In this document: positions 1 to 64,000 of the stretch, one piece after another | Layout: every line of letters starts with the position of its first letter | How positions within the stretch are numbered: the stretch's first letter is position 1 | From: Nemertoderma westbladi | Taxonomy: Eukaryota > Animalia > Xenacoelomorpha | DNA length: 64,000 nt | Reading direction: 5' to 3' | Assembly: GCA_032718475.1 (NCBI GenBank) | Contig: JAUCBJ010007720.1 | Location: 62,001 to 126,000 of the forward strand | The notes under the pieces: model-generated | Database searches by the model: none | Told to the model about the DNA's origin: nothing | What the model saw: the letters and a program-made list of their open reading frames with translations, nothing else | Program-made: the position numbers and the translations under genes

Positions 1-610
1 CCAAAATTATACTTCATTCAATGTATGTGGTTTGTAAAATCTATATAAAAGTGTATTTCGCTTTTTCACTGAGCACAATAAACTTGTAAGTGGGGAGGCA
101 TCGCATACTCGTAAGTCTAGGTGAGCCTTTGCATAGAGGTAGAAGTAGTGGAACTAGCCATTCGCCACTTAGCGGCCGACAGAGGAACTTCTGCCTGTGT
201 GTAAAATTTATAAACTGTTAATAGACTACATGTGTACTACGTTGACTTCCATAGATTGAACGACTTATCAGCGTTCACAAATTTCCAATGAGAACGACAA
301 TGACATATGGGTCCGTAAGTTATACCTCTAAGCTCAGGATCACTTTTTGATCCCCCCCAAAGACCCATGATTGATAAGGATCGACCCATATTTGGTGTTT
401 ATTTTGCAATAAATTATTATACATAAACTGTACAATGTTAAAAATAGGTATTTTCCTTCTCTCAATAATTATGTTGGTTGAGGGTAAATCCAAGATCTCG
501 GCACCAGAACCAAATACTGAATCACTTGAACGCAATGTAAGTATAGTGTAAAAGAATTAAATCGTTAATAAAGTACAGCACAGCTATAATATATTAGGTA
601 AACTCCACTC

Positions 611-3600
611 AACACATATCAACCCAGAATAGGCCTATCTGTAAGTGCAACATGTATCAATCCAGAGTAGGCCTATCTGTAAGTACAACATGTATCAATC
701 CAGAGTAGGCCTACCTGTAAGTACAACATGTATCAATCCAGAGTAGGCCTATCTGTAAGTGCAACATGTATCAATCCAGAGTAGGCCTATCTGTAAGTAC
801 AACATGTATCAATCCAGAGTAGGCTTATCTGTAAGTACAACATGTATCAATCCAGAGTAGGCCTATCTGTAAGTACAACATGTATCAATCCAGAGTAGGC
901 CTACCTGTACGTACAACATGTATCAATCCAGAGTAGGCTTACCTGTACGTACAACATGTATCAATCAAGAGTAGGCCTACCTGTAAGTACAACATGTATC
1001 AATCCAGAGTAGGCCTACCTGTAAGTACAACATGTATCAATCCAGAGTAGGCCTACCTGTAAGTACAACATGTATCAATACAGAGTAGGCCAACCTGTAA
1101 GTACAACATGTATCAATCCAGAATAGGCCTATCTGTAAGTACAACATGTATCAATCCACAGTAGGCCTATCTGTAAGTACAACATATATCAATCCAGAGT
1201 AGGCCTACCTGTAAGTACAACATGTATCAATCCAGAGTAGGCCTACCTGTAAGTACAACATGTATCATTCCAGAGTAGGCCTATCTGTAAGTACAACATG
1301 TATCAATCCACAGTAGGCCTATCTGTAAGTACAACATGTATCAATCCAGAGTAGGCCTATCTGTAAGTACAACATGTATCAATCCAGAGTAAACCTATCT
1401 GTACGTACAACATGTATCAATCCAGAGTAGGCCTACCTGTAAGTACAACATGTATCAATCCAGAGTAGACCTACCTGTAAGTACAACATGTATTAATCCA
1501 GAGTAGGCCTATCTGTAAGTACAACATGTATCAATCCAGAGTAGGCCTATCTGTAAGTACAACATGTATCAATCCAGAGTAGGCCAACCTGTAAGTACAA
1601 CATGTATCAATCCGGAGTAGGCCTATCTGTAAGTACAACATGTATCAATCCAGAGTAGGCCTATCTGTAAGTACAACATGTATCAATCCAGAGTAGGCCA
1701 ACCTGTAAGTACAACATGTATCAATCCGGAGTAGGCCTATCTGTAAGTACAACATGTATCAATCCAGAGTAGGCCTATCTGTAAGTACAACATGTATCAA
1801 TCCAGAGTAGGCCCACCTGTAAGTACAACATGTATCAATCCGGAGTAGGCCTATCTGTAAGTACAACATGTATCAATCCAGAGTAGGCCTATCTGTAAGT
1901 ACAACATGTATCAATCCAGAGTAGGCCAACCTGTAAGTACAACATGTATCAATCCAGATTAGACCTATCTGTAAGTACAACATGTATCAATCCAGAGTAG
2001 ACCAACCTGTACGTACAACATGTATCAATCCAGAGTAGGCCTATCTGTAAGTACAACATGTATTAATCCAGAGTAGGCCTATCTGTAAGTACAACATGTA
2101 TCAATCCAGAGTAGGCCTATCTGTAAGTACAACATGTATTAATCCAGAGTAGGCCTATCTGTAAGTACAACATGTATCAATCCAGAGTAGGCCTATCTGT
2201 AAGTACAACATGTATCAATCCAGAGTAGGCCAACCTGTAAGTACAACATGTATCAATCCGGAGTAGGCCTATCTGTAAGTACAACATGTATTAATCCAGA
2301 GTAGGCCTATCTGTAAGTACAACATGTATCAATCCAGAGTAGGCCTATCTGTAAGTACAACATGTATCAATCCAGAGTAGGCCAACCTGTAAGTACAACA
2401 TGTATCAATCCAGAGTAGGCCTATCTGTAAGTACAACATGTATTAATCCAGAGTAGGCCTATCTGTAAGTACAACATGTATCAATCCAGAGTAGGCCTAT
2501 CTGTAAGTACAACATGTATCAATCCAGAGTAGGCCTACCTGTAAGTACAACATGTATCAATCCAGAGTAGGCCTATCTGTAAGTACAACATGTATCAATC
2601 CAGAGTAGGCCTATCTGTAAGTACAACATGTATCAATCCAGAGTAGGCCTACCTGTAAGTACAACATGTATCAATCCAGAGTAGGCCTATCTGTAAGTAC
2701 AACATGTATCAATCCAGAGTAGGCCTATCTGTAAGTACAACATGTATCAATCCAGAGTAGGCCTATCTGTAAGTACAACATGTATCAATCCAGAGTAGGC
2801 CTATCTGTAAGTACAACATGTATCAATCCAGAGTAGGCCTATCTGTAAGTACAACATGTATCAATCCAGAGTAGGCCTACCTGTAAGTACAACATGTATC
2901 AATCCAGAGTAGGCCTATCTGTAAGTACAACATGTATCAATCCAGAGTAGGCCTATCTGTAAGTACAACATGTATCAATCCAGAGTAGGCCTATCTGTAA
3001 GTACAACATGTATCAATCCAGAGTAGGCCTACCTGTAAGTACAACATGTATCAATCCAGAGTAGGCCTATCTGTAAGTACAACATGTATCAATCCAGAGT
3101 AGGCCTATCTGTAAGTACAACATGTATCAATCCAGAGTAGGCCTATCTGTAAGTACAACATGTATCAATCCAGAGTAGGCCTATCTGTAAGTACAACATG
3201 TATCAATCCAGAGTAGACCTATCTGTAAGTACAACATGTATCAATCCAGAGTAGCCTATCTGTAAGTACAACATGTATCAATCCAGAGTAGGCCTATCTG
3301 TAAGTACAACATGTATCAATCCAGAGTAGGCCTATCTGTAAGTACAACATGTATCAATCCAGAGTAGGCCTATCTGTAAGTACAACATGTATCAATCCAG
3401 AGTAGACCTATCTGTAAGTACAACATGTATCAATCCAGAGTAGACCTATCTGTAAGTACAACATGTATCAATCCAGAGTAGGCCTATCTGTAAGTACAAC
3501 ATGTATCAATCCAGAGTAGGCCTATCTGTAAGTACAACATGTATCAATCCAGAGTAGGCCTATCTGTAAGTACAACATGTATCAATCCAGAGTAGGCCTA

Positions 3601-6600
3601 TCTGTAAGTACAACATGTATCAATCCAGAGTAGACCTATCTGTAAGTACAACATGTATCAATCCAGAGTAGACCTATCTGTAAGTACAACATGTATCAAT
3701 CCAGAGTAGGCCTACCTGTAAGTACAACATGTATCAATCCAGAGTAGGCCTACCTGTAAGTACAACATGTATCAATCCAGAGTAGGCCTATCTGTAAGTA
3801 CAACATGTATCAATCCAGAGTAGACCTATCTGTAAGTACAACATGTATCAATCCAGAGTAGGCCTATCTGTAAGTACAACATGTATCAATCCAGAGTAGG
3901 CCTACCTGTAAGTACAACATGTATCAATCCAGAGTAGACCTATCTGTAAGTACAACATGTATCAATCCAGAGTAGGCCTACCTGTAAGTACAACATGTAT
4001 CAATCCAGAGTAGGCCTACCTGTAAGTACAACATGTATCAATCCAGAGTAGGCCTATCTGTAAGTACAACATGTATCAATCCAGAGTAGGCCTATCTGTA
4101 AGTACAACATGTATCAATCCAGAGTAGACCTATCTGTAAGTACAACATGTATCAATCCAGAGTAGGCCTATCTGTAAGTACAACATGTATCAATCCAGAG
4201 TAGGCCTATCTGTAAGTACAACATGTATCAATCCAGAGTAGACCTATCTGTAAGTACAACATGTATCAATCCAGAGTAGGCCAACCTGTAAGTACAACAT
4301 GTATCAATCCAGAGTAGGCCTACCTGTAAGTACAACATGTATCAATCCAGAGTAGGCCTATCTGTAAGTACAACATGTATCAATCCAGAGTAGGCCTATC
4401 TGTAAGTACAACATGTATCAATCCAGAGTAGGCCTATCTGTAAGTACAACATGTATCAATCCAGAGTAGACCTATCTGTAAGTACAACATGTATCAATCC
4501 AGAGTAGGCCTACCTGTAAGTACAACATGTATCAATCCAGAGTAGGCCTACCTGTAAGTACAACATGTATCAATCCAGAGTAGGCCTATCTGTAAGTACA
4601 ACATGTATCAATCCAGAGTAGGCCTATCTGTAAGTACAACATGTATCAATCCAGAGTAGACCTATCTGTAAGTACAACATGTATCAATCCAGAGTAGGCC
4701 TATCTGTAAGTACAACATGTATCAATCCAGAGTAGGCCTATCTGTAAGTACAACATGTATCAATCCAGAGTAGGCCTATCTGTACGTACAACATGTATCA
4801 ATCCAGAGTAGGCCTATCTGTAAGTACAACATGTATCAATCCAGAGTAGGCCTATCTGTAAGTACAACATGTATCAATCCAGAGTAGGCCTATCTGTAAG
4901 TACAACATGTATCAATCCAGAGTAGGCCTATCTGTAAGTACAACATGTATCAATCCAGAGTAGGCCTATCTGTAAGTACAACATGTATCAATCCAGAGTA
5001 GACCTATCTGTAAGTACAACATGTATCAATCCAGAGTAGGCCTATCTGTAAGTACAACATGTATCAATCCAGAGTAGGCCTATCTGTAAGTACAACATGT
5101 ATCAATCCAGAGTAGGCCTATCTGTAAGTACAACATGTATCAATCCAGAGTAGGCCTATCTGTAAGTACAACATGTATCAATCCAGAGTAGGCCTATCTG
5201 TAAGTACAACATGTATCAATCCAGAGTAGACCTATCTGTAAGTACAACATGTATCAATCCAGAGTAGGCCTATCTGTAAGTACAACATGTATCAATCCAG
5301 AGTAGGCCTATCTGTAAGTACAACATGTATCAATCCAGAGTAGGCCTACCTGTAAGTACAACATGTATCAATCCAGAGTAGGCCTACCTGTAAGTACAAC
5401 ATGTATCAATCCAGAGTAGGCCTATCTGTAAGTACAACATGTATCAATCCAGAGTAGGCCTATCTGTAAGTACAACATGTATCAATCCAGAGTAGGCCTA
5501 TCTGTAAGTACAACATGTATCAATCCAGAGTAGGCCTATCTGTAAGTACAACATGTATCAATCCAGAGTAGGCCTATCTGTAAGTACAACATGTATCAAT
5601 CCAGAGTAGGCCTACCTGTAAGTACAACATGTATCAATCCAGAGTAGACCTACCTGTAAGTACAACATGTATCAATCCAGAGTAGGCCTACCTGTAAGTA
5701 CAACATGTATCAATCCAGAGTAGACCTATCTGTAAGTACAACATGTATCAATCCAGAGTAGGCCTATCTGTAAGTACAACATGTATCAATCCAGAGTAGG
5801 CCTACCTGTAAGTACAACATGTATCAATCCAGAGTAGACCTATCTGTAAGTACAACATGTATCAATCCAGAGTAGACCTACCTGTAAGTACAACATGTAT
5901 CAATCCAGAGTAGACCTACCTGTAAGTACAACATGTATCAATCCAGAGTAGGCCTATCTGTAAGTACAACATGTATCAATCCAGAGTAGGCCTATCTGTA
6001 AGTACAACATGTATCAATCCAGAGTAGGCCTATCTGTAAGTACAACATGTATCAATCCAGAGTAGGCCTACCTGTAAGTACAACATGTATCAATCCAGAG
6101 TAGGCCTATCTGTAAGTACAACATGTATCAATCCAGAGTAGGCCTACCTGTAAGTACAACATGTATCAATACAGAGTAGGCCTATCTGTAAGTACAACAT
6201 GTATCAATCCAGAGTAGGCCTACCTGTAAGTACAACATGTATCAATCCAGAGTAGGCCTACCTGTAAGTACAACATGTATCAATCCAGAGTAGGCCTATC
6301 TGTAAGTACAACATGTATCAATACAGAGTAGGCCTACCTGTAAGTACAACATGTATCAATCCAGAGTAGGCCTATCTGTAAGTACAACATGTATCAATCC
6401 AGAGTAGGCCTATCTGTAAGTACAACATGTATCAATCCAGAGTAGGCCTATCTGTAAGTACAACATGTATCAATCCAGAGTAGGCCTATCTGTAAGTACA
6501 ACATGTATCAATCCAGAGTAGATCTACCTGTACGTACAACATGTATCAATCCAGAGTAGGTCTACCTGTAAGTACAACATGTATCAATCCAGAGTAGGCC

Positions 6601-9600
6601 TACCTGTAAGTACAACATGTATCAATCCAGAGTAGGCCTATCTGTAAGTACAACATGTATCAATCCAGAGTAGGCCTACCTGTAAGTACAACATGTATCA
6701 ATCCAGAGTAGGCCTACCTGTAAGTACAACATGTATCAATCCAGAGTAGGCCTATCTGTAAGTACAACATGTATCAATCCAGAGTAGGCCTACCTGTAAG
6801 TACAACATGTATCAATCCAGAGTAGGCCTATCTGTAAGTACAACATGTATCAATCCAGAGTAGGTCTACCTGTAAGTACAACATGTATCAATCCAGAGTA
6901 GGCCTATCTGTAAGTACAACATGTATCAATCCAGAGTAGACCTATCTGTAAGTACAACATGTATCAATCCAGAGTAGACCTACTCTGTAAGTACAACATG
7001 TATCAATCCAGAGTAGGCCTACCTGTAAGTACAACATGTATCAATCCAGAGTAGGCCTATCTGTAAGTACAACATGTATCAATCCAGAGTAGGCCTATCT
7101 GTAAGTACAACATGTATCAATCCAGAGTAGGTCTACCTGTAAGTACAACATGTATCAATCCAGAGTAGGCCTATCTGTAAGTACAACATGTATCAATCCA
7201 GAGTAGGCCTACCTGTAAGTACAACATGTATCAATCCAGAGTAGACCTACTCTGTAAGTACAACATGTATCAATCCAGAGTAGGCCTACCTGTAAGTACA
7301 ACATGTATCAATCCAGATTAGGCCTATCTGTAAGTATAACATGTATCAATCCAGAGTATATCTACCTGTAAGTACAACATGTATCAATCCAGAGTAGGCC
7401 TATCTGTAAGTACAACATGTATCAATCCAGAGTAGACCTATCTGTAAGTACAACATGTATCAATCCAGAGTAGATCCTATCTGTAAGTACAACATGTATC
7501 AATCCAGAGTAGGCCTATCTGTAAGTACAACATGTATCAATCCAGAGTAGGTCTACCTGTAAGTACAACATGTATCAATCCAGAGTAGACCTATCTGTAA
7601 GTACAACATGTATCAATCCAGAGTAGACCTATCTGTAAGTACAACATGTATCAATCCAGAGTAGACCTATCTGTAAGTACAACACATATCAATCCAGAGT
7701 AGGTCTATCTGTAAGTACAACATGTATCAATCCAGAGTAGGTCTATCTGTACGTACAACATGTATCAATCCAGAGTAGGTCTATCTGTACGTACAACACA
7801 TATCAATCCAGAGTAGGTCTATCTGTACGTACAACACATATCAATCCAGAGTAGGTCTATCTGTACGTACAACATGTATCAATCCAGAGTAGGTCTATCT
7901 GTAAGTACAAAATGTATCAATACAGAGTAGACCTATCTGTAAGTACAACATGTATCAATCCAGAGTAGGTCTATCTGTACGTACAACACATATCAATCCA
8001 GAGTAGGTCTATCTGTACGTACAACACATATCAATCCAGAGTAGGTCTATCTGTACGTACAACATGTATCAATCCAGAGTAGACCTATCTGTAAGTACAA
8101 CATGTATCAATCCAGAGTAGGTCTATCTGTACGTACAACATGTATCAATCCAGAGTAGGTCTATCTGTAAGTACAACATGTATCAATACAGAGTAGACCT
8201 ATCTGTAAGTACAACATGTATCAATCCAGAGTAGGTCTATCTGTACGTACAACACATATCAATCCAGAGTAGGTCTATCTGTACGTACAACACATATCAA
8301 TCCAGAGTAGGTCTATCTGTACGTACAACACATATCAATCCAGAGTAGGTCTATCTGTACGTACAACACATATCAATCCAGAGTAGGTCTATCTGTACGT
8401 ACAACATGTATCAATCCAGAGTAGGCCTATCTGTAAGTACAGCATGTATCAATACAGAGTAGGCCTATCTGTAAGTACAAAATGTATCAATACAGAGTAG
8501 ACCTATCTGTAAGTACAACATGTATCAATCCAGAGTAGGTCTATCTGTACGTACAACACATATCATTCCAGAGTAGGTCTATCTGTACGTACAACACATA
8601 TCAATCCAGAGTAGGTCTATCTGTACGTACAACATGTATCAATCCAGAGTAGGTCTATCTGTACGTACAACATGTATCAATCCAGAGTAGGTCTATCTGT
8701 AAGTACAACATGTATCAATCCAGAGTAGGTCTATCTGTACGTACAACACATATCAATCCAGAGTAGGTCTATCTGTACGTACAACACATATCAATCCAGA
8801 GTAGGCCTATCTGTAAGTACAACATGTATCAATCCAAAGTAGACCTATCTGTACGTACAACACATATCAATCCAGAGTAGGCCTATCTGTAAGTACAACA
8901 TGTATCAATCCAGAGTAGGTCTATCTGTACGTACAACATGTATCAATCCAGAGTAGGTCTATCTGTAAGTACAACATGTATCAATCCAAAGTAGACCTAT
9001 CTGTACGTACAACACATATCAATCCAGAGTAGGCCTATCTGTAAGTACAACATGTATCAATCCAGAGTAGGTCTATCTGTACGTACAACATGTATCAATC
9101 CAGAGTAGGCCTATCTGTAAGTACAACACATATCAATCCAGAGTAGGCCTATCTGTAAGTACAACATGTATCAATCCAGAGTAGGTCTATCTGTACGTAC
9201 AACATGTATCAATCCAGAGTAGGCCTATCTGTAAGTACAACATGTATCAATCCAAAGTAGACCTATCTGTACGTACAACACATATCAATCCAGAGTAGGT
9301 CTATCTGTACGTACAACATGTATCAATCCAGAGTAGGCCTATCTGTAAGTACAGCATGTATCAATACAGAGTAGGCCTATCTGTAAGTACAAAATGTATC
9401 AATACAGAGTAGACCTATCTGTAAGTACAACATGTATCAATCCAGAGTAGGTCTATCTGTACGTACAACACATATCATTCCAGAGTAGGTCTATCTGTAC
9501 GTACAACACATATCAATCCAGAGTAGGTCTATCTGTACGTACAACATGTATCAATCCAGAGTAGGTCTATCTGTACGTACAACATGTATCAATCCAGAGT

Positions 9601-12600
9601 AGGTCTATCTGTAAGTACAACATGTATCAATCCAGAGTAGGTCTATCTGTACGTACAACACATATCAATCCAGAGTAGGTCTATCTGTACGTACAACACA
9701 TATCAATCCAGAGTAGGCCTATCTGTAAGTACAACATGTATCAATCCAAAGTAGACCTATCTGTACGTACAACACATATCAATCCAGAGTAGGCCTATCT
9801 GTAAGTACAACATGTATCAATCCAGAGTAGGTCTATCTGTACGTACAACATGTATCAATCCAGAGTAGGTCTATCTGTAAGTACAACATGTATCAATCCA
9901 AAGTAGACCTATCTGTACGTACAACACATATCAATCCAGAGTAGGCCTATCTGTAAGTACAACATGTATCAATCCAGAGTAGGTCTATCTGTACGTACAA
10001 CATGTATCAATCCAGAGTAGGCCTATCTGTAAGTACAACATGTATCAATCCAAAGTAGACCTATCTGTACGTACAACACATATCAATCCAGAGTAGGCCT
10101 ATCTGTAAGTACAACATGTATCAATCCAGAGTAGGTCTATCTGTACGTACAACATGTATCAATCCAGAGTAGGCCTATCTGTACGTACAACACATATCAA
10201 TCCAGAGTAGGTCTATCTGTACGTACAACACATATCAATCCAGAGTAGGTCTATCTGTACGTACAACATGTATCAATCCAGAGTAGGTCTATCTGTACGT
10301 ACAACACATATCAATCCAGAGTAGGTCTATCTGTAAGTACAACATGTATCAATCCAGAGTAGGCCTACCTGTAAGTACAACATGTATCAATCCAGAGTAG
10401 GCCTATCTGTAAGTACTACATGTATCAATCCAGAGTAGACCTATCTGTAAGTACAACATGTATCAATCCAGAGTAGACCTATCTGTAAGTACAACATGTA
10501 TCAATCCAGAGTATATCTACCTGTAACTACAACATGTATCAATCCAGAGTAGGCCTATCTGTAAGTACAAAATGTATCAATACAGAGTAGACCTATCTGT
10601 AAGTACAACATGTATCAATCCAGAGTAGGTCTATCTGTACGTACAACACATATCAATCCAGAGTAGGTCTATCTGTACGTACAACACATATCAATCCAGA
10701 GTAGGTCTATCTGTACGTACAACATGTATCAATCCAGAGTAGGTCTATCTGTACGTACAACATGTATCAATCCAGAGTAGGTCTATCTGTAAGTACAACA
10801 TGTATCAATCCAGAGTAGGCCTACCTGTAAGTACAACATGTATCAATCCAGAGTAGGCCTATCTGTAAGTACTACATGTATCAATCCAGAGTAGACCTAT
10901 CTGTAAGTACAACATGTATCAATCCAGAGTAGACCTATCTGTAAGTACAACATGTATCAATCCAGAGTAGGTCTATCTGTACGTACAACATGTATCAATC
11001 CAGAGTAGGTCTATCTGTACGTACAACATGTATCAATCCAGAGTAGGTCTATCTGTAAGTACAACATGTATCAATCCAGAGTAGGCCTACCTGTAAGTAC
11101 AACATGTATCAATCCAGAGTAGGCCTATCTGTAAGTACTACATGTATCAATCCAGAGTAGGTCTATCTGTAAGTACAACATGTATCAATCCAGAGTAGGC
11201 CTACCTGTAAGTACAACATGTATCAATCCAGAGTAGGCCTATCTGTAAGTACTACATGTATCAATCCAGAGTAGGCCTATCTGTAAGTACAACATGTATC
11301 AATCCAGAGTAGACCTATCTGTAAGTACAACATGTATCAATCCAGAGTAGGTCTATCTGTACGTACAACACATATCAATCCAGAGTAGGTCTATCTGTAC
11401 GTACAACACATATCAATCCAGAGTAGGTCTATCTGTACGTACAACATGTATCAATCCAGAGTAGGTCTATCTGTACGTACAACATGTATCAATCCAGAGT
11501 AGGTCTATCTGTAAGTACAACATGTATCAATCCAGAGTAGGTCTATCTGTACGTACAACACATATCAATCCAGAGTAGGTCTATCTGTACGTACAACACA
11601 TATCAATCCAGAGTAGGCCTATCTGTAAGTACAACATGTATCAATCCAAAGTAGACCTATCTGTACGTACAACACATATCAATCCAGAGTAGGCCTATCT
11701 GTAAGTACAACATGTATCAATCCAGAGTAGGTCTATCTGTACGTACAACACATATCAATCCAGAGTAGGTCTATCTGTACGTACAACACATATCAATCCA
11801 GAGTAGGTCTATCTGTACGTACAACACATATCAATCCAGAGTAGGTCTATCTGTACGTACAACATGTATCAATCCAGAGTAGGTCTATCTGTACGTACAA
11901 CACATATCAATCCAGAGTAGGTCTATCTGTAAGTACAACATGTATCAATCCAGAGTAGGCCTACCTGTAAGTACAACATGTATCAATCCAGAGTAGGCCT
12001 ATCTGTAAGTACTACATGTATCAATCCAGAGTAGACCTATCTGTAAGTACAACATGTATCAATCCAGAGTAGACCTATCTGTAAGTACAACATGTATCAA
12101 TCCAGAGTATATCTACCTGTAACTACAACATGTATCAATCCAGAGTAGGCCTATCTGTAAGTACAAAATGTATCAATACAGAGTAGACCTATCTGTAAGT
12201 ACAACATGTATCAATCCAGAGTAGGCCTATCTGTAAGTACTACATGTATCAATCCAGAGTAGACCTATCTGTAAGTACAACATGTATCAATCCAGAGTAG
12301 ACCTATCTGTAAGTACAACATGTATCAATCCAGAGTATATCTACCTGTAACTACAACATGTATCAATCCAGAGTAGGCCTATCTGTAAGTACAAAATGTA
12401 TCAATACAGAGTAGACCTATCTGTAAGTACAACATGTATCAATCCAGAGTAGGCCTATCTGTAAGTACTACATGTATCAATCCAGAGTAGACCTATCTGT
12501 AAGTACAACATGTATCAATCCAGAGTAGACCTATCTGTAAGTACAACATGTATCAATCCAGAGTATATCTACCTGTAACTACAACATGTATCAATCCAGA

Positions 12601-15600
12601 GTAGACCTATCTGTAAGTACAAAATGTATCAATACAGAGTAGACCTATCTGTAAGTACAACATGTATCAATCCAGAGTAGGCCTATCTGTAAGTATAACA
12701 TGTATCAATCCAGAGTAGACCTATCTGTAAGTACAACATGTATCAATCCAGAGTAGGCCTATCTGTAAGTACAGCATGTATCAATACAGAGTAGACCTAT
12801 CTGTAAGTACAAAATGTATCAATACAGAGTAGACCTATCTGTAAGTACAACATGTATCAATCCAGAGTAGGCCTATCTGTAAGTATAACATGTATCAATC
12901 CAGAGTAGACCTATCTGTAAGTACAACATGTATCAATCCAGAGTAGGCCTATCTGTAAGTATAACATGTATCAATCCAGAGTAGACCTATCTGTAAGTAC
13001 AACATGTATCAATCCAGAGTATATCTACCTGTAACTACAACATGTATCAATCCAGAGTAGACCTATCTGTAAGTACAAAATGTATCAATACAGAGTAGAC
13101 CTATCTGTAAGTACAACATGTATCAATCCAGAGTAGGCCTATCTGTAAGTATAACATGTATCAATCCAGAGTAGACCTATCTGTAAGTACAACATGTATC
13201 AATCCAGAGTAGACCTATCTGTAAGTACAACATGTATCAATCCAGAGTATATCTACCTGTAACTACAACATGTATCAATCCAGAGTAGACCTATCTGTAA
13301 GTACAAAATGTATCAATACAGAGTAGACCTATCTGTAAGTACAACATGTATCAATCCAGAGTAGGCCTATCTGTAAGTACAAAATGTATCAATACAGAGT
13401 AGACCTATCTGTAAGTACAACATGTATCAATCCAGAGTAGGCCTATCTGTAAGTACAACATGTATCAATCCAGAGTAGACCTATCTGTAAGTACAACATG
13501 TATCAATCCAGAGTAGGTCTATCTGTACGTACAACATGTATCAATCCAGAGTAGGCCTATCTGTAAGTACAAAATGTATCAATACAGAGTAGACCTATCT
13601 GTAAGTACAACATGTATCAATCCAGAGTAGGCCTATCTGTAAGTACAACATGTATCAATCCAGAGTATATCTACCTGTAACTACAACATGTATCAATCCA
13701 GAGTAGGCCTACCTGCAAGTACAACATGTATCAATCCAGAGTATATCTACCTGTAAGTATAACATGTATCAATCCAGAGTAGACCTATCTGTAAGTACAA
13801 CATGTATCAATCCAGAGTAGACCTATCTGTAAGTACAACATGTATCAATCCAGAGTATATCTACCTGTAACTACAACATGTATCAATCCAGAGTAGGCCT
13901 ACCTGCAAGTACAACATGTATCAATCCAGAGTATATCTACCTGTAAGTATAACATGTATCAATCCAGAGTAGACCTATCTGTAAGTACAACATGTATCAA
14001 TCCAGAGTAGACCTATCTGTAAGTACAACATGTATCAATCCAGAGTATATCTACCTGTAACTACAACATGTATCAATCCAGAGTAGGCCTATCTGTAAGT
14101 ACAAAATGTATCAATACAGAGTAGACCTATCTGTAAGTACAACATGTATCAATCCAGAGTAGGCCTATCTGTAAGTACAACATGTATCAATCCAGAGTAG
14201 GCCTATCTGTACGTACAACATGTATCAATACAGAGTAGGCCTATCTGTAAGTACAACATGTATCAATCCAGAGTATATCTACCTGTAACTACAACATGTA
14301 TCAATCCAGAGTAGGTCTATCTGTAAGTACAACATGTATCAATCCAGAGTAGGCCTACCTGTAAGTACAACATGTATCAATCCAGAGTAGACCGACCTGT
14401 AAGTACAACATGTATCAATCCAGAGTAGGCCTATCTGTAAGTATAACATGTATCAATCCAGAGTATATCTACCTGTAACTACAACATGTATCAATCCAGA
14501 GTAGGTCTATCTGTAAGTACAACATGTATCAATCCAGAGTAGGCCTACCTGTAAGTACAACATGTATCAATCCAGAGTAGACCGACCTGTAAGTACAACA
14601 TGTATCAATCCAGAGTAGGCCTATCTGTAAGTATAACATGTATCAATCCAGAGTATATCTACCTGTAACTACAACATGTATCAATCCAGAGTAGGCCTAT
14701 CTGTAAGTACAACACATATCAATCCAGAGTAGGCCTACCTGTAAGTACAACATGTATCAATCCAGAGTAGGCCTATCTGTAAGTATAACATGTATCAATC
14801 CAGAGTATATCTACCTGTAACTACAACATGTATCAATCCAGAGTAGGCCTATCTGTAAGTACAACACATATCAATCCAGAGTAGGCCTACCTGTAAGTAC
14901 AACATGTATCAATCCAGAGTAGGCCTATCTGTAAGTACAACACATATCAATCCAGAGTAGGCCTACCTGTAAGTACAACATGTATCAATCCAGAGTAGAC
15001 CGACCTGTAAGTACAACATGTATCAATCCAGAGTAGGCCTATCTGTAAGTACAACATGTATCAATCCAGAGTATATCTACCTGTAACTACAACATGTATC
15101 AATCCAGAGTAGGCCTATCTGTAAGTACAACATGTATCAATCCAGAGTAGGTCTATCTGTAAGTAAAGCATGTATCAATCCAGAGTAGGCCTATCTGTAC
15201 GTACAACATGTATCAATCCAGAGTAGGCCTACCTGTAAGTACAACATGTATCAATCCAGAGTAGGTCTACCTGTAAGTACAACATGTATCAATCCAGAGT
15301 AGGCCTATCTGTAAGTATAACATGTATCAATCCAGAGTAGACCTACCTGTAAGTAATACATGTATCAATCCAGAGTAGGCCTCTCTGTAAGTAAAGCATG
15401 TATCAATCCAGAGTAGGTCTATCTGTAAGTACAACATGTATCAATCCAGAGTAGACCTATCTGTAAGTACAACATGTATCAATCCAGAGTAGACCTATCT
15501 GTAAGTACAACACATATCAATCCAGAGTAGGTCTATCTGTAAGTATAACATGTATCAATCCAGAGTATATCTACCTGTAACTACAACATGTATCAATCCA

Positions 15601-18600
15601 GAGTAGGCCTATCTGTACGTACAACATGTATCAATCCAGAGTAGGCCTACCTGTAAGTACAACATGTATCAATCCAGAGTAGGTCTATCTGTAAGTACAA
15701 CATGTATCAATCCAGAGTAGGCCTATCTGTAAGTATAACATGTATCAATCCAGAGTATATCTACCTGTAACTACAACATGTATCAATCCAGAGTAGGCCT
15801 ATCTGTAAGTACAACATGTATCAATCCAGAGTAGGTCTATCTGTACGTACAACATGTATCAATCCAGAGTAGGTCTACCTGTAAGTACAACATGTATCAA
15901 TCCAGAGTAGGTCTATCTGTACGTACAACATGTATCAATCCAGAGTAGGTCTACCTGTAAGTACAACATGTATCAATCCAGAGTAGGTCTATCTGTACGT
16001 ACAACATGTATCAATCCAGAGTAGGTCTACCTGTAAGTACAACATGTATCAATCCAGAGTAGGTCTATCTGTACGTACAACATGTATCAATCCAGAGTAG
16101 ACCTATCTGTAAGTACAACATGTATCAATCCAGAGTAGGTCTATCTGTACGTACAACATGTATCAATCCAGAGTAGGTCTATCTGTACGTACAACATGTA
16201 TCAATCCAGAGTAGGTCTACCTGTAAGTACAACATGTATCAATCCAGAGTAGGTCTATCTGTACGTACAACATGTATCAATCCAGAGTAGACCTATCTGT
16301 AAGTACAACATGTATCAATCCAGAGTAGGCCTATCTGTAAGTACAACATGTATCAATCCAGAGTAGGCCTATCTGTAAGTACAACATGTATCAATCCAGA
16401 GTAGGCCTATCTGTACGTACAACATGTATCAATCCAGAGTAGGCCTATCTGTACGTACAACATGTATCAATACAGAGTAGGCCTATCTGTAAGTACAACA
16501 TGTATCAATCCAGAGTAGGCCTATCTGTAAGTACAACATGTATCAATCCAGAGTAGGTCTATCTGTACGTACAACATGTATCAATCCAGAGTAGGTCTAC
16601 CTGTAAGTACAACATGTATCAATCCAGAGTAGGTCTATCTGTACGTACAACATGTATCAATCCAGAGTAGGTCTACCTGTAAGTACAACATGTATCAATC
16701 CAGAGTAGGTCTATCTGTACGTACAACATGTATCAATCCAGAGTAGGTCTACCTGTAAGTACAACATGTATCAATCCAGAGTAGGTCTATCTGTACGTAC
16801 AACATGTATCAATCCAGAGTAGGTCTACCTGTAAGTACAACATGTATCAATCCAGAGTAGGTCTATCTGTACGTACAACATGTATCAATCCAGAGTAGAC
16901 CTATCTGTAAGTACAACATGTATCAATCCAGAGTAGGTCTATCTGTACGTACAACATGTATCAATCCAGAGTAGGTCTATCTGTACGTACAACATGTATC
17001 AATCCAGAGTAGGTCTACCTGTAAGTACAACATGTATCAATCCAGAGTAGGTCTATCTGTACGTACAACATGTATCAATCCAGAGTAGACCTATCTGTAA
17101 GTACAACATGTATCAATCCAGAGTAGGCCTATCTGTAAGTACAACATGTATCAATCCAGAGTAGGCCTATCTGTAAGTACAACATGTATCAATCCAGAGT
17201 AGGCCTATCTGTACGTACAACATGTATCAATCCAGAGTAGGCCTATCTGTACGTACAACATGTATCAATCCAGAGTAGGCCTATCTGTAAGTACAACATG
17301 TATCAATCCAGAGTAGGCCTATCTGTAAGTACAACATGTATCAATCCAGAGTAGGCCTATCTGTAAGTACAACATGTATCAATCCAGAGTAGGCCTATCT
17401 GTACGTACAACATGTATCAATCCAGAGTAGGCCTATCTGTACGTACAACATGTATCAATCCAGAGTATATCTACCTGTAACTACAACATGTATCAATCCA
17501 GAGTAGGTCTATCTGTACGTACAACATGTATCAATCCAGAGTAGGTCTATCTGTAAGTATAACATGTATCAATCCAGAGTATATCTACCTGTAACTACAA
17601 CATGTATCAATCCAGAGTAGGTCTATCTGTACGTACAACATGTATCAATCCAGAGTAGGTCTATCTGTAAGTATAACATGTATCAATCCAGAGTATATCT
17701 ACCTGTAACTACAACATGTATCAATCCAGAGTAGGTCTATCTGTACGTACAACATGTATCAATCCAGAGTAGGTCTATCTGTAAGTATAACATGTATCAA
17801 TCCAGAGTATATCTACCTGTAACTACAACATGTATCAATCCAGAGTAGGTCTATCTGTAAGTACAACATGTATCAATCCAGAGTAGACCTATCTGTAAGT
17901 ACAACATGTATCAATCCAGAGTAGGTCTATCTGTACGTACAACACATATCAATCCAGAGTAGACCTATCTGTAAGTACAACATGTATCAATCCAGAGTAG
18001 GCCTATCTGTAAGTACAACATGTATCAATCCAGAGTAGGTCTATCTGTAAGTACAACATGTATCAATCCAGAGTAGGCCTATCTGTAAGTACAACATGTA
18101 TCAATCCAGAGTAGGTCTATCTGTAAGTACAACATGTATCAATCCAGAGTAGGCCTATTTGTAAGTACAACACATATCAATCCAGAGTAGGCCTATCTGT
18201 AAGTACAACATGTATCAATCCAGAGTAGGCCTACCTGTAAGTACAACATGTATCAATCCAGAGTAGACCTATCTGTAAGTACAACATGTATCAATCCAGA
18301 GTAGGCCTACCTGTAAGTACAACATGTATCAATCCAGAGTAGACCTACCTGTACGTACAACATGTATCAATCCAGAGTAGGCCTATCTGTAAGTACAACA
18401 TGTATCAATCCAGAGTAGGCCTATCTGTAAGTACAACATGTATCAATCCAGAGTAGGCCTACCTGTAAGTACAACATGTATCAATCCAGAGTAGACCGAC
18501 CTGTAAGTACAACATGTATCAATCCAGAGTAGGCCTACCTGTACGTACAACATGTATCAATCCAGAGTAGGTCTACCTGTAATTATAACATGTATCAATC

Positions 18601-21600
18601 CAGAGTATATCTACCTGTAACTACAACATGTATCAATCCAGAGTAGGTCTACCTGTAAGTACAACATGTATCTATCCAGAGTAGGTCTATCTGTAAGTAT
18701 AACATGTATCAATCCAGAGTATATCTACCTGTAACTACAACATGTATCAATCCAGAGTAGGTCTACCTGTAAGTACAACATGTATCTATCCAGAGTAGGT
18801 CTATCTGTAAGTATAACATGTATCAATCCAGAGTATATCTACCTGTAACTACAACATGTATCAATCCAGAGTAGGTCTACCTGTAAGTACAACATGTATC
18901 TATCCAGAGTAGGCCTATCTGTAAGTATAACATGTATCAATCCAGAGTATATCTACCTGTAACTACAACATGTATCAATCCAGAGTAGGTCTACCTGTAA
19001 GTACAACATGTATCTATCCAGAGTAGGTCTATCTGTAAGTATAACATGTATCAATCCAGAGTATATCTACCTGTAACTACAACATGTATCAATCCAGAGT
19101 AGGTCTACCTGTAAGTACAACATGTATCAATCCAGAGTAGGTCTATCTGTACGTACAACATGTATCAATCCAGAGTAGGTCTATCTGTACGTACAACATG
19201 TATCAATCCAGAGTAGGTCTATCTGTAAGTATAACATGTATCAATCCAGAGTATATCTACCTGTAACTACAACATGTATCAATCCAGAGTAGGTCTATCT
19301 GTACGTACAACATGTATCAATCCAGAGTAGGTCTATCTGTAAGTACAACATGTATCAATCCAGAGTAGACCTATCTGTAAGTACAACATGTATCAATCCA
19401 GAGTAGGTCTATCTGTACGTACAACACATATCAATCCAGAGTAGACCTATCTGTAAGTACAACATGTATCAATCCAGAGTAGGCCTATCTGTAAGTACAA
19501 CATGTATCAATCCAGAGTAGGTCTATCTGTAAGTACAACATGTATCAATCCAGAGTAGGCCTATCTGTAAGTACAACATGTATCAATCCAGAGTAGGTCT
19601 ATCTGTAAGTACAACATGTATCAATCCAGAGTAGGCCTATCTGTAAGTACAACACATATCAATCCAGAGTAGGCCTATCTGTAAGTACAACATGTATCAA
19701 TCCAGAGTAGGCCTACCTGTAAGTACAACATGTATCAATCCAGAGTAGACCTATCTGTAAGTACAACATGTATCAATCCAGAGTAGGCCTACCTGTAAGT
19801 ACAACATGTATCAATCCAGAGTAGACCTACCTGTACGTACAACATGTATCAATCCAGAGTAGGCCTATCTGTAAGTACAACATGTATCAATCCAGAGTAG
19901 GCCTATCTGTAAGTACAACATGTATCAATCCAGAGTAGGTCTATCTGTAAGTACAACATGTATCAATCCAGAGTAGGTCTATCTGTAAGTACAACACATA
20001 TCAATCCAGAGTAGGCCTATCTGTAAGTACAACATGTATCAATCCAGAGTAGGCCTACCTGTAAGTACAACATGTATCAATCCAGAGTAGACCGACCTGT
20101 AAGTACAACATGTATCAATCCAGAGTAGGCCTACCTGTAAGTACAACATGTATCAATCCAAAGTAGGTCTATCTGTAAGTACAACATGTATCAATCCAGA
20201 GTAGGTCTATCTGTAAGTACAACACATATCAATCCAGAGTAGGCCTATCTGTAAGTACAACATGTATCAATCCAGAGTAGGCCTACCTGTAAGTACAACA
20301 TGTATCAATCCAGAGTAGACCGACCTGTAAGTACAACATGTATCAATCCAGAGTAGGCCTATCTGTAAGTACAACATGTATCAATCCAGAGTAGGTCTAT
20401 CTGTACGTACAACATGTATCAATCCAGAGTAGGCCTATCTGTAAGTATAACATGTATCAATCCAGAGTAGGTCTATCTGTAAGTATAACATGTATCAATC
20501 CAGAGTATATCTACCTGTAACTACAACATGTATCAATCCAGAGTAGGTCTATCTGTAAGTACAAAATGTATCAATACAGAGTAGACCTACCTGTAAGTAC
20601 AACATGTATCAATCCAGAGTAGGCCTACCTGTAAGTACAACATGTATCAATCCAGAGTAGACCTACCTGTACGTACAACATGTATCAATCCAGAGTAGGC
20701 CTATCTGTAAGTACAACATGTATCAATCCAGAGTAGGCCTATCTGTAAGTACAACATGTATCAATCCAGAGTAGGTCTATCTGTAAGTACAACATGTATC
20801 AATCCAGAGTAGGCCTATCTGTAAGTACAGCATGTATCAATCCAGAGTAGGCCTATCTGTACGTACAACATGTATCAATCCAGAGTAGGCCTACCTGTAA
20901 GTACAACATGTATCAATCCAGAGTAGGTCTATCTGTAAGTATAACATGTATCAATCCAGAGTATATCTACCTGTAACTACAACATGTATCAATCCAGAGT
21001 AGGTCTATCTGTAAGTACAACATGTATCAATCCAGAGTAGGTCTATCTGTAAGTACAACACATATCAATCCAGAGTAGACCTATCTGTAAGTACAACATG
21101 TATCAATCCAGAGTATATCTACCTGTAACTACAACATGTATCAATCCAGAGTAGGCCTATCTGTAAGTACAACATGTATCAATCCAGAGTAGGTCTATCT
21201 GTAAGTACAACATGTATCAATCCAGAGTAGGCCTATCTGTAAGTACAACATGTATCAATCCAGAGTAGGTCTATCTGTAAGTACAACATGTATCAATCCA
21301 GAGTATATCTACCTGTAACTACAACATGTATCAATCCAGAGTAGGCCTATCTGTAAGTACAACATGTATCAATCCAGAGTATATCTACCTGTAACTACAA
21401 CATGTATCAATCCAGAGTAGGCCTATCTGTAAGTACAACATGTATCAATCCAGAGTATATCTACCTGTAACTACAACATGTATCAATCCAGAGTAGGCCT
21501 ATCTGTAAGTACAAAATGTATCAATACAGAGTAGGCCTACCTGTAAGTACAACATGTATCAATCCAGAGTAGGTCTATCTGTAAGTACAACATGTATCAA

Positions 21601-24600
21601 TCCAGAGTAGGTCTATCTGTAAGTACAACATGTATCAATCCAGAGTAGGTCTATCTGTAAGTACAACATGTATCAATCCAGAGTAGGCCTATCTGTAAGT
21701 ACAAAATGTATCAATACAGAGTAGACCTATCTGTAAGTACAACATGTATCAATCCAGAGTAGGCCTATCTGTAACTACAAAATGTATCAATCCAGAGTAG
21801 GCCTATCTGTAAGTATAACATGTATCAATCCAGAGTATATCTACCTGTAACTACAACATGTATCAATCCAGAGTAGGTCTATCTGTAAGTACAACATGTA
21901 TCAATCCAGAGTAGGCCTATCTGTAAGTATAACATGTATCAATCCAGAGTATATCTACCTGTAACTACAACATGTATCAATCCAGAGTAGGCCTATCTGT
22001 AAGTACAAAATGTATCAATACAGAGTAGACCTACCTGTAAGTACAACATGTATCAATCCAGAGTAGGTCTATCTGTAAGTACAACATGTATCAATCCAGA
22101 GTAGGTCTATCTGTAAGTACAACATGTATCAATCCAGAGTAGGCCTATCTGTAAGTACAAAATGTATCAATACAGAGTAGACCTACCTGTAAGTACAACA
22201 TGTATCAATCCAGAGTAGGTCTATCTGTAAGTACAACATGTATCAATCCAGAGTAGGTCTATCTGTAAGTACAACATGTATCAATCCAGAGTAGGTCTAT
22301 CTGTAAGTACAACATGTATCAATCCAGAGTAGGCCTATCTGTAAGTACAACATGTATCAATCCAGAGTAGGTCTATCTGTAAGTACAACATGTATCAATC
22401 CAGAGTAGGTCTATCTGTAAGTACAACATGTATCAATCCAGAGTAGGTCTATCTGTAAGTACAACATGTATCAATCCAGAGTAGGCCTATCTGTAAGTAC
22501 AAAATGTATCAATACAGAGTAGACCTATCTGTAAGTACAACATGTATCAATCCAGAGTAGGCCTATCTGTAACTACAAAATGTATCAATCCAGAGTAGGC
22601 CTATCTGTAAGTATAACATGTATCAATCCAGAGTAGGCCTATCTGTAAGTATAACATGTATCAATCCAGAGTATATCTACCTGTAACTACAACATGTATC
22701 AATCCAGAGTAGGTCTATCTGTAAGTACAACATGTATCAATCCAGAGTAGGTCTATCTGTACGTACAACATGTATCAATACAGAGTAGACCTATCTGTAA
22801 CTACAACATGTATCAATCCAGAGTAGGTCTATCTGTAAGTACAACATGTATCAATCCAGAGTAGGCCTACCTGTAAGTACAACATGTATCAATCCAGAGT
22901 AGGCCTATCTGTAAGTATAACATGTATCAATCCAGAGTATATCTACCTGTAACTACAACATGTATCAATCCAGAGTAGGCCTATCTGTAAGTACAAAATG
23001 TATCAATACAGAGTAGACCTACCTGTAAGTACAACATGTATCAATCCAGAGTAGGCCTATCTGTAAGTATAACATGTATCAATCCAGAGTAGGCCTATCT
23101 GTAAGTACAACATGTATCAATACAGAGTAGACCTATCTGTAACTACAACATGTATCAATCCAGAGTAGGTCTATCTGTAAGTACAACATGTATCAATCCA
23201 GAGTAGGTCTATCTGTAAGTACAACATGTATCAATCCAGAGTAGGCCTATCTGTAAGTACAAAATGTATCAATACAGAGTAGACCTACCTGTAAGTACAA
23301 CATGTATCAATCCAGAGTAGGTCTATCTGTAAGTACAACATGTATCAATCCAGAGTAGGTCTATCTGTAAGTACAACATGTATCAATCCAGAGTAGGCCT
23401 ATCTGTAAGTACAAAATGTATCAATACAGAGTAGACCTATCTGTAAGTACAACATGTATCAATCCAGAGTAGGCCTATCTGTAAGTATAACATGTATCAA
23501 TCCAGAGTATATCTACCTGTAACTACAACATGTATCAATCCAGAGTAGGCCTATCTGTAAGTACAAAATGTATCAATACAGAGTAGGCCTCTCTGTAAGT
23601 AAAGCATGTATCAATCCAGAGTAGGTCTATCTGTACGTACAACATGTATCAATACAGAGTAGACCTATCTGTAAGTACAACATGTATCAATCCAGAGTAG
23701 GCCTATCTGTAAGTATAACATGTATCAATCCAGAGTATATCTACCTGTAACTACAACATGTATCAATCCAGAGTAGGCCTATCTGTAAGTACAAAATGTA
23801 TCAATACAGAGTAGACCTATCTGTAAGTACAACATGTATCAATCCAGAGTAGGCCTATCTGTAAGTATAACATGTATCAATCCAGAGTATATCTACCTGT
23901 AACTACAACATGTATCAATCCAGAGTAGGCCTATCTGTAAGTACAAAATGTATCAATACAGAGTAGACCTATCTGTAAGTACAACATGTATCAATCCAGA
24001 GTAGGCCTATCTGTAAGTATAACATGTATCAATCCAGAGTATATCTACCTGTAACTACAACATGTATCAATCCAGAGTAGGCCTATCTGTAAGTACAAAA
24101 TGTATCAATACAGAGTAGACCTATCTGTAAGTACAACATGTATCAATCCAGAGTAGGCCTCTCTGTAAGTAAAGCATGTATCAATCCAGAGTAGGTCTAT
24201 CTGTACGTACAACATGTATCAATACAGAGTAGACCTATCTGTAAGTACAACATGTATCAATACAGAGTAGACCTATCTGTAAGTACAACATGTATCAATC
24301 CAGAGTATATCTACCTGTAACTACAACATGTATCAATCCAGAGTAGGCCTATCTGTAAGTACAAAATGTATCAATCCAGAGTAGGCCTATCTGTAAGTAC
24401 TACATGTATCAATCCAGAGTAGACCTATCTGTAAGTACAACATGTATCAATCCAGAGTAGACCTATCTGTAAGTACAACATGTATCAATCCAGAGTAGAC
24501 CTACCTGTATCTGTAAGTACAACATGTATCAATCCAGAGTAGGCCTATCTGTAAGTATAACATGTATCAATCCAGAGTAGACCTATCTGTAAGTACAACA

Positions 24601-27600
24601 TGTATCAATCCAGAGTAGACCTACCTGTATCTGTAAGTACAACATGTATCAATCCAGAGTAGGCCTATCTGTAAGTATAACATGTATCAATCCAGAGTAT
24701 ATCTACCTGTAACTACAACATGTATCAATCCAGAGTAGGCCTATCTGTAAGTACAAAATGTATCAATACAGAGTAGACCTATCTGTAAGTACAACATGTA
24801 TCAATCCAGAGTAGGCCTCTCTGTAAGTAAAGCATGTATCAATCCAGAGTAGGTCTATCTGTACGTACAACATGTATCAATACAGAGTAGACCTATCTGT
24901 AAGTACAACATGTATCAATACAGAGTAGACCTATCTGTAAGTACAACATGTATCAATCCAGAGTATATCTACCTGTAACTACAACATGTATCAATCCAGA
25001 GTAGGCCTATCTGTAAGTACAAAATGTATCAATCCAGAGTAGGCCTATCTGTAAGTACTACATGTATCAATCCAGAGTAGACCTATCTGTAAGTACAACA
25101 TGTATCAATCCAGAGTAGACCTACCTGTATCTGTAAGTACAACATGTATCAATCCAGAGTAGACCTATCTGTACGTACAACATGTATCAATCCAGAGTAG
25201 GCCTACCTGTAAGTACAACATGTATCAATCCAGAGTAGGCCTATCTGTAAGTACAACATGTATCAATCCAGAGTAGACCTATCTGTAAGTACAACATGTA
25301 TCAATCCAGAGTAGGCCTATCTGTAAGTACTACATGTATCAATCCAGAGTAGGCCTACCTGTAAGTACAACATGTATCAATCCAGAGTAGACCTACCTGT
25401 AAGTACAACATGTATCAATCCAGAGTAGACCTACCTGTAAGTACAACATGTATCAATACAGAGTAGGCCTACCTGTAAGTACAACATGTATCAATCCAGA
25501 GTAGGCCTATCTGTAAGTACTACATGTATCAATCCAGAGTAGGCCTACCTGTAAGTACAACATGTATCAATCCAGAGTATATCTACCTGTAACTACAACA
25601 TGTATCAATCCAGAGTAGACCTACCTGTAAGTACAACATGTATCAATACAGAGTAGGCCTACCTGTAAGTACAACATGTATCAATCCAGAGTAGGCCTAC
25701 CTGTAAGTACAACATGTATCAATCCAGAGTAGGCCTATCTGTAAGTACTACATGTATCAATCCAGAGTAGACCTATCTGTAAGTATAACATGTATCAATC
25801 CAGAGTATATCTACCTGTAACTACAACATGTATCAATCCAGAGTAGACCTACCTGTAAGTACAACATGTATCAATACAGAGTAGGCCTACCTGTAAGTAC
25901 AACATGTATCAATCCAGAGTAGGCCTATCTGTAAGTACTACATGTATCAATCCAGAGTAGACCTATCTGTAAGTACAACATGTATCAATCCAGAGTAGAC
26001 CTACCTGTATCTGTAAGTACAACATGTATCAATCCAGAGTAGGCCTACCTGTAAGTACAACATGTATCAATCCAGATTAGGCCTATCTGTAAGTATAACA
26101 TGTATCAATCCAGAGTATATCTACCTGTAAGTACAACATGTATCAATCCAGAGTAGGCCTATCTGTAAGTACTACATGTATCAATCCAGAGTAGACCTAT
26201 CTGTAAGTACAACATGTATCAATCCAGAGTAGACCTATCTGTAAGTACTACATGTATCAATCCAGAGTAGACCTATCTGTAAGTATAACATGTATCAATC
26301 CAGAGTATATCTACCTGTAAGTACAACATGTATCAATCCAGAGTAGGCCTATCTGTAAGTACTACATGTATCAATCCAGAGTAGACCTATCTGTAAGTAC
26401 AACATGTATCAATCCAGAGTAGACCTATCTGTAAGTACTACATGTATCAATCCAGAGTATATCTACCTGTAACTACAACATGTATCAATCCAGAGTAGGT
26501 CTATCTGTAAGTACAACATGTATCAATCCAGAGTAGGTCTATCTGTAAGTACAACATGTATCAATCCAGAGTAGGCCTACCTGCAAGTACAACATGTATC
26601 AATCCAGAGTAGGCCTCTCTGTAAGTAAAGCATGTATCAATCCAGAGTAGGTCTATCTGTACGTACAACATGTATCAATACAGAGTAGACCTATCTGTAA
26701 GTACAACATGTATCAATCCAGAGTAGGCCTATCTGTAAGTATAACATGTATCAATCCAGAGTATATCTACCTGTAACTACAACATGTATCAATCCAGAGT
26801 AGGCCTATCTGTAAGTACAAAATGTATCAATACAGAGTAGACCTATCTGTAAGTACAACATGTATCAATCCAGAGTAGGCCTCTCTGTAAGTAAAGCATG
26901 TATCAATCCAGAGTAGGTCTATCTGTAAGTACAACATGTATCAATCCAGAGTAGGCCTCTCTGTAAGTAAAGCATGTATCAATCCAGAGTAGGTCTATCT
27001 GTAACTACAACATGTATCAATCCAGAGTAGGTCTATCTGTAAGTACAACATGTATCAATCCAGAGTAGGCCTACCTGCAAGTACAACATGTATCAATCCA
27101 GAGTAGGCCTCTCTGTAAGTAAAGCATGTATCAATCCAGAGTAGGTCTATCTGTACGTACAACATGTATCAATACAGAGTAGACCTATCTGTAAGTACAA
27201 CATGTATCAATCCAGAGTAGGCCTATCTGTAAGTATAACATGTATCAATCCAGAGTATATCTACCTGTAACTACAACATGTATCAATCCAGAGTAGGCCT
27301 ATCTGTAAGTACAAAATGTATCAATACAGAGTAGACCTATCTGTAAGTACAACATGTATCAATCCAGAGTAGGCCTATCTGTAAGTATAACATGTATCAA
27401 TCCAGAGTATATCTACCTGTAACTACAACATGTATCAATCCAGAGTAGGCCTATCTGTAAGTACAAAATGTATCAATACAGAGTAGACCTATCTGTAAGT
27501 ACAACATGTATCAATCCAGAGTAGGCCTATCTGTAAGTATAACATGTATCAATCCAGAGTATATCTACCTGTAACTACAACATGTATCAATCCAGAGTAG

Positions 27601-30600
27601 GCCTATCTGTAAGTACAAAATGTATCAATACAGAGTAGACCTATCTGTAAGTACAACATGTATCAATCCAGAGTAGGCCTATCTGTAAGTACTACATGTA
27701 TCAATCCAGAGTAGACCTATCTGTAAGTACAACATGTATCAATCCAGAGTAGACCTACCTGTATCTGTAAGTACAACATGTATCAATCCAGAGTAGGCCT
27801 ACCTGTAAGTACAACATGTATCAATCCAGATTAGGCCTATCTGTAAGTACAACATGTATCAATCCAGAGTAGACCTATCTGTACGTACAACATGTATCAA
27901 TCCAGAGTAGGCCTATCTGTAAGTATAACATGTATCAATCCAGAGTATATCTACCTGTAACTACAACATGTATCAATCCAGAGTAGACCTACCTGTAAGT
28001 ACAACATGTATCAATACAGAGTAGGCCTACCTGTAAGTACAACATGTATCAATCCAGAGTAGGCCTATCTGTAAGTACTACATGTATCAATCCAGAGTAG
28101 ACCTATCTGTAAGTACAACATGTATCAATCCAGAGTAGACCTACCTGTATCTGTAAGTACAACATGTATCAATCCAGAGTAGGCCTACCTGTAAGTACAA
28201 CATGTATCAATCCAGATTAGGCCTATCTGTAAGTATAACATGTATCAATCCAGAGTATATCTACCTGTAAGTACAACATGTATCAATCCAGAGTAGGCCT
28301 ATCTGTAAGTACTACATGTATCAATCCAGAGTAGACCTATCTGTAAGTACAACATGTATCAATCCAGAGTAGGCCGACCTGTAAGTACAACATGTATCAA
28401 TCCAGAATAGGCCTATCTGTAAGTACAACATGTATCAATCCAGAGTAGGCCTACCTGTAAGTACAACATGTATCAATCCAGAGTAGGCCTACCTGTAAGT
28501 ACAGCATGTATCAATCCAGAGTAGGCCTACCTGTAAGTACAACATGTATCAATCCAGAGTAGGCCTATCTGTAAGTACTACATGTATCAATCCAGAGTAG
28601 ACCTATCTGTAAGTACAACATGTATCAATCCAGAGTAGGCCTACCTGTAAGTACAGCATGTATCAATCCAGAGTAGGCCTATCTGTAAGTACAACATGTA
28701 TCAATCCAGAGTAGGTCTATCTGTACGTACAACACATATCAATCCAGAGTAGGTCTATCTGTACGTACAACATGTATCAATCCAGAGTAGGCCTACCTGT
28801 ACGTACAACATGTATCAATCCAGAGTAGGCCTATCTGTAAGTACAACATGTATCAATCCAGAGTAGGCCTATCTGTAAGTATAACATGTATCAATCCAGA
28901 GTATATCTACCTGTAAGTACAACATGTATCAATCCAGAGTAGACCTATCTGTAAGTACAACATGTATCAATCCAGAGTAGGCCTATCTGTAAGTACAACA
29001 TGTATCAATCCAGAGTAGGCCTATCTGTAAGTACAACATGTATCAATCCAGAGTAGACCTACCTGTAAGTACAAAATGTATCAATACAGAGTAGACCTAT
29101 CTGTAAGTACAACACATATCAATACAGAGTAGACCTATCTGTAAGTACAACATGTATCAATCCAGAGTAGGCCTATCTGTAAGTACAACATGTATCAATC
29201 CAGAGTAGACCTATCTGTAAGTACAACACATATCAATACAGAGTAGACCTATCTGTAAGTACAACATGTATCAATCCAGAGTAGGCCTATCTGTAAGTAC
29301 AACATGTATCAATCCAGAGTAGACCTATCTGTAAGTACAACATGTATCAATCCAGAGTAGACCTACCTGTAAGTACAAAATGTATCAATACAGAGTAGAC
29401 CTATCTGTAAGTACAACACATATCAATACAGAGTAGACCTACCTGTAAGTACAAAATGTATCAATACAGAGTAGGCCTATCTGTAAGTACAACATGTATC
29501 AATCCAGAGTAGGTCTATCTGTAAGTACAACATGTATCAATCCAGAGTAGACCTACCTGTAAGTACAAAATGTATCAATCCAGAGTAGGCCTATCTGTAA
29601 GTACAGCATGTATCAATACAGAGTAGACCTACCTGTAAGTACAACATGTATCAATCCAGAGTAGGCCTATCTGTAAGTACAACATGTATCAATCCAGAGT
29701 AGACCTATCTTTAAGTACAACACATATCAATCCAGAGTAGACCTACCTGTAAGTACAAAATGTATCAATACAGAGTAGACCTATCTGTAAGTACAACACA
29801 TATCAATACAGAGTAGGCCAATCTGTAAGTACAACATGTATCAATCCAGAGTATATCTACCTGTAACTACAACATGTATCAATCCAGAGTAGGCCTATCT
29901 GTAAGTACAACATGTATCTATCCAGAGTAGGCCTACCTGTACGTACAACATGTATCAATCCAGAGTAGGCCTACCTGTACGTACAACATGTATCAATCCA
30001 GAGTAGGCCTATCTGTAAGTACAACACATATCAATCCAGAGTAGACCTATCTGTAAGTACAACATGTATCAATCCAGAGTAGGCCTATCTGTACGTACAA
30101 CACATATCAATCCAGAGTAGGTCTATCTGTAAGTACAACATGTATCAATCCAGAGTAGGCCTACCTGTACGTACAACATGTATCAATCCAGAGTAGGCCT
30201 ATCTGTAAGTACAACACATATCAATCCAGAGTAGACCTATCTGTAAGTACAACATGTATCAATCCAGAGTAGGCCTACCTGTACGTACAACATGTATCAA
30301 TCCAGAGTAGGCCTACCTGTACGTACAACATGTATCAATCCAGAGTAGGCCTATCTGTAAGTACAACACATATCAATCCAGAGTAGACCTATCTGTAACT
30401 ACAACATGTATCAATCCAGAGTAGGTCTATCTGTACGTACAACACATATCAATCCAGAGTAGGTCTATCTGTAAGTACAACATGTATCAATCCAGAGTAG
30501 GCCTATCTGTAAGTACAACATGTATCAATCCAGAGTAGGCCTACCTGTAAGTACAACACATATCAATCCAGAGTAGACCTATCTGTAAGTACAACATGTA

Positions 30601-33600
30601 TCAATCCAGAGTAGGCCTACCTGTAAGTACAACATGTATCTATCCAGAGTAGGCCTACCTGTACGTACAACATGTATCAATCCAGAGTAGGCCTATCTGT
30701 AAGTACAACACATATCAATCCAGAGTAGACCTATCTGTAAGTACAACATGTATCAATCCAGAGTAGGCCTACCTGTAAGTACAACATGTATCTATCCAGA
30801 GTAGGCCTACCTGTACGTACAACATGTATCAATCCAGAGTAGGCCTATCTGTAAGTACAACACATATCAATCCAGAGTAGACCTATCTGTAAGTACAACA
30901 TGTATCAATCCAGAGTATATCTACCTGTAACTACAACATGTATCAATCCAGAGTAGGTCTATCTGTACGTACAACACATATCAATCCAGAGTAGGTCTAT
31001 CTGTAAGTACAACATGTATCAATCCAGAGTAGGCCTATCTGTAAGTACAACATGTATCAATCCAGAGTAGGCCTACCTGTAAGTACAACACATATCAATC
31101 CAGAGTAGACCTATCTGTAAGTACAACATGTATCAATCCAGAGTAGGCCTACCTGTAAGTACAACATGTATCTATCCAGAGTAGGCCTACCTGTACGTAC
31201 AACATGTATCAATCCAGAGTAGGCCTATCTGTAAGTACAACACATATCAATCCAGAGTAGACCTATCTGTAAGTACAACATGTATCAATCCAGAGTAGGC
31301 CTACCTGTAAGTACAACATGTATCTATCCAGAGTAGGCCTACCTGTACGTACAACATGTATCAATCCAGAGTAGGCCTATCTGTAAGTACAACACATATC
31401 AATCCAGAGTAGACCTATCTGTAAGTACAACATGTATCAATCCAGAGTATATCTACCTGTAACTACAACATGTATCAATCCAGAGTAGGCCTATCTGTAA
31501 GTACTACATGTATCAATCCAGAGTAGGCCTACCTGTAAGTACAACATGTATCAATCCAGAGTAGACCTACCTGTAAGTACAACATGTATCAATCCAGAGT
31601 AGGCCTATCTGTAAGTACTACATGTATCAATCCAGAGTAGGCCTATCTGTAAGTACTACATGTATCAATCCAGAGTAGGCCTATCTGTAAGTACAACATG
31701 TATCAATCCAGAGTAGGCCTATCTGTAAGTACTACATGTATCAATCCAGAGTAGGCCTACCTGTAAGTACAACATGTATCAATCCAGAGTATATCTACCT
31801 GTAACTACAACATGTATCAATCCAGAGTAGGCCTACCTGTAAGTACAACATGTATCTATCCAGAGTAGGCCTACCTGTACGTACAACATGTATCAATCCA
31901 GAGTAGGCCTATCTGTAAGTACAACACATATCAATCCAGAGTAGACCTATCTGTAAGTACAACATGTATCAATCCAGAGTAGGCCTACCTGTAAGTACAA
32001 CATGTATCTATCCAGAGTAGGCCTACCTGTACGTACAACATGTATCAATCCAGAGTAGGCCTATCTGTAAGTACAACACATATCAATCCAGAGTAGGCCT
32101 ATCTGTAAGTACAACACATATCAATCCAGAGTAGACCTATCTGTAAGTACAACATGTATCAATCCAGAGTAGGCCTACCTGTAAGTACAACATGTATCAA
32201 TCCAGAGTAGGCCTATCTGTAAGTACAACATGTATCAATCCAGAGTATATCTACCTGTAACTACAACATGTATCAATCCAGAGTAGGCCTACCTGTAAGT
32301 ACAACATGTATCTATCCAGAGTAGGCCTACCTGTACGTACAACATGTATCAATCCAGAGTAGGCCTATCTGTAAGTACAACACATATCAATCCAGAGTAG
32401 ACCTATCTGTAAGTACAACATGTATCAATCCAGAGTAGGCCTACCTGTAAGTACAACATGTATCTATCCAGAGTAGGCCTACCTGTACGTACAACATGTA
32501 TCAATCCAGAGTAGGCCTATCTGTAAGTACAACACATATCAATCCAGAGTAGGCCTATCTGTAAGTACAACACATATCAATCCAGAGTAGACCTATCTGT
32601 AAGTACAACATGTATCTATCCAGAGTAGGCCTATCTGTAAGTACAACACATATCAATCCAGAGTAGACCTACCTGTAAGTACAACATGTATCTATCCAGA
32701 GTAGGCCTACCTGTACGTACAACATGTATCAATCCAGAGTAGGCCTATCTGTAAGTACAACACATATCAATCCAGAGTAGGCCTATCTGTAAGTACAACA
32801 CATATCAATCCAGAGTAGGCCTACCTGTACGTACAACATGTATCAATCCAGAGTAGGCCTATCTGTAAGTACAACACATATCAATCCAGAGTAGGCCTAT
32901 CTGTAAGTACAACACATATCAATCCAGAGTAGGCCTACCTGTACGTACAACATGTATCTATCCAGAGTAGGCCTACCTGTACGTACAACATGTATCAATC
33001 CAGAGTAGGCCTATCTGTAAGTACAACACATATCAATCCAGAGTAGGCCTATCTGTAAGTACAACACATATCAATCCAGAGTAGACCTATCTGTAAGTAC
33101 AACATGTATCAATCCAGAGTAGGCCTACCTGTAAGTACAACATGTATCTATCCAGAGTAGGCCTACCTGTACGTACAACATGTATCAATCCAGAGTAGGC
33201 CTACCTGTACGTACAACATGTATCAATCCAGAGTAGGCCTATCTGTAAGTACAACATGTATCAATCCAGAGTAGGTCTATCTGTAAGTACAACATGTATC
33301 AATCCAGAGTAGGCCTACCTGTAAGTACAACATGTATCAATCCAGAGTAGGCCTATCTGTAAGTACAACACATATCAATCCAGAGTAGGCCTATCTGTAA
33401 GTATAACATGTATCAATCCAGAGTAGGTCTATCTGTAAGTACAACATGTATCAATCCAAAGTAGGCCTACCTGTAAGTACAACATGTATCAATCCAGAGT
33501 AGACCAACCTGTAAGTACAACATGTATCAATCCAGAGTAGACCTACCTGTAAGTACAACATGTATCAATCCAGAGTAGGCCTACCTGTAAGTACAACATG

Positions 33601-36600
33601 TATCAATCCAGAGTAGACCTATCTGTAAGTACAACATGTATCAATCCAGAGTAGGTCTATCTGTAAGTACAACATGTATCAATCCAAAGTAGGCCTACCT
33701 GTAAGTACAACATGTATCAATCCAGAGTAGACCAACCTGTAAGTACAACATGTATCAATCCAGAGTAGACCTATCTGTAAGTACAACATGTATCAATCCA
33801 GAGTAGGTCTATCTGTAAGTACAACATGTATCAATCCAAAGTAGGCCTACCTGTAAGTACAACATGTATCAATCCAGAGTAGACCAACCTGTAAGTACAA
33901 AATGTATCAATACAGAGTAGACCTATCTGTAAGTACAACACATATCAATACAGAGTAGGCCTATCTGTAAGTACAACACATATCAATACAGAGTAGGCCA
34001 ATCTGTAAGTACAACATGTATCAATCCAGAGTATATCTACCTGTAACTACAACATGTATCAATCCAGAGTAGGCCTACCTGTAAGTACAACATGTATCAA
34101 TCCAGAGTAGGCCTATCTGTAAGTACAACATGTATCAATCCAGAGTAGGCCTACCTGTAAGTACAGCATGTATCAATACAGAGTAGACCTACCTGTAAGT
34201 ACAACATGTATCAATCCAGAGTATATCTACCTGTAACTACAACATGTATCAATCCAGAGTAGGCCTACCTGTAAGTACAACATGTATCAATCCAGAGTAG
34301 GCCTATCTGTAAGTACAACACATATCAATACAGAGTAGGCCAATCTGTAAGTACAACATGTATCAATCCAGAGTATATCTACCTGTAACTACAACATGTA
34401 TCAATCCAGAGTAGGCCTACCTGTAAGTACAACATGTATCAATCCAGAGTAGGCCTATCTGTAAGTACAACATGTATCAATCCAGAGTAGGCCTACCTGT
34501 AAGTACAGCATGTATCAATACAGAGTAGACCTACCTGTAAGTACAACATGTATCAATCCAGAGTATATCTACCTGTAACTACAACATGTATCAATCCAGA
34601 GTAGGCCTACCTGTAAGTACAACATGTATCAATCCAGAGTAGGCCTATCTGTAAGTACAACATGTATCAATCCAGAGTATATCTACCTGTAACTACAACA
34701 TGTATCAATCCAGAGTAGGCCTATCTGTAAGTACAACATGTATCAATCCAAAGTAGGCCTACCTGTAAGTACAACATGTATCAATCTAGAGTAGGCCTAT
34801 CTGTAAGTACAACATGTATCAATACAGAGTAGACCTATCTGTAAGTACAACATGTATCAATCCAGAGTAGACCTATCTGTAAGTACAACATGTATCAATC
34901 TAGAGTAGGCCTATCTGTAAGTACAACATGTATCAATCTAGAGTAGGCCTATCTGTAAGTACAACATGTATCAATCCAGAGTATATCTACCTGTAAGTAC
35001 AACATGTATCAATCCAGAGTAGACCTATCTGTAAGTACAACATGTATCAATCCAAAGTAGGCCTACCTGTAAGTACAACATGTATCAATCTAGAGTAGGC
35101 CTATCTGTAAGTACAACATGTATCAATCCAGAGTATATCTACCTGTAAGTACAACATGTATCAATCCAGAGTAGACCTATCTGTAAGTACAACATGTATC
35201 AATCCAGAGTATATCTACCTGTAAGTACAACATGTATCAATCCAGAGTAGACCTATCTGTAAGTACAACATGTATCAATCCAGAGTAGACCTATCTGTAA
35301 GTACAACATGTATCAATCCAGAGTAGGCCTATCTGTAAGTACAACATGTATCAATCCAGAGTAGGCCTATCTGTAAGTACAACATGTATCAATCCAGAGT
35401 AGGCCTACCTGTACGTACAACATGTATCAATACAGAGTAGGCCTATCTGTAAGTACAACATGTATCAATACAGAGTAGACCTATCTGTAAGTACAACATG
35501 TATCAATCCAGAGTAGGCCTATCTGTAAGTACAACATGTATCAATCCAGAGTATATCTACCTGTAAGTACAACATGTATCAATCCAGAGTAGACCTATCT
35601 GTAAGTACAACATGTATCAATCCAGAGTAGACCTATCTGTAAGTACAACATGTATCAATCCAGAGTAGGCCTATCTGTAAGTACAACATGTATCAATCCA
35701 AAGTAGGCCTACCTGTAAGTACAACATGTATCAATCTAGAGTAGGCCTATCTGTAAGTACAACATGTATCAATCCAGAGTATATCTACCTGTAAGTACAA
35801 CATGTATCAATATAGAGTAGGCCTATCTGTAAGTACAACATGTATCAATCCAGAGTATATCTACCTGTAAGTACAACATGTATCAATATAGAGTAGGCCT
35901 ACCTGTAAGTACAGCATGTATCAATCCAGAGTAGACCTATCTGTAAGTACAACATGTATCAATCCAGAGTAGACCTACCTGTAAGTAATACATGTATCAA
36001 TACAGAGTAGGCCTATCTGTAAGTACAACATGTATCAATCCAGAGTAGGCCTACCTGTAAGTACAGCATGTATCAATCCAGAGTAGGCCTACCTGTAAGT
36101 ACAACATGTATCAATACAGAGTAGACCTATCTGTAAGTACAACATGTATCAATCCAGAGTAGACCTATCTGTAAGTACAACATGTATCAATCCAGAGTAG
36201 GCCTATCTGTAAGTACAACATGTATCAATACAGAGTATACCTACCTGTAAGTACAACATGTATCAATACAGAGTATATCTACCTGTAAGTACAACATGTA
36301 TCAATCCAGAGTATATCTACCTGTAAGTACAACATGTATCAATCCAGAGTATATCTACCTGTAAGTACAACATGTATCAATCCAGAGTATATCTACCTGT
36401 AAGTACAACATGTATCAATCCAGAGTAGGCCTACCTGTAAGTACAACATGTATCAATCCAGAGTATATCTACCTGTAAGTACAACATGTATCAATCCAGA
36501 GTATATCTACCTGTAAGTACAACATTTATCAATCCAGAGTAGGCCTACCTGTAAGTACAACATGTATCAATCCAGAGTAGACCTACCTGTAAGTACAACA

Positions 36601-38275
36601 TGTATCAATCCAGAGTAGGCCTATCTGTAAGTACAACATGTATCAATCCAGAGTATATCTACCTGTAAGTACAACATGTATCAATCCAGAGTAGACCTAT
36701 CTGTAAGTACAACATGTATCAATCCAGAGTAGGCCTATCTGTAAGTACAACATGTATCAATCCAGAGTATATCTACCTGTAAGTACAACATGTATCAATC
36801 CAGAGTAGACCTATCTGTAAGTACAACATGTATCAATCCAGAGTAGACCTATCTGTAAGTACAACATGTATCAATCCAGAGTAGGCCTATCTGTAAGTAC
36901 AACATGTATCAATCCAAAGTAGGCCTACCTGTAAGTACAACATGTATCAATCTAGAGTAGGCCTATCTGTAAGTACAACATGTATCAATCCAGAGTATAT
37001 CTACCTGTAAGTACAACATGTATCAATATAGAGTAGGCCTACCTGTAAGTACAACATGTATCAATACAGAGTAGGCCTACCTGTAAGTACAGCATGTATC
37101 AATCCAGAGTAGACCTATCTGTAAGTACAACATGTATCAATCCAGAGTAGACCTACCTGTAAGTAATACATGTATCAATACAGAGTAGGCCTATCTGTAA
37201 GTACAACATGTATCAATCCAGAGTAGGCCTACCTGTAAGTACAGCATGTATCAATCCAGAGTAGGCCTATCTGTAAGTACAACATGTATCAATCCAGAGT
37301 AGACCTACCTGTAAGTAATACATGTATCAATACAGAGTAGGCCTATCTGTAAGTACAACATGTATCAATCCAGAGTAGGCCTACCTGTAAGTACAGCATG
37401 TATCAATCCAGAGTAGGCCTACCTGTAAGTACAGCATGTATCAATCCAGAGTAGGCCTATCTGTAAGTACAGCATGTATCAATCCAGAGTAGGCCTACCT
37501 GTAAGTACAGCATGTATCAATCCAGAGTAGACCTATCTGTAAGTACAACATGTATCAATCCACAGTAGGCCTACCTGTAAGTACAACATGTATCAATCCA
37601 CAGTAGGCCTACCTGTAAGTACAGCATGTATCAATCCAGAGTAGACCTACCTGTAAGTAATACATGTATCAATACAGAGTAGGCCTATCTGTAAGTACAA
37701 CATGTATCAATCCAGAGTAGGCCTACCTGTAAGTACAGCATGTATCAATCCAGAGTAGGCCTACCTGTAAGTACAGCATGTAGCAATCCAGAGTAGGTCT
37801 ATCTGTAAGTAAAGCATGTATCAATCCAGAGTAGGCCTATCTGTAAGTACAACATGTATCAATCCAGAGTAGACCTACCTGTAAGTAATACATGTATCAA
37901 TACAGAGTAGGCCTATCTGTAAGTACAACATGTATCAATCCAGAGTAGGCCTATCTGTAAGTACAACATGTATCAATCCACAGTAGGCCTACCTGTAAGT
38001 ACAGCATGTATCAATCCAGAGTAGACCTACCTGTAAGTAATACATGTATCAATCCAGAGTAGACTTATCTGTAAGTACAACATGTATCAATACAGAGTAG
38101 GCCTACCTGTAAGTACAACATGTATCAATACAGAGTAGACCTACCTGTAAGTACAGCATGTATCAATCCAGAGTAGACCTATCTGTAAGTACAACATGTA
38201 TCAATCCAGAGTAGACCTACCTGTACGTACAACATGTATCAATCCAGAGTAGGCCTACTTGTAAATACAACATGT
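611..38275. repeat. Tandem satellite array, 38-bp monomer (consensus AACATGTATCAATCCAGAGTAGGCCTATCTGTAAGTAC), about 990 copies
   Basis: Head-to-tail 38-bp period is visible throughout. Recurrent variants are GGCC/GACC/GGTC/TATC, ATCT/ACCT, TAAG/TACG/TAAC and CATGT/CACAT, with occasional 44-bp monomers containing CTACCTGTATCTG (e.g. ~24500, 24620, 25120, 26000, 27750, 28140). There are no spacers, and the ORF track is empty until the last monomer. Confidence 0.99.
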
Positions 38276-39683
38276 GTTGCCGTTATTCCCGACACCATGG
38301 GGAAAACGCCGATGCTGGAGGCGGAATTTTCAGACCACAGGATTCCGGCCAGTCACCGGATATTGGGAGTGGAGAAGGAGTCCTATCTGAGATGCAAGAT
38401 TGCAGTAGAGAAAAAGTTGCATTGGTTGGAAATAATCTTTAATGTAACTAAACTCTGAATGAATCCTGATTGAGAATAATTTGGGCTTCCCCACACCAAT
38501 ATACCAAATATTCACAATAATACACGAACATATAAATTCCTACAGTACATTAATTAATTATCCACTGTTCGCTTTAGATTTTAACCTAACTAATGTTCCC
38601 CATTTTCCCTCGGTCCTAGTCCCGGTACCGTAGTGTCGGCGTCGGTCGACCCTGTTGCGTGTCCGTCCCACCCCTCCCGAACCCCGAAGGGATCGGTCAT
38701 CAGGAAAGCAGTACGGCTTGGCTAAGGGTCAGTCAAGTCGGTAGACCCGGTTGCGTGTCCGTCCCACCCTTCCCGAACCCTGAAGGGATCGGTCATCAGG
38801 AAAGCGGTACGGCTTGGCTAGGGGTCTGTCGGTTCATCGCAGGGTCCCAATTACCTAAGCTTTCCGAATCCTTTTCAGGCTCGTAGTCGCTTCGGTAGCC
38901 GAGAAGCTGCTCCGAATAGTCGGTAGGCCAGTAGAGTCTGGTCTTTTGTCTTTCGCCCTGTTGCGTGTCCGTCCCACCCTTCCCGAACCTTGAAGGGATC
39001 GGTCATCAGGAAAGCGGTACGGCTTGGCTCGGGGTCTGTCAGCCCATTGTGAGTCCCAACTGTCGGTAGCTTTCTGAGTCCCTTTCAGGCTCGTAGTAAC
39101 GCCGGTCGTGGAACCCACTCCAGGAAGGCAGTCCTCGTCAAACCCTTCCTCCGTCTAGTCGGTCGATCCGTCGCAAGTCCCCGGTGCAGTCAGCAAGCTT
39201 TCCGAGTCCCTTTCAGGCTCGTAATAACTGCCGGTGACCAGGGACCGCTAAGGATCTGTCTGTCAGTTCCCGTTGCAAATCCCTGACGCAATCAGCAGAC
39301 TTTCCGAGTCCCTTTTAGGCTCGTAATAACTGCTGTTGGCCAGGAACCGTTAAGGGCAGTCCTTGTCCCTAGGCCTAGTTCCAAAACTACCTCTCCTGGT
39401 TACTAAAACTACCTCTACAGGCAGTAGGAAGTTGGCTAGGCCTAATAGTATCAGGTAAACCTGAGTACTGCTTGATTTTGCCTCCCACCCTTGGCCCTTA
39501 AATATCTGATATGAGTCCCGTGCCCCGTAAGTCGCCCCAATATTCGCCCGTGAATCGCCCCCAGTCCTTTGAATATACCCAAATTCCATGTTCCCGCACC
39601 CAGTACTGATATTGGAATATTTATTAAAAATAAATCCGAAAAATATTCAACTCGCGTTATGAAAAGTTGAAATACCACGAACA
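38275..39683 (-). repeat. Putative 3' LTR of element 1 (~1.4 kb) with internal ~100-bp duplications
   Basis: On the minus strand it begins TGTTCG right after the G7 tract and ends ...GGCAACA at the satellite junction (TGTT...AACA termini). A TATA-like TATTTAA lies near 39500. No second copy is present in the window, so the left boundary is inferred. Confidence 0.65.
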
Positions 39684-39694
39684 GTCCCCCCCAA
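39684..39694 (-). promoter_or_regulatory. Polypurine tract of element 1
   Basis: The minus strand reads TTGGGGGGGAC directly before TGTT, the same arrangement as the element 2 PPT. Confidence 0.7.
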
Positions 39695-39852
39695 TGACCT
39701 TCGTGAGGTCCATCGGTAGATCGAGTTTGCGTAGGTCATTTCCCATATAAAAAACCCAAATTTTAATATTGCATAGTCCTGATTAAGAGTTAGTTTACGT
39801 AGATATAAAAAATAACTGTTTGATATAAATGTCCATAGAATATCCTGGTCTT

Positions 39853-40518
39853 CTATTTCTTACTCTGATACGCTTTCATTCTCTTCGCCCGTCTACTCTC
39901 ATCAATCGCCAGTGCAGGTAGGGGAGCATCATCGTCCATCGCGAGCATCGCTGCAGCTTGTCTCCTGGCGGCCCTTCCTTTAGATGGTAGCGGGATCATG
40001 TCCATCCATCTCTCCAACTCGGTGATGCGGGCCTCTAGAAACCATTCTCCATCACCAAATGCTTCTTTGTATGAGTATAAGCGTCTGAGGATCTCGAAGG
40101 GAGCAAATAATCCAGCGCTCAATAGTAAATCCACATAATGGAAAGGTAGTGTCGCTGCCGTATGGAGGCGTTCTGGGAATGAGAAGTATCCGCACGCCAT
40201 CTCTTGCGCGACATTTCGAGCGCTTCTACGCACTTTGGTCTTTACGTGGTTATTAGCATATGTTTCAAACATTACCATATTTCCCATAGTTGTCGCGTCC
40301 TTAGTAGGACACTTTATGTTACATCGGGGACTCGCGGAATGTCCACGGAAACCGCATTTTGTGCAGAGGTTGTAGAGGGTTGGACAAACCAATACATCGT
40401 GGCCCGATATAGCGCAATAGGGACAGTAAAGGATCTGGAGACACGACTCGGTAACCCGATGTCTCCTTCCGCGTGGGCACTGTTCCGAACCGCAGTTTCC
40501 GCACACCTTCAGTTGCAT
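39853..40518 (-). CDS. Cys/His-rich protein with CCHC zinc knuckles, probably the C-terminal part of the element 1 accessory gene
   Basis: 221-aa ORF with CPYCAISGHDVLVC (CX2CX4HX4C), CTKCGFRGHSASPRC (CX2CX4HX5C) and an upstream CGNC...H...C cluster. It is on the same strand as pol and ends ~160 nt before the PPT. Confidence 0.65.
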   Translation of the reverse strand: MQLKVCGNCGSEQCPRGRRHRVTESCLQILYCPYCAISGHDVLVCPTLYNLCTKCGFRGHSASPRCNIKCPTKDATTMGNMVMFETYANNHVKTKVRRSARNVAQEMACGYFSFPERLHTAATLPFHYVDLLLSAGLFAPFEILRRLYSYKEAFGDGEWFLEARITELERWMDMIPLPSKGRAARRQAAAMLAMDDDAPLPALAIDESRRAKRMKAYQSKK

Positions 40519-41214
40519 CTCCCAGCCTAAGAATATCGGGATCGGTACGCCGGCATAATACTCCAGCCGTTGGTCATTTTGGGGATAATCGCAGCAGCCA
40601 GTAGCCCGTGGAATGCTGGGCTTTTGCGGAGTATGTTCTCGCTACAATATCCTTCCTTATATCCCGCCGGTTGCATCCCGGGCGCCCGTTTCTGGTGGTG
40701 GATCTACTCGGTTTGTTCGGCGTACCACCGGGTGAGTCTCATAGGGTCTTGTGGGACGGAGGGTGCCGTCGCCACAGCCAGTCGGCGAAGGGGTGCCGGG
40801 GCGTTCGCCGGAGGAATTCCGAGGAGGTCTACGGGGGTTGGAGCAACGCTGGGACCCTTCGCAACCTGTATAGCTGAGCGGGTCCGCTAGGGTGCTGGTA
40901 CTCGGGATCTCTGAAGACCAGTCTTCTCCTCCCGGGAACGGATATGGAAACAACCTCTGTCATGTGTCGCTGAAGTCGCTAAGCGCAAAGGTGGTTACTA
41001 GCTCTCTAGCAGGACTGCCGGAGCCAAGCGGGGTGGTTACGCCTGCCTCCGTTGCAGGTTCGGAAGCGGCGATCCGTTTGGCAGGTGGTCTGTAAGCAAC
41101 TTCCGGATCGAGTTGTCGTTTTGGGGCGGATAGCAGGACACCTTCCTGTAGCCATAATTCCTCCCTGTCCGATGATATCAATGGTTCCTCTTCACCGAGG
41201 AGATCAACAATCAT
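40519..41214 (-). pseudogene. Disrupted Pro/Ser/Thr-rich linker of the accessory gene
   Basis: ORFs 40960..41214 and 40657..40953 share a frame and are separated by one TGA. The frame is -1 relative to the 412-aa ORF and is open from ~41270, consistent with a 1-nt deletion. More stops or shifts occur near 40650. Confidence 0.5.
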
Positions 41215-42449
41215 AGGGATGTCGAACGGTCTGTTATCATCCCAGGATGCGATGACGTTGTGAGTTTCCCGTAGTTATCTCCCGGCGGGATATTCTCTAC
41301 CGCTTTCAACGCGTGGTCGATAACTTCGTTCCACTCATAGTCGATGAAGGATCTAGGAACCGAATTAATGAGTTTATCGAGAGTCTTGAAGATGAACTTG
41401 GCAACCGTGTATGATTCCATTGTGACGTGGATAAAGTTCCGTCGATCCGGATTCTCCCATTTTTGGTGGATCGTCCACTTTCTTTCTACATCCTTCCAAC
41501 GGTTCTCTCGCTCATTCTTTATCTCTAATTCCGGGTGTGCACCATATATCTTGTTATAGTCTAGAAATTTCTGTGGTTTAAAGTCTATACCGCCGTTTAG
41601 CACCGCGAGGTAGCCGATACCGGATTTCGTAGGTCTCACTTCCCGGAATCCGTGCATGAATTCTGTGGATCGCAACCAGGCTAACAGGGTTTGGGTGTCG
41701 ACGAAATGACTAACGGCGTTAAGGTCTTCTCGACGGTTTCTTCCGAAGGGAGCATTAGCGTAGTCATTTTGGATATCCGCCTTTATATCCGACCCAATTT
41801 TAATAACATCGAAATCGAATAGGATCTGTTGGATCTCTGGTGGTAATAGCCAGACCGCTCTGGCTGTTCGCACCTCCTGTTTGGGTGTCGGGAATATTCG
41901 ACATATCAACACTAGACCATCTAGGGTTCCGAGGACGACGACTAATGATCGACCGTATTCCTTCATCCCATACTTCTCCTGGTAGTTGTCGCGGTTCTGG
42001 ATGACTGATATACGTTCCTCTCGCAGCGTCGCTGTACATTCCGCTAGATTTCCCCAGTGGGCGAGGTATGTACTCATGTTGTCGACGAAACTTTGGCATC
42101 GCGCCAACGTAATCGCTTTTGAGGTGGGCGTCGCGTTTCCCTCGTTGTTGTATATCAAACATCGGGATTTGAAGACGCTTCGCCAGAACGTATCCCAGAA
42201 CGACAACTCCTCTCCTCCGGTTGCCTTTGCATTCCGAGTCCTTTTCAGGCTCGTACTGACATCGGACAACCGGAGCTCTCGTAGATTACAGGAATCCGGT
42301 TCCTCCCGCCCGGAGAATTTAATGATTCGCACGTTCTCTGTTATCAGGGCGTTCCATTTCGTATTAAAGTGAGGAGATCCAGGCTGTGGATATTCCAGTA
42401 AATCAAGAGTGTTACGTAATTCGCCGAGAATTTGGCGATTTGAGTCCAT
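41211..42449 (-). CDS. Accessory protein with a DEDDy/RNase D (WRN/EXD/Mut-7-like) 3'-5' exonuclease-like fold; catalytic residues appear divergent
   Basis: 412-aa ORF with segments in family order: VVVLGTLDGLVLICRI, LPPEIQQILFDFDVIKIGSDIKADI, FVDTQTL, SGIGYLA, W...HVTMESY. Compare LLQLA..G...LF, LP..L..LL.D..I.KVG..I..D, .VDL..L, SL..L, W....YAA.DAY. Recognised by eye only. Confidence 0.65.
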   Translation of the reverse strand: MDSNRQILGELRNTLDLLEYPQPGSPHFNTKWNALITENVRIIKFSGREEPDSCNLRELRLSDVSTSLKRTRNAKATGGEELSFWDTFWRSVFKSRCLIYNNEGNATPTSKAITLARCQSFVDNMSTYLAHWGNLAECTATLREERISVIQNRDNYQEKYGMKEYGRSLVVVLGTLDGLVLICRIFPTPKQEVRTARAVWLLPPEIQQILFDFDVIKIGSDIKADIQNDYANAPFGRNRREDLNAVSHFVDTQTLLAWLRSTEFMHGFREVRPTKSGIGYLAVLNGGIDFKPQKFLDYNKIYGAHPELEIKNERENRWKDVERKWTIHQKWENPDRRNFIHVTMESYTVAKFIFKTLDKLINSVPRSFIDYEWNEVIDHALKAVENIPPGDNYGKLTTSSHPGMITDRSTSL

Positions 42450-43004
42450 ATTTTAAATTATATCCATTGCAAATTTAAATCAGTTAGTTATAAATCCAGA
42501 AAGTCTGATTCTATAGCGACTGCAGAATAATTCAGTTATTTGTAATTCAGTTTATTATTATTGCTAGGTAGGCATCTACCATCTTATTGCTACAACATTC
42601 AGTATTTACAGTTACTATAGCTATACATTATTATCCAACCAGTTTTTTGACTTTTTATGTCCTCTTCTTTTTCCAATTCTTTTCTTTTCTACATTTTATA
42701 CATTTTTTTGTCTTTTTTCATTTCTCATCTATTATTCATTTCACATTTCATTATTTCATCACATTTAATGATTTATTTCCATATTTCATCATTTATTTCC
42801 ACATTTCATTGGGGTTATAGCCCCCTGGCTATCATCATTTGATATAAGCGCAGCACCAGGGTGCGCATCATTACATTTTCATCATCATACGCGTCATCAT
42901 TCAGTTTATAGTAGGGTTGTCTGTTTCTTTTCATCATTTCCAACTACATTCAACCATCTTCTTTGGGAAATTTTCGTAGTGGAAGGGGTGGTGTTATGCG
43001 GAAA

Positions 43005-43410
43005 TCTGGGATCTACAGCTGGGCTAGTTACACCGCCTACGCCCCAAACTGCACACGTAACGGACAATGAAGACGCTGGAAGTGAAGTCACGTGGAATGC
43101 ACCAGGGACCCACCAGAATAACACTACCAACAACATAAAGCTCAGCCGACGAAGTCATGTGGGATGGGGTTATGCAACATTCTGGGATCTACAGCTGGAC
43201 TAGTTACACTGCCTACGCCCCAAAATCCACGCAACGGTCCCACCAGAATAACGCGGCTGAGAAACATAAAACCTCTATCGACGAAGTCATGTGGATGCAC
43301 CATGGACCCACCAGAATAATGGGATAGAGGGGGTGTTGCGCGGCAATTCGGGATCTACAGCTGGACTAGTTACACCACCTACGCCCCGAACTGCGCACGC
43401 AACGGACAAC
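43005..43410. repeat. Three imperfect ~170-bp tandem repeats between pol and the accessory gene of element 1
   Basis: Core GGATCTACAGCTGG(A/G)CTAGTTACAC..CCTACGCCCC at ~43009, ~43185 and ~43351, with shared CCCACCAGAATAA and CGACGAAGTCATGTGG blocks. Confidence 0.85.
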
Positions 43411-43680
43411 ACAATATAACACAATGGATACAATGAATTCCACTTCGAATCTTTACCATTTCCAATAATCCAATATTGTTGGTCCTGATGACCAAAATCA
43501 GGGTTAACAATACATAAACTTCCCTGCGTCAGTCGAAACATCTGCAGGGTGACGCTGGACTCCACATAACACACGAGGAAACACAAATACCATTGCGTGG
43601 CTACAGTTGGTTTAAGGGGGGTCCATTATTCATTGTCGGTAAATCACATTTAAAGAGTTTGTCAACAGGATGAGAAGGGT

Positions 43681-46600
43681 TTAAACGGGTTTAGCATTGT
43701 CACCAATGTCCGCAGCAGGATCCGGAGTAGGGAAATTATCACCTCTCTTGGAGTCACCACTGTCTTTGCCATCAAGAAGGCACAGCCTCTGGATAGGGCG
43801 GTGGTAGTGGCCCTTTGGCGTCCATATCGTCACTGTCCTCGCAAGTCCGTCCTTGCTTGGGGTTATTTCCATGACTCGTGCCACAGGCCAGTGGACGCGG
43901 TCTTTAAGGTCTTCCTTACCAAGCACCATGTCGCCAACTGCGATGTTCCGGTAGGTGTTATTCAACTTCCTCCTGGTCCGGAGGGTTATGAGGTACTCTT
44001 GGGCCCAGATTCTCCACCAGTGCGCTGCCAGCGCTTGGGCCTTTTTCCAGTTGGTGTGTCTCGCAATATCATTGGGATCTGGGAACATTGCCTCCGGAAG
44101 AATGTTGGTCTTGGGTCTTCCAAGTAGATGGTTGGGTATAAGAGGCTCCAGATCTGTAGGGTCATTGTGGATGGGTACGATTGGCCGGTTATTTAGGGTG
44201 GCAGTGATCTCGCAGAATGCAGTGCGAAGGGTGTCGTGGGTTACCCGGGTATCCCCTAATGCGACACGCATGGATCGTTTCACCAAGTCGATGAGTTTCT
44301 CCCATACCCCACTCGTGTGGGGTGCTAAGGGCGTTTGGAAATGCCATTGTATATCCAGACTTGGGATGCGGTCTCGTCAGTGAACCATCCCTCGATAGCC
44401 TCTCTGAGTTCCCTTTCTCCTCCCACGAAGTTCGTTCCATTATCGGAGTACATATGCCGGCATGATCCGTTGTTTGCCACAAACCGACGCAGAGCGTTGA
44501 TAAAGGTGTGCTGCGTGAGGTTTACTACAAGGTCTAGGTAAATCGCCCTTGACCTAAGGCATGTGAAGATGGCTCCCCAGCATTTGATGTTGGATCGTCG
44601 CTCGATGACTGTAAATGGTCTGAAACAATCTACTCCGGTTACATAGAACGGCGGTGAATCGGATTGCAGCCGTGTAGCCGGTTGGTCGGCCATTCTTTGG
44701 ATGAGTAGTGGCGCTAGGTATCGTCTGCAAGGGAAACATCGTTTTAAGACTTTCCGGATCAGTGGCTGGATGTGGGTGATCCAATATCTTTGCCAGATGT
44801 TGGTCATAATCCAGTTCTGGCCCACGTGATGGTTTTCCTCGTGACACTGCTGGGTTAATAGCTTCGCTAGTGTTGATGTTCCGGGCAGAAGTGCCGGGTA
44901 TTTGACTTCATATTCAACCGGGGCGTTCGCCATCCGGGTATTTAGTCGGATCAGTCCATCTTCCCCCATCATGGGTCTCAACTGGTAGACTGGGCTGTCA
45001 GGTTTCAAAGTCCTGCCTCTGCTGAGCTGTTCCCATTCATCGGGGAAACTTTCTTTCTGGACGTATCTCACAATACATTTCTCCGCAATAATGAGTTCTT
45101 GTATACTTCATCGAACTATCGGTTTATTATCCTTCCACCGCAGGAAGTTGCAAAGAGTCATGATGTGGTGGATAAGACGTCTCATTGAGGAGGTTCGCTC
45201 TATCAATAGTTGTAAGGACGCGGCTGGTTGCGCAGTAGTCGCAACATTATAGTGCCTGCCCGAGTCCTTTGCAGGCTCAGTCAGGCAACTCTAGATTTCC
45301 ATGGTGGCGCTTCCATGGACTTTGCGAATCTCCTTGTCGTCTTCCGAATATTTCCCGCTATCTAGTTCGGGATCGAATCGGGTGCTCCAGGTTAGTTGTG
45401 GTTGCTTTAAGAACCCCGGGCCTGTGATCCAAAGTTTACTCTTACCGAGCTGTCGTGGGGTGGTGCCTCTGCTCGATAAGTCCGCTGGGTTTTCTTTCCC
45501 GTTTACGTGGTGCCACTGTTCTCGGTTGGTACATTGTTTTATTTCCGTGGCTCGGTTCGATACGAACGTGGTGTGTCGCCGTGATGATGAGTGTAGGTAG
45601 TAAAGCACGATACTCAAATCAACCCAGAAATGCTGCGATTCAATGGGGATTCTTAGGTTCCGCATGATCATGCGGTTCTGCCTCACTGCCCAGATTGTGG
45701 CCTGCAGCTCGAGTCTCGGGATTGTTGCCACGAATTCCCCGGATACCGTCTTGGCTTTGGAGAATAAGAAGCTTGTATCACCATTTCCATCCTGACTTAA
45801 TCTTCTTAGGAAGGTAACTACGCCGATTCCGGTATTCGATGCATCCGAGAAAGTATGGAGCTGGAATATATCGGTGGGTAGTTTGTCGAGGAAGAACGGT
45901 CGAGGGATCCGCATGAGGTGTAGCTGTTCGAGTTGTTCCGTCCACTTCTTCCATTTGGCACTGAGGTGTGGGGGGAGTTCTTCATCCCATCCCAGTCCTT
46001 CTATCCACATTTCTTTGATCAAATTCATTCCGGCCAATGTGGCCAAAATCTGGCCAAAAAGGCGACCTGGGGATATGAAGTTTAATGGATCAAATATGGT
46101 GCTCTTTACAGATAAATATCCCCTCTTTGTCATTGGTTTGGGCAGAGGGTTATGTTTGAAGATGAACTGATCCAGTGAACTGATGCACTGATTTCTTCCG
46201 GGAACCTTTCCATAAGTTCCTTATCGTGGGATCTAAACTTCACAAGAGGGAAACCTCCTCTCTTTAAACATTCCACCATTCCCATAGCCAGCTGATATGC
46301 CTCGTAAACGTTCTCGGCACCAGCGCATCCATCGTCTACGTAGAAACATCGTCGATTGTCTCTATGACTGTCGGAGGGAACTCATTTTCATACATAGTCG
46401 CTGTTTTCTTCAACATGTCGCTACATGCAACCGGTGAGTCCTTAGCACCGAAGATTCTGACAATCATGCGTATTACGTCCTTTATTACGTCTTTATCTCT
46501 TGTAGAGTCAATGTTTTATCTGTCCACAATATAGGTAGGCCGTCTGAGTCTCTTGGTAGCGTTTGGACCTGGTGGAACATCGCTTTGATGTCGCATGTGA

Positions 46601-46945
46601 AGGCTATTTTGTTTTCTCAGAACCTGATCAATACGCCGATCAGTGTACTATAGATGTTGGGCCCGGTGTAAAGTTGGCTGTTTAAGGATTCGCCCTGGCA
46701 CATAGCCGCAGCATCATTCACTACCCAGATTTTGCCGCTCTTCCGGGCTTCCACCACATAGTGGGTCAGGAGATAATATGTCCGTCTAGTCCCCTGCAGT
46801 TCATTCGGGGGCACCATTTCTGCCTATCCATCTTCTAAATAACCTTTAATCACATTATTATATTTATCTTTTATCTCAGGTAGCTCGTTTAACTGGCGTA
46901 AGATGCCTTTAAGCCTCCTTAGGGCCATGCTGGCGTTAATGGATT
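43681..46945 (-). pseudogene. pol: BEL/Pao pol (RT, RNase H, integrase) with stops and frameshifts
   Basis: ORF pieces 46617..46817, 45291..46133, 44325..45071 and 43681..44286, plus intervening frames, are collinear with the element 2 polyprotein from the pre-RT region (NASMALRRLKGI vs NRGMVLTRLRKL) to the C-terminus (RPIQRLCLL vs RAVGKCCLL). YVDD is at ~46335. Confidence 0.93.
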
Positions 46946-47659
46946 ATTGGATCGAGGGGTGGCGTCCCGTTCCGAGTCCTTTTCAGGCTCGTACTGGGGA
47001 ACGCTCGGTGCCGTAGGGTTGGAAGGGAAATAGGGTTCCTCGTCTTTAAGCGTAACCGGTGGGGGGTGGAATGCCAGTGCTTGTGCCAATAATGTGGACC
47101 GTATAATTGGCGGGAACTCGGGTTTCGGAGGTTTCGCAGCCGGTGGCGTAAATGACTTTTCTAATTCCGGGACCAGGATTGGTTCATAGTCCTGTTCTAT
47201 ACCCCTTTCCCAGTGCTCGTATAGTTGAAGGTCCCGTTTTATGAGTGCTGCTTCGTAGTCTGCGAGTTTAGCAATATCCACATTTTTTTTGTGAATAAGA
47301 ATCGCTTGGGCCTCGGCACTTCATTTACGCATTTCGGCCTCTTGTTTCCGTATTTCGGCCTGTTGTTCGGCCTCTACTTTACGCATTTCGGCCTCTTGTT
47401 TACGTTGTTCAGCCTGTTGTTCGGCCTCATTACGTTGTTCAGCCTGTTGTTCGGCCTCAAGTTTACGTTGTTCAGTCCGTTGTTCGGCTTCTACTTTACG
47501 CATTTTGGCCTCTTGTTTTTGTCGTTTGGCCTCTTGTTTCCGTATCTCGGCCTGTATTTCGGCCTCCTGTTTATGTCTTTCCTCAGCTAGTACATCCTGT
47601 TCGATCTGTAATTGGATGTATTCGCCCGAAATTACATCGAAATGATCGCCTATTAACAC
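46946..47659 (-). pseudogene. gag: N-terminal gag remnant of element 1 (coiled-coil repeats, Pro-rich segment)
   Basis: ORFs 47321..47659 (EAEQQAEQRKQ-type repeats) and 46919..47281 (Pro-rich) lie upstream of pol on the same strand. The gag core, knuckles and protease are absent. Confidence 0.65.
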
Positions 47660-49467
47660 AATTCATGGCAGGCCTAAGAGAGTCTAAACTTCGCCAAGAG
47701 GTGCTCAAGGCACCAATGAACTGTCTAACAATCGAGGATCGAGTGCAAGAATACTCGAGGCTAGTCAGTCTGTAGATATGGCGCTAGAGAAGCCAGGCAT
47801 GTTACATAATCCAGTAGCTTCTATGTATATTTCAGATACTGAAAAAGTGAATGGGGAATTATTATGTGCTGTCAAAAGATCGGCATACAAATCACAAATG
47901 CAGTATATAGTAAGGGACTGGCATTTAATGTCAGAATTGCAGGCGTCCACATGGTAAAGATAAATGTTTCACTGTTTTACTGTAAGATCTAGTAGTGTAT
48001 ACCGGCTCGTACAGTATCTGACAATACATCCCAGCCCAGGGTGTCTAAATAAACAGATACTAAATACGCAAACTACTAATGGCAAGGAACGGAGCCTGGT
48101 ATCTATTCTAATACGTGGGCGAGTCAAATGCCCGGGCGAACTAGACAAAACAGGATACCCAGCCTCTAACCGGTGATGCAGATGTACAGTCTACGGTGAC
48201 AGACCAAACTCACGAGGAAACAATCCCCGCGCAGCGAATCCTAACTATCGCTAACGGACCTAAATACCGTAAACTTGCCACGGTGTGATTTATATACGAG
48301 CTAGTGGATTAACAGACTAGTGTAACAATACTACTAACAAGCGGTAGCAGTCAAAGGGGGGTAGTAACTAAAGTAACAATACTGCTGACAGGGGCAAAGC
48401 AGTCAAAAGGGTGCATGCCATCTAAAACCGTAAAACTAAATACTAAATATCTCCTAAAATTACAAACTACAAATGGTAGAACTGCAGAATAGATCCTACT
48501 GAAAGTAACCTAAAGTAAGCTAGTAGCTAGTAGGTCTCGAAGGGGGTATATATATGTTTTAGGACGTGTGTGTGCGTGTTACGAGTAAAACAATTTTGGT
48601 GTATTCCATTGTACTAGGTTTTAGTGATTTTAATCAAAACAATACTGGGCGCTAGCTACTAAAATAAGCTAGTCGCGCTCTGTAGGTTTAATACTTACAA
48701 ACTGACGTCAAAGCTCTCTCCTCCTTATCCACAACTCAACCGGGCAATTACGGTGTTAGTAACTACACCCGTGATCGGCACTAATACCAGATTCTGATTG
48801 TGAGATAAGAGAATAGGTGTTAATTACTACCGTACGTAGCTGATCTCGTACTAATTTGATTCTAGAACTTTGTTACTGCAGTGGTTAGCAGTAAATACCT
48901 ATCAGTACGTGGCAAGGCATGGTAGGATATTAGTAACCTCCCTAGGCCAAGCATGTGTCGGTAGCAGAAATGCTGCTCCTTGCCTGATCAAATATTTCGG
49001 GCTCAGACAGGGGTGGGCAAATGTATAAACTACAAAGTGAACCGGTGCAGAACTGTCAGTACTGCAAATCACTAAATTATAAAACATGTGCTATCCGCAC
49101 CTAAAGTGTACTTGCGCATACTAACGAACAGCAATAGTTCACACCTGTAGGAGATACAGGTTAATCCGGGGATTTTGCTTGTTTGCTCCTGTCTAAGTCT
49201 AAAATATTTGAACCTACATTTTACGGCGTCCCAGGACGGCGTCATGCTTACCCTGATCTATAGGTCTTACTGTGGGCAAGGGCGTCAAACAAAGTCTTAC
49301 CTTCCTCTGACGTGGGCGCTGTATGGCAATGGGGCATGCTTCGAACGGGCGCGCGGGCGAATCTAGTGTGGGCGCTTAGCGTGTTGTGGACATCTTTCCC
49401 TGAGTTGCTGACGGCCGAACGGTTTAGGCAGCCATCTCCCAAATGCTTGGATGTCCCAAAGGTGGAC

Positions 49468-50007
49468 TGTTAGCTTATTCAATCCCGCTAACACCCCATA
49501 AAGTTATAAGCCGATAAGCAATATTGGGAGCCACGAGATTGGGTAATTAACCAACTCGTGCCATCCCAATAAGAATGGGAAGGAGAAGCACACAATGAGG
49601 GTCAGGGGCCAAACCCCTAACCCAGAGAGAATAGGTGGAGTGAACGGGAACACTCCAAAGGGCGCCAACAAGGGTATCAACCAATCAGAGGGGGGAAAGG
49701 CATCGATTAGGTAGAGTAACAAGGCCAACCGTGCAATATAGCCACTTGGCAGTAATCATACCAATTCAGTTATCTCAGTGCAATACCGGTGCTAGATTAG
49801 GTTACATAGTTTTAGATAGGGAAGGACCGGGACTTTAGTTACCGTATCCCGCCTTCCATATACGACAATATTATATCTATATCTATATCTATATCTGCAT
49901 ATCATATTATATACGACAAACAGTACAAACTCATTTACTCTTTATACACGGCGGGGACGCGTGAACTAAAACCGGATAAACCGGGATTCCTCTTGGATCC
50001 CGTCACA
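49468..50007 (+). repeat. 5' LTR of element 2 (540 bp)
   Basis: Direct repeat of 60836-61379 with TG...CA termini. About four substitutions are seen by eye, plus a small indel in the ATATCT microsatellite. Confidence 0.97.
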
Positions 50008-50016
50008 GTAACTAAA
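50008..50016 (+). promoter_or_regulatory. Non-tRNA primer-binding site candidate (GTAACTAAA)
   Basis: Abuts the LTR end, lacks the TGG of tRNA PBSs, and is the exact reverse complement of TTTAGTTAC at 49834-49842 inside the LTR. Confidence 0.5.
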
Positions 50017-50074
50017 CCAGCTGCCGCCCTAGATAAACTCTGTAACCACCAGCCACCAAATCTGCAGGGGAAAG

Positions 50075-52459
50075 ATGAGTCAGTCGGGTGAGATAACACC
50101 GACGCGGACCCCGGACGAAGAGCTAACGATCCGCGAGGCCGCAACCAGGCGATATAGGCCCACGACGCCGGACCCATCGGTAACGGGTCATCCGGCAGTT
50201 CAGGACGAGGGGGGCCTGGAACCCGAGGTCGAGCCGAGAGGAAGAGAGAGCGAGACGGAGGGAGAAGGAGACGAGTCGACACGGGACGGGGGTCGACGCA
50301 CCGGTGTCGCCGGCCAGCCACAGGCCGAGGGCGACGAGCGGCCCACCGAAACGGCGACGGTGGGGCCGACGGTGCGGCCCCGGACGCAGAGAGACGAAGG
50401 AGATATCGGTACCGATGTCGCCGGCCAGCTACAGGCCGAGGGCGACGAACGGCCCACCGGAACGGCGACGGTGGGGCCGCCGGTACGACGTCGAACCCGG
50501 AGAGACGGACGAGGGGTCGGCGACGAGGACGTCGGGGTTTCTGAGCGACTTCGACGGGCCTACAACGCGACCCGGAGACTACTAGAGGAGGCCAGAAAGG
50601 GGAAAACGATAGACGAGGTAAAACTGAAGTCAGGACTAGGTAAGTCGGACAGACATTTATACTATCTAATGCGTTTCGGGCAGAGAGAATTGGCCGAGGA
50701 GAGAGCGAGAAAGGTTGCCGAGGAACTGTATGACTCATGGCGGCATGGGGGTATACAACCTAGTGTAGTGTACATAGGGCCATATTTAATCGATGCCCGG
50801 GGTATAAAATTAATGGGTTGGAACAGACCTGAAGGGGGCGAATCCGAGGTTAACCCCGAGGATTCGGCCTCGTCGGTCGGAGGGAGTTCCGGGAGGAGGG
50901 GGAAAGTTAGTAGATCGGGAAGGCGGAGGGAGTCCGTCGTAACCGATAAGTCTGCTACATCCTCCGCGAAAGAAAGACTGGTGAGAGAGGCAGGTGCCGC
51001 GTACCGTCTCGAGCTGATAGAGCAAGGTCAGAGGGAAATGGATAAACGGCTAGAGGAGGGGAGAATGCGGCTAGAGAGGGAAGCGGCATTGATTAGAGAA
51101 ACCGGAGAGAGGGCCGAAAGGGCTTTGAGAGGCCTTAGGGAGTGTGAGGAAATAGAGGAAAAGGAGTGTAGGGAACGTGAGGCGAGAGAGGAAAGGGAAC
51201 GCAAAGAGCGCGAGGCGGAACGCAAGGAACATGAGGCGAGAGAAGAAAGGGCACGCAAGGAGCGTGAGGCAAGGGAGGAAAAGGAACGCAAAGAGCGTGA
51301 GGCGGAACGCAAGGAGCATGAGGCGAGAAAGGAAAGTGAACGTAAGGAGCGTGAAGCGAGGCGAAGGGAGAGTGCTAGGAAAGTAGTAGAGTTGGCTGAG
51401 CGGGACACGCGGGAGTGTGAGAGGAGAATGGCAGGAGCCGAGCGAGACCATGAGGAATTAAAGAGACGCCAAAGTGAGCTTGGGGAACATAGGGTTAGAC
51501 GCGCGCACGAGCTGCAACTGGTGCGGGCGGGGGCGTCTGAGAGCGAGACAGGCTCGAGTATTTTAGAGGAGCCAGGGGCCGTGGATACATTTATTAATAC
51601 CCCACTTACAGGGACCGCACGACAGACCCAAAACTGGTGTGACCGTACGGGCGGGGGGGGGGGGGGGGGGGGGGGTAATAATGATAATGGTACAGTAGAC
51701 GTGGTTAATATTAATAGTACCGTATGGGATAATTCTAATCAAACCTTTATTGCAGGAAATACTTTGCCTAGTGGTAGTAATTTAAATTTAAATCAGAACA
51801 ATCTTAATATTAATGTAGAAAATAATCCTAATATTAATGTAGCTACGCAAAATAATCCAAATAATCAAAATAATAATAATTCAAATAATTTAATTAATGA
51901 GCCAAGCCCGAATTTACAAGATAATTCAAATGATTTTATTTCGAACGAACAAGTTAATTCCATTCCCAATACAGGTGCTATTAATGTAAACACGTCGGGC
52001 GTGTATGGCCAGACAGATGGGGCCCAGGTAGGCCACGTAATTGGTAGGCAGGGAGTGGCTGGGTTAGGTAGACCCGGCGAGGGCCTGGTAGGCCACGTAG
52101 TTGGTAGGCAGGGAGTGGCTGGGTTGGATGGACCCAGCGAGGGCCTGGTAGGCCACGTAGTTGGTAGGCAGGGAGTGGCTGGGTTGGATGGACCCAGCGA
52201 GGGCCAGGTAGGCCGCATAGTCGGTAGGCAGGGAGCAGAGGGCCTGGTAGGCCACGCAATAGCAGAGAGAGAGGCGGGGGTGAATAGACCCGACCGCGGT
52301 AGGGTTGATGTGTCTACTAGAGAGGGATATAGTAGCGGGATGAGAGATAGCGAAGTTAGATGTGGCGAGTGGGGGGGGGGGGCTACGAGAGCCCCACAAC
52401 AGCGAGTTAGCGGCGAAAAGGGGGGGGGCAGAGAGTGTCCCACAGCCGTCAGCGGATAA
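50075..52459 (+). CDS. gag: N-terminal part of the element 2 Gag-Pol (acidic/Arg-rich repeats, E/R/K coiled coil, Asn-rich block, 20-aa repeats)
   Basis: 794-aa ORF starting 68 nt after the LTR. It overlaps the next ORF across G-homopolymers at 52371-52382 and 52420-52428. BEL elements normally have a single gag-pol ORF. Confidence 0.8.
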   Translation: MSQSGEITPTRTPDEELTIREAATRRYRPTTPDPSVTGHPAVQDEGGLEPEVEPRGRESETEGEGDESTRDGGRRTGVAGQPQAEGDERPTETATVGPTVRPRTQRDEGDIGTDVAGQLQAEGDERPTGTATVGPPVRRRTRRDGRGVGDEDVGVSERLRRAYNATRRLLEEARKGKTIDEVKLKSGLGKSDRHLYYLMRFGQRELAEERARKVAEELYDSWRHGGIQPSVVYIGPYLIDARGIKLMGWNRPEGGESEVNPEDSASSVGGSSGRRGKVSRSGRRRESVVTDKSATSSAKERLVREAGAAYRLELIEQGQREMDKRLEEGRMRLEREAALIRETGERAERALRGLRECEEIEEKECREREAREERERKEREAERKEHEAREERARKEREAREEKERKEREAERKEHEARKESERKEREARRRESARKVVELAERDTRECERRMAGAERDHEELKRRQSELGEHRVRRAHELQLVRAGASESETGSSILEEPGAVDTFINTPLTGTARQTQNWCDRTGGGGGGGGGNNDNGTVDVVNINSTVWDNSNQTFIAGNTLPSGSNLNLNQNNLNINVENNPNINVATQNNPNNQNNNNSNNLINEPSPNLQDNSNDFISNEQVNSIPNTGAINVNTSGVYGQTDGAQVGHVIGRQGVAGLGRPGEGLVGHVVGRQGVAGLDGPSEGLVGHVVGRQGVAGLDGPSEGQVGRIVGRQGAEGLVGHAIAEREAGVNRPDRGRVDVSTREGYSSGMRDSEVRCGEWGGGATRAPQQRVSGEKGGGRECPTAVSG
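52021..52260 (+). repeat. In-frame 60-bp tandem repeat, about 3.5-4 copies, encoding GLVGHVVGRQGVAGLDGPSE
   Basis: Visible in consecutive 60-nt lines 52021-52260. Confidence 0.95.
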
Positions 52460-55400
52460 TGCGAGGGCCGAAATAGGTAAACCGCAACAACCGGCGACAG
52501 AAAGTAATAGGGGGATTGCGAGTATCCCCAGCGGCGTGCGACCGAGCAGAGAGAGACAGGTTGACGTCGTGAGAGGGCGGACGAAGCGTCGAGCCCGATC
52601 GGAAGAGGGAAGAAGAACAGTGGGGTTTAACCGGGAGGTCGACGAGAGATCTCACGAGCGGGAATACTCCACTGAAAGGAGAAGAAGAGAAGACAGTAGT
52701 AGAAGTATCGCCGCGAACGATAGAAGAGCGAGGACGGATAGCGAGCCGTCGGTAGTCGAGATGAGAACAGAGAGTCAGTGGGGTCGGACTCCGGGAGATT
52801 GCCATCGCCCCGGAGAGATGCGACCCGGCGAGGCGCACTACGCGCCGAGAGAGGGGTACGCGATGTACCGGTACGAAGATGAGAACAGTAGAGAGGGGGG
52901 TCGAAGAGAAACTTTCCGACGGAATATACCTACCGATCGAGAATACGGTAGCCGCGGGGAGGATTATTCGAGAAGAATAAACTTCGATCCCGAACAACAC
53001 ATGCAGACTGTAGGACATACTGTATGCCTTACTGCACATACCGTAGGCCATACTGAGAGAGGCAATGTAGGCGATAGGATAGCGTGGACAACGGGATTAA
53101 ACCCGGAAGTCGCGGAATACATACCGGCGGGTAGGCCAGAAGCTGATAGGCCTATACCGGTACCAGTACAGCAGTATGACTACAGCATGCAGGGACATAA
53201 CATATACCCAGGGGAGGGGGGAATTATTGCGGATAGGTGCATGGGCCCCAACATATTAACATCAACCCCAGTACCAAACATACCGGTGGGGGGGGGACAG
53301 GGTGACATTCCCCCATCACAATATCAACAATATACCCCGATAGGAGCAAGAACAACGAGACCCTTGCATGAGAATAGGTCGTGTGATACAGACATATGGA
53401 GGGGGCCACTACCCCCGATGACATACCCAAGTCAGAGAAAGTCAAGAAATAGGACAGACGGAACGCACCAGACAGGAGAAACTATACAGCATCCGTCGAA
53501 CCCATTGGAAGCACAGGCGATGGGGATGGCCACGTTGATCGACGCGTTGAAAACGAGGATCGAGCTACCACCCGTGGAACCATTCAAATTCGATGGGAGC
53601 AGGCCGGAAGAATATCTACAGTTTTGGCGCATGTATAGTAACGAAATACTAACAAAAAACTTGACGCAGGTGGAGTGCCTAAAGTATCTGCAAGTGTACA
53701 CGGGAGGCCCAGCATACGATATCGTGAGGCAATATCAAGGAATAGAGGGCGGCTTCACGACAGCATGGCGGGCACTGGATAGGGAATACGGGCACCCGGC
53801 CAAGATCATCAGACAGACGTTGAGAGGCATAACATCGGGTGGCCTACAGGATAATCCCATTAGCATTAAGACATTTGCTAACAAAGTTGAAAAGGCGCTA
53901 ATCGTGCTGAAGACGCTAGACGCGCCATACGAGCTCAACGCGTCCAACAACATCACCACGATAGCGCAGGCACTACCGAGCTGGCTGCGCAACAAGTGGA
54001 GGAAAATCGCCTTCTCCACTCGAGATAAGAAGGGTGCGGAACCGGGTTTAGAAGAAATGTCAAACTTCTTAAACTACGAGGCTGAGCTAATAACTGACCC
54101 AGTCTATAGCGAAGACAGCCTGGGAAAGGGACCGAAGACAGACTACCATAGACCGAAACCAGAGCACAACACATCAAACGCATTACCGAGACTCAGGCAA
54201 TCATTGCCATATGCAGCGACGCAGGGGACTGCAAGTCCACAGCTAGCCGAGGATAAGACAACACCATGGAACGGACAGGGAAACAATAACAACACGAATA
54301 AACATAACCCCAGTACGTCCAGTAGGCTAAATCCAAACAATAAGAATAGTAGGGACTTTGGTACAAACGCAACTGCGATACGCAATGCACTGTATAAAGA
54401 GGGCTACGACCCAAAGAGCAAATGCCAGCTACACGCAAATGCGCTTCATCAAACCATGAACTGCAGGTACTGGCAGGCGCTACCTAGGCAGGATCAGATA
54501 GATTATGCGTTCAGCAATAAAATCTGCTCGCGATGTGTAATGAGTGGACATAGAGCAAGGGAGTGCAAGGAGAAGCCAATAAAATTTGGTCAAAGGAGAG
54601 GCCAAACGATGGCGACCAGCACAGTAGGGGCGAAGAAGAGGGGAACGGTGTTACTTGGAGTAGTACCAGTGCGAGTGATCGGGGAAGGCAATCGATCAGT
54701 AACAACACTAATGCTGGTTGATAGTGGAGCTGCTTTCACATTAGTCGAGGGATGGGTGGCCGAGGAGATAGGATTGAGAACGAGGCCAAGCAGGATGGCG
54801 GTAACAACCATCTCTAGCAAAGATGAGATCCTGGAGATGAGAACAGGACGGTGCGCAATTGCAGCAATGGCACCAGGATGCGACTATGGGGCAACCATCG
54901 ACCCCATCCAAGTGATAGAGTCAATTAATATTAATGCCAGGCGACCAACCAACATCGAGGTCGAGCAGTATAAATTCCTGGACGACATTGACTTCTCAAT
55001 CCCAGACGTGGACGTTAGGAAGGTGTCCATCATAGTAGGCATGGACTGCCCAACGGCCCACGAAAGAATGCAAACGGTCTTCGGCGAAGACAAGCAGAGT
55101 GACCCAGTGGCCATATTAACACCATTCGGGTGGACGCTGAGTGGTCCAATTAAGAGCAAGATACCATTTAGGATGTCGGAGACATCAGGATGCATGTTCG
55201 CGGGAACAATGCAGGAAATGGGTAAGGAGGGAGCAGAGGAGCAGCTTAAAAGACTGTTCAGACAGGATTTCGAGGGACTGAAAGAAACCGGAGTCGGGAC
55301 CTCAGTAGAAGACAAGCGGGCTCTACAAAGCGTGGAGGAATCAATGACATGCGATGAGGGACGGTATACTATAGGAATGGTATGGAAACTACCGAAGATA

Positions 55401-58400
55401 CCGCTGCCCGACAATAGGGGGATGGTACTCACGAGACTCCGCAAACTGAAACAAACACTAAAACGGAGCCCCGAGAAGAATGAGTACATCCACAGAACAA
55501 TTAAGAAGTACGTCGAGAAAGGATGGGCCGTGGAGTTACCGGTCGACGAGCCGAACACGGATAGGACATATTACCTGCCACTGCACGTGGCTTTAGATCC
55601 AAAGAAAGGTAAACTAAGGATGGTAGTCGACGCATCGGCAAAGACCGACGGAAAGTGCTTAAACGACTACCTGTTAGAAGGCCCAAACATATACAATTCG
55701 GGCATAGAGGTGTTACTTAGATTTAGAAATGGGAAACACGCCTTCACGTGTGACATAGAAGGCATGTTCAACCAAGTCCGTGTAACGGAGGAAGATAGCG
55801 ACAGTCAGCGCTTTTTATGGTATAACGGCGAGGAAGAACCGTCGATAATACCGGCATATAAGATGGTAGTACAGAACATGGGGGCCAAGTCGTCTTCATT
55901 TACGACGACTATGGCAGTGAGAGACACAGTAAAGGGGAAGGAAGATAGATACAGCAGTAGGGCCGTCGATATGATTCGACGCGGCTTCTACGTAGACGAC
56001 GGAATGGAGTCTGGAAATACGGTTAAGGAGATACTGGATACAGGGCGCGAGGTTCGCGACATCCTAAAGGGATCCGGCTTTAACCTAACCAAATTCCAAT
56101 CCAGTTCGGAAGAATTTATCAAAGCCATAGAGGACAGGAAACCAGAATCGACCATGGATAATCCCACAACAGCCAAAGGGCAGGACATGGCGATTAAGAG
56201 AACGGAATCCCAGCAGAAGGCATTGGGAATCGTGTGGGATAGAGAGACAGACGAACTGAAGTATCAGCTGAGCCAGGAGGGCGCAGACATCCACACGAAG
56301 AGGGGTTATGTATCGTATATAGCAAGGATATACGATCCCCTAGGCCTAGCATCCCCATTATTAGTCACGGGGAAACAGATACTCAAGAGAGTATACAAAT
56401 TGAAAGATGAGTGGGACGTAGAGGTACCAGAGGAAATCAAGAAACAGTGGAGCAAGTGGACAGGAGACTTGGAGAAGATGGGAACATACAACATGCCACG
56501 GGTGTATTTCCCGGATGGGAACATGATGAATCTGGACCTACACATGTTCTTCGACGCGTCGTTGGAAGCGTACGGAGCGGCACTCTACTTAGTACAACGA
56601 GAGGGGGCTCATAAGCCAAGACTAGCCTTTAGTAAAGCAAAGTCAACGCCACCAGATTCAGCATCAGTTCCTAAGTTAGAATTGACAGCCGCGAGACTAG
56701 GAGTAAGAGCCACAGCCTACCTAGTGGATACTATTCCCAACATAGTAGAGACACACTACTGGACGGACTCCATGGTAGTGCTTGGTTGGCTACACAACGA
56801 AAGGACGAGATACCCGATATTCGTCGCGAATAGAGTGGACGAAATAAGGGCGAGCACAGAACTGGAAAGGTGGCACTACTGCCCAACAGACGATAACCCA
56901 GCGGACTTGTTGTCAAGGGGCGTGGTACGCCACACTTTCTTGAAGAAGGAAGTATTGTGGCAACATGGGCCACAATTTCTGAGCGATAAGGAGGCCTGGC
57001 CGCCGATGAGAAAGGTGGACCCGGGCTCAGAAGTAGAGTCAGAGGGAGAAGAGGGAGATTCAGAGGGAGAAGAGATATACTCCCAGATGGTGAGGGAGAT
57101 TAGGGACGTGCAACCAGGACGGGAACTGTGCGATAACCCCACGGATAAACTCCTCAGCTACAGTTCTAGTTGGTATAAGACCAAGAAACTAGTGGCGTAC
57201 TGGAGAGCCTTCGGGAATTTCCTTGCGGGAGTTGGCAAGGACAAGAAGATCAGGACAACCATAGATCTGGAAGGAGCGGCCAAGGCAGTGATCCGCTATG
57301 AACAACGGAAGAACTACGGCGACGAGGTGGAACGCGTCGGTAACCAACAGCACCTCCGACGGGACAGCGAGCTGATTACGCTGTCGCCACAACTCAATGA
57401 CGACGGGATTCTAGTAATGAATTCTAGGGTGGGATACAACAACAGCATAGTCGTACCACCGAAACCCATCATCATTCCTACAGGATCGCCAATAGTCCAC
57501 CAGATTATATGGGACTCCCACAAATCGATATTGCACGGGGGCACCAACCGAACCCTCACAGAGATAAGGAGGACCTATTGGGTCAAACAACTGAGGAAGA
57601 AGGTAAAAGCGGTAGTGGGGCAGTGCCAGACCTGCCGACGAGCGAAGAAGGAGCGAGCCGTACAGGAGATGGCGCCACTACCGGCGAGTAGGGTAAGACA
57701 GCACGACCCGCCATTTACGCATTGCGGTGTGGACATGTTCGGGCCAATAAAGATCAAAGTGATGCGACACACGGAGAAACGCTACGGCATTATCTTCGTT
57801 TGTAACAACACACGGGCAGTAGGGATAGAACTCGCCCAAGATGCAACCGCATCAGCATTCATTAATGCCTTAGAAAGATTTAGAGACCGCAAAGGTGGGA
57901 CGATCGCAGTGATATACAGCGACAACGGCACCAACTTTGTGGGCGCAGAGAGTGAGATAGCAGAGGCCTTGGACATCTTGGAGGGAGAAGAAGTCAGGGC
58001 AGCCATGAGACGACGACAAGTAAAGTGGGAGAGAAGGATGCCGTATGCACCACATACACTAGGATGCGTCGAGAGACTGGTGGGCAGTTCAAAGCGTCTA
58101 ATGACGAAGCTAATGAACACCCACATGGTCACTGAGGACGTCTTACGTACAGTACTTGCGAAGTGCGAGGGGATCATTAATAGCAGACCGCTATATCCGG
58201 AGAATGATGACCCTGAGTCACTAGACGTGCTAACGCCTAGCCATTTCCTAATGGAAAGGCCAGCGACGATCGATATGCGGGGTGTAGACCCAGATGACAT
58301 ACACTCCCGCCAAAGTTGGAAAGTCGCTAAAGCAATAAGCGCAGAGTATTGGAGGAGGTGGGTCGAGGAATACCTACCCACACTCCATAAAAGGAGTAAG

Positions 58401-58628
58401 TGGAGGAAGCCAAATAGGGAGTTAAGAGAGGGAGATCTCGTAATCGTTACGGATGATACTATCATCAACAACCAGTGGCGGTTGGCGAGAGTTGTAGGCA
58501 CTTACTCCGACGAGGACGGAAGAGTCCGATCGGTAGAAGTGCGGATAGGTGGTAAGATAGGTGCGAAGGACAGAAAAACCTACAGGAGGGCTGTGGGAAA
58601 ATGCTGTCTGTTAGAAGGGGCACCTTAG
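52362..58628 (+). CDS. pol: BEL/Pao Gag-Pol polyprotein: Gag core, zinc knuckles, aspartic protease, RT, RNase H, integrase
   Basis: 2088 uninterrupted codons. Motifs: PPVEPFKFDG (gag core), CQLHANALHQTMNC and CSRCVMSGHRAREC, LVDSGA, CDIEGMF and YVDD, FFDAS/PKLELTAA/WTDS/NPADLLSRG, HHCC, VDMFGP/SDNGTNF/VERLVG, WRRWVEEYL. Confidence 0.97.
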   Translation: MASGGGGLREPHNSELAAKRGGAESVPQPSADNARAEIGKPQQPATESNRGIASIPSGVRPSRERQVDVVRGRTKRRARSEEGRRTVGFNREVDERSHEREYSTERRRREDSSRSIAANDRRARTDSEPSVVEMRTESQWGRTPGDCHRPGEMRPGEAHYAPREGYAMYRYEDENSREGGRRETFRRNIPTDREYGSRGEDYSRRINFDPEQHMQTVGHTVCLTAHTVGHTERGNVGDRIAWTTGLNPEVAEYIPAGRPEADRPIPVPVQQYDYSMQGHNIYPGEGGIIADRCMGPNILTSTPVPNIPVGGGQGDIPPSQYQQYTPIGARTTRPLHENRSCDTDIWRGPLPPMTYPSQRKSRNRTDGTHQTGETIQHPSNPLEAQAMGMATLIDALKTRIELPPVEPFKFDGSRPEEYLQFWRMYSNEILTKNLTQVECLKYLQVYTGGPAYDIVRQYQGIEGGFTTAWRALDREYGHPAKIIRQTLRGITSGGLQDNPISIKTFANKVEKALIVLKTLDAPYELNASNNITTIAQALPSWLRNKWRKIAFSTRDKKGAEPGLEEMSNFLNYEAELITDPVYSEDSLGKGPKTDYHRPKPEHNTSNALPRLRQSLPYAATQGTASPQLAEDKTTPWNGQGNNNNTNKHNPSTSSRLNPNNKNSRDFGTNATAIRNALYKEGYDPKSKCQLHANALHQTMNCRYWQALPRQDQIDYAFSNKICSRCVMSGHRARECKEKPIKFGQRRGQTMATSTVGAKKRGTVLLGVVPVRVIGEGNRSVTTLMLVDSGAAFTLVEGWVAEEIGLRTRPSRMAVTTISSKDEILEMRTGRCAIAAMAPGCDYGATIDPIQVIESININARRPTNIEVEQYKFLDDIDFSIPDVDVRKVSIIVGMDCPTAHERMQTVFGEDKQSDPVAILTPFGWTLSGPIKSKIPFRMSETSGCMFAGTMQEMGKEGAEEQLKRLFRQDFEGLKETGVGTSVEDKRALQSVEESMTCDEGRYTIGMVWKLPKIPLPDNRGMVLTRLRKLKQTLKRSPEKNEYIHRTIKKYVEKGWAVELPVDEPNTDRTYYLPLHVALDPKKGKLRMVVDASAKTDGKCLNDYLLEGPNIYNSGIEVLLRFRNGKHAFTCDIEGMFNQVRVTEEDSDSQRFLWYNGEEEPSIIPAYKMVVQNMGAKSSSFTTTMAVRDTVKGKEDRYSSRAVDMIRRGFYVDDGMESGNTVKEILDTGREVRDILKGSGFNLTKFQSSSEEFIKAIEDRKPESTMDNPTTAKGQDMAIKRTESQQKALGIVWDRETDELKYQLSQEGADIHTKRGYVSYIARIYDPLGLASPLLVTGKQILKRVYKLKDEWDVEVPEEIKKQWSKWTGDLEKMGTYNMPRVYFPDGNMMNLDLHMFFDASLEAYGAALYLVQREGAHKPRLAFSKAKSTPPDSASVPKLELTAARLGVRATAYLVDTIPNIVETHYWTDSMVVLGWLHNERTRYPIFVANRVDEIRASTELERWHYCPTDDNPADLLSRGVVRHTFLKKEVLWQHGPQFLSDKEAWPPMRKVDPGSEVESEGEEGDSEGEEIYSQMVREIRDVQPGRELCDNPTDKLLSYSSSWYKTKKLVAYWRAFGNFLAGVGKDKKIRTTIDLEGAAKAVIRYEQRKNYGDEVERVGNQQHLRRDSELITLSPQLNDDGILVMNSRVGYNNSIVVPPKPIIIPTGSPIVHQIIWDSHKSILHGGTNRTLTEIRRTYWVKQLRKKVKAVVGQCQTCRRAKKERAVQEMAPLPASRVRQHDPPFTHCGVDMFGPIKIKVMRHTEKRYGIIFVCNNTRAVGIELAQDATASAFINALERFRDRKGGTIAVIYSDNGTNFVGAESEIAEALDILEGEEVRAAMRRRQVKWERRMPYAPHTLGCVERLVGSSKRLMTKLMNTHMVTEDVLRTVLAKCEGIINSRPLYPENDDPESLDVLTPSHFLMERPATIDMRGVDPDDIHSRQSWKVAKAISAEYWRRWVEEYLPTLHKRSKWRKPNRELREGDLVIVTDDTIINNQWRLARVVGTYSDEDGRVRSVEVRIGGKIGAKDRKTYRRAVGKCCLLEGAP

Positions 58629-58775
58629 TAGAGTTAGAGAAAAGTTTAGTCGTCCAAGTTTTGGACTGAGGGGGGTGGGATTGAGGGCGAGACGCCCTTC
58701 CCACAAACAAAATAAAATAAAATAAAATAATAGTACATGGTAGGTACGCAGTTAGTAGGCAGAAGTTAGTTAAGA

Positions 58776-59270
58776 GGTACGTAGTACCTAGTTAGTTAGT
58801 TAGTTAGAGGGTACGTAAGTACCGTTAGTTAGTTAGAGAGTTAGAGGGTACGTAAGTACCGTTAGTTAGTTAGAGAGTTAGAGGGTATGTAAGTACCGTT
58901 AGTTAGTTAGAGAGTTAGAGGGTACGTAGTACCGTTAGAGAAGAGTTAGAGTTAGGGTACGTAGTACCGTTAGTTAGAGAAGAGTTAGAGGGTACGTAGT
59001 ACCGTTAGTTAGAGGAGAGTTGGAGGGTACGTAAGTACCGTTAGTTAGTTAGAGAGTTAGAGGGTATGTAAGTATGTTAGTTAGTTAGAGAGTTAGAGGG
59101 TACGTAAGTACCGTTAGTTAGTTAGAGAGTTAGAGGGTACGTAGTACCGTTAGAGAAGAGTTAGAGTTAGGGTACGTAGTACCTTTAGTTAGAGGAGAGT
59201 TAGAGGGTACGTAGTACCATTAGAGAAGAGTTAGAGTTAGGGTACGTAGTACCGTTAGTTAGAGAGAGAG
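58776..59270 (+). repeat. Minisatellite of ~34-37-bp units (about 14 copies) in the element 2 3' internal region
   Basis: Unit GGTAC-GTA(A)-GTACC followed by GTTAGTTAG/AGAGAGTTAGAG purine-rich spacers. Confidence 0.95.
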
Positions 59271-60826
59271 AGTAAGAGGTAGAAGGGTATATAAGATATA
59301 GATATTAGTTAGCAGTTAGTAGCGTTAGTAGCGAGAGGGGGGCATATGAGTACAGCTGGGTAAATCGTGTGGCCACACGACGCACACTGCTGTACTGCAT
59401 AGGCCCACAGAGTAGGCCAGAATGTGGATTAGGGAATAGAATAATCAATAGGAAGCAGTAGGGTAGTAGGATTGAAATTAAATCAAAATAAAATTAGAAT
59501 AAGAATAGGGCTAAGAAGGGGAACAAATTATGGTAACAGTAGTAAGAATAGGCAATAACTCAGAAATTCAGAAAGAGATAGGCCATTGAACCGAACTTAA
59601 ACCACCTAAGCCCATCACTCATCACGTTTGCGCCTTGGCAAGGCACCACCTACGGGTGAGCGATCGGGCAGAGTTCGAGATGGCAGGTGAACTTGTTAGA
59701 GAGGAGAGAAGCAGAGGAGAGGGAGGAGGAAGCTAGGGCGCAGAGCTACGGCTTCGAGGAATAAGCAGCCTTAGACGAACTTCGTTGGGCTTCGTCAGGG
59801 AGTTCGGGGGAGTCTCTAGGGAAAGAACTGGGGTGGACGGTGGGATCACCGAAACAGTCGACGACGGGATTGCAAGCAAAGAAGATGATCCTATGGGACG
59901 CCACCAGAGGGAGACAACCGGGCCACTCTGAGGGGCCACCGGCGAAGCGATATCGGGCACTAATAACACCAGCGCCCAAGGAGCCAACGACCGGGATCAG
60001 CAGGGAGGTGGCGGTGAAGGTCCGAAAGCAGAAAGCGGATGATGCCAGAGGAACGGTGATAACCAAGAAACGACCCAGGGAAGAGGACGCCAGGGGGAAC
60101 TATCCCCAGAGGAACAGATAGGTTCCCAGAGTCGAGGGAGAGAGACTGGGACTTGGACGTGGTACGCCTGGAAGGCGCCGCGTGGGACGTACGAACTATT
60201 AAGTACAAATTTAATTAATGCAAATAATCATATAAGTGCAATTCGTATGTACGTATGTAGCAATTAGTAATCTACGAATATATACGCTGGGAGTAAGTAC
60301 TATAGTCATACAACCTTTCTCAATTAGCTACTGGGACTGGGGGATAACTGACTATGGCACTATGGACGAGACACCAGACAATTTCACACTTCTTGAGTGC
60401 GATGGCACAAGAGGGGGGGGGGAGATTCGTCAGAAGGGATGAGGTAGTCAGAGTAGGGTTGAGGGACGGAGTAGTAGGTGCGGAGTGCGGAGAGAGTGCG
60501 GACGCAATTCTAGTGTGGGGGGGGGGGAGAATAAGAGGCTGAGTGAGGGACGAGGAGGTCCGGGTGTATGGGAGAGTTAGGATGAGAGTGAAGAAGAGAT
60601 AGGGCGGAAGTGTTGGGGAAACAAAAGTTGCGTGAGAGGTGAACGCGATCGGCCCAACATGAGACGCCAGGCACACAGAGTAGCGTTATCATACCCATAG
60701 GGGGCGGCCTGGAAAGCCGGCTCCGAGAGAAAAGAATTCCACCCCACACCCGATACTAGATCGGGATCCAGCGGGATTGTAGCACACTTTTTGGATGATG
60801 CTATCTTCTTACCGGGAAGATAGCAT

Positions 60827-60835
60827 GGGGGGGAG
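60827..60835 (+). promoter_or_regulatory. Polypurine tract of element 2
   Basis: GGGGGGGAG immediately precedes TGTTAG of the 3' LTR. Confidence 0.92.
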
Positions 60836-61379
60836 TGTTAGCTTATTCAATCCCGCTAACACCCCATAAAGTTATAAGCCGATAAGCAATATTGGGAGCC
60901 ACGAGATTGGGTAATTAACCAACTCGTGCCATCCCAATAAGAATGGGAAGGAGAAGCACACAATGAGGGTCAGGGGCCAAACCCCTAACCCAGAGAGAAT
61001 AGGTGGAGTGAACGGGAACACTCCAAGGGGCGCCAACAAGGGTATCAACCAATCAGAGGGGGGAAAGGCATCGATTAGGTAGAGTAACAAGGCCAACCGT
61101 GCAATATAGCCACTTGGCAGTAATAATACCAATTCAGTTATCTCAGTGCAATACCGGTGCTAGATTAGGTTACATAGTTTTAGATAGGGAAGGACCGGGA
61201 CTTTAGTTACCGTATCCCGCCTTCCGTATACGACAATATATCTCATACCTATATCTATATCTATATCTGCATATCATATTATATACGACAAACAGTACAA
61301 ACTCATTTACTCTTTATACACGGCGGGGACGCGTGAACTAAAACCGGATAAACCGGGATCCCTCTTGGATCCCGTCACA
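60836..61379 (+). repeat. 3' LTR of element 2 (544 bp)
   Basis: Direct repeat of 49468-50007. Confidence 0.97.
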
Positions 61380-61490
61380 ATACCGGTACAGCAGTACAGG
61401 ACAGTAGCTAGTATACTAGTGGAGTAGTGTAGGTTTACGGATACCGGTACAGCAGTACAGGACAGTTGCTAGTATACTAGTGTAGGTTTA
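61380..61490. repeat. Two-copy ~61-bp tandem repeat flanking the 3' LTR
   Basis: ATACCGGTACAGCAGTACAGGACAGT(A/T)GCTAGTATACTAGTG at 61380 and 61441. Confidence 0.9.
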
Positions 61491-61713
61491 TCTTATACAA
61501 TGTGTGCAGCCCCCCCCCCCCCCCCCTCCTCAGAGATATAGTAATTTATATTTTATAAGTTCTTTCTTAAAAATTTAGGCAACCAACTCCCTTATGGCGA
61601 TCACTCGGTGAATATCGAATAGGGGTTATCTTAATCTCAATTTGCTCGGAAAATAAAAGATTTAATTAAATCTTAATTAAACAGAAGACAGAGAAGAAAG
61701 AAGAACCAACCTG

Positions 61714-64000
61714 TTGAAATGTAAAACGACACTAAAGATTGCTACAATGAACACACGCACGCTGAAAGCCCATACCAAACAGGGTGACATGGTCGCTCTG
61801 GCAATGGAATATAACATCGACATCATCTGCATCCAAGAACATCGGATTTGTCATGAAAACACTGCCATGAAGTACAATGACATTGGAAATGGATGGACGT
61901 TAGTAACAAGCTCAGCAGTAAGAAACTCGGCCAATGCATCTATTGGCGGAGTAGGAATTCTGCTAAGCCCATTTGCACTTAAGACCCTAAACAACATCGA
62001 ATCTATAAATTCCAGGGTTAGGATCGCAACATTTGATGGGAATCCCAAGACAACAGTTGTATGTTGCTACAGTCCAACCAATGCCTCAGAGCCAGAACAA
62101 GCAGTCAATAACACCAGTTCTAACAGAAATGGGTACTTACTTTTAGACCTAATGGAAGAATGTGAATTGATACCAATAAACAACACATTCGAAAAGAGTA
62201 AGGGGAAGCTATGGACCTTTCAATACCCTAATGGAACCCAATCACAACTGCATCACATTACATCATTATAAACAAAAAGTGGAGAAACAGCGTGATCAAC
62301 TGCGAGGCATACAGCTCGTTCAACCTAATTGGTTCGGACCACAGAATTGTGACTGCAGAGATCAGACTTAGTTTGAGAGCCAGCAAACCCAGGACAAGCA
62401 AGCAAATCAACTATGTCTGGGAGAAACTCAGAACTGACAATGCAGTAAAGGATGCTTACACAGTAGAAGTTCAAAACCGCTTTGAAGCACTTCAGTCAAT
62501 GGATGAAGACCAGTCCACCGATTCAATATACCAGAATATAATAACAGCCCACAAGGAATCAGCTAAGAGGCATATCCCCCAGAAACCCAAACGAAAACAG
62601 TATGTGCCATGGCAAAACTCTGAGGTTACTTGTAAGGCTCCCCTTACATGGAGCAACTTGTTTCTGCAACTTGTTTCTGAAACATGTTGCTGGACCCCCT
62701 CACACACAGAAACTTGTTGCTGCAACTTGTTTTAGCATCTTGTTTCCGAAACTTGTTTCTGCAACTTGTTGCTGGACCCCCTCACACACAGAAACTTGTT
62801 GCTGAAGAAAATAACAATTATTTCCAAATAAATAGCTAACATGTCCAGTCATTTGTATATAATATCACATCACTCAAATTATCTAATATTAGGTAGTATC
62901 AAAATAGAATGTAATAAAAGTTTTTCAAAAAGTTGCTGGGAATATAACATCCAGCAACTTGTTGCTGGACTCCCTCACACACAGAAATAAGTTGCGGAAA
63001 CAATTTGCAGAAACTTGTTGCTGGAGTCCTCACACACAGAAACAAGTTTTGGAAACAAGTTGCAGCAACAAGTTTCTGTGTGTGAGGGGGTCCAGCAACA
63101 AGTTTTAGAAACAAGTTGCTCCATGTGAGGGGGGCCTAATAGTTTAATTTTAAAGTGTGAGGTTACTGAGGTTACTTGTAAGAGAAAAGATCTTAAGATA
63201 GCCTACAAAGTTAAAACCGAACAACCAACAACCGAAAACATTAACAAGGTTGAGAAAGCTAAGGACGATCTTAAATTGGCCTACAACATCAGCCAGGTAA
63301 AGTACATACAGGATAAAATTGAAGCAATTAGAACTGCTCACATACAGATGACAATCATCAGCAACAATCAAGACTTACCTAGCAAACTGTAAATGAGGTA
63401 TCTAGTCGGAAAAGTTGTGCAAAGGGCGCCTCAAAGCCGATAGTCCGATTGGGAAGTGGAAAAATCACTTCAGCAACTTGCTTGGGCAGCCACCAAACAT
63501 CGAGGTCAGCCCTACAAGGAAAATATATGACAAGACACACCATGACAGTCCATTATTGAATGTTTGCAACCCCATGTTAAAAGGAGAAAAGCCACCACCA
63601 ATTTGGACTAAAGGTCAACTAAAGCCTCTCCCCAAGAAAGGAGACCTCGGCATACCAACAAACTATCGTGGGATCTGTCTGCTTGTGGTAGCTGCCAAAA
63701 TATACAATATAATGATTCTATATAGGATTAGGCCTCACATAGAGAAACTACTGCGTAAGAGCCAAAACGGATTTCGACAAAGTAGATCAACAATAGCTCA
63801 GATACTTGCAATACGGAGACTTATTGAAGGAATTAAGACAAAGAATCTCCCCGCAGTCATGACTTTTGTGGACTTCAAGAAGGCATTCGACTCCATCCAT
63901 AGAGGTAAAATGCTTGAAATCCTAAGAGCTTATGGAATACCAGAAGTAATTGTTGCTGGCATTGGATTGTTATATTGTGACACAGAAGCGCAGGTACTCT
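61714..64000 (+). pseudogene. Decayed non-LTR retrotransposon (RTE-like LINE): AP endonuclease plus start of RT, running off the window
   Basis: APE motifs LKIATMNTRTL, DIICIQEHR, GGVGILL, CYSPT, GSDHRIV. RT motifs LPKKGDL..PTNYRGICLL, QNGFRQSRST, FVDFKKAFDSIHR. Frameshifts are present, the GDFN motif is deleted (~62100), and a MITE is inserted. Confidence 0.9.
62636..63136. mobile_element. Non-autonomous TIR element (PIF/Harbinger-type MITE, 501 bp)
   Basis: TIRs GGCTCCCCTTACATGGAGCAACTTGTTTCT / AGAAACAAGTTGCTCCATGTGAGGGGGGCC, with TAA on both sides (62633-62635, 63137-63139). Inverted subterminal repeats (TGTTGCTGGACCCCCTCACACACAGAAAC) surround an AT-rich core. Confidence 0.9.

Follow-up and report, generated by a model that had tools for sequence, protein, structure and literature searches.

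Seven repeats of a bulged hairpin form a candidate RNA module on the sense strand of a BEL/Pao retrotransposon

Seven repeats of a small hairpin with a bulged A and a GNRA-type loop were found along the sense (minus) strand of element 1, a decayed and broken copy of an abundant BEL/Pao LTR retrotransposon, in a 64,000-nt stretch of DNA (the window, meaning the whole stretch analysed). The repeats can be described as one predicted RNA module. We give a probability of about 0.4 to the reading that these modules are docking sites on the element RNA, with the accessory protein encoded by the element as the likeliest partner. This protein, for which a nuclease-dead DEDD fold and CCHC knuckles are predicted, would coat the element RNA, and the coated RNA would be steered to export, transport and particle assembly.

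The pol region of element 1 has the order RT-RNase H-integrase and carries Pao-type domains, with Pfam matches to Peptidase_A17 (E 1.4e-33), integrase H2C2 (E 2.8e-07) and DUF5641 (E 2.5e-25). A G-run purine tract lies immediately upstream of the 3' LTR, which adjoins a 38-base satellite array, and a second LTR copy was absent within the window. AATAAA and TCAGT occur at 39625-39605, near the LTR start. Chance alone would give 1.4 such AATAAA-then-TCAGT pairs in the window, so the pair is at chance level and does not fix the U3/R/U5 borders. The capsid and protease parts of gag were not found in this copy. The hairpin at 46973, which the initial annotation placed in gag, is present, but the gag label is given by position, and tblastn found no match between the presumed gag region at this site and the polyprotein of the neighbouring BEL element (element 2). 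Divergence between the window and contigs of the element 1 family reaches 20%.

Table 1. Hairpin copies and other features of element 1, in window coordinates; the last two columns give folding z-scores and the number of control flanks that pair as well as the real ones
Feature	Span	Strand	Core	Context and predicted structure	Folding z, sense / antisense	Controls pairing as well
Hairpin 1	46962..47004	-	46973-46991	Proline-rich stretch of presumed gag frame; AGUA/GAA internal loop, C.C flanking pair, lower stem	-3.0 / -1.0	11/300 shuffled; 42/300 random flanks
Hairpin 2	45251..45290	-	45261-45279	Linker between RNase H/A17 and integrase; GCAA loop; plain long stem instead of ANUA/GAA loop	-4.1 / -2.2	80/300
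Hairpin 3	42215..42275	-	42235-42253	Codons 65-73 of accessory frame, upstream of the accessory part common to relatives; AGUA/GAA internal loop	-6.5 / -6.1	7/300
Hairpin 4	39278..39348	-	39305-39323	LTR; AAAA loop; AUUA/GAA internal loop	-4.8 / -2.8	0/300
Hairpin 5	39173..39248	-	39203-39221	LTR; AUUA/GAA internal loop	-3.9 / -1.1	0/300
Hairpin 6	39049..39118	-	39075-39093	LTR; ACUA/GAA internal loop; basal core pair lost	-1.3 / +0.2	10/300
Hairpin 7	38839..38910	-	38865-38883	LTR; ACUA/GAA internal loop, G.A flanking pair	-3.2 / +0.1	0/300
3' LTR of element 1	38275..39683	-		1409 bases, TG...CA ends		
Accessory gene, second part	39853..41274	-		Proline-rich stretch and CCHC zinc knuckles		
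Accessory gene, first part	41211..42452	-		413 codons stop to stop; predicted DEDD 3'-5' exonuclease-type fold, ExoI absent		
Broken BEL/Pao pol	43681..46900	-		RT pieces, Peptidase_A17/RNase H, integrase H2C2, DUF5641		
Presumed gag, N-terminal part	46919..47662	-		Coiled-coil repeats, proline-rich stretch; label by position only		

A pattern scan of the window recovered the seven copies where the initial annotation had placed them, all on the minus strand, with seven matches within 3 mismatches, where 100 shuffles averaged 0.00. When these copies were used to build a covariance model, it recovered the same seven at 42-59 bits, as it must by construction, and scored no other site in 36000-64000 above 8.6 bits; the hairpin is absent from element 2. 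Within the window the annotated details also hold: the changes to wobble pairs, the copy with an AAAA loop, the one that lacks the basal pair, the invariant bulged A and the three peptide readings TSLKRTR, YEPEKDSE and EPAKDS, which are all present in the translations. The occurrence in both orientations that would have pointed to a DNA-level site was not observed.

The copies are not all independent. The four in the LTR lie in duplication units, two in a 102-base unit (hairpins 4 and 5) and two in a 210-base unit, which leaves about five independent contexts among the seven. The three coding copies, all outside matched protein domains, read the shared core in different frames and have only about 26 bases in common, over which two of them are identical. 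Because their flanks are just 15-48% identical to each other and to the LTR copies, the shared core does not come from a long duplication. These results support the claim that conservation acts strand-specifically at the level of nucleotides and RNA structure, and is no by-product of coding or of long duplication.

The hairpin unit extends beyond the 19-base core. In six of the seven copies the core is flanked by 5' ANUA and 3' GAA, which are predicted to form a sarcin/ricin (loop E)-type internal loop, and beyond these by a lower stem that differs in sequence between copies and still pairs. The predicted order of the module is lower stem, internal loop, four-pair stem, bulged A, short stem and GNRA loop. 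Flank-to-flank pairing exceeded at least 96% of composition-shuffled controls in six of seven copies, and was non-significant for hairpin 2. The bulged base within ANUA is variable (G, G, U, U, C and C over the six copies, thus G in two). The flanking pair is C.C, U.A (three times) or G.A in five of the six, all of which the available text of PMC8450098 lists for the lower tSH pair in sarcin/ricin motifs; the C.U pair of hairpin 3 in the window is off the published list in that order.

In folding, the sense strand gave both the lower energy and the lower z-score for 7/7 copies, with the antisense nearly as good for hairpin 3. Sliding-window folding revealed no general structure excess on the sense strand (z below -2.5 in 10 sense versus 17 antisense windows of 318), which marks the hairpins as local features. 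Counts of G.U pairs in the predicted stems are a weak indicator, being higher on the sense strand in four copies, equal in two and lower in one. Rfam 15 returned no match near the gathering threshold, none on any hairpin copy, and no ribozyme or snoRNA. Two further repeated hairpin types are present on the same strand of element 1.

Variation among family copies is less favourable to the hairpin. The suppressed variation expected at coding copies was not seen at the accessory site, the one site compared, where 2/26 core positions vary versus 9/104 flank positions; the other 24 core positions have no variant at 4% or more in three runs. Both variable positions belong to the C-G pair beside the bulged A. 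Position 42240 carries a variant in 29-59% of summed contig depth in runs X1-X3 and its partner 42249 in 7-13%, and these changes are uncompensated in X1-X3. Both occur together in one X4 contig, and the other X4 contig has three further core changes. The bulged A is invariant within the window, but the C-G pair next to it varies in other family copies, which weakens an upper stem of three pairs plus one bulged A as a family-wide constant. Core covariation over the seven copies was also weak and not significant (score 0.255, 31/500 shuffles as high), and no core pair changes on both sides among them. The 19-base core has too few substitutions for selection on pairing to be demonstrated.

The accessory gene is broken in this copy. 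Its two parts are mutually out of frame near 41211-41274, and the second part is open over 39853-40641, with stops at 40962, 40659 and 40644. Both parts match the single-frame relatives P0002 and P0004. A low-confidence model of P0004 (mean pLDDT 35.5; 29% identity to the accessory protein) matches EXD2 (Foldseek E 2.2e-6), and it also aligns with Nibbler (Z 10.4, rmsd 4.1, 197 aligned), EXD1 (Z 10.0, rmsd 6.0, 206 aligned) and Egalitarian (Z 9.3, rmsd 4.8, 193 aligned). Among Atlas look-alikes of the accessory protein, PF01612 covers 50% of one cluster (score 0.91). For the accessory protein itself Pfam gave no domain match, a single-sequence model reached only pLDDT 33.6, sequence searches of solved structures gave no meaningful match, and word-indexed protein searches brought nothing new. 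The top phmmer match, P0001, was discarded as artefactual, since it contains 26 stretches of a single repeat. No DNA of relatives was found with the accessory alignment or the integrase.

The accessory protein is thus predicted to have a DEDD fold, and the predicted domains, including the CCHC knuckles, support suitability for RNA binding. The ExoI motif D-x-E is kept in 3/3 relatives and is missing from the window frame in all three alignment modes; two other family copies span the ExoI site without a long insertion. From this we infer that the accessory protein probably no longer cuts. The ExoI gap would also remove a core strand, so the domain may have lost its fold instead of gaining a new role; the relatives, all three of which keep D-x-E, could be active nucleases. 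Element 2, with no frame of 150 codons after its integrase and no hairpin, is one case consistent with a link between gene and hairpin.

An unlikely alternative is that a host protein reads the same modules, such as an Egalitarian-like adaptor, an export factor or a loop E binder, and takes the RNA to the cytoplasm or germline, while the accessory gene does another job, for example RNA end trimming or countering small-RNA silencing. It is in keeping with the D-x-E of the relatives, with the bulged A on the 3' strand of the predicted folds, as in Egalitarian (Egl) signals, and with the DEDDy ORF3s of rotifer LTR elements, whose catalytic residues are given as intact in the available text of PMC5408684. 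Against it, Egl signals are alike in shape and not in sequence, whereas the hairpin copies keep about 24 bases nearly fixed.

The modules could instead be dispersed packaging signals bound by Gag during particle assembly, as the initial annotation had also considered, which we regard as rather unlikely. The copies are spread along the whole element RNA, and if AATAAA and TCAGT mark the poly(A) signal and start, the four LTR copies would fall in the 5' leader, where packaging signals usually lie. However, that pair is at chance level, no capsid and knuckle region of Gag was recovered from this copy, and five of the seven copies would likely be on a spliced accessory message too. Because those five lie in the LTR or the accessory gene, a strict Rev/RRE logic, another comparison drawn initially, is doubtful for these hairpins as well.

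It is improbable that the repeats are relics, spread from one hairpin by template switching during reverse transcription, harmless where the protein is loosely constrained, and with scarcely any function today. The tandem duplications behind the LTR copies, the position of the coding copies outside matched domains, and the unsuppressed variation with a common unpaired variant at the accessory site would all fit such an origin. Yet each coding copy closes with its own unrelated lower stem, which is not expected from plain copying, and two coding copies stayed identical over 26 bases despite the divergence of the family contigs.

Quite improbable are RNA-RNA contacts, in which GNRA loops and loop E faces would dock on receptors and compact or dimerise the RNA with no dedicated protein. 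GNRA loops with their receptors are recurrent tertiary building blocks, and the two other repeated hairpin types could be partners; sarcin/ricin motifs are described likewise in the available text of PMC8450098. On the other side, no receptor stood out, the loops are not self-complementary, and the near-fixed stem sequence fits a protein that reads specific bases. A DNA-level site, an imperfect palindrome for a transcription or chromatin factor in an LTR enhancer array with outlying copies, is very improbable: four copies do cluster in the LTR and the core has inverted arms, but all seven share one orientation and fold better on the sense strand, the lower stems are of unrelated sequence, and the internal-loop pattern is sensible only as non-canonical RNA pairs.

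The literature searched, which took in few subscription journals, contained no account of repeats like these in LTR retrotransposons, BEL/Pao or other, and little sequence-level description of how BEL/Pao RNA is selected, exported or packaged. Exact-pattern scans found no copy in viral contigs, metagenome contigs or prokaryote genomes, collections poor in animal DNA and hence of low weight. Element 1 combines a compact, well-delimited RNA module with a putative partner for it, and makes two questions testable with a 60-base RNA and one protein: how BEL/Pao RNA is handled, and what DEDD-type extra genes do.

The sarcin/ricin (loop E, bulged-G) motif occurs in large-subunit rRNA and eukaryotic 5S rRNA, and the order of loop E, bulged helix and GNRA loop predicted here presumably resembles the 5S rRNA arm. 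The hairpins share with this motif the A.G, U.A and A.A non-canonical pairs implied by ANUA/GAA, the variable bulged base and, in 5/6, a flanking pair from the reported set (PMC8450098, available text). They differ in being repeated along a retroelement, in having U or C instead of the usual bulged G in 4/6, and in having no Rfam match. The GNRA loop also lies seven pairs from the internal loop, and for this reason a mimic of the ribosomal sarcin/ricin loop was set aside.

Retroviral cis-trans export systems pair one large RNA element with a small arginine-rich protein (Rev/RRE, Rex/RxRE, Rec/RcRE, Rem/RmRE), and RNA viruses use dispersed packaging signals bound by the coat protein. Element 1 is similar in having a structured cis element partly in the LTR, beside an accessory gene probably expressed from a spliced message, but here the modules are many, small and identical, and the protein is large, with a DEDD fold and knuckles predicted.

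The bdelloid LTR retrotransposons Juno and Vesta carry a DEDDy exonuclease ORF3 (PMC5408684), and this invertebrate LTR element resembles them in carrying, behind pol, an additional gene for which a DEDD-type exonuclease fold is predicted. Juno and Vesta are gypsy-type with catalytic residues reported intact, whereas element 1 is BEL/Pao with C-terminal CCHC knuckles and no ExoI. The available text of that paper leaves open the job of DEDD-type extra genes in LTR retrotransposons, and the words hairpin and stem-loop are absent from its main text as available.

Egalitarian binds stem-loops through a 3'-5' exonuclease-type domain without catalytic residues (PMC13186709, available text), and its signals, such as the ILS in I factor retrotransposon coding RNA and the K10 TLS, have 3'-strand bulges (PMC13186709 and bioRxiv 10.1101/2025.08.03.668247, available texts). 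The likeness lies in the use of a non-catalytic exonuclease domain, for the accessory protein only predicted, on bulged stem-loops that include retrotransposon RNA. Egalitarian, a host protein that reads shape, has LOTUS-like domains and is linked to dynein, according to the same texts, whereas none of these domains turned up in the accessory protein, which the element itself encodes and whose putative target is repeated and nearly fixed in sequence. If the pairing is true, host RNA-localisation adaptors would have a counterpart encoded by a retrotransposon. It is somewhat unlikely, as a wider view, that a BEL/Pao lineage built its own RNA-address system, in which a captured DEDD exonuclease lost its catalytic motif and was fused to zinc knuckles, its loop E module target was repeated in LTR and genes, and the result, an element-encoded parallel to Egalitarian, carries RNA to the sites of new copies.

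The initial annotation had described seven copies of a 19-base core hairpin in element 1, a decayed BEL/Pao retrotransposon, three in coding sequence and four in the LTR. All seven were recovered at these places and on the sense strand, and none arose in 100 shuffles. Translation confirmed that the three coding places use different reading frames for the core, and the core changes listed at first were found again across the seven copies. With a covariance model of the seven, no eighth copy was detected on either strand of 36000-64000, including element 2, a second BEL/Pao element (next best 8.6 bits). The three coding copies all locate outside the matched protein domains. Flank identity was 15-48% for pairs involving a coding copy; the duplicated LTR pair 39203/39305 alone reached 73-80%. 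For 7/7 extended hairpins the sense strand showed the lower energy and the lower z-score. Because the LTR copies are related and the folding windows had been placed to contain the hairpins, this amounts to about five independent cases. The seven-copy module is a real feature; any function is putative.

Features of the window, with folding and flank-pairing results for the hairpin copies (named by core start)
Feature	Position	Strand	Folding z, sense/antisense	Flank pairing reached by (shuffled; random segments)	Bulged base; flanking pair (putative)	Remark
Satellite array	484-38270					38-base unit, about 984 copies; element 1's LTR ends directly in array
Element 1		minus				BEL/Pao LTR retrotransposon, decayed
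Element 1 LTR	39683-38275	minus				1409 bases; TG...CA ends, G run upstream
Second hairpin type, three in LTR	about 38655-38715, 38750-38815, 38960-39020	minus				about 60 bases, 87-93% alike
Copy 38865, LTR	38865	minus	-3.2/+0.1	0/300; 1/300	C; G.A	
Copy 39075, LTR	39075	minus	-1.3/+0.2	10/300; 1/300	C; U.A	
Copy 39203, LTR	39203	minus	-3.9/-1.1	0/300; 0/300	U; U.A	
Copy 39305, LTR	39305	minus	-4.8/-2.8	0/300; 0/300	U; U.A	
Knuckle frame, likely second part of accessory gene	39853-40641	minus				
Accessory frame, likely first part	41211-42452	minus				no Pfam match
Copy 42235 (hairpin 3), accessory gene	42235	minus	-6.5/-6.1	7/300; 7/300	G; C.U	
Third hairpin type, three between integrase and accessory gene	42984-43067, 43160-43243, 43326-43409	minus				
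Copy 45261, RNase H-integrase linker	45261	minus	-4.1/-2.2	80/300; 77/300		
Copy 46973, presumed gag	46973	minus	-3.0/-1.0	11/300; 42/300	G; C.C	
Element 2	49468-61379	plus				BEL/Pao, better preserved than element 1
LINE-like element, broken	61681-64000					endonuclease and RT-like frames by eye

The repeat unit is larger than the core. In six of the seven copies the core is preceded by ANUA and followed by GAA (5' to 3'), the pattern of the sarcin/ricin (loop E) motif; further out, a lower stem follows whose sequence is unrelated between copies. Pairing of the flanks was tested with the 26-base centre fixed and two 22-base flanks, against 300 composition-shuffled controls and 300 random segments of the element. 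Copy 45261 failed this test; it has no internal loop and forms a plain long stem instead. In PMC8450098 the flanking tSH pair is listed as AG, AA, UC, CC, AC, GG or UA, the prototype has G-A at that position, and U, A or C is reported to take the place of the bulged G. The site of the C.U pair (42235) is U.C in most of the depth from other copies. With support at the sequence level only, six copies appear to carry a putative sarcin/ricin-type internal loop.

Variation at the accessory site (42235) was followed in 143, 100, 101 and 2 contigs from four public DNA runs (X1-X4), which represent other copies of the family. The suppressed variation expected at the coding core was not observed: variants at 4% of depth or more (X1-X3) fell on 2 of 26 core versus 9 of 104 flank positions. 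This comparison has limits: core depth is inflated by contigs of other hairpin sites, the lower stem makes up part of the flank, and depth in contigs measures variation poorly. Core covariation was not significant either: 31 of 500 shuffles reached the score of the seven copies (0.255), and no core pair had changed on both sides. The strict bulged-A hairpin of the initial annotation held in part. The variable core positions in X1-X3 were 42240 (29-59%) and 42249 (7-13%), which pair with each other as the C-G next to the bulged A; no variant reached 4% in the four-pair stem, in the internal loop, or in the terminal loop and the two pairs that close it. Both positions were changed in one X4 contig spanning the site, by which the bulge would become an internal loop of 1x2; three different core changes were seen in the second X4 contig. 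The conserved signal is likely a loop E, a four-pair stem, a flexible hinge and a capped GNRA loop rather than a strict bulged-A hairpin, because only that C-G pair exceeds 4% in X1-X3. Some contigs (ends at 42227, 42232 and 42257) carry the core in flanks unlike all seven window copies, which indicates further genomic sites, in parts missing from this copy of element 1 or in other families. In other contigs, an LTR-type hairpin is connected, through joints from 39226/39229 and 38894, with a further core best fitting the GAAA-type copies. Contig sequences suggest that other LTRs may have a GAAA loop where the window LTR has AAAA, and that the unit number may vary.

A full phmmer search with the accessory frame gave four matches. 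One was dropped as a repeat artefact; the others, unnamed metagenome proteins, are P0002-P0004 (E 2.5e-5 to 5.6e-4). Because P0002 (pairwise E 5e-12) and P0004 (3e-15) also match the knuckle frame, the two frames are likely one gene, which is broken in the window copy by a frame change near 41211-41274 and stops at 40962, 40659 and 40644. The model built for P0004 is of low confidence (mean pLDDT 35.5); it matches EXD2, Nibbler, EXD1, WRN, RNase D and Egalitarian. PF01612 is present in Atlas look-alikes. ExoI, the first acidic motif (D-x-E) of DEDD exonucleases, is present in all three relatives. In the window frame, three alignment modes open a gap of about 20 residues at this point; aligned by eye without a gap, the frame shows non-acidic residues. 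This loss is probably not private to the window copy, because two X4 contigs cross the site without a long insertion. Hairpin 3 occupies codons 65-73, ahead of the part common to the relatives. P0002-P0004 form a protein family with a predicted DEDD fold that Pfam misses, two of them with C-terminal CCHC knuckles. An Atlas cluster with DEDD and CCHC domains, mostly from Euglenozoa, is a lead only (score 0.86). Just upstream of the accessory frame (42450-42530, minus), CTAAC with nearby AG dinucleotides was read from the sequence, branch-point-like and, with the AGs, a candidate splice acceptor.

In element 1 pol, Peptidase_A17, integrase H2C2 and DUF5641 each lie in a separate broken frame. 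No second LTR was found within the window, and candidate AATAAA and TCAGT signals for the U3/R/U5 borders occurred in the LTR at chance level only. The family is abundant, since thousands of contig pieces of 80-100% likeness cover the element (four runs, one organism, at most three samples). BEL/Pao elements are described as confined to metazoans in the accessible part of PMC3601003, and the element type therefore points to an animal host. The second hairpin type folds better on the sense strand in 3/3 copies and contains CUGAUGA; across the three copies of the third type, both partners are changed in 4 of 24 predicted pairs. Neither matched an Rfam family. Element 2 meets element 1 head to head, at the latter's 5' part. 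It has near-identical LTRs (49468-50007 and 60836-61379) and frames of 808 and 2094 codons, followed by about 2.2 kb after the integrase without a long frame, and the bases on its two sides form no target-site duplication. An inverted-repeat element that looks like a MITE interrupts the LINE-like element at about 62635-63137.

Element 1 combines a repeated, strand-specific module in unrelated contexts with an additional DEDD-knuckle gene; the folds of RNA and accessory protein are predictions. We infer that some protein reads the module, because about 24 bases are nearly fixed, whereas in the lower stem only the pairing is retained. The likeliest reader is the accessory protein of the element itself (probability about 0.4), given its two kinds of putative RNA-binding part, its apparent catalytic loss and the precedent of Egalitarian. 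According to the accessible text on that protein, which has the same fold, it grips bulged stem-loops, including the I factor signal, without its catalytic residues (PMC13186709; bioRxiv 10.1101/2025.08.03.668247). If the accessory protein binds the modules on the element's RNA, it would likely tag that RNA for export, transport or assembly. Element 2, with neither the hairpin nor a long downstream frame, is one case consistent with pairing of module and gene. Reading by a host adaptor protein is unlikely, and it is slightly more doubtful that the modules are packaging signals for Gag. That they are relics of template switching seems improbable, and RNA-RNA docking by the modules more improbable still. 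A DNA-level site is hardly credible.

No Rfam family matched the hairpin module. Among the papers listed by searches of mostly freely readable literature, none was seen to describe a repeated loop E module, or the DEDD-knuckle gene, for BEL/Pao elements. Retroviruses and RNA viruses have structured cis elements paired with accessory or coat proteins. In rotifer gypsy-type elements, for which the accessible main text makes no mention of hairpins, DEDDy extra genes are reported with intact catalytic residues (PMC5408684), whereas ExoI is missing in element 1.
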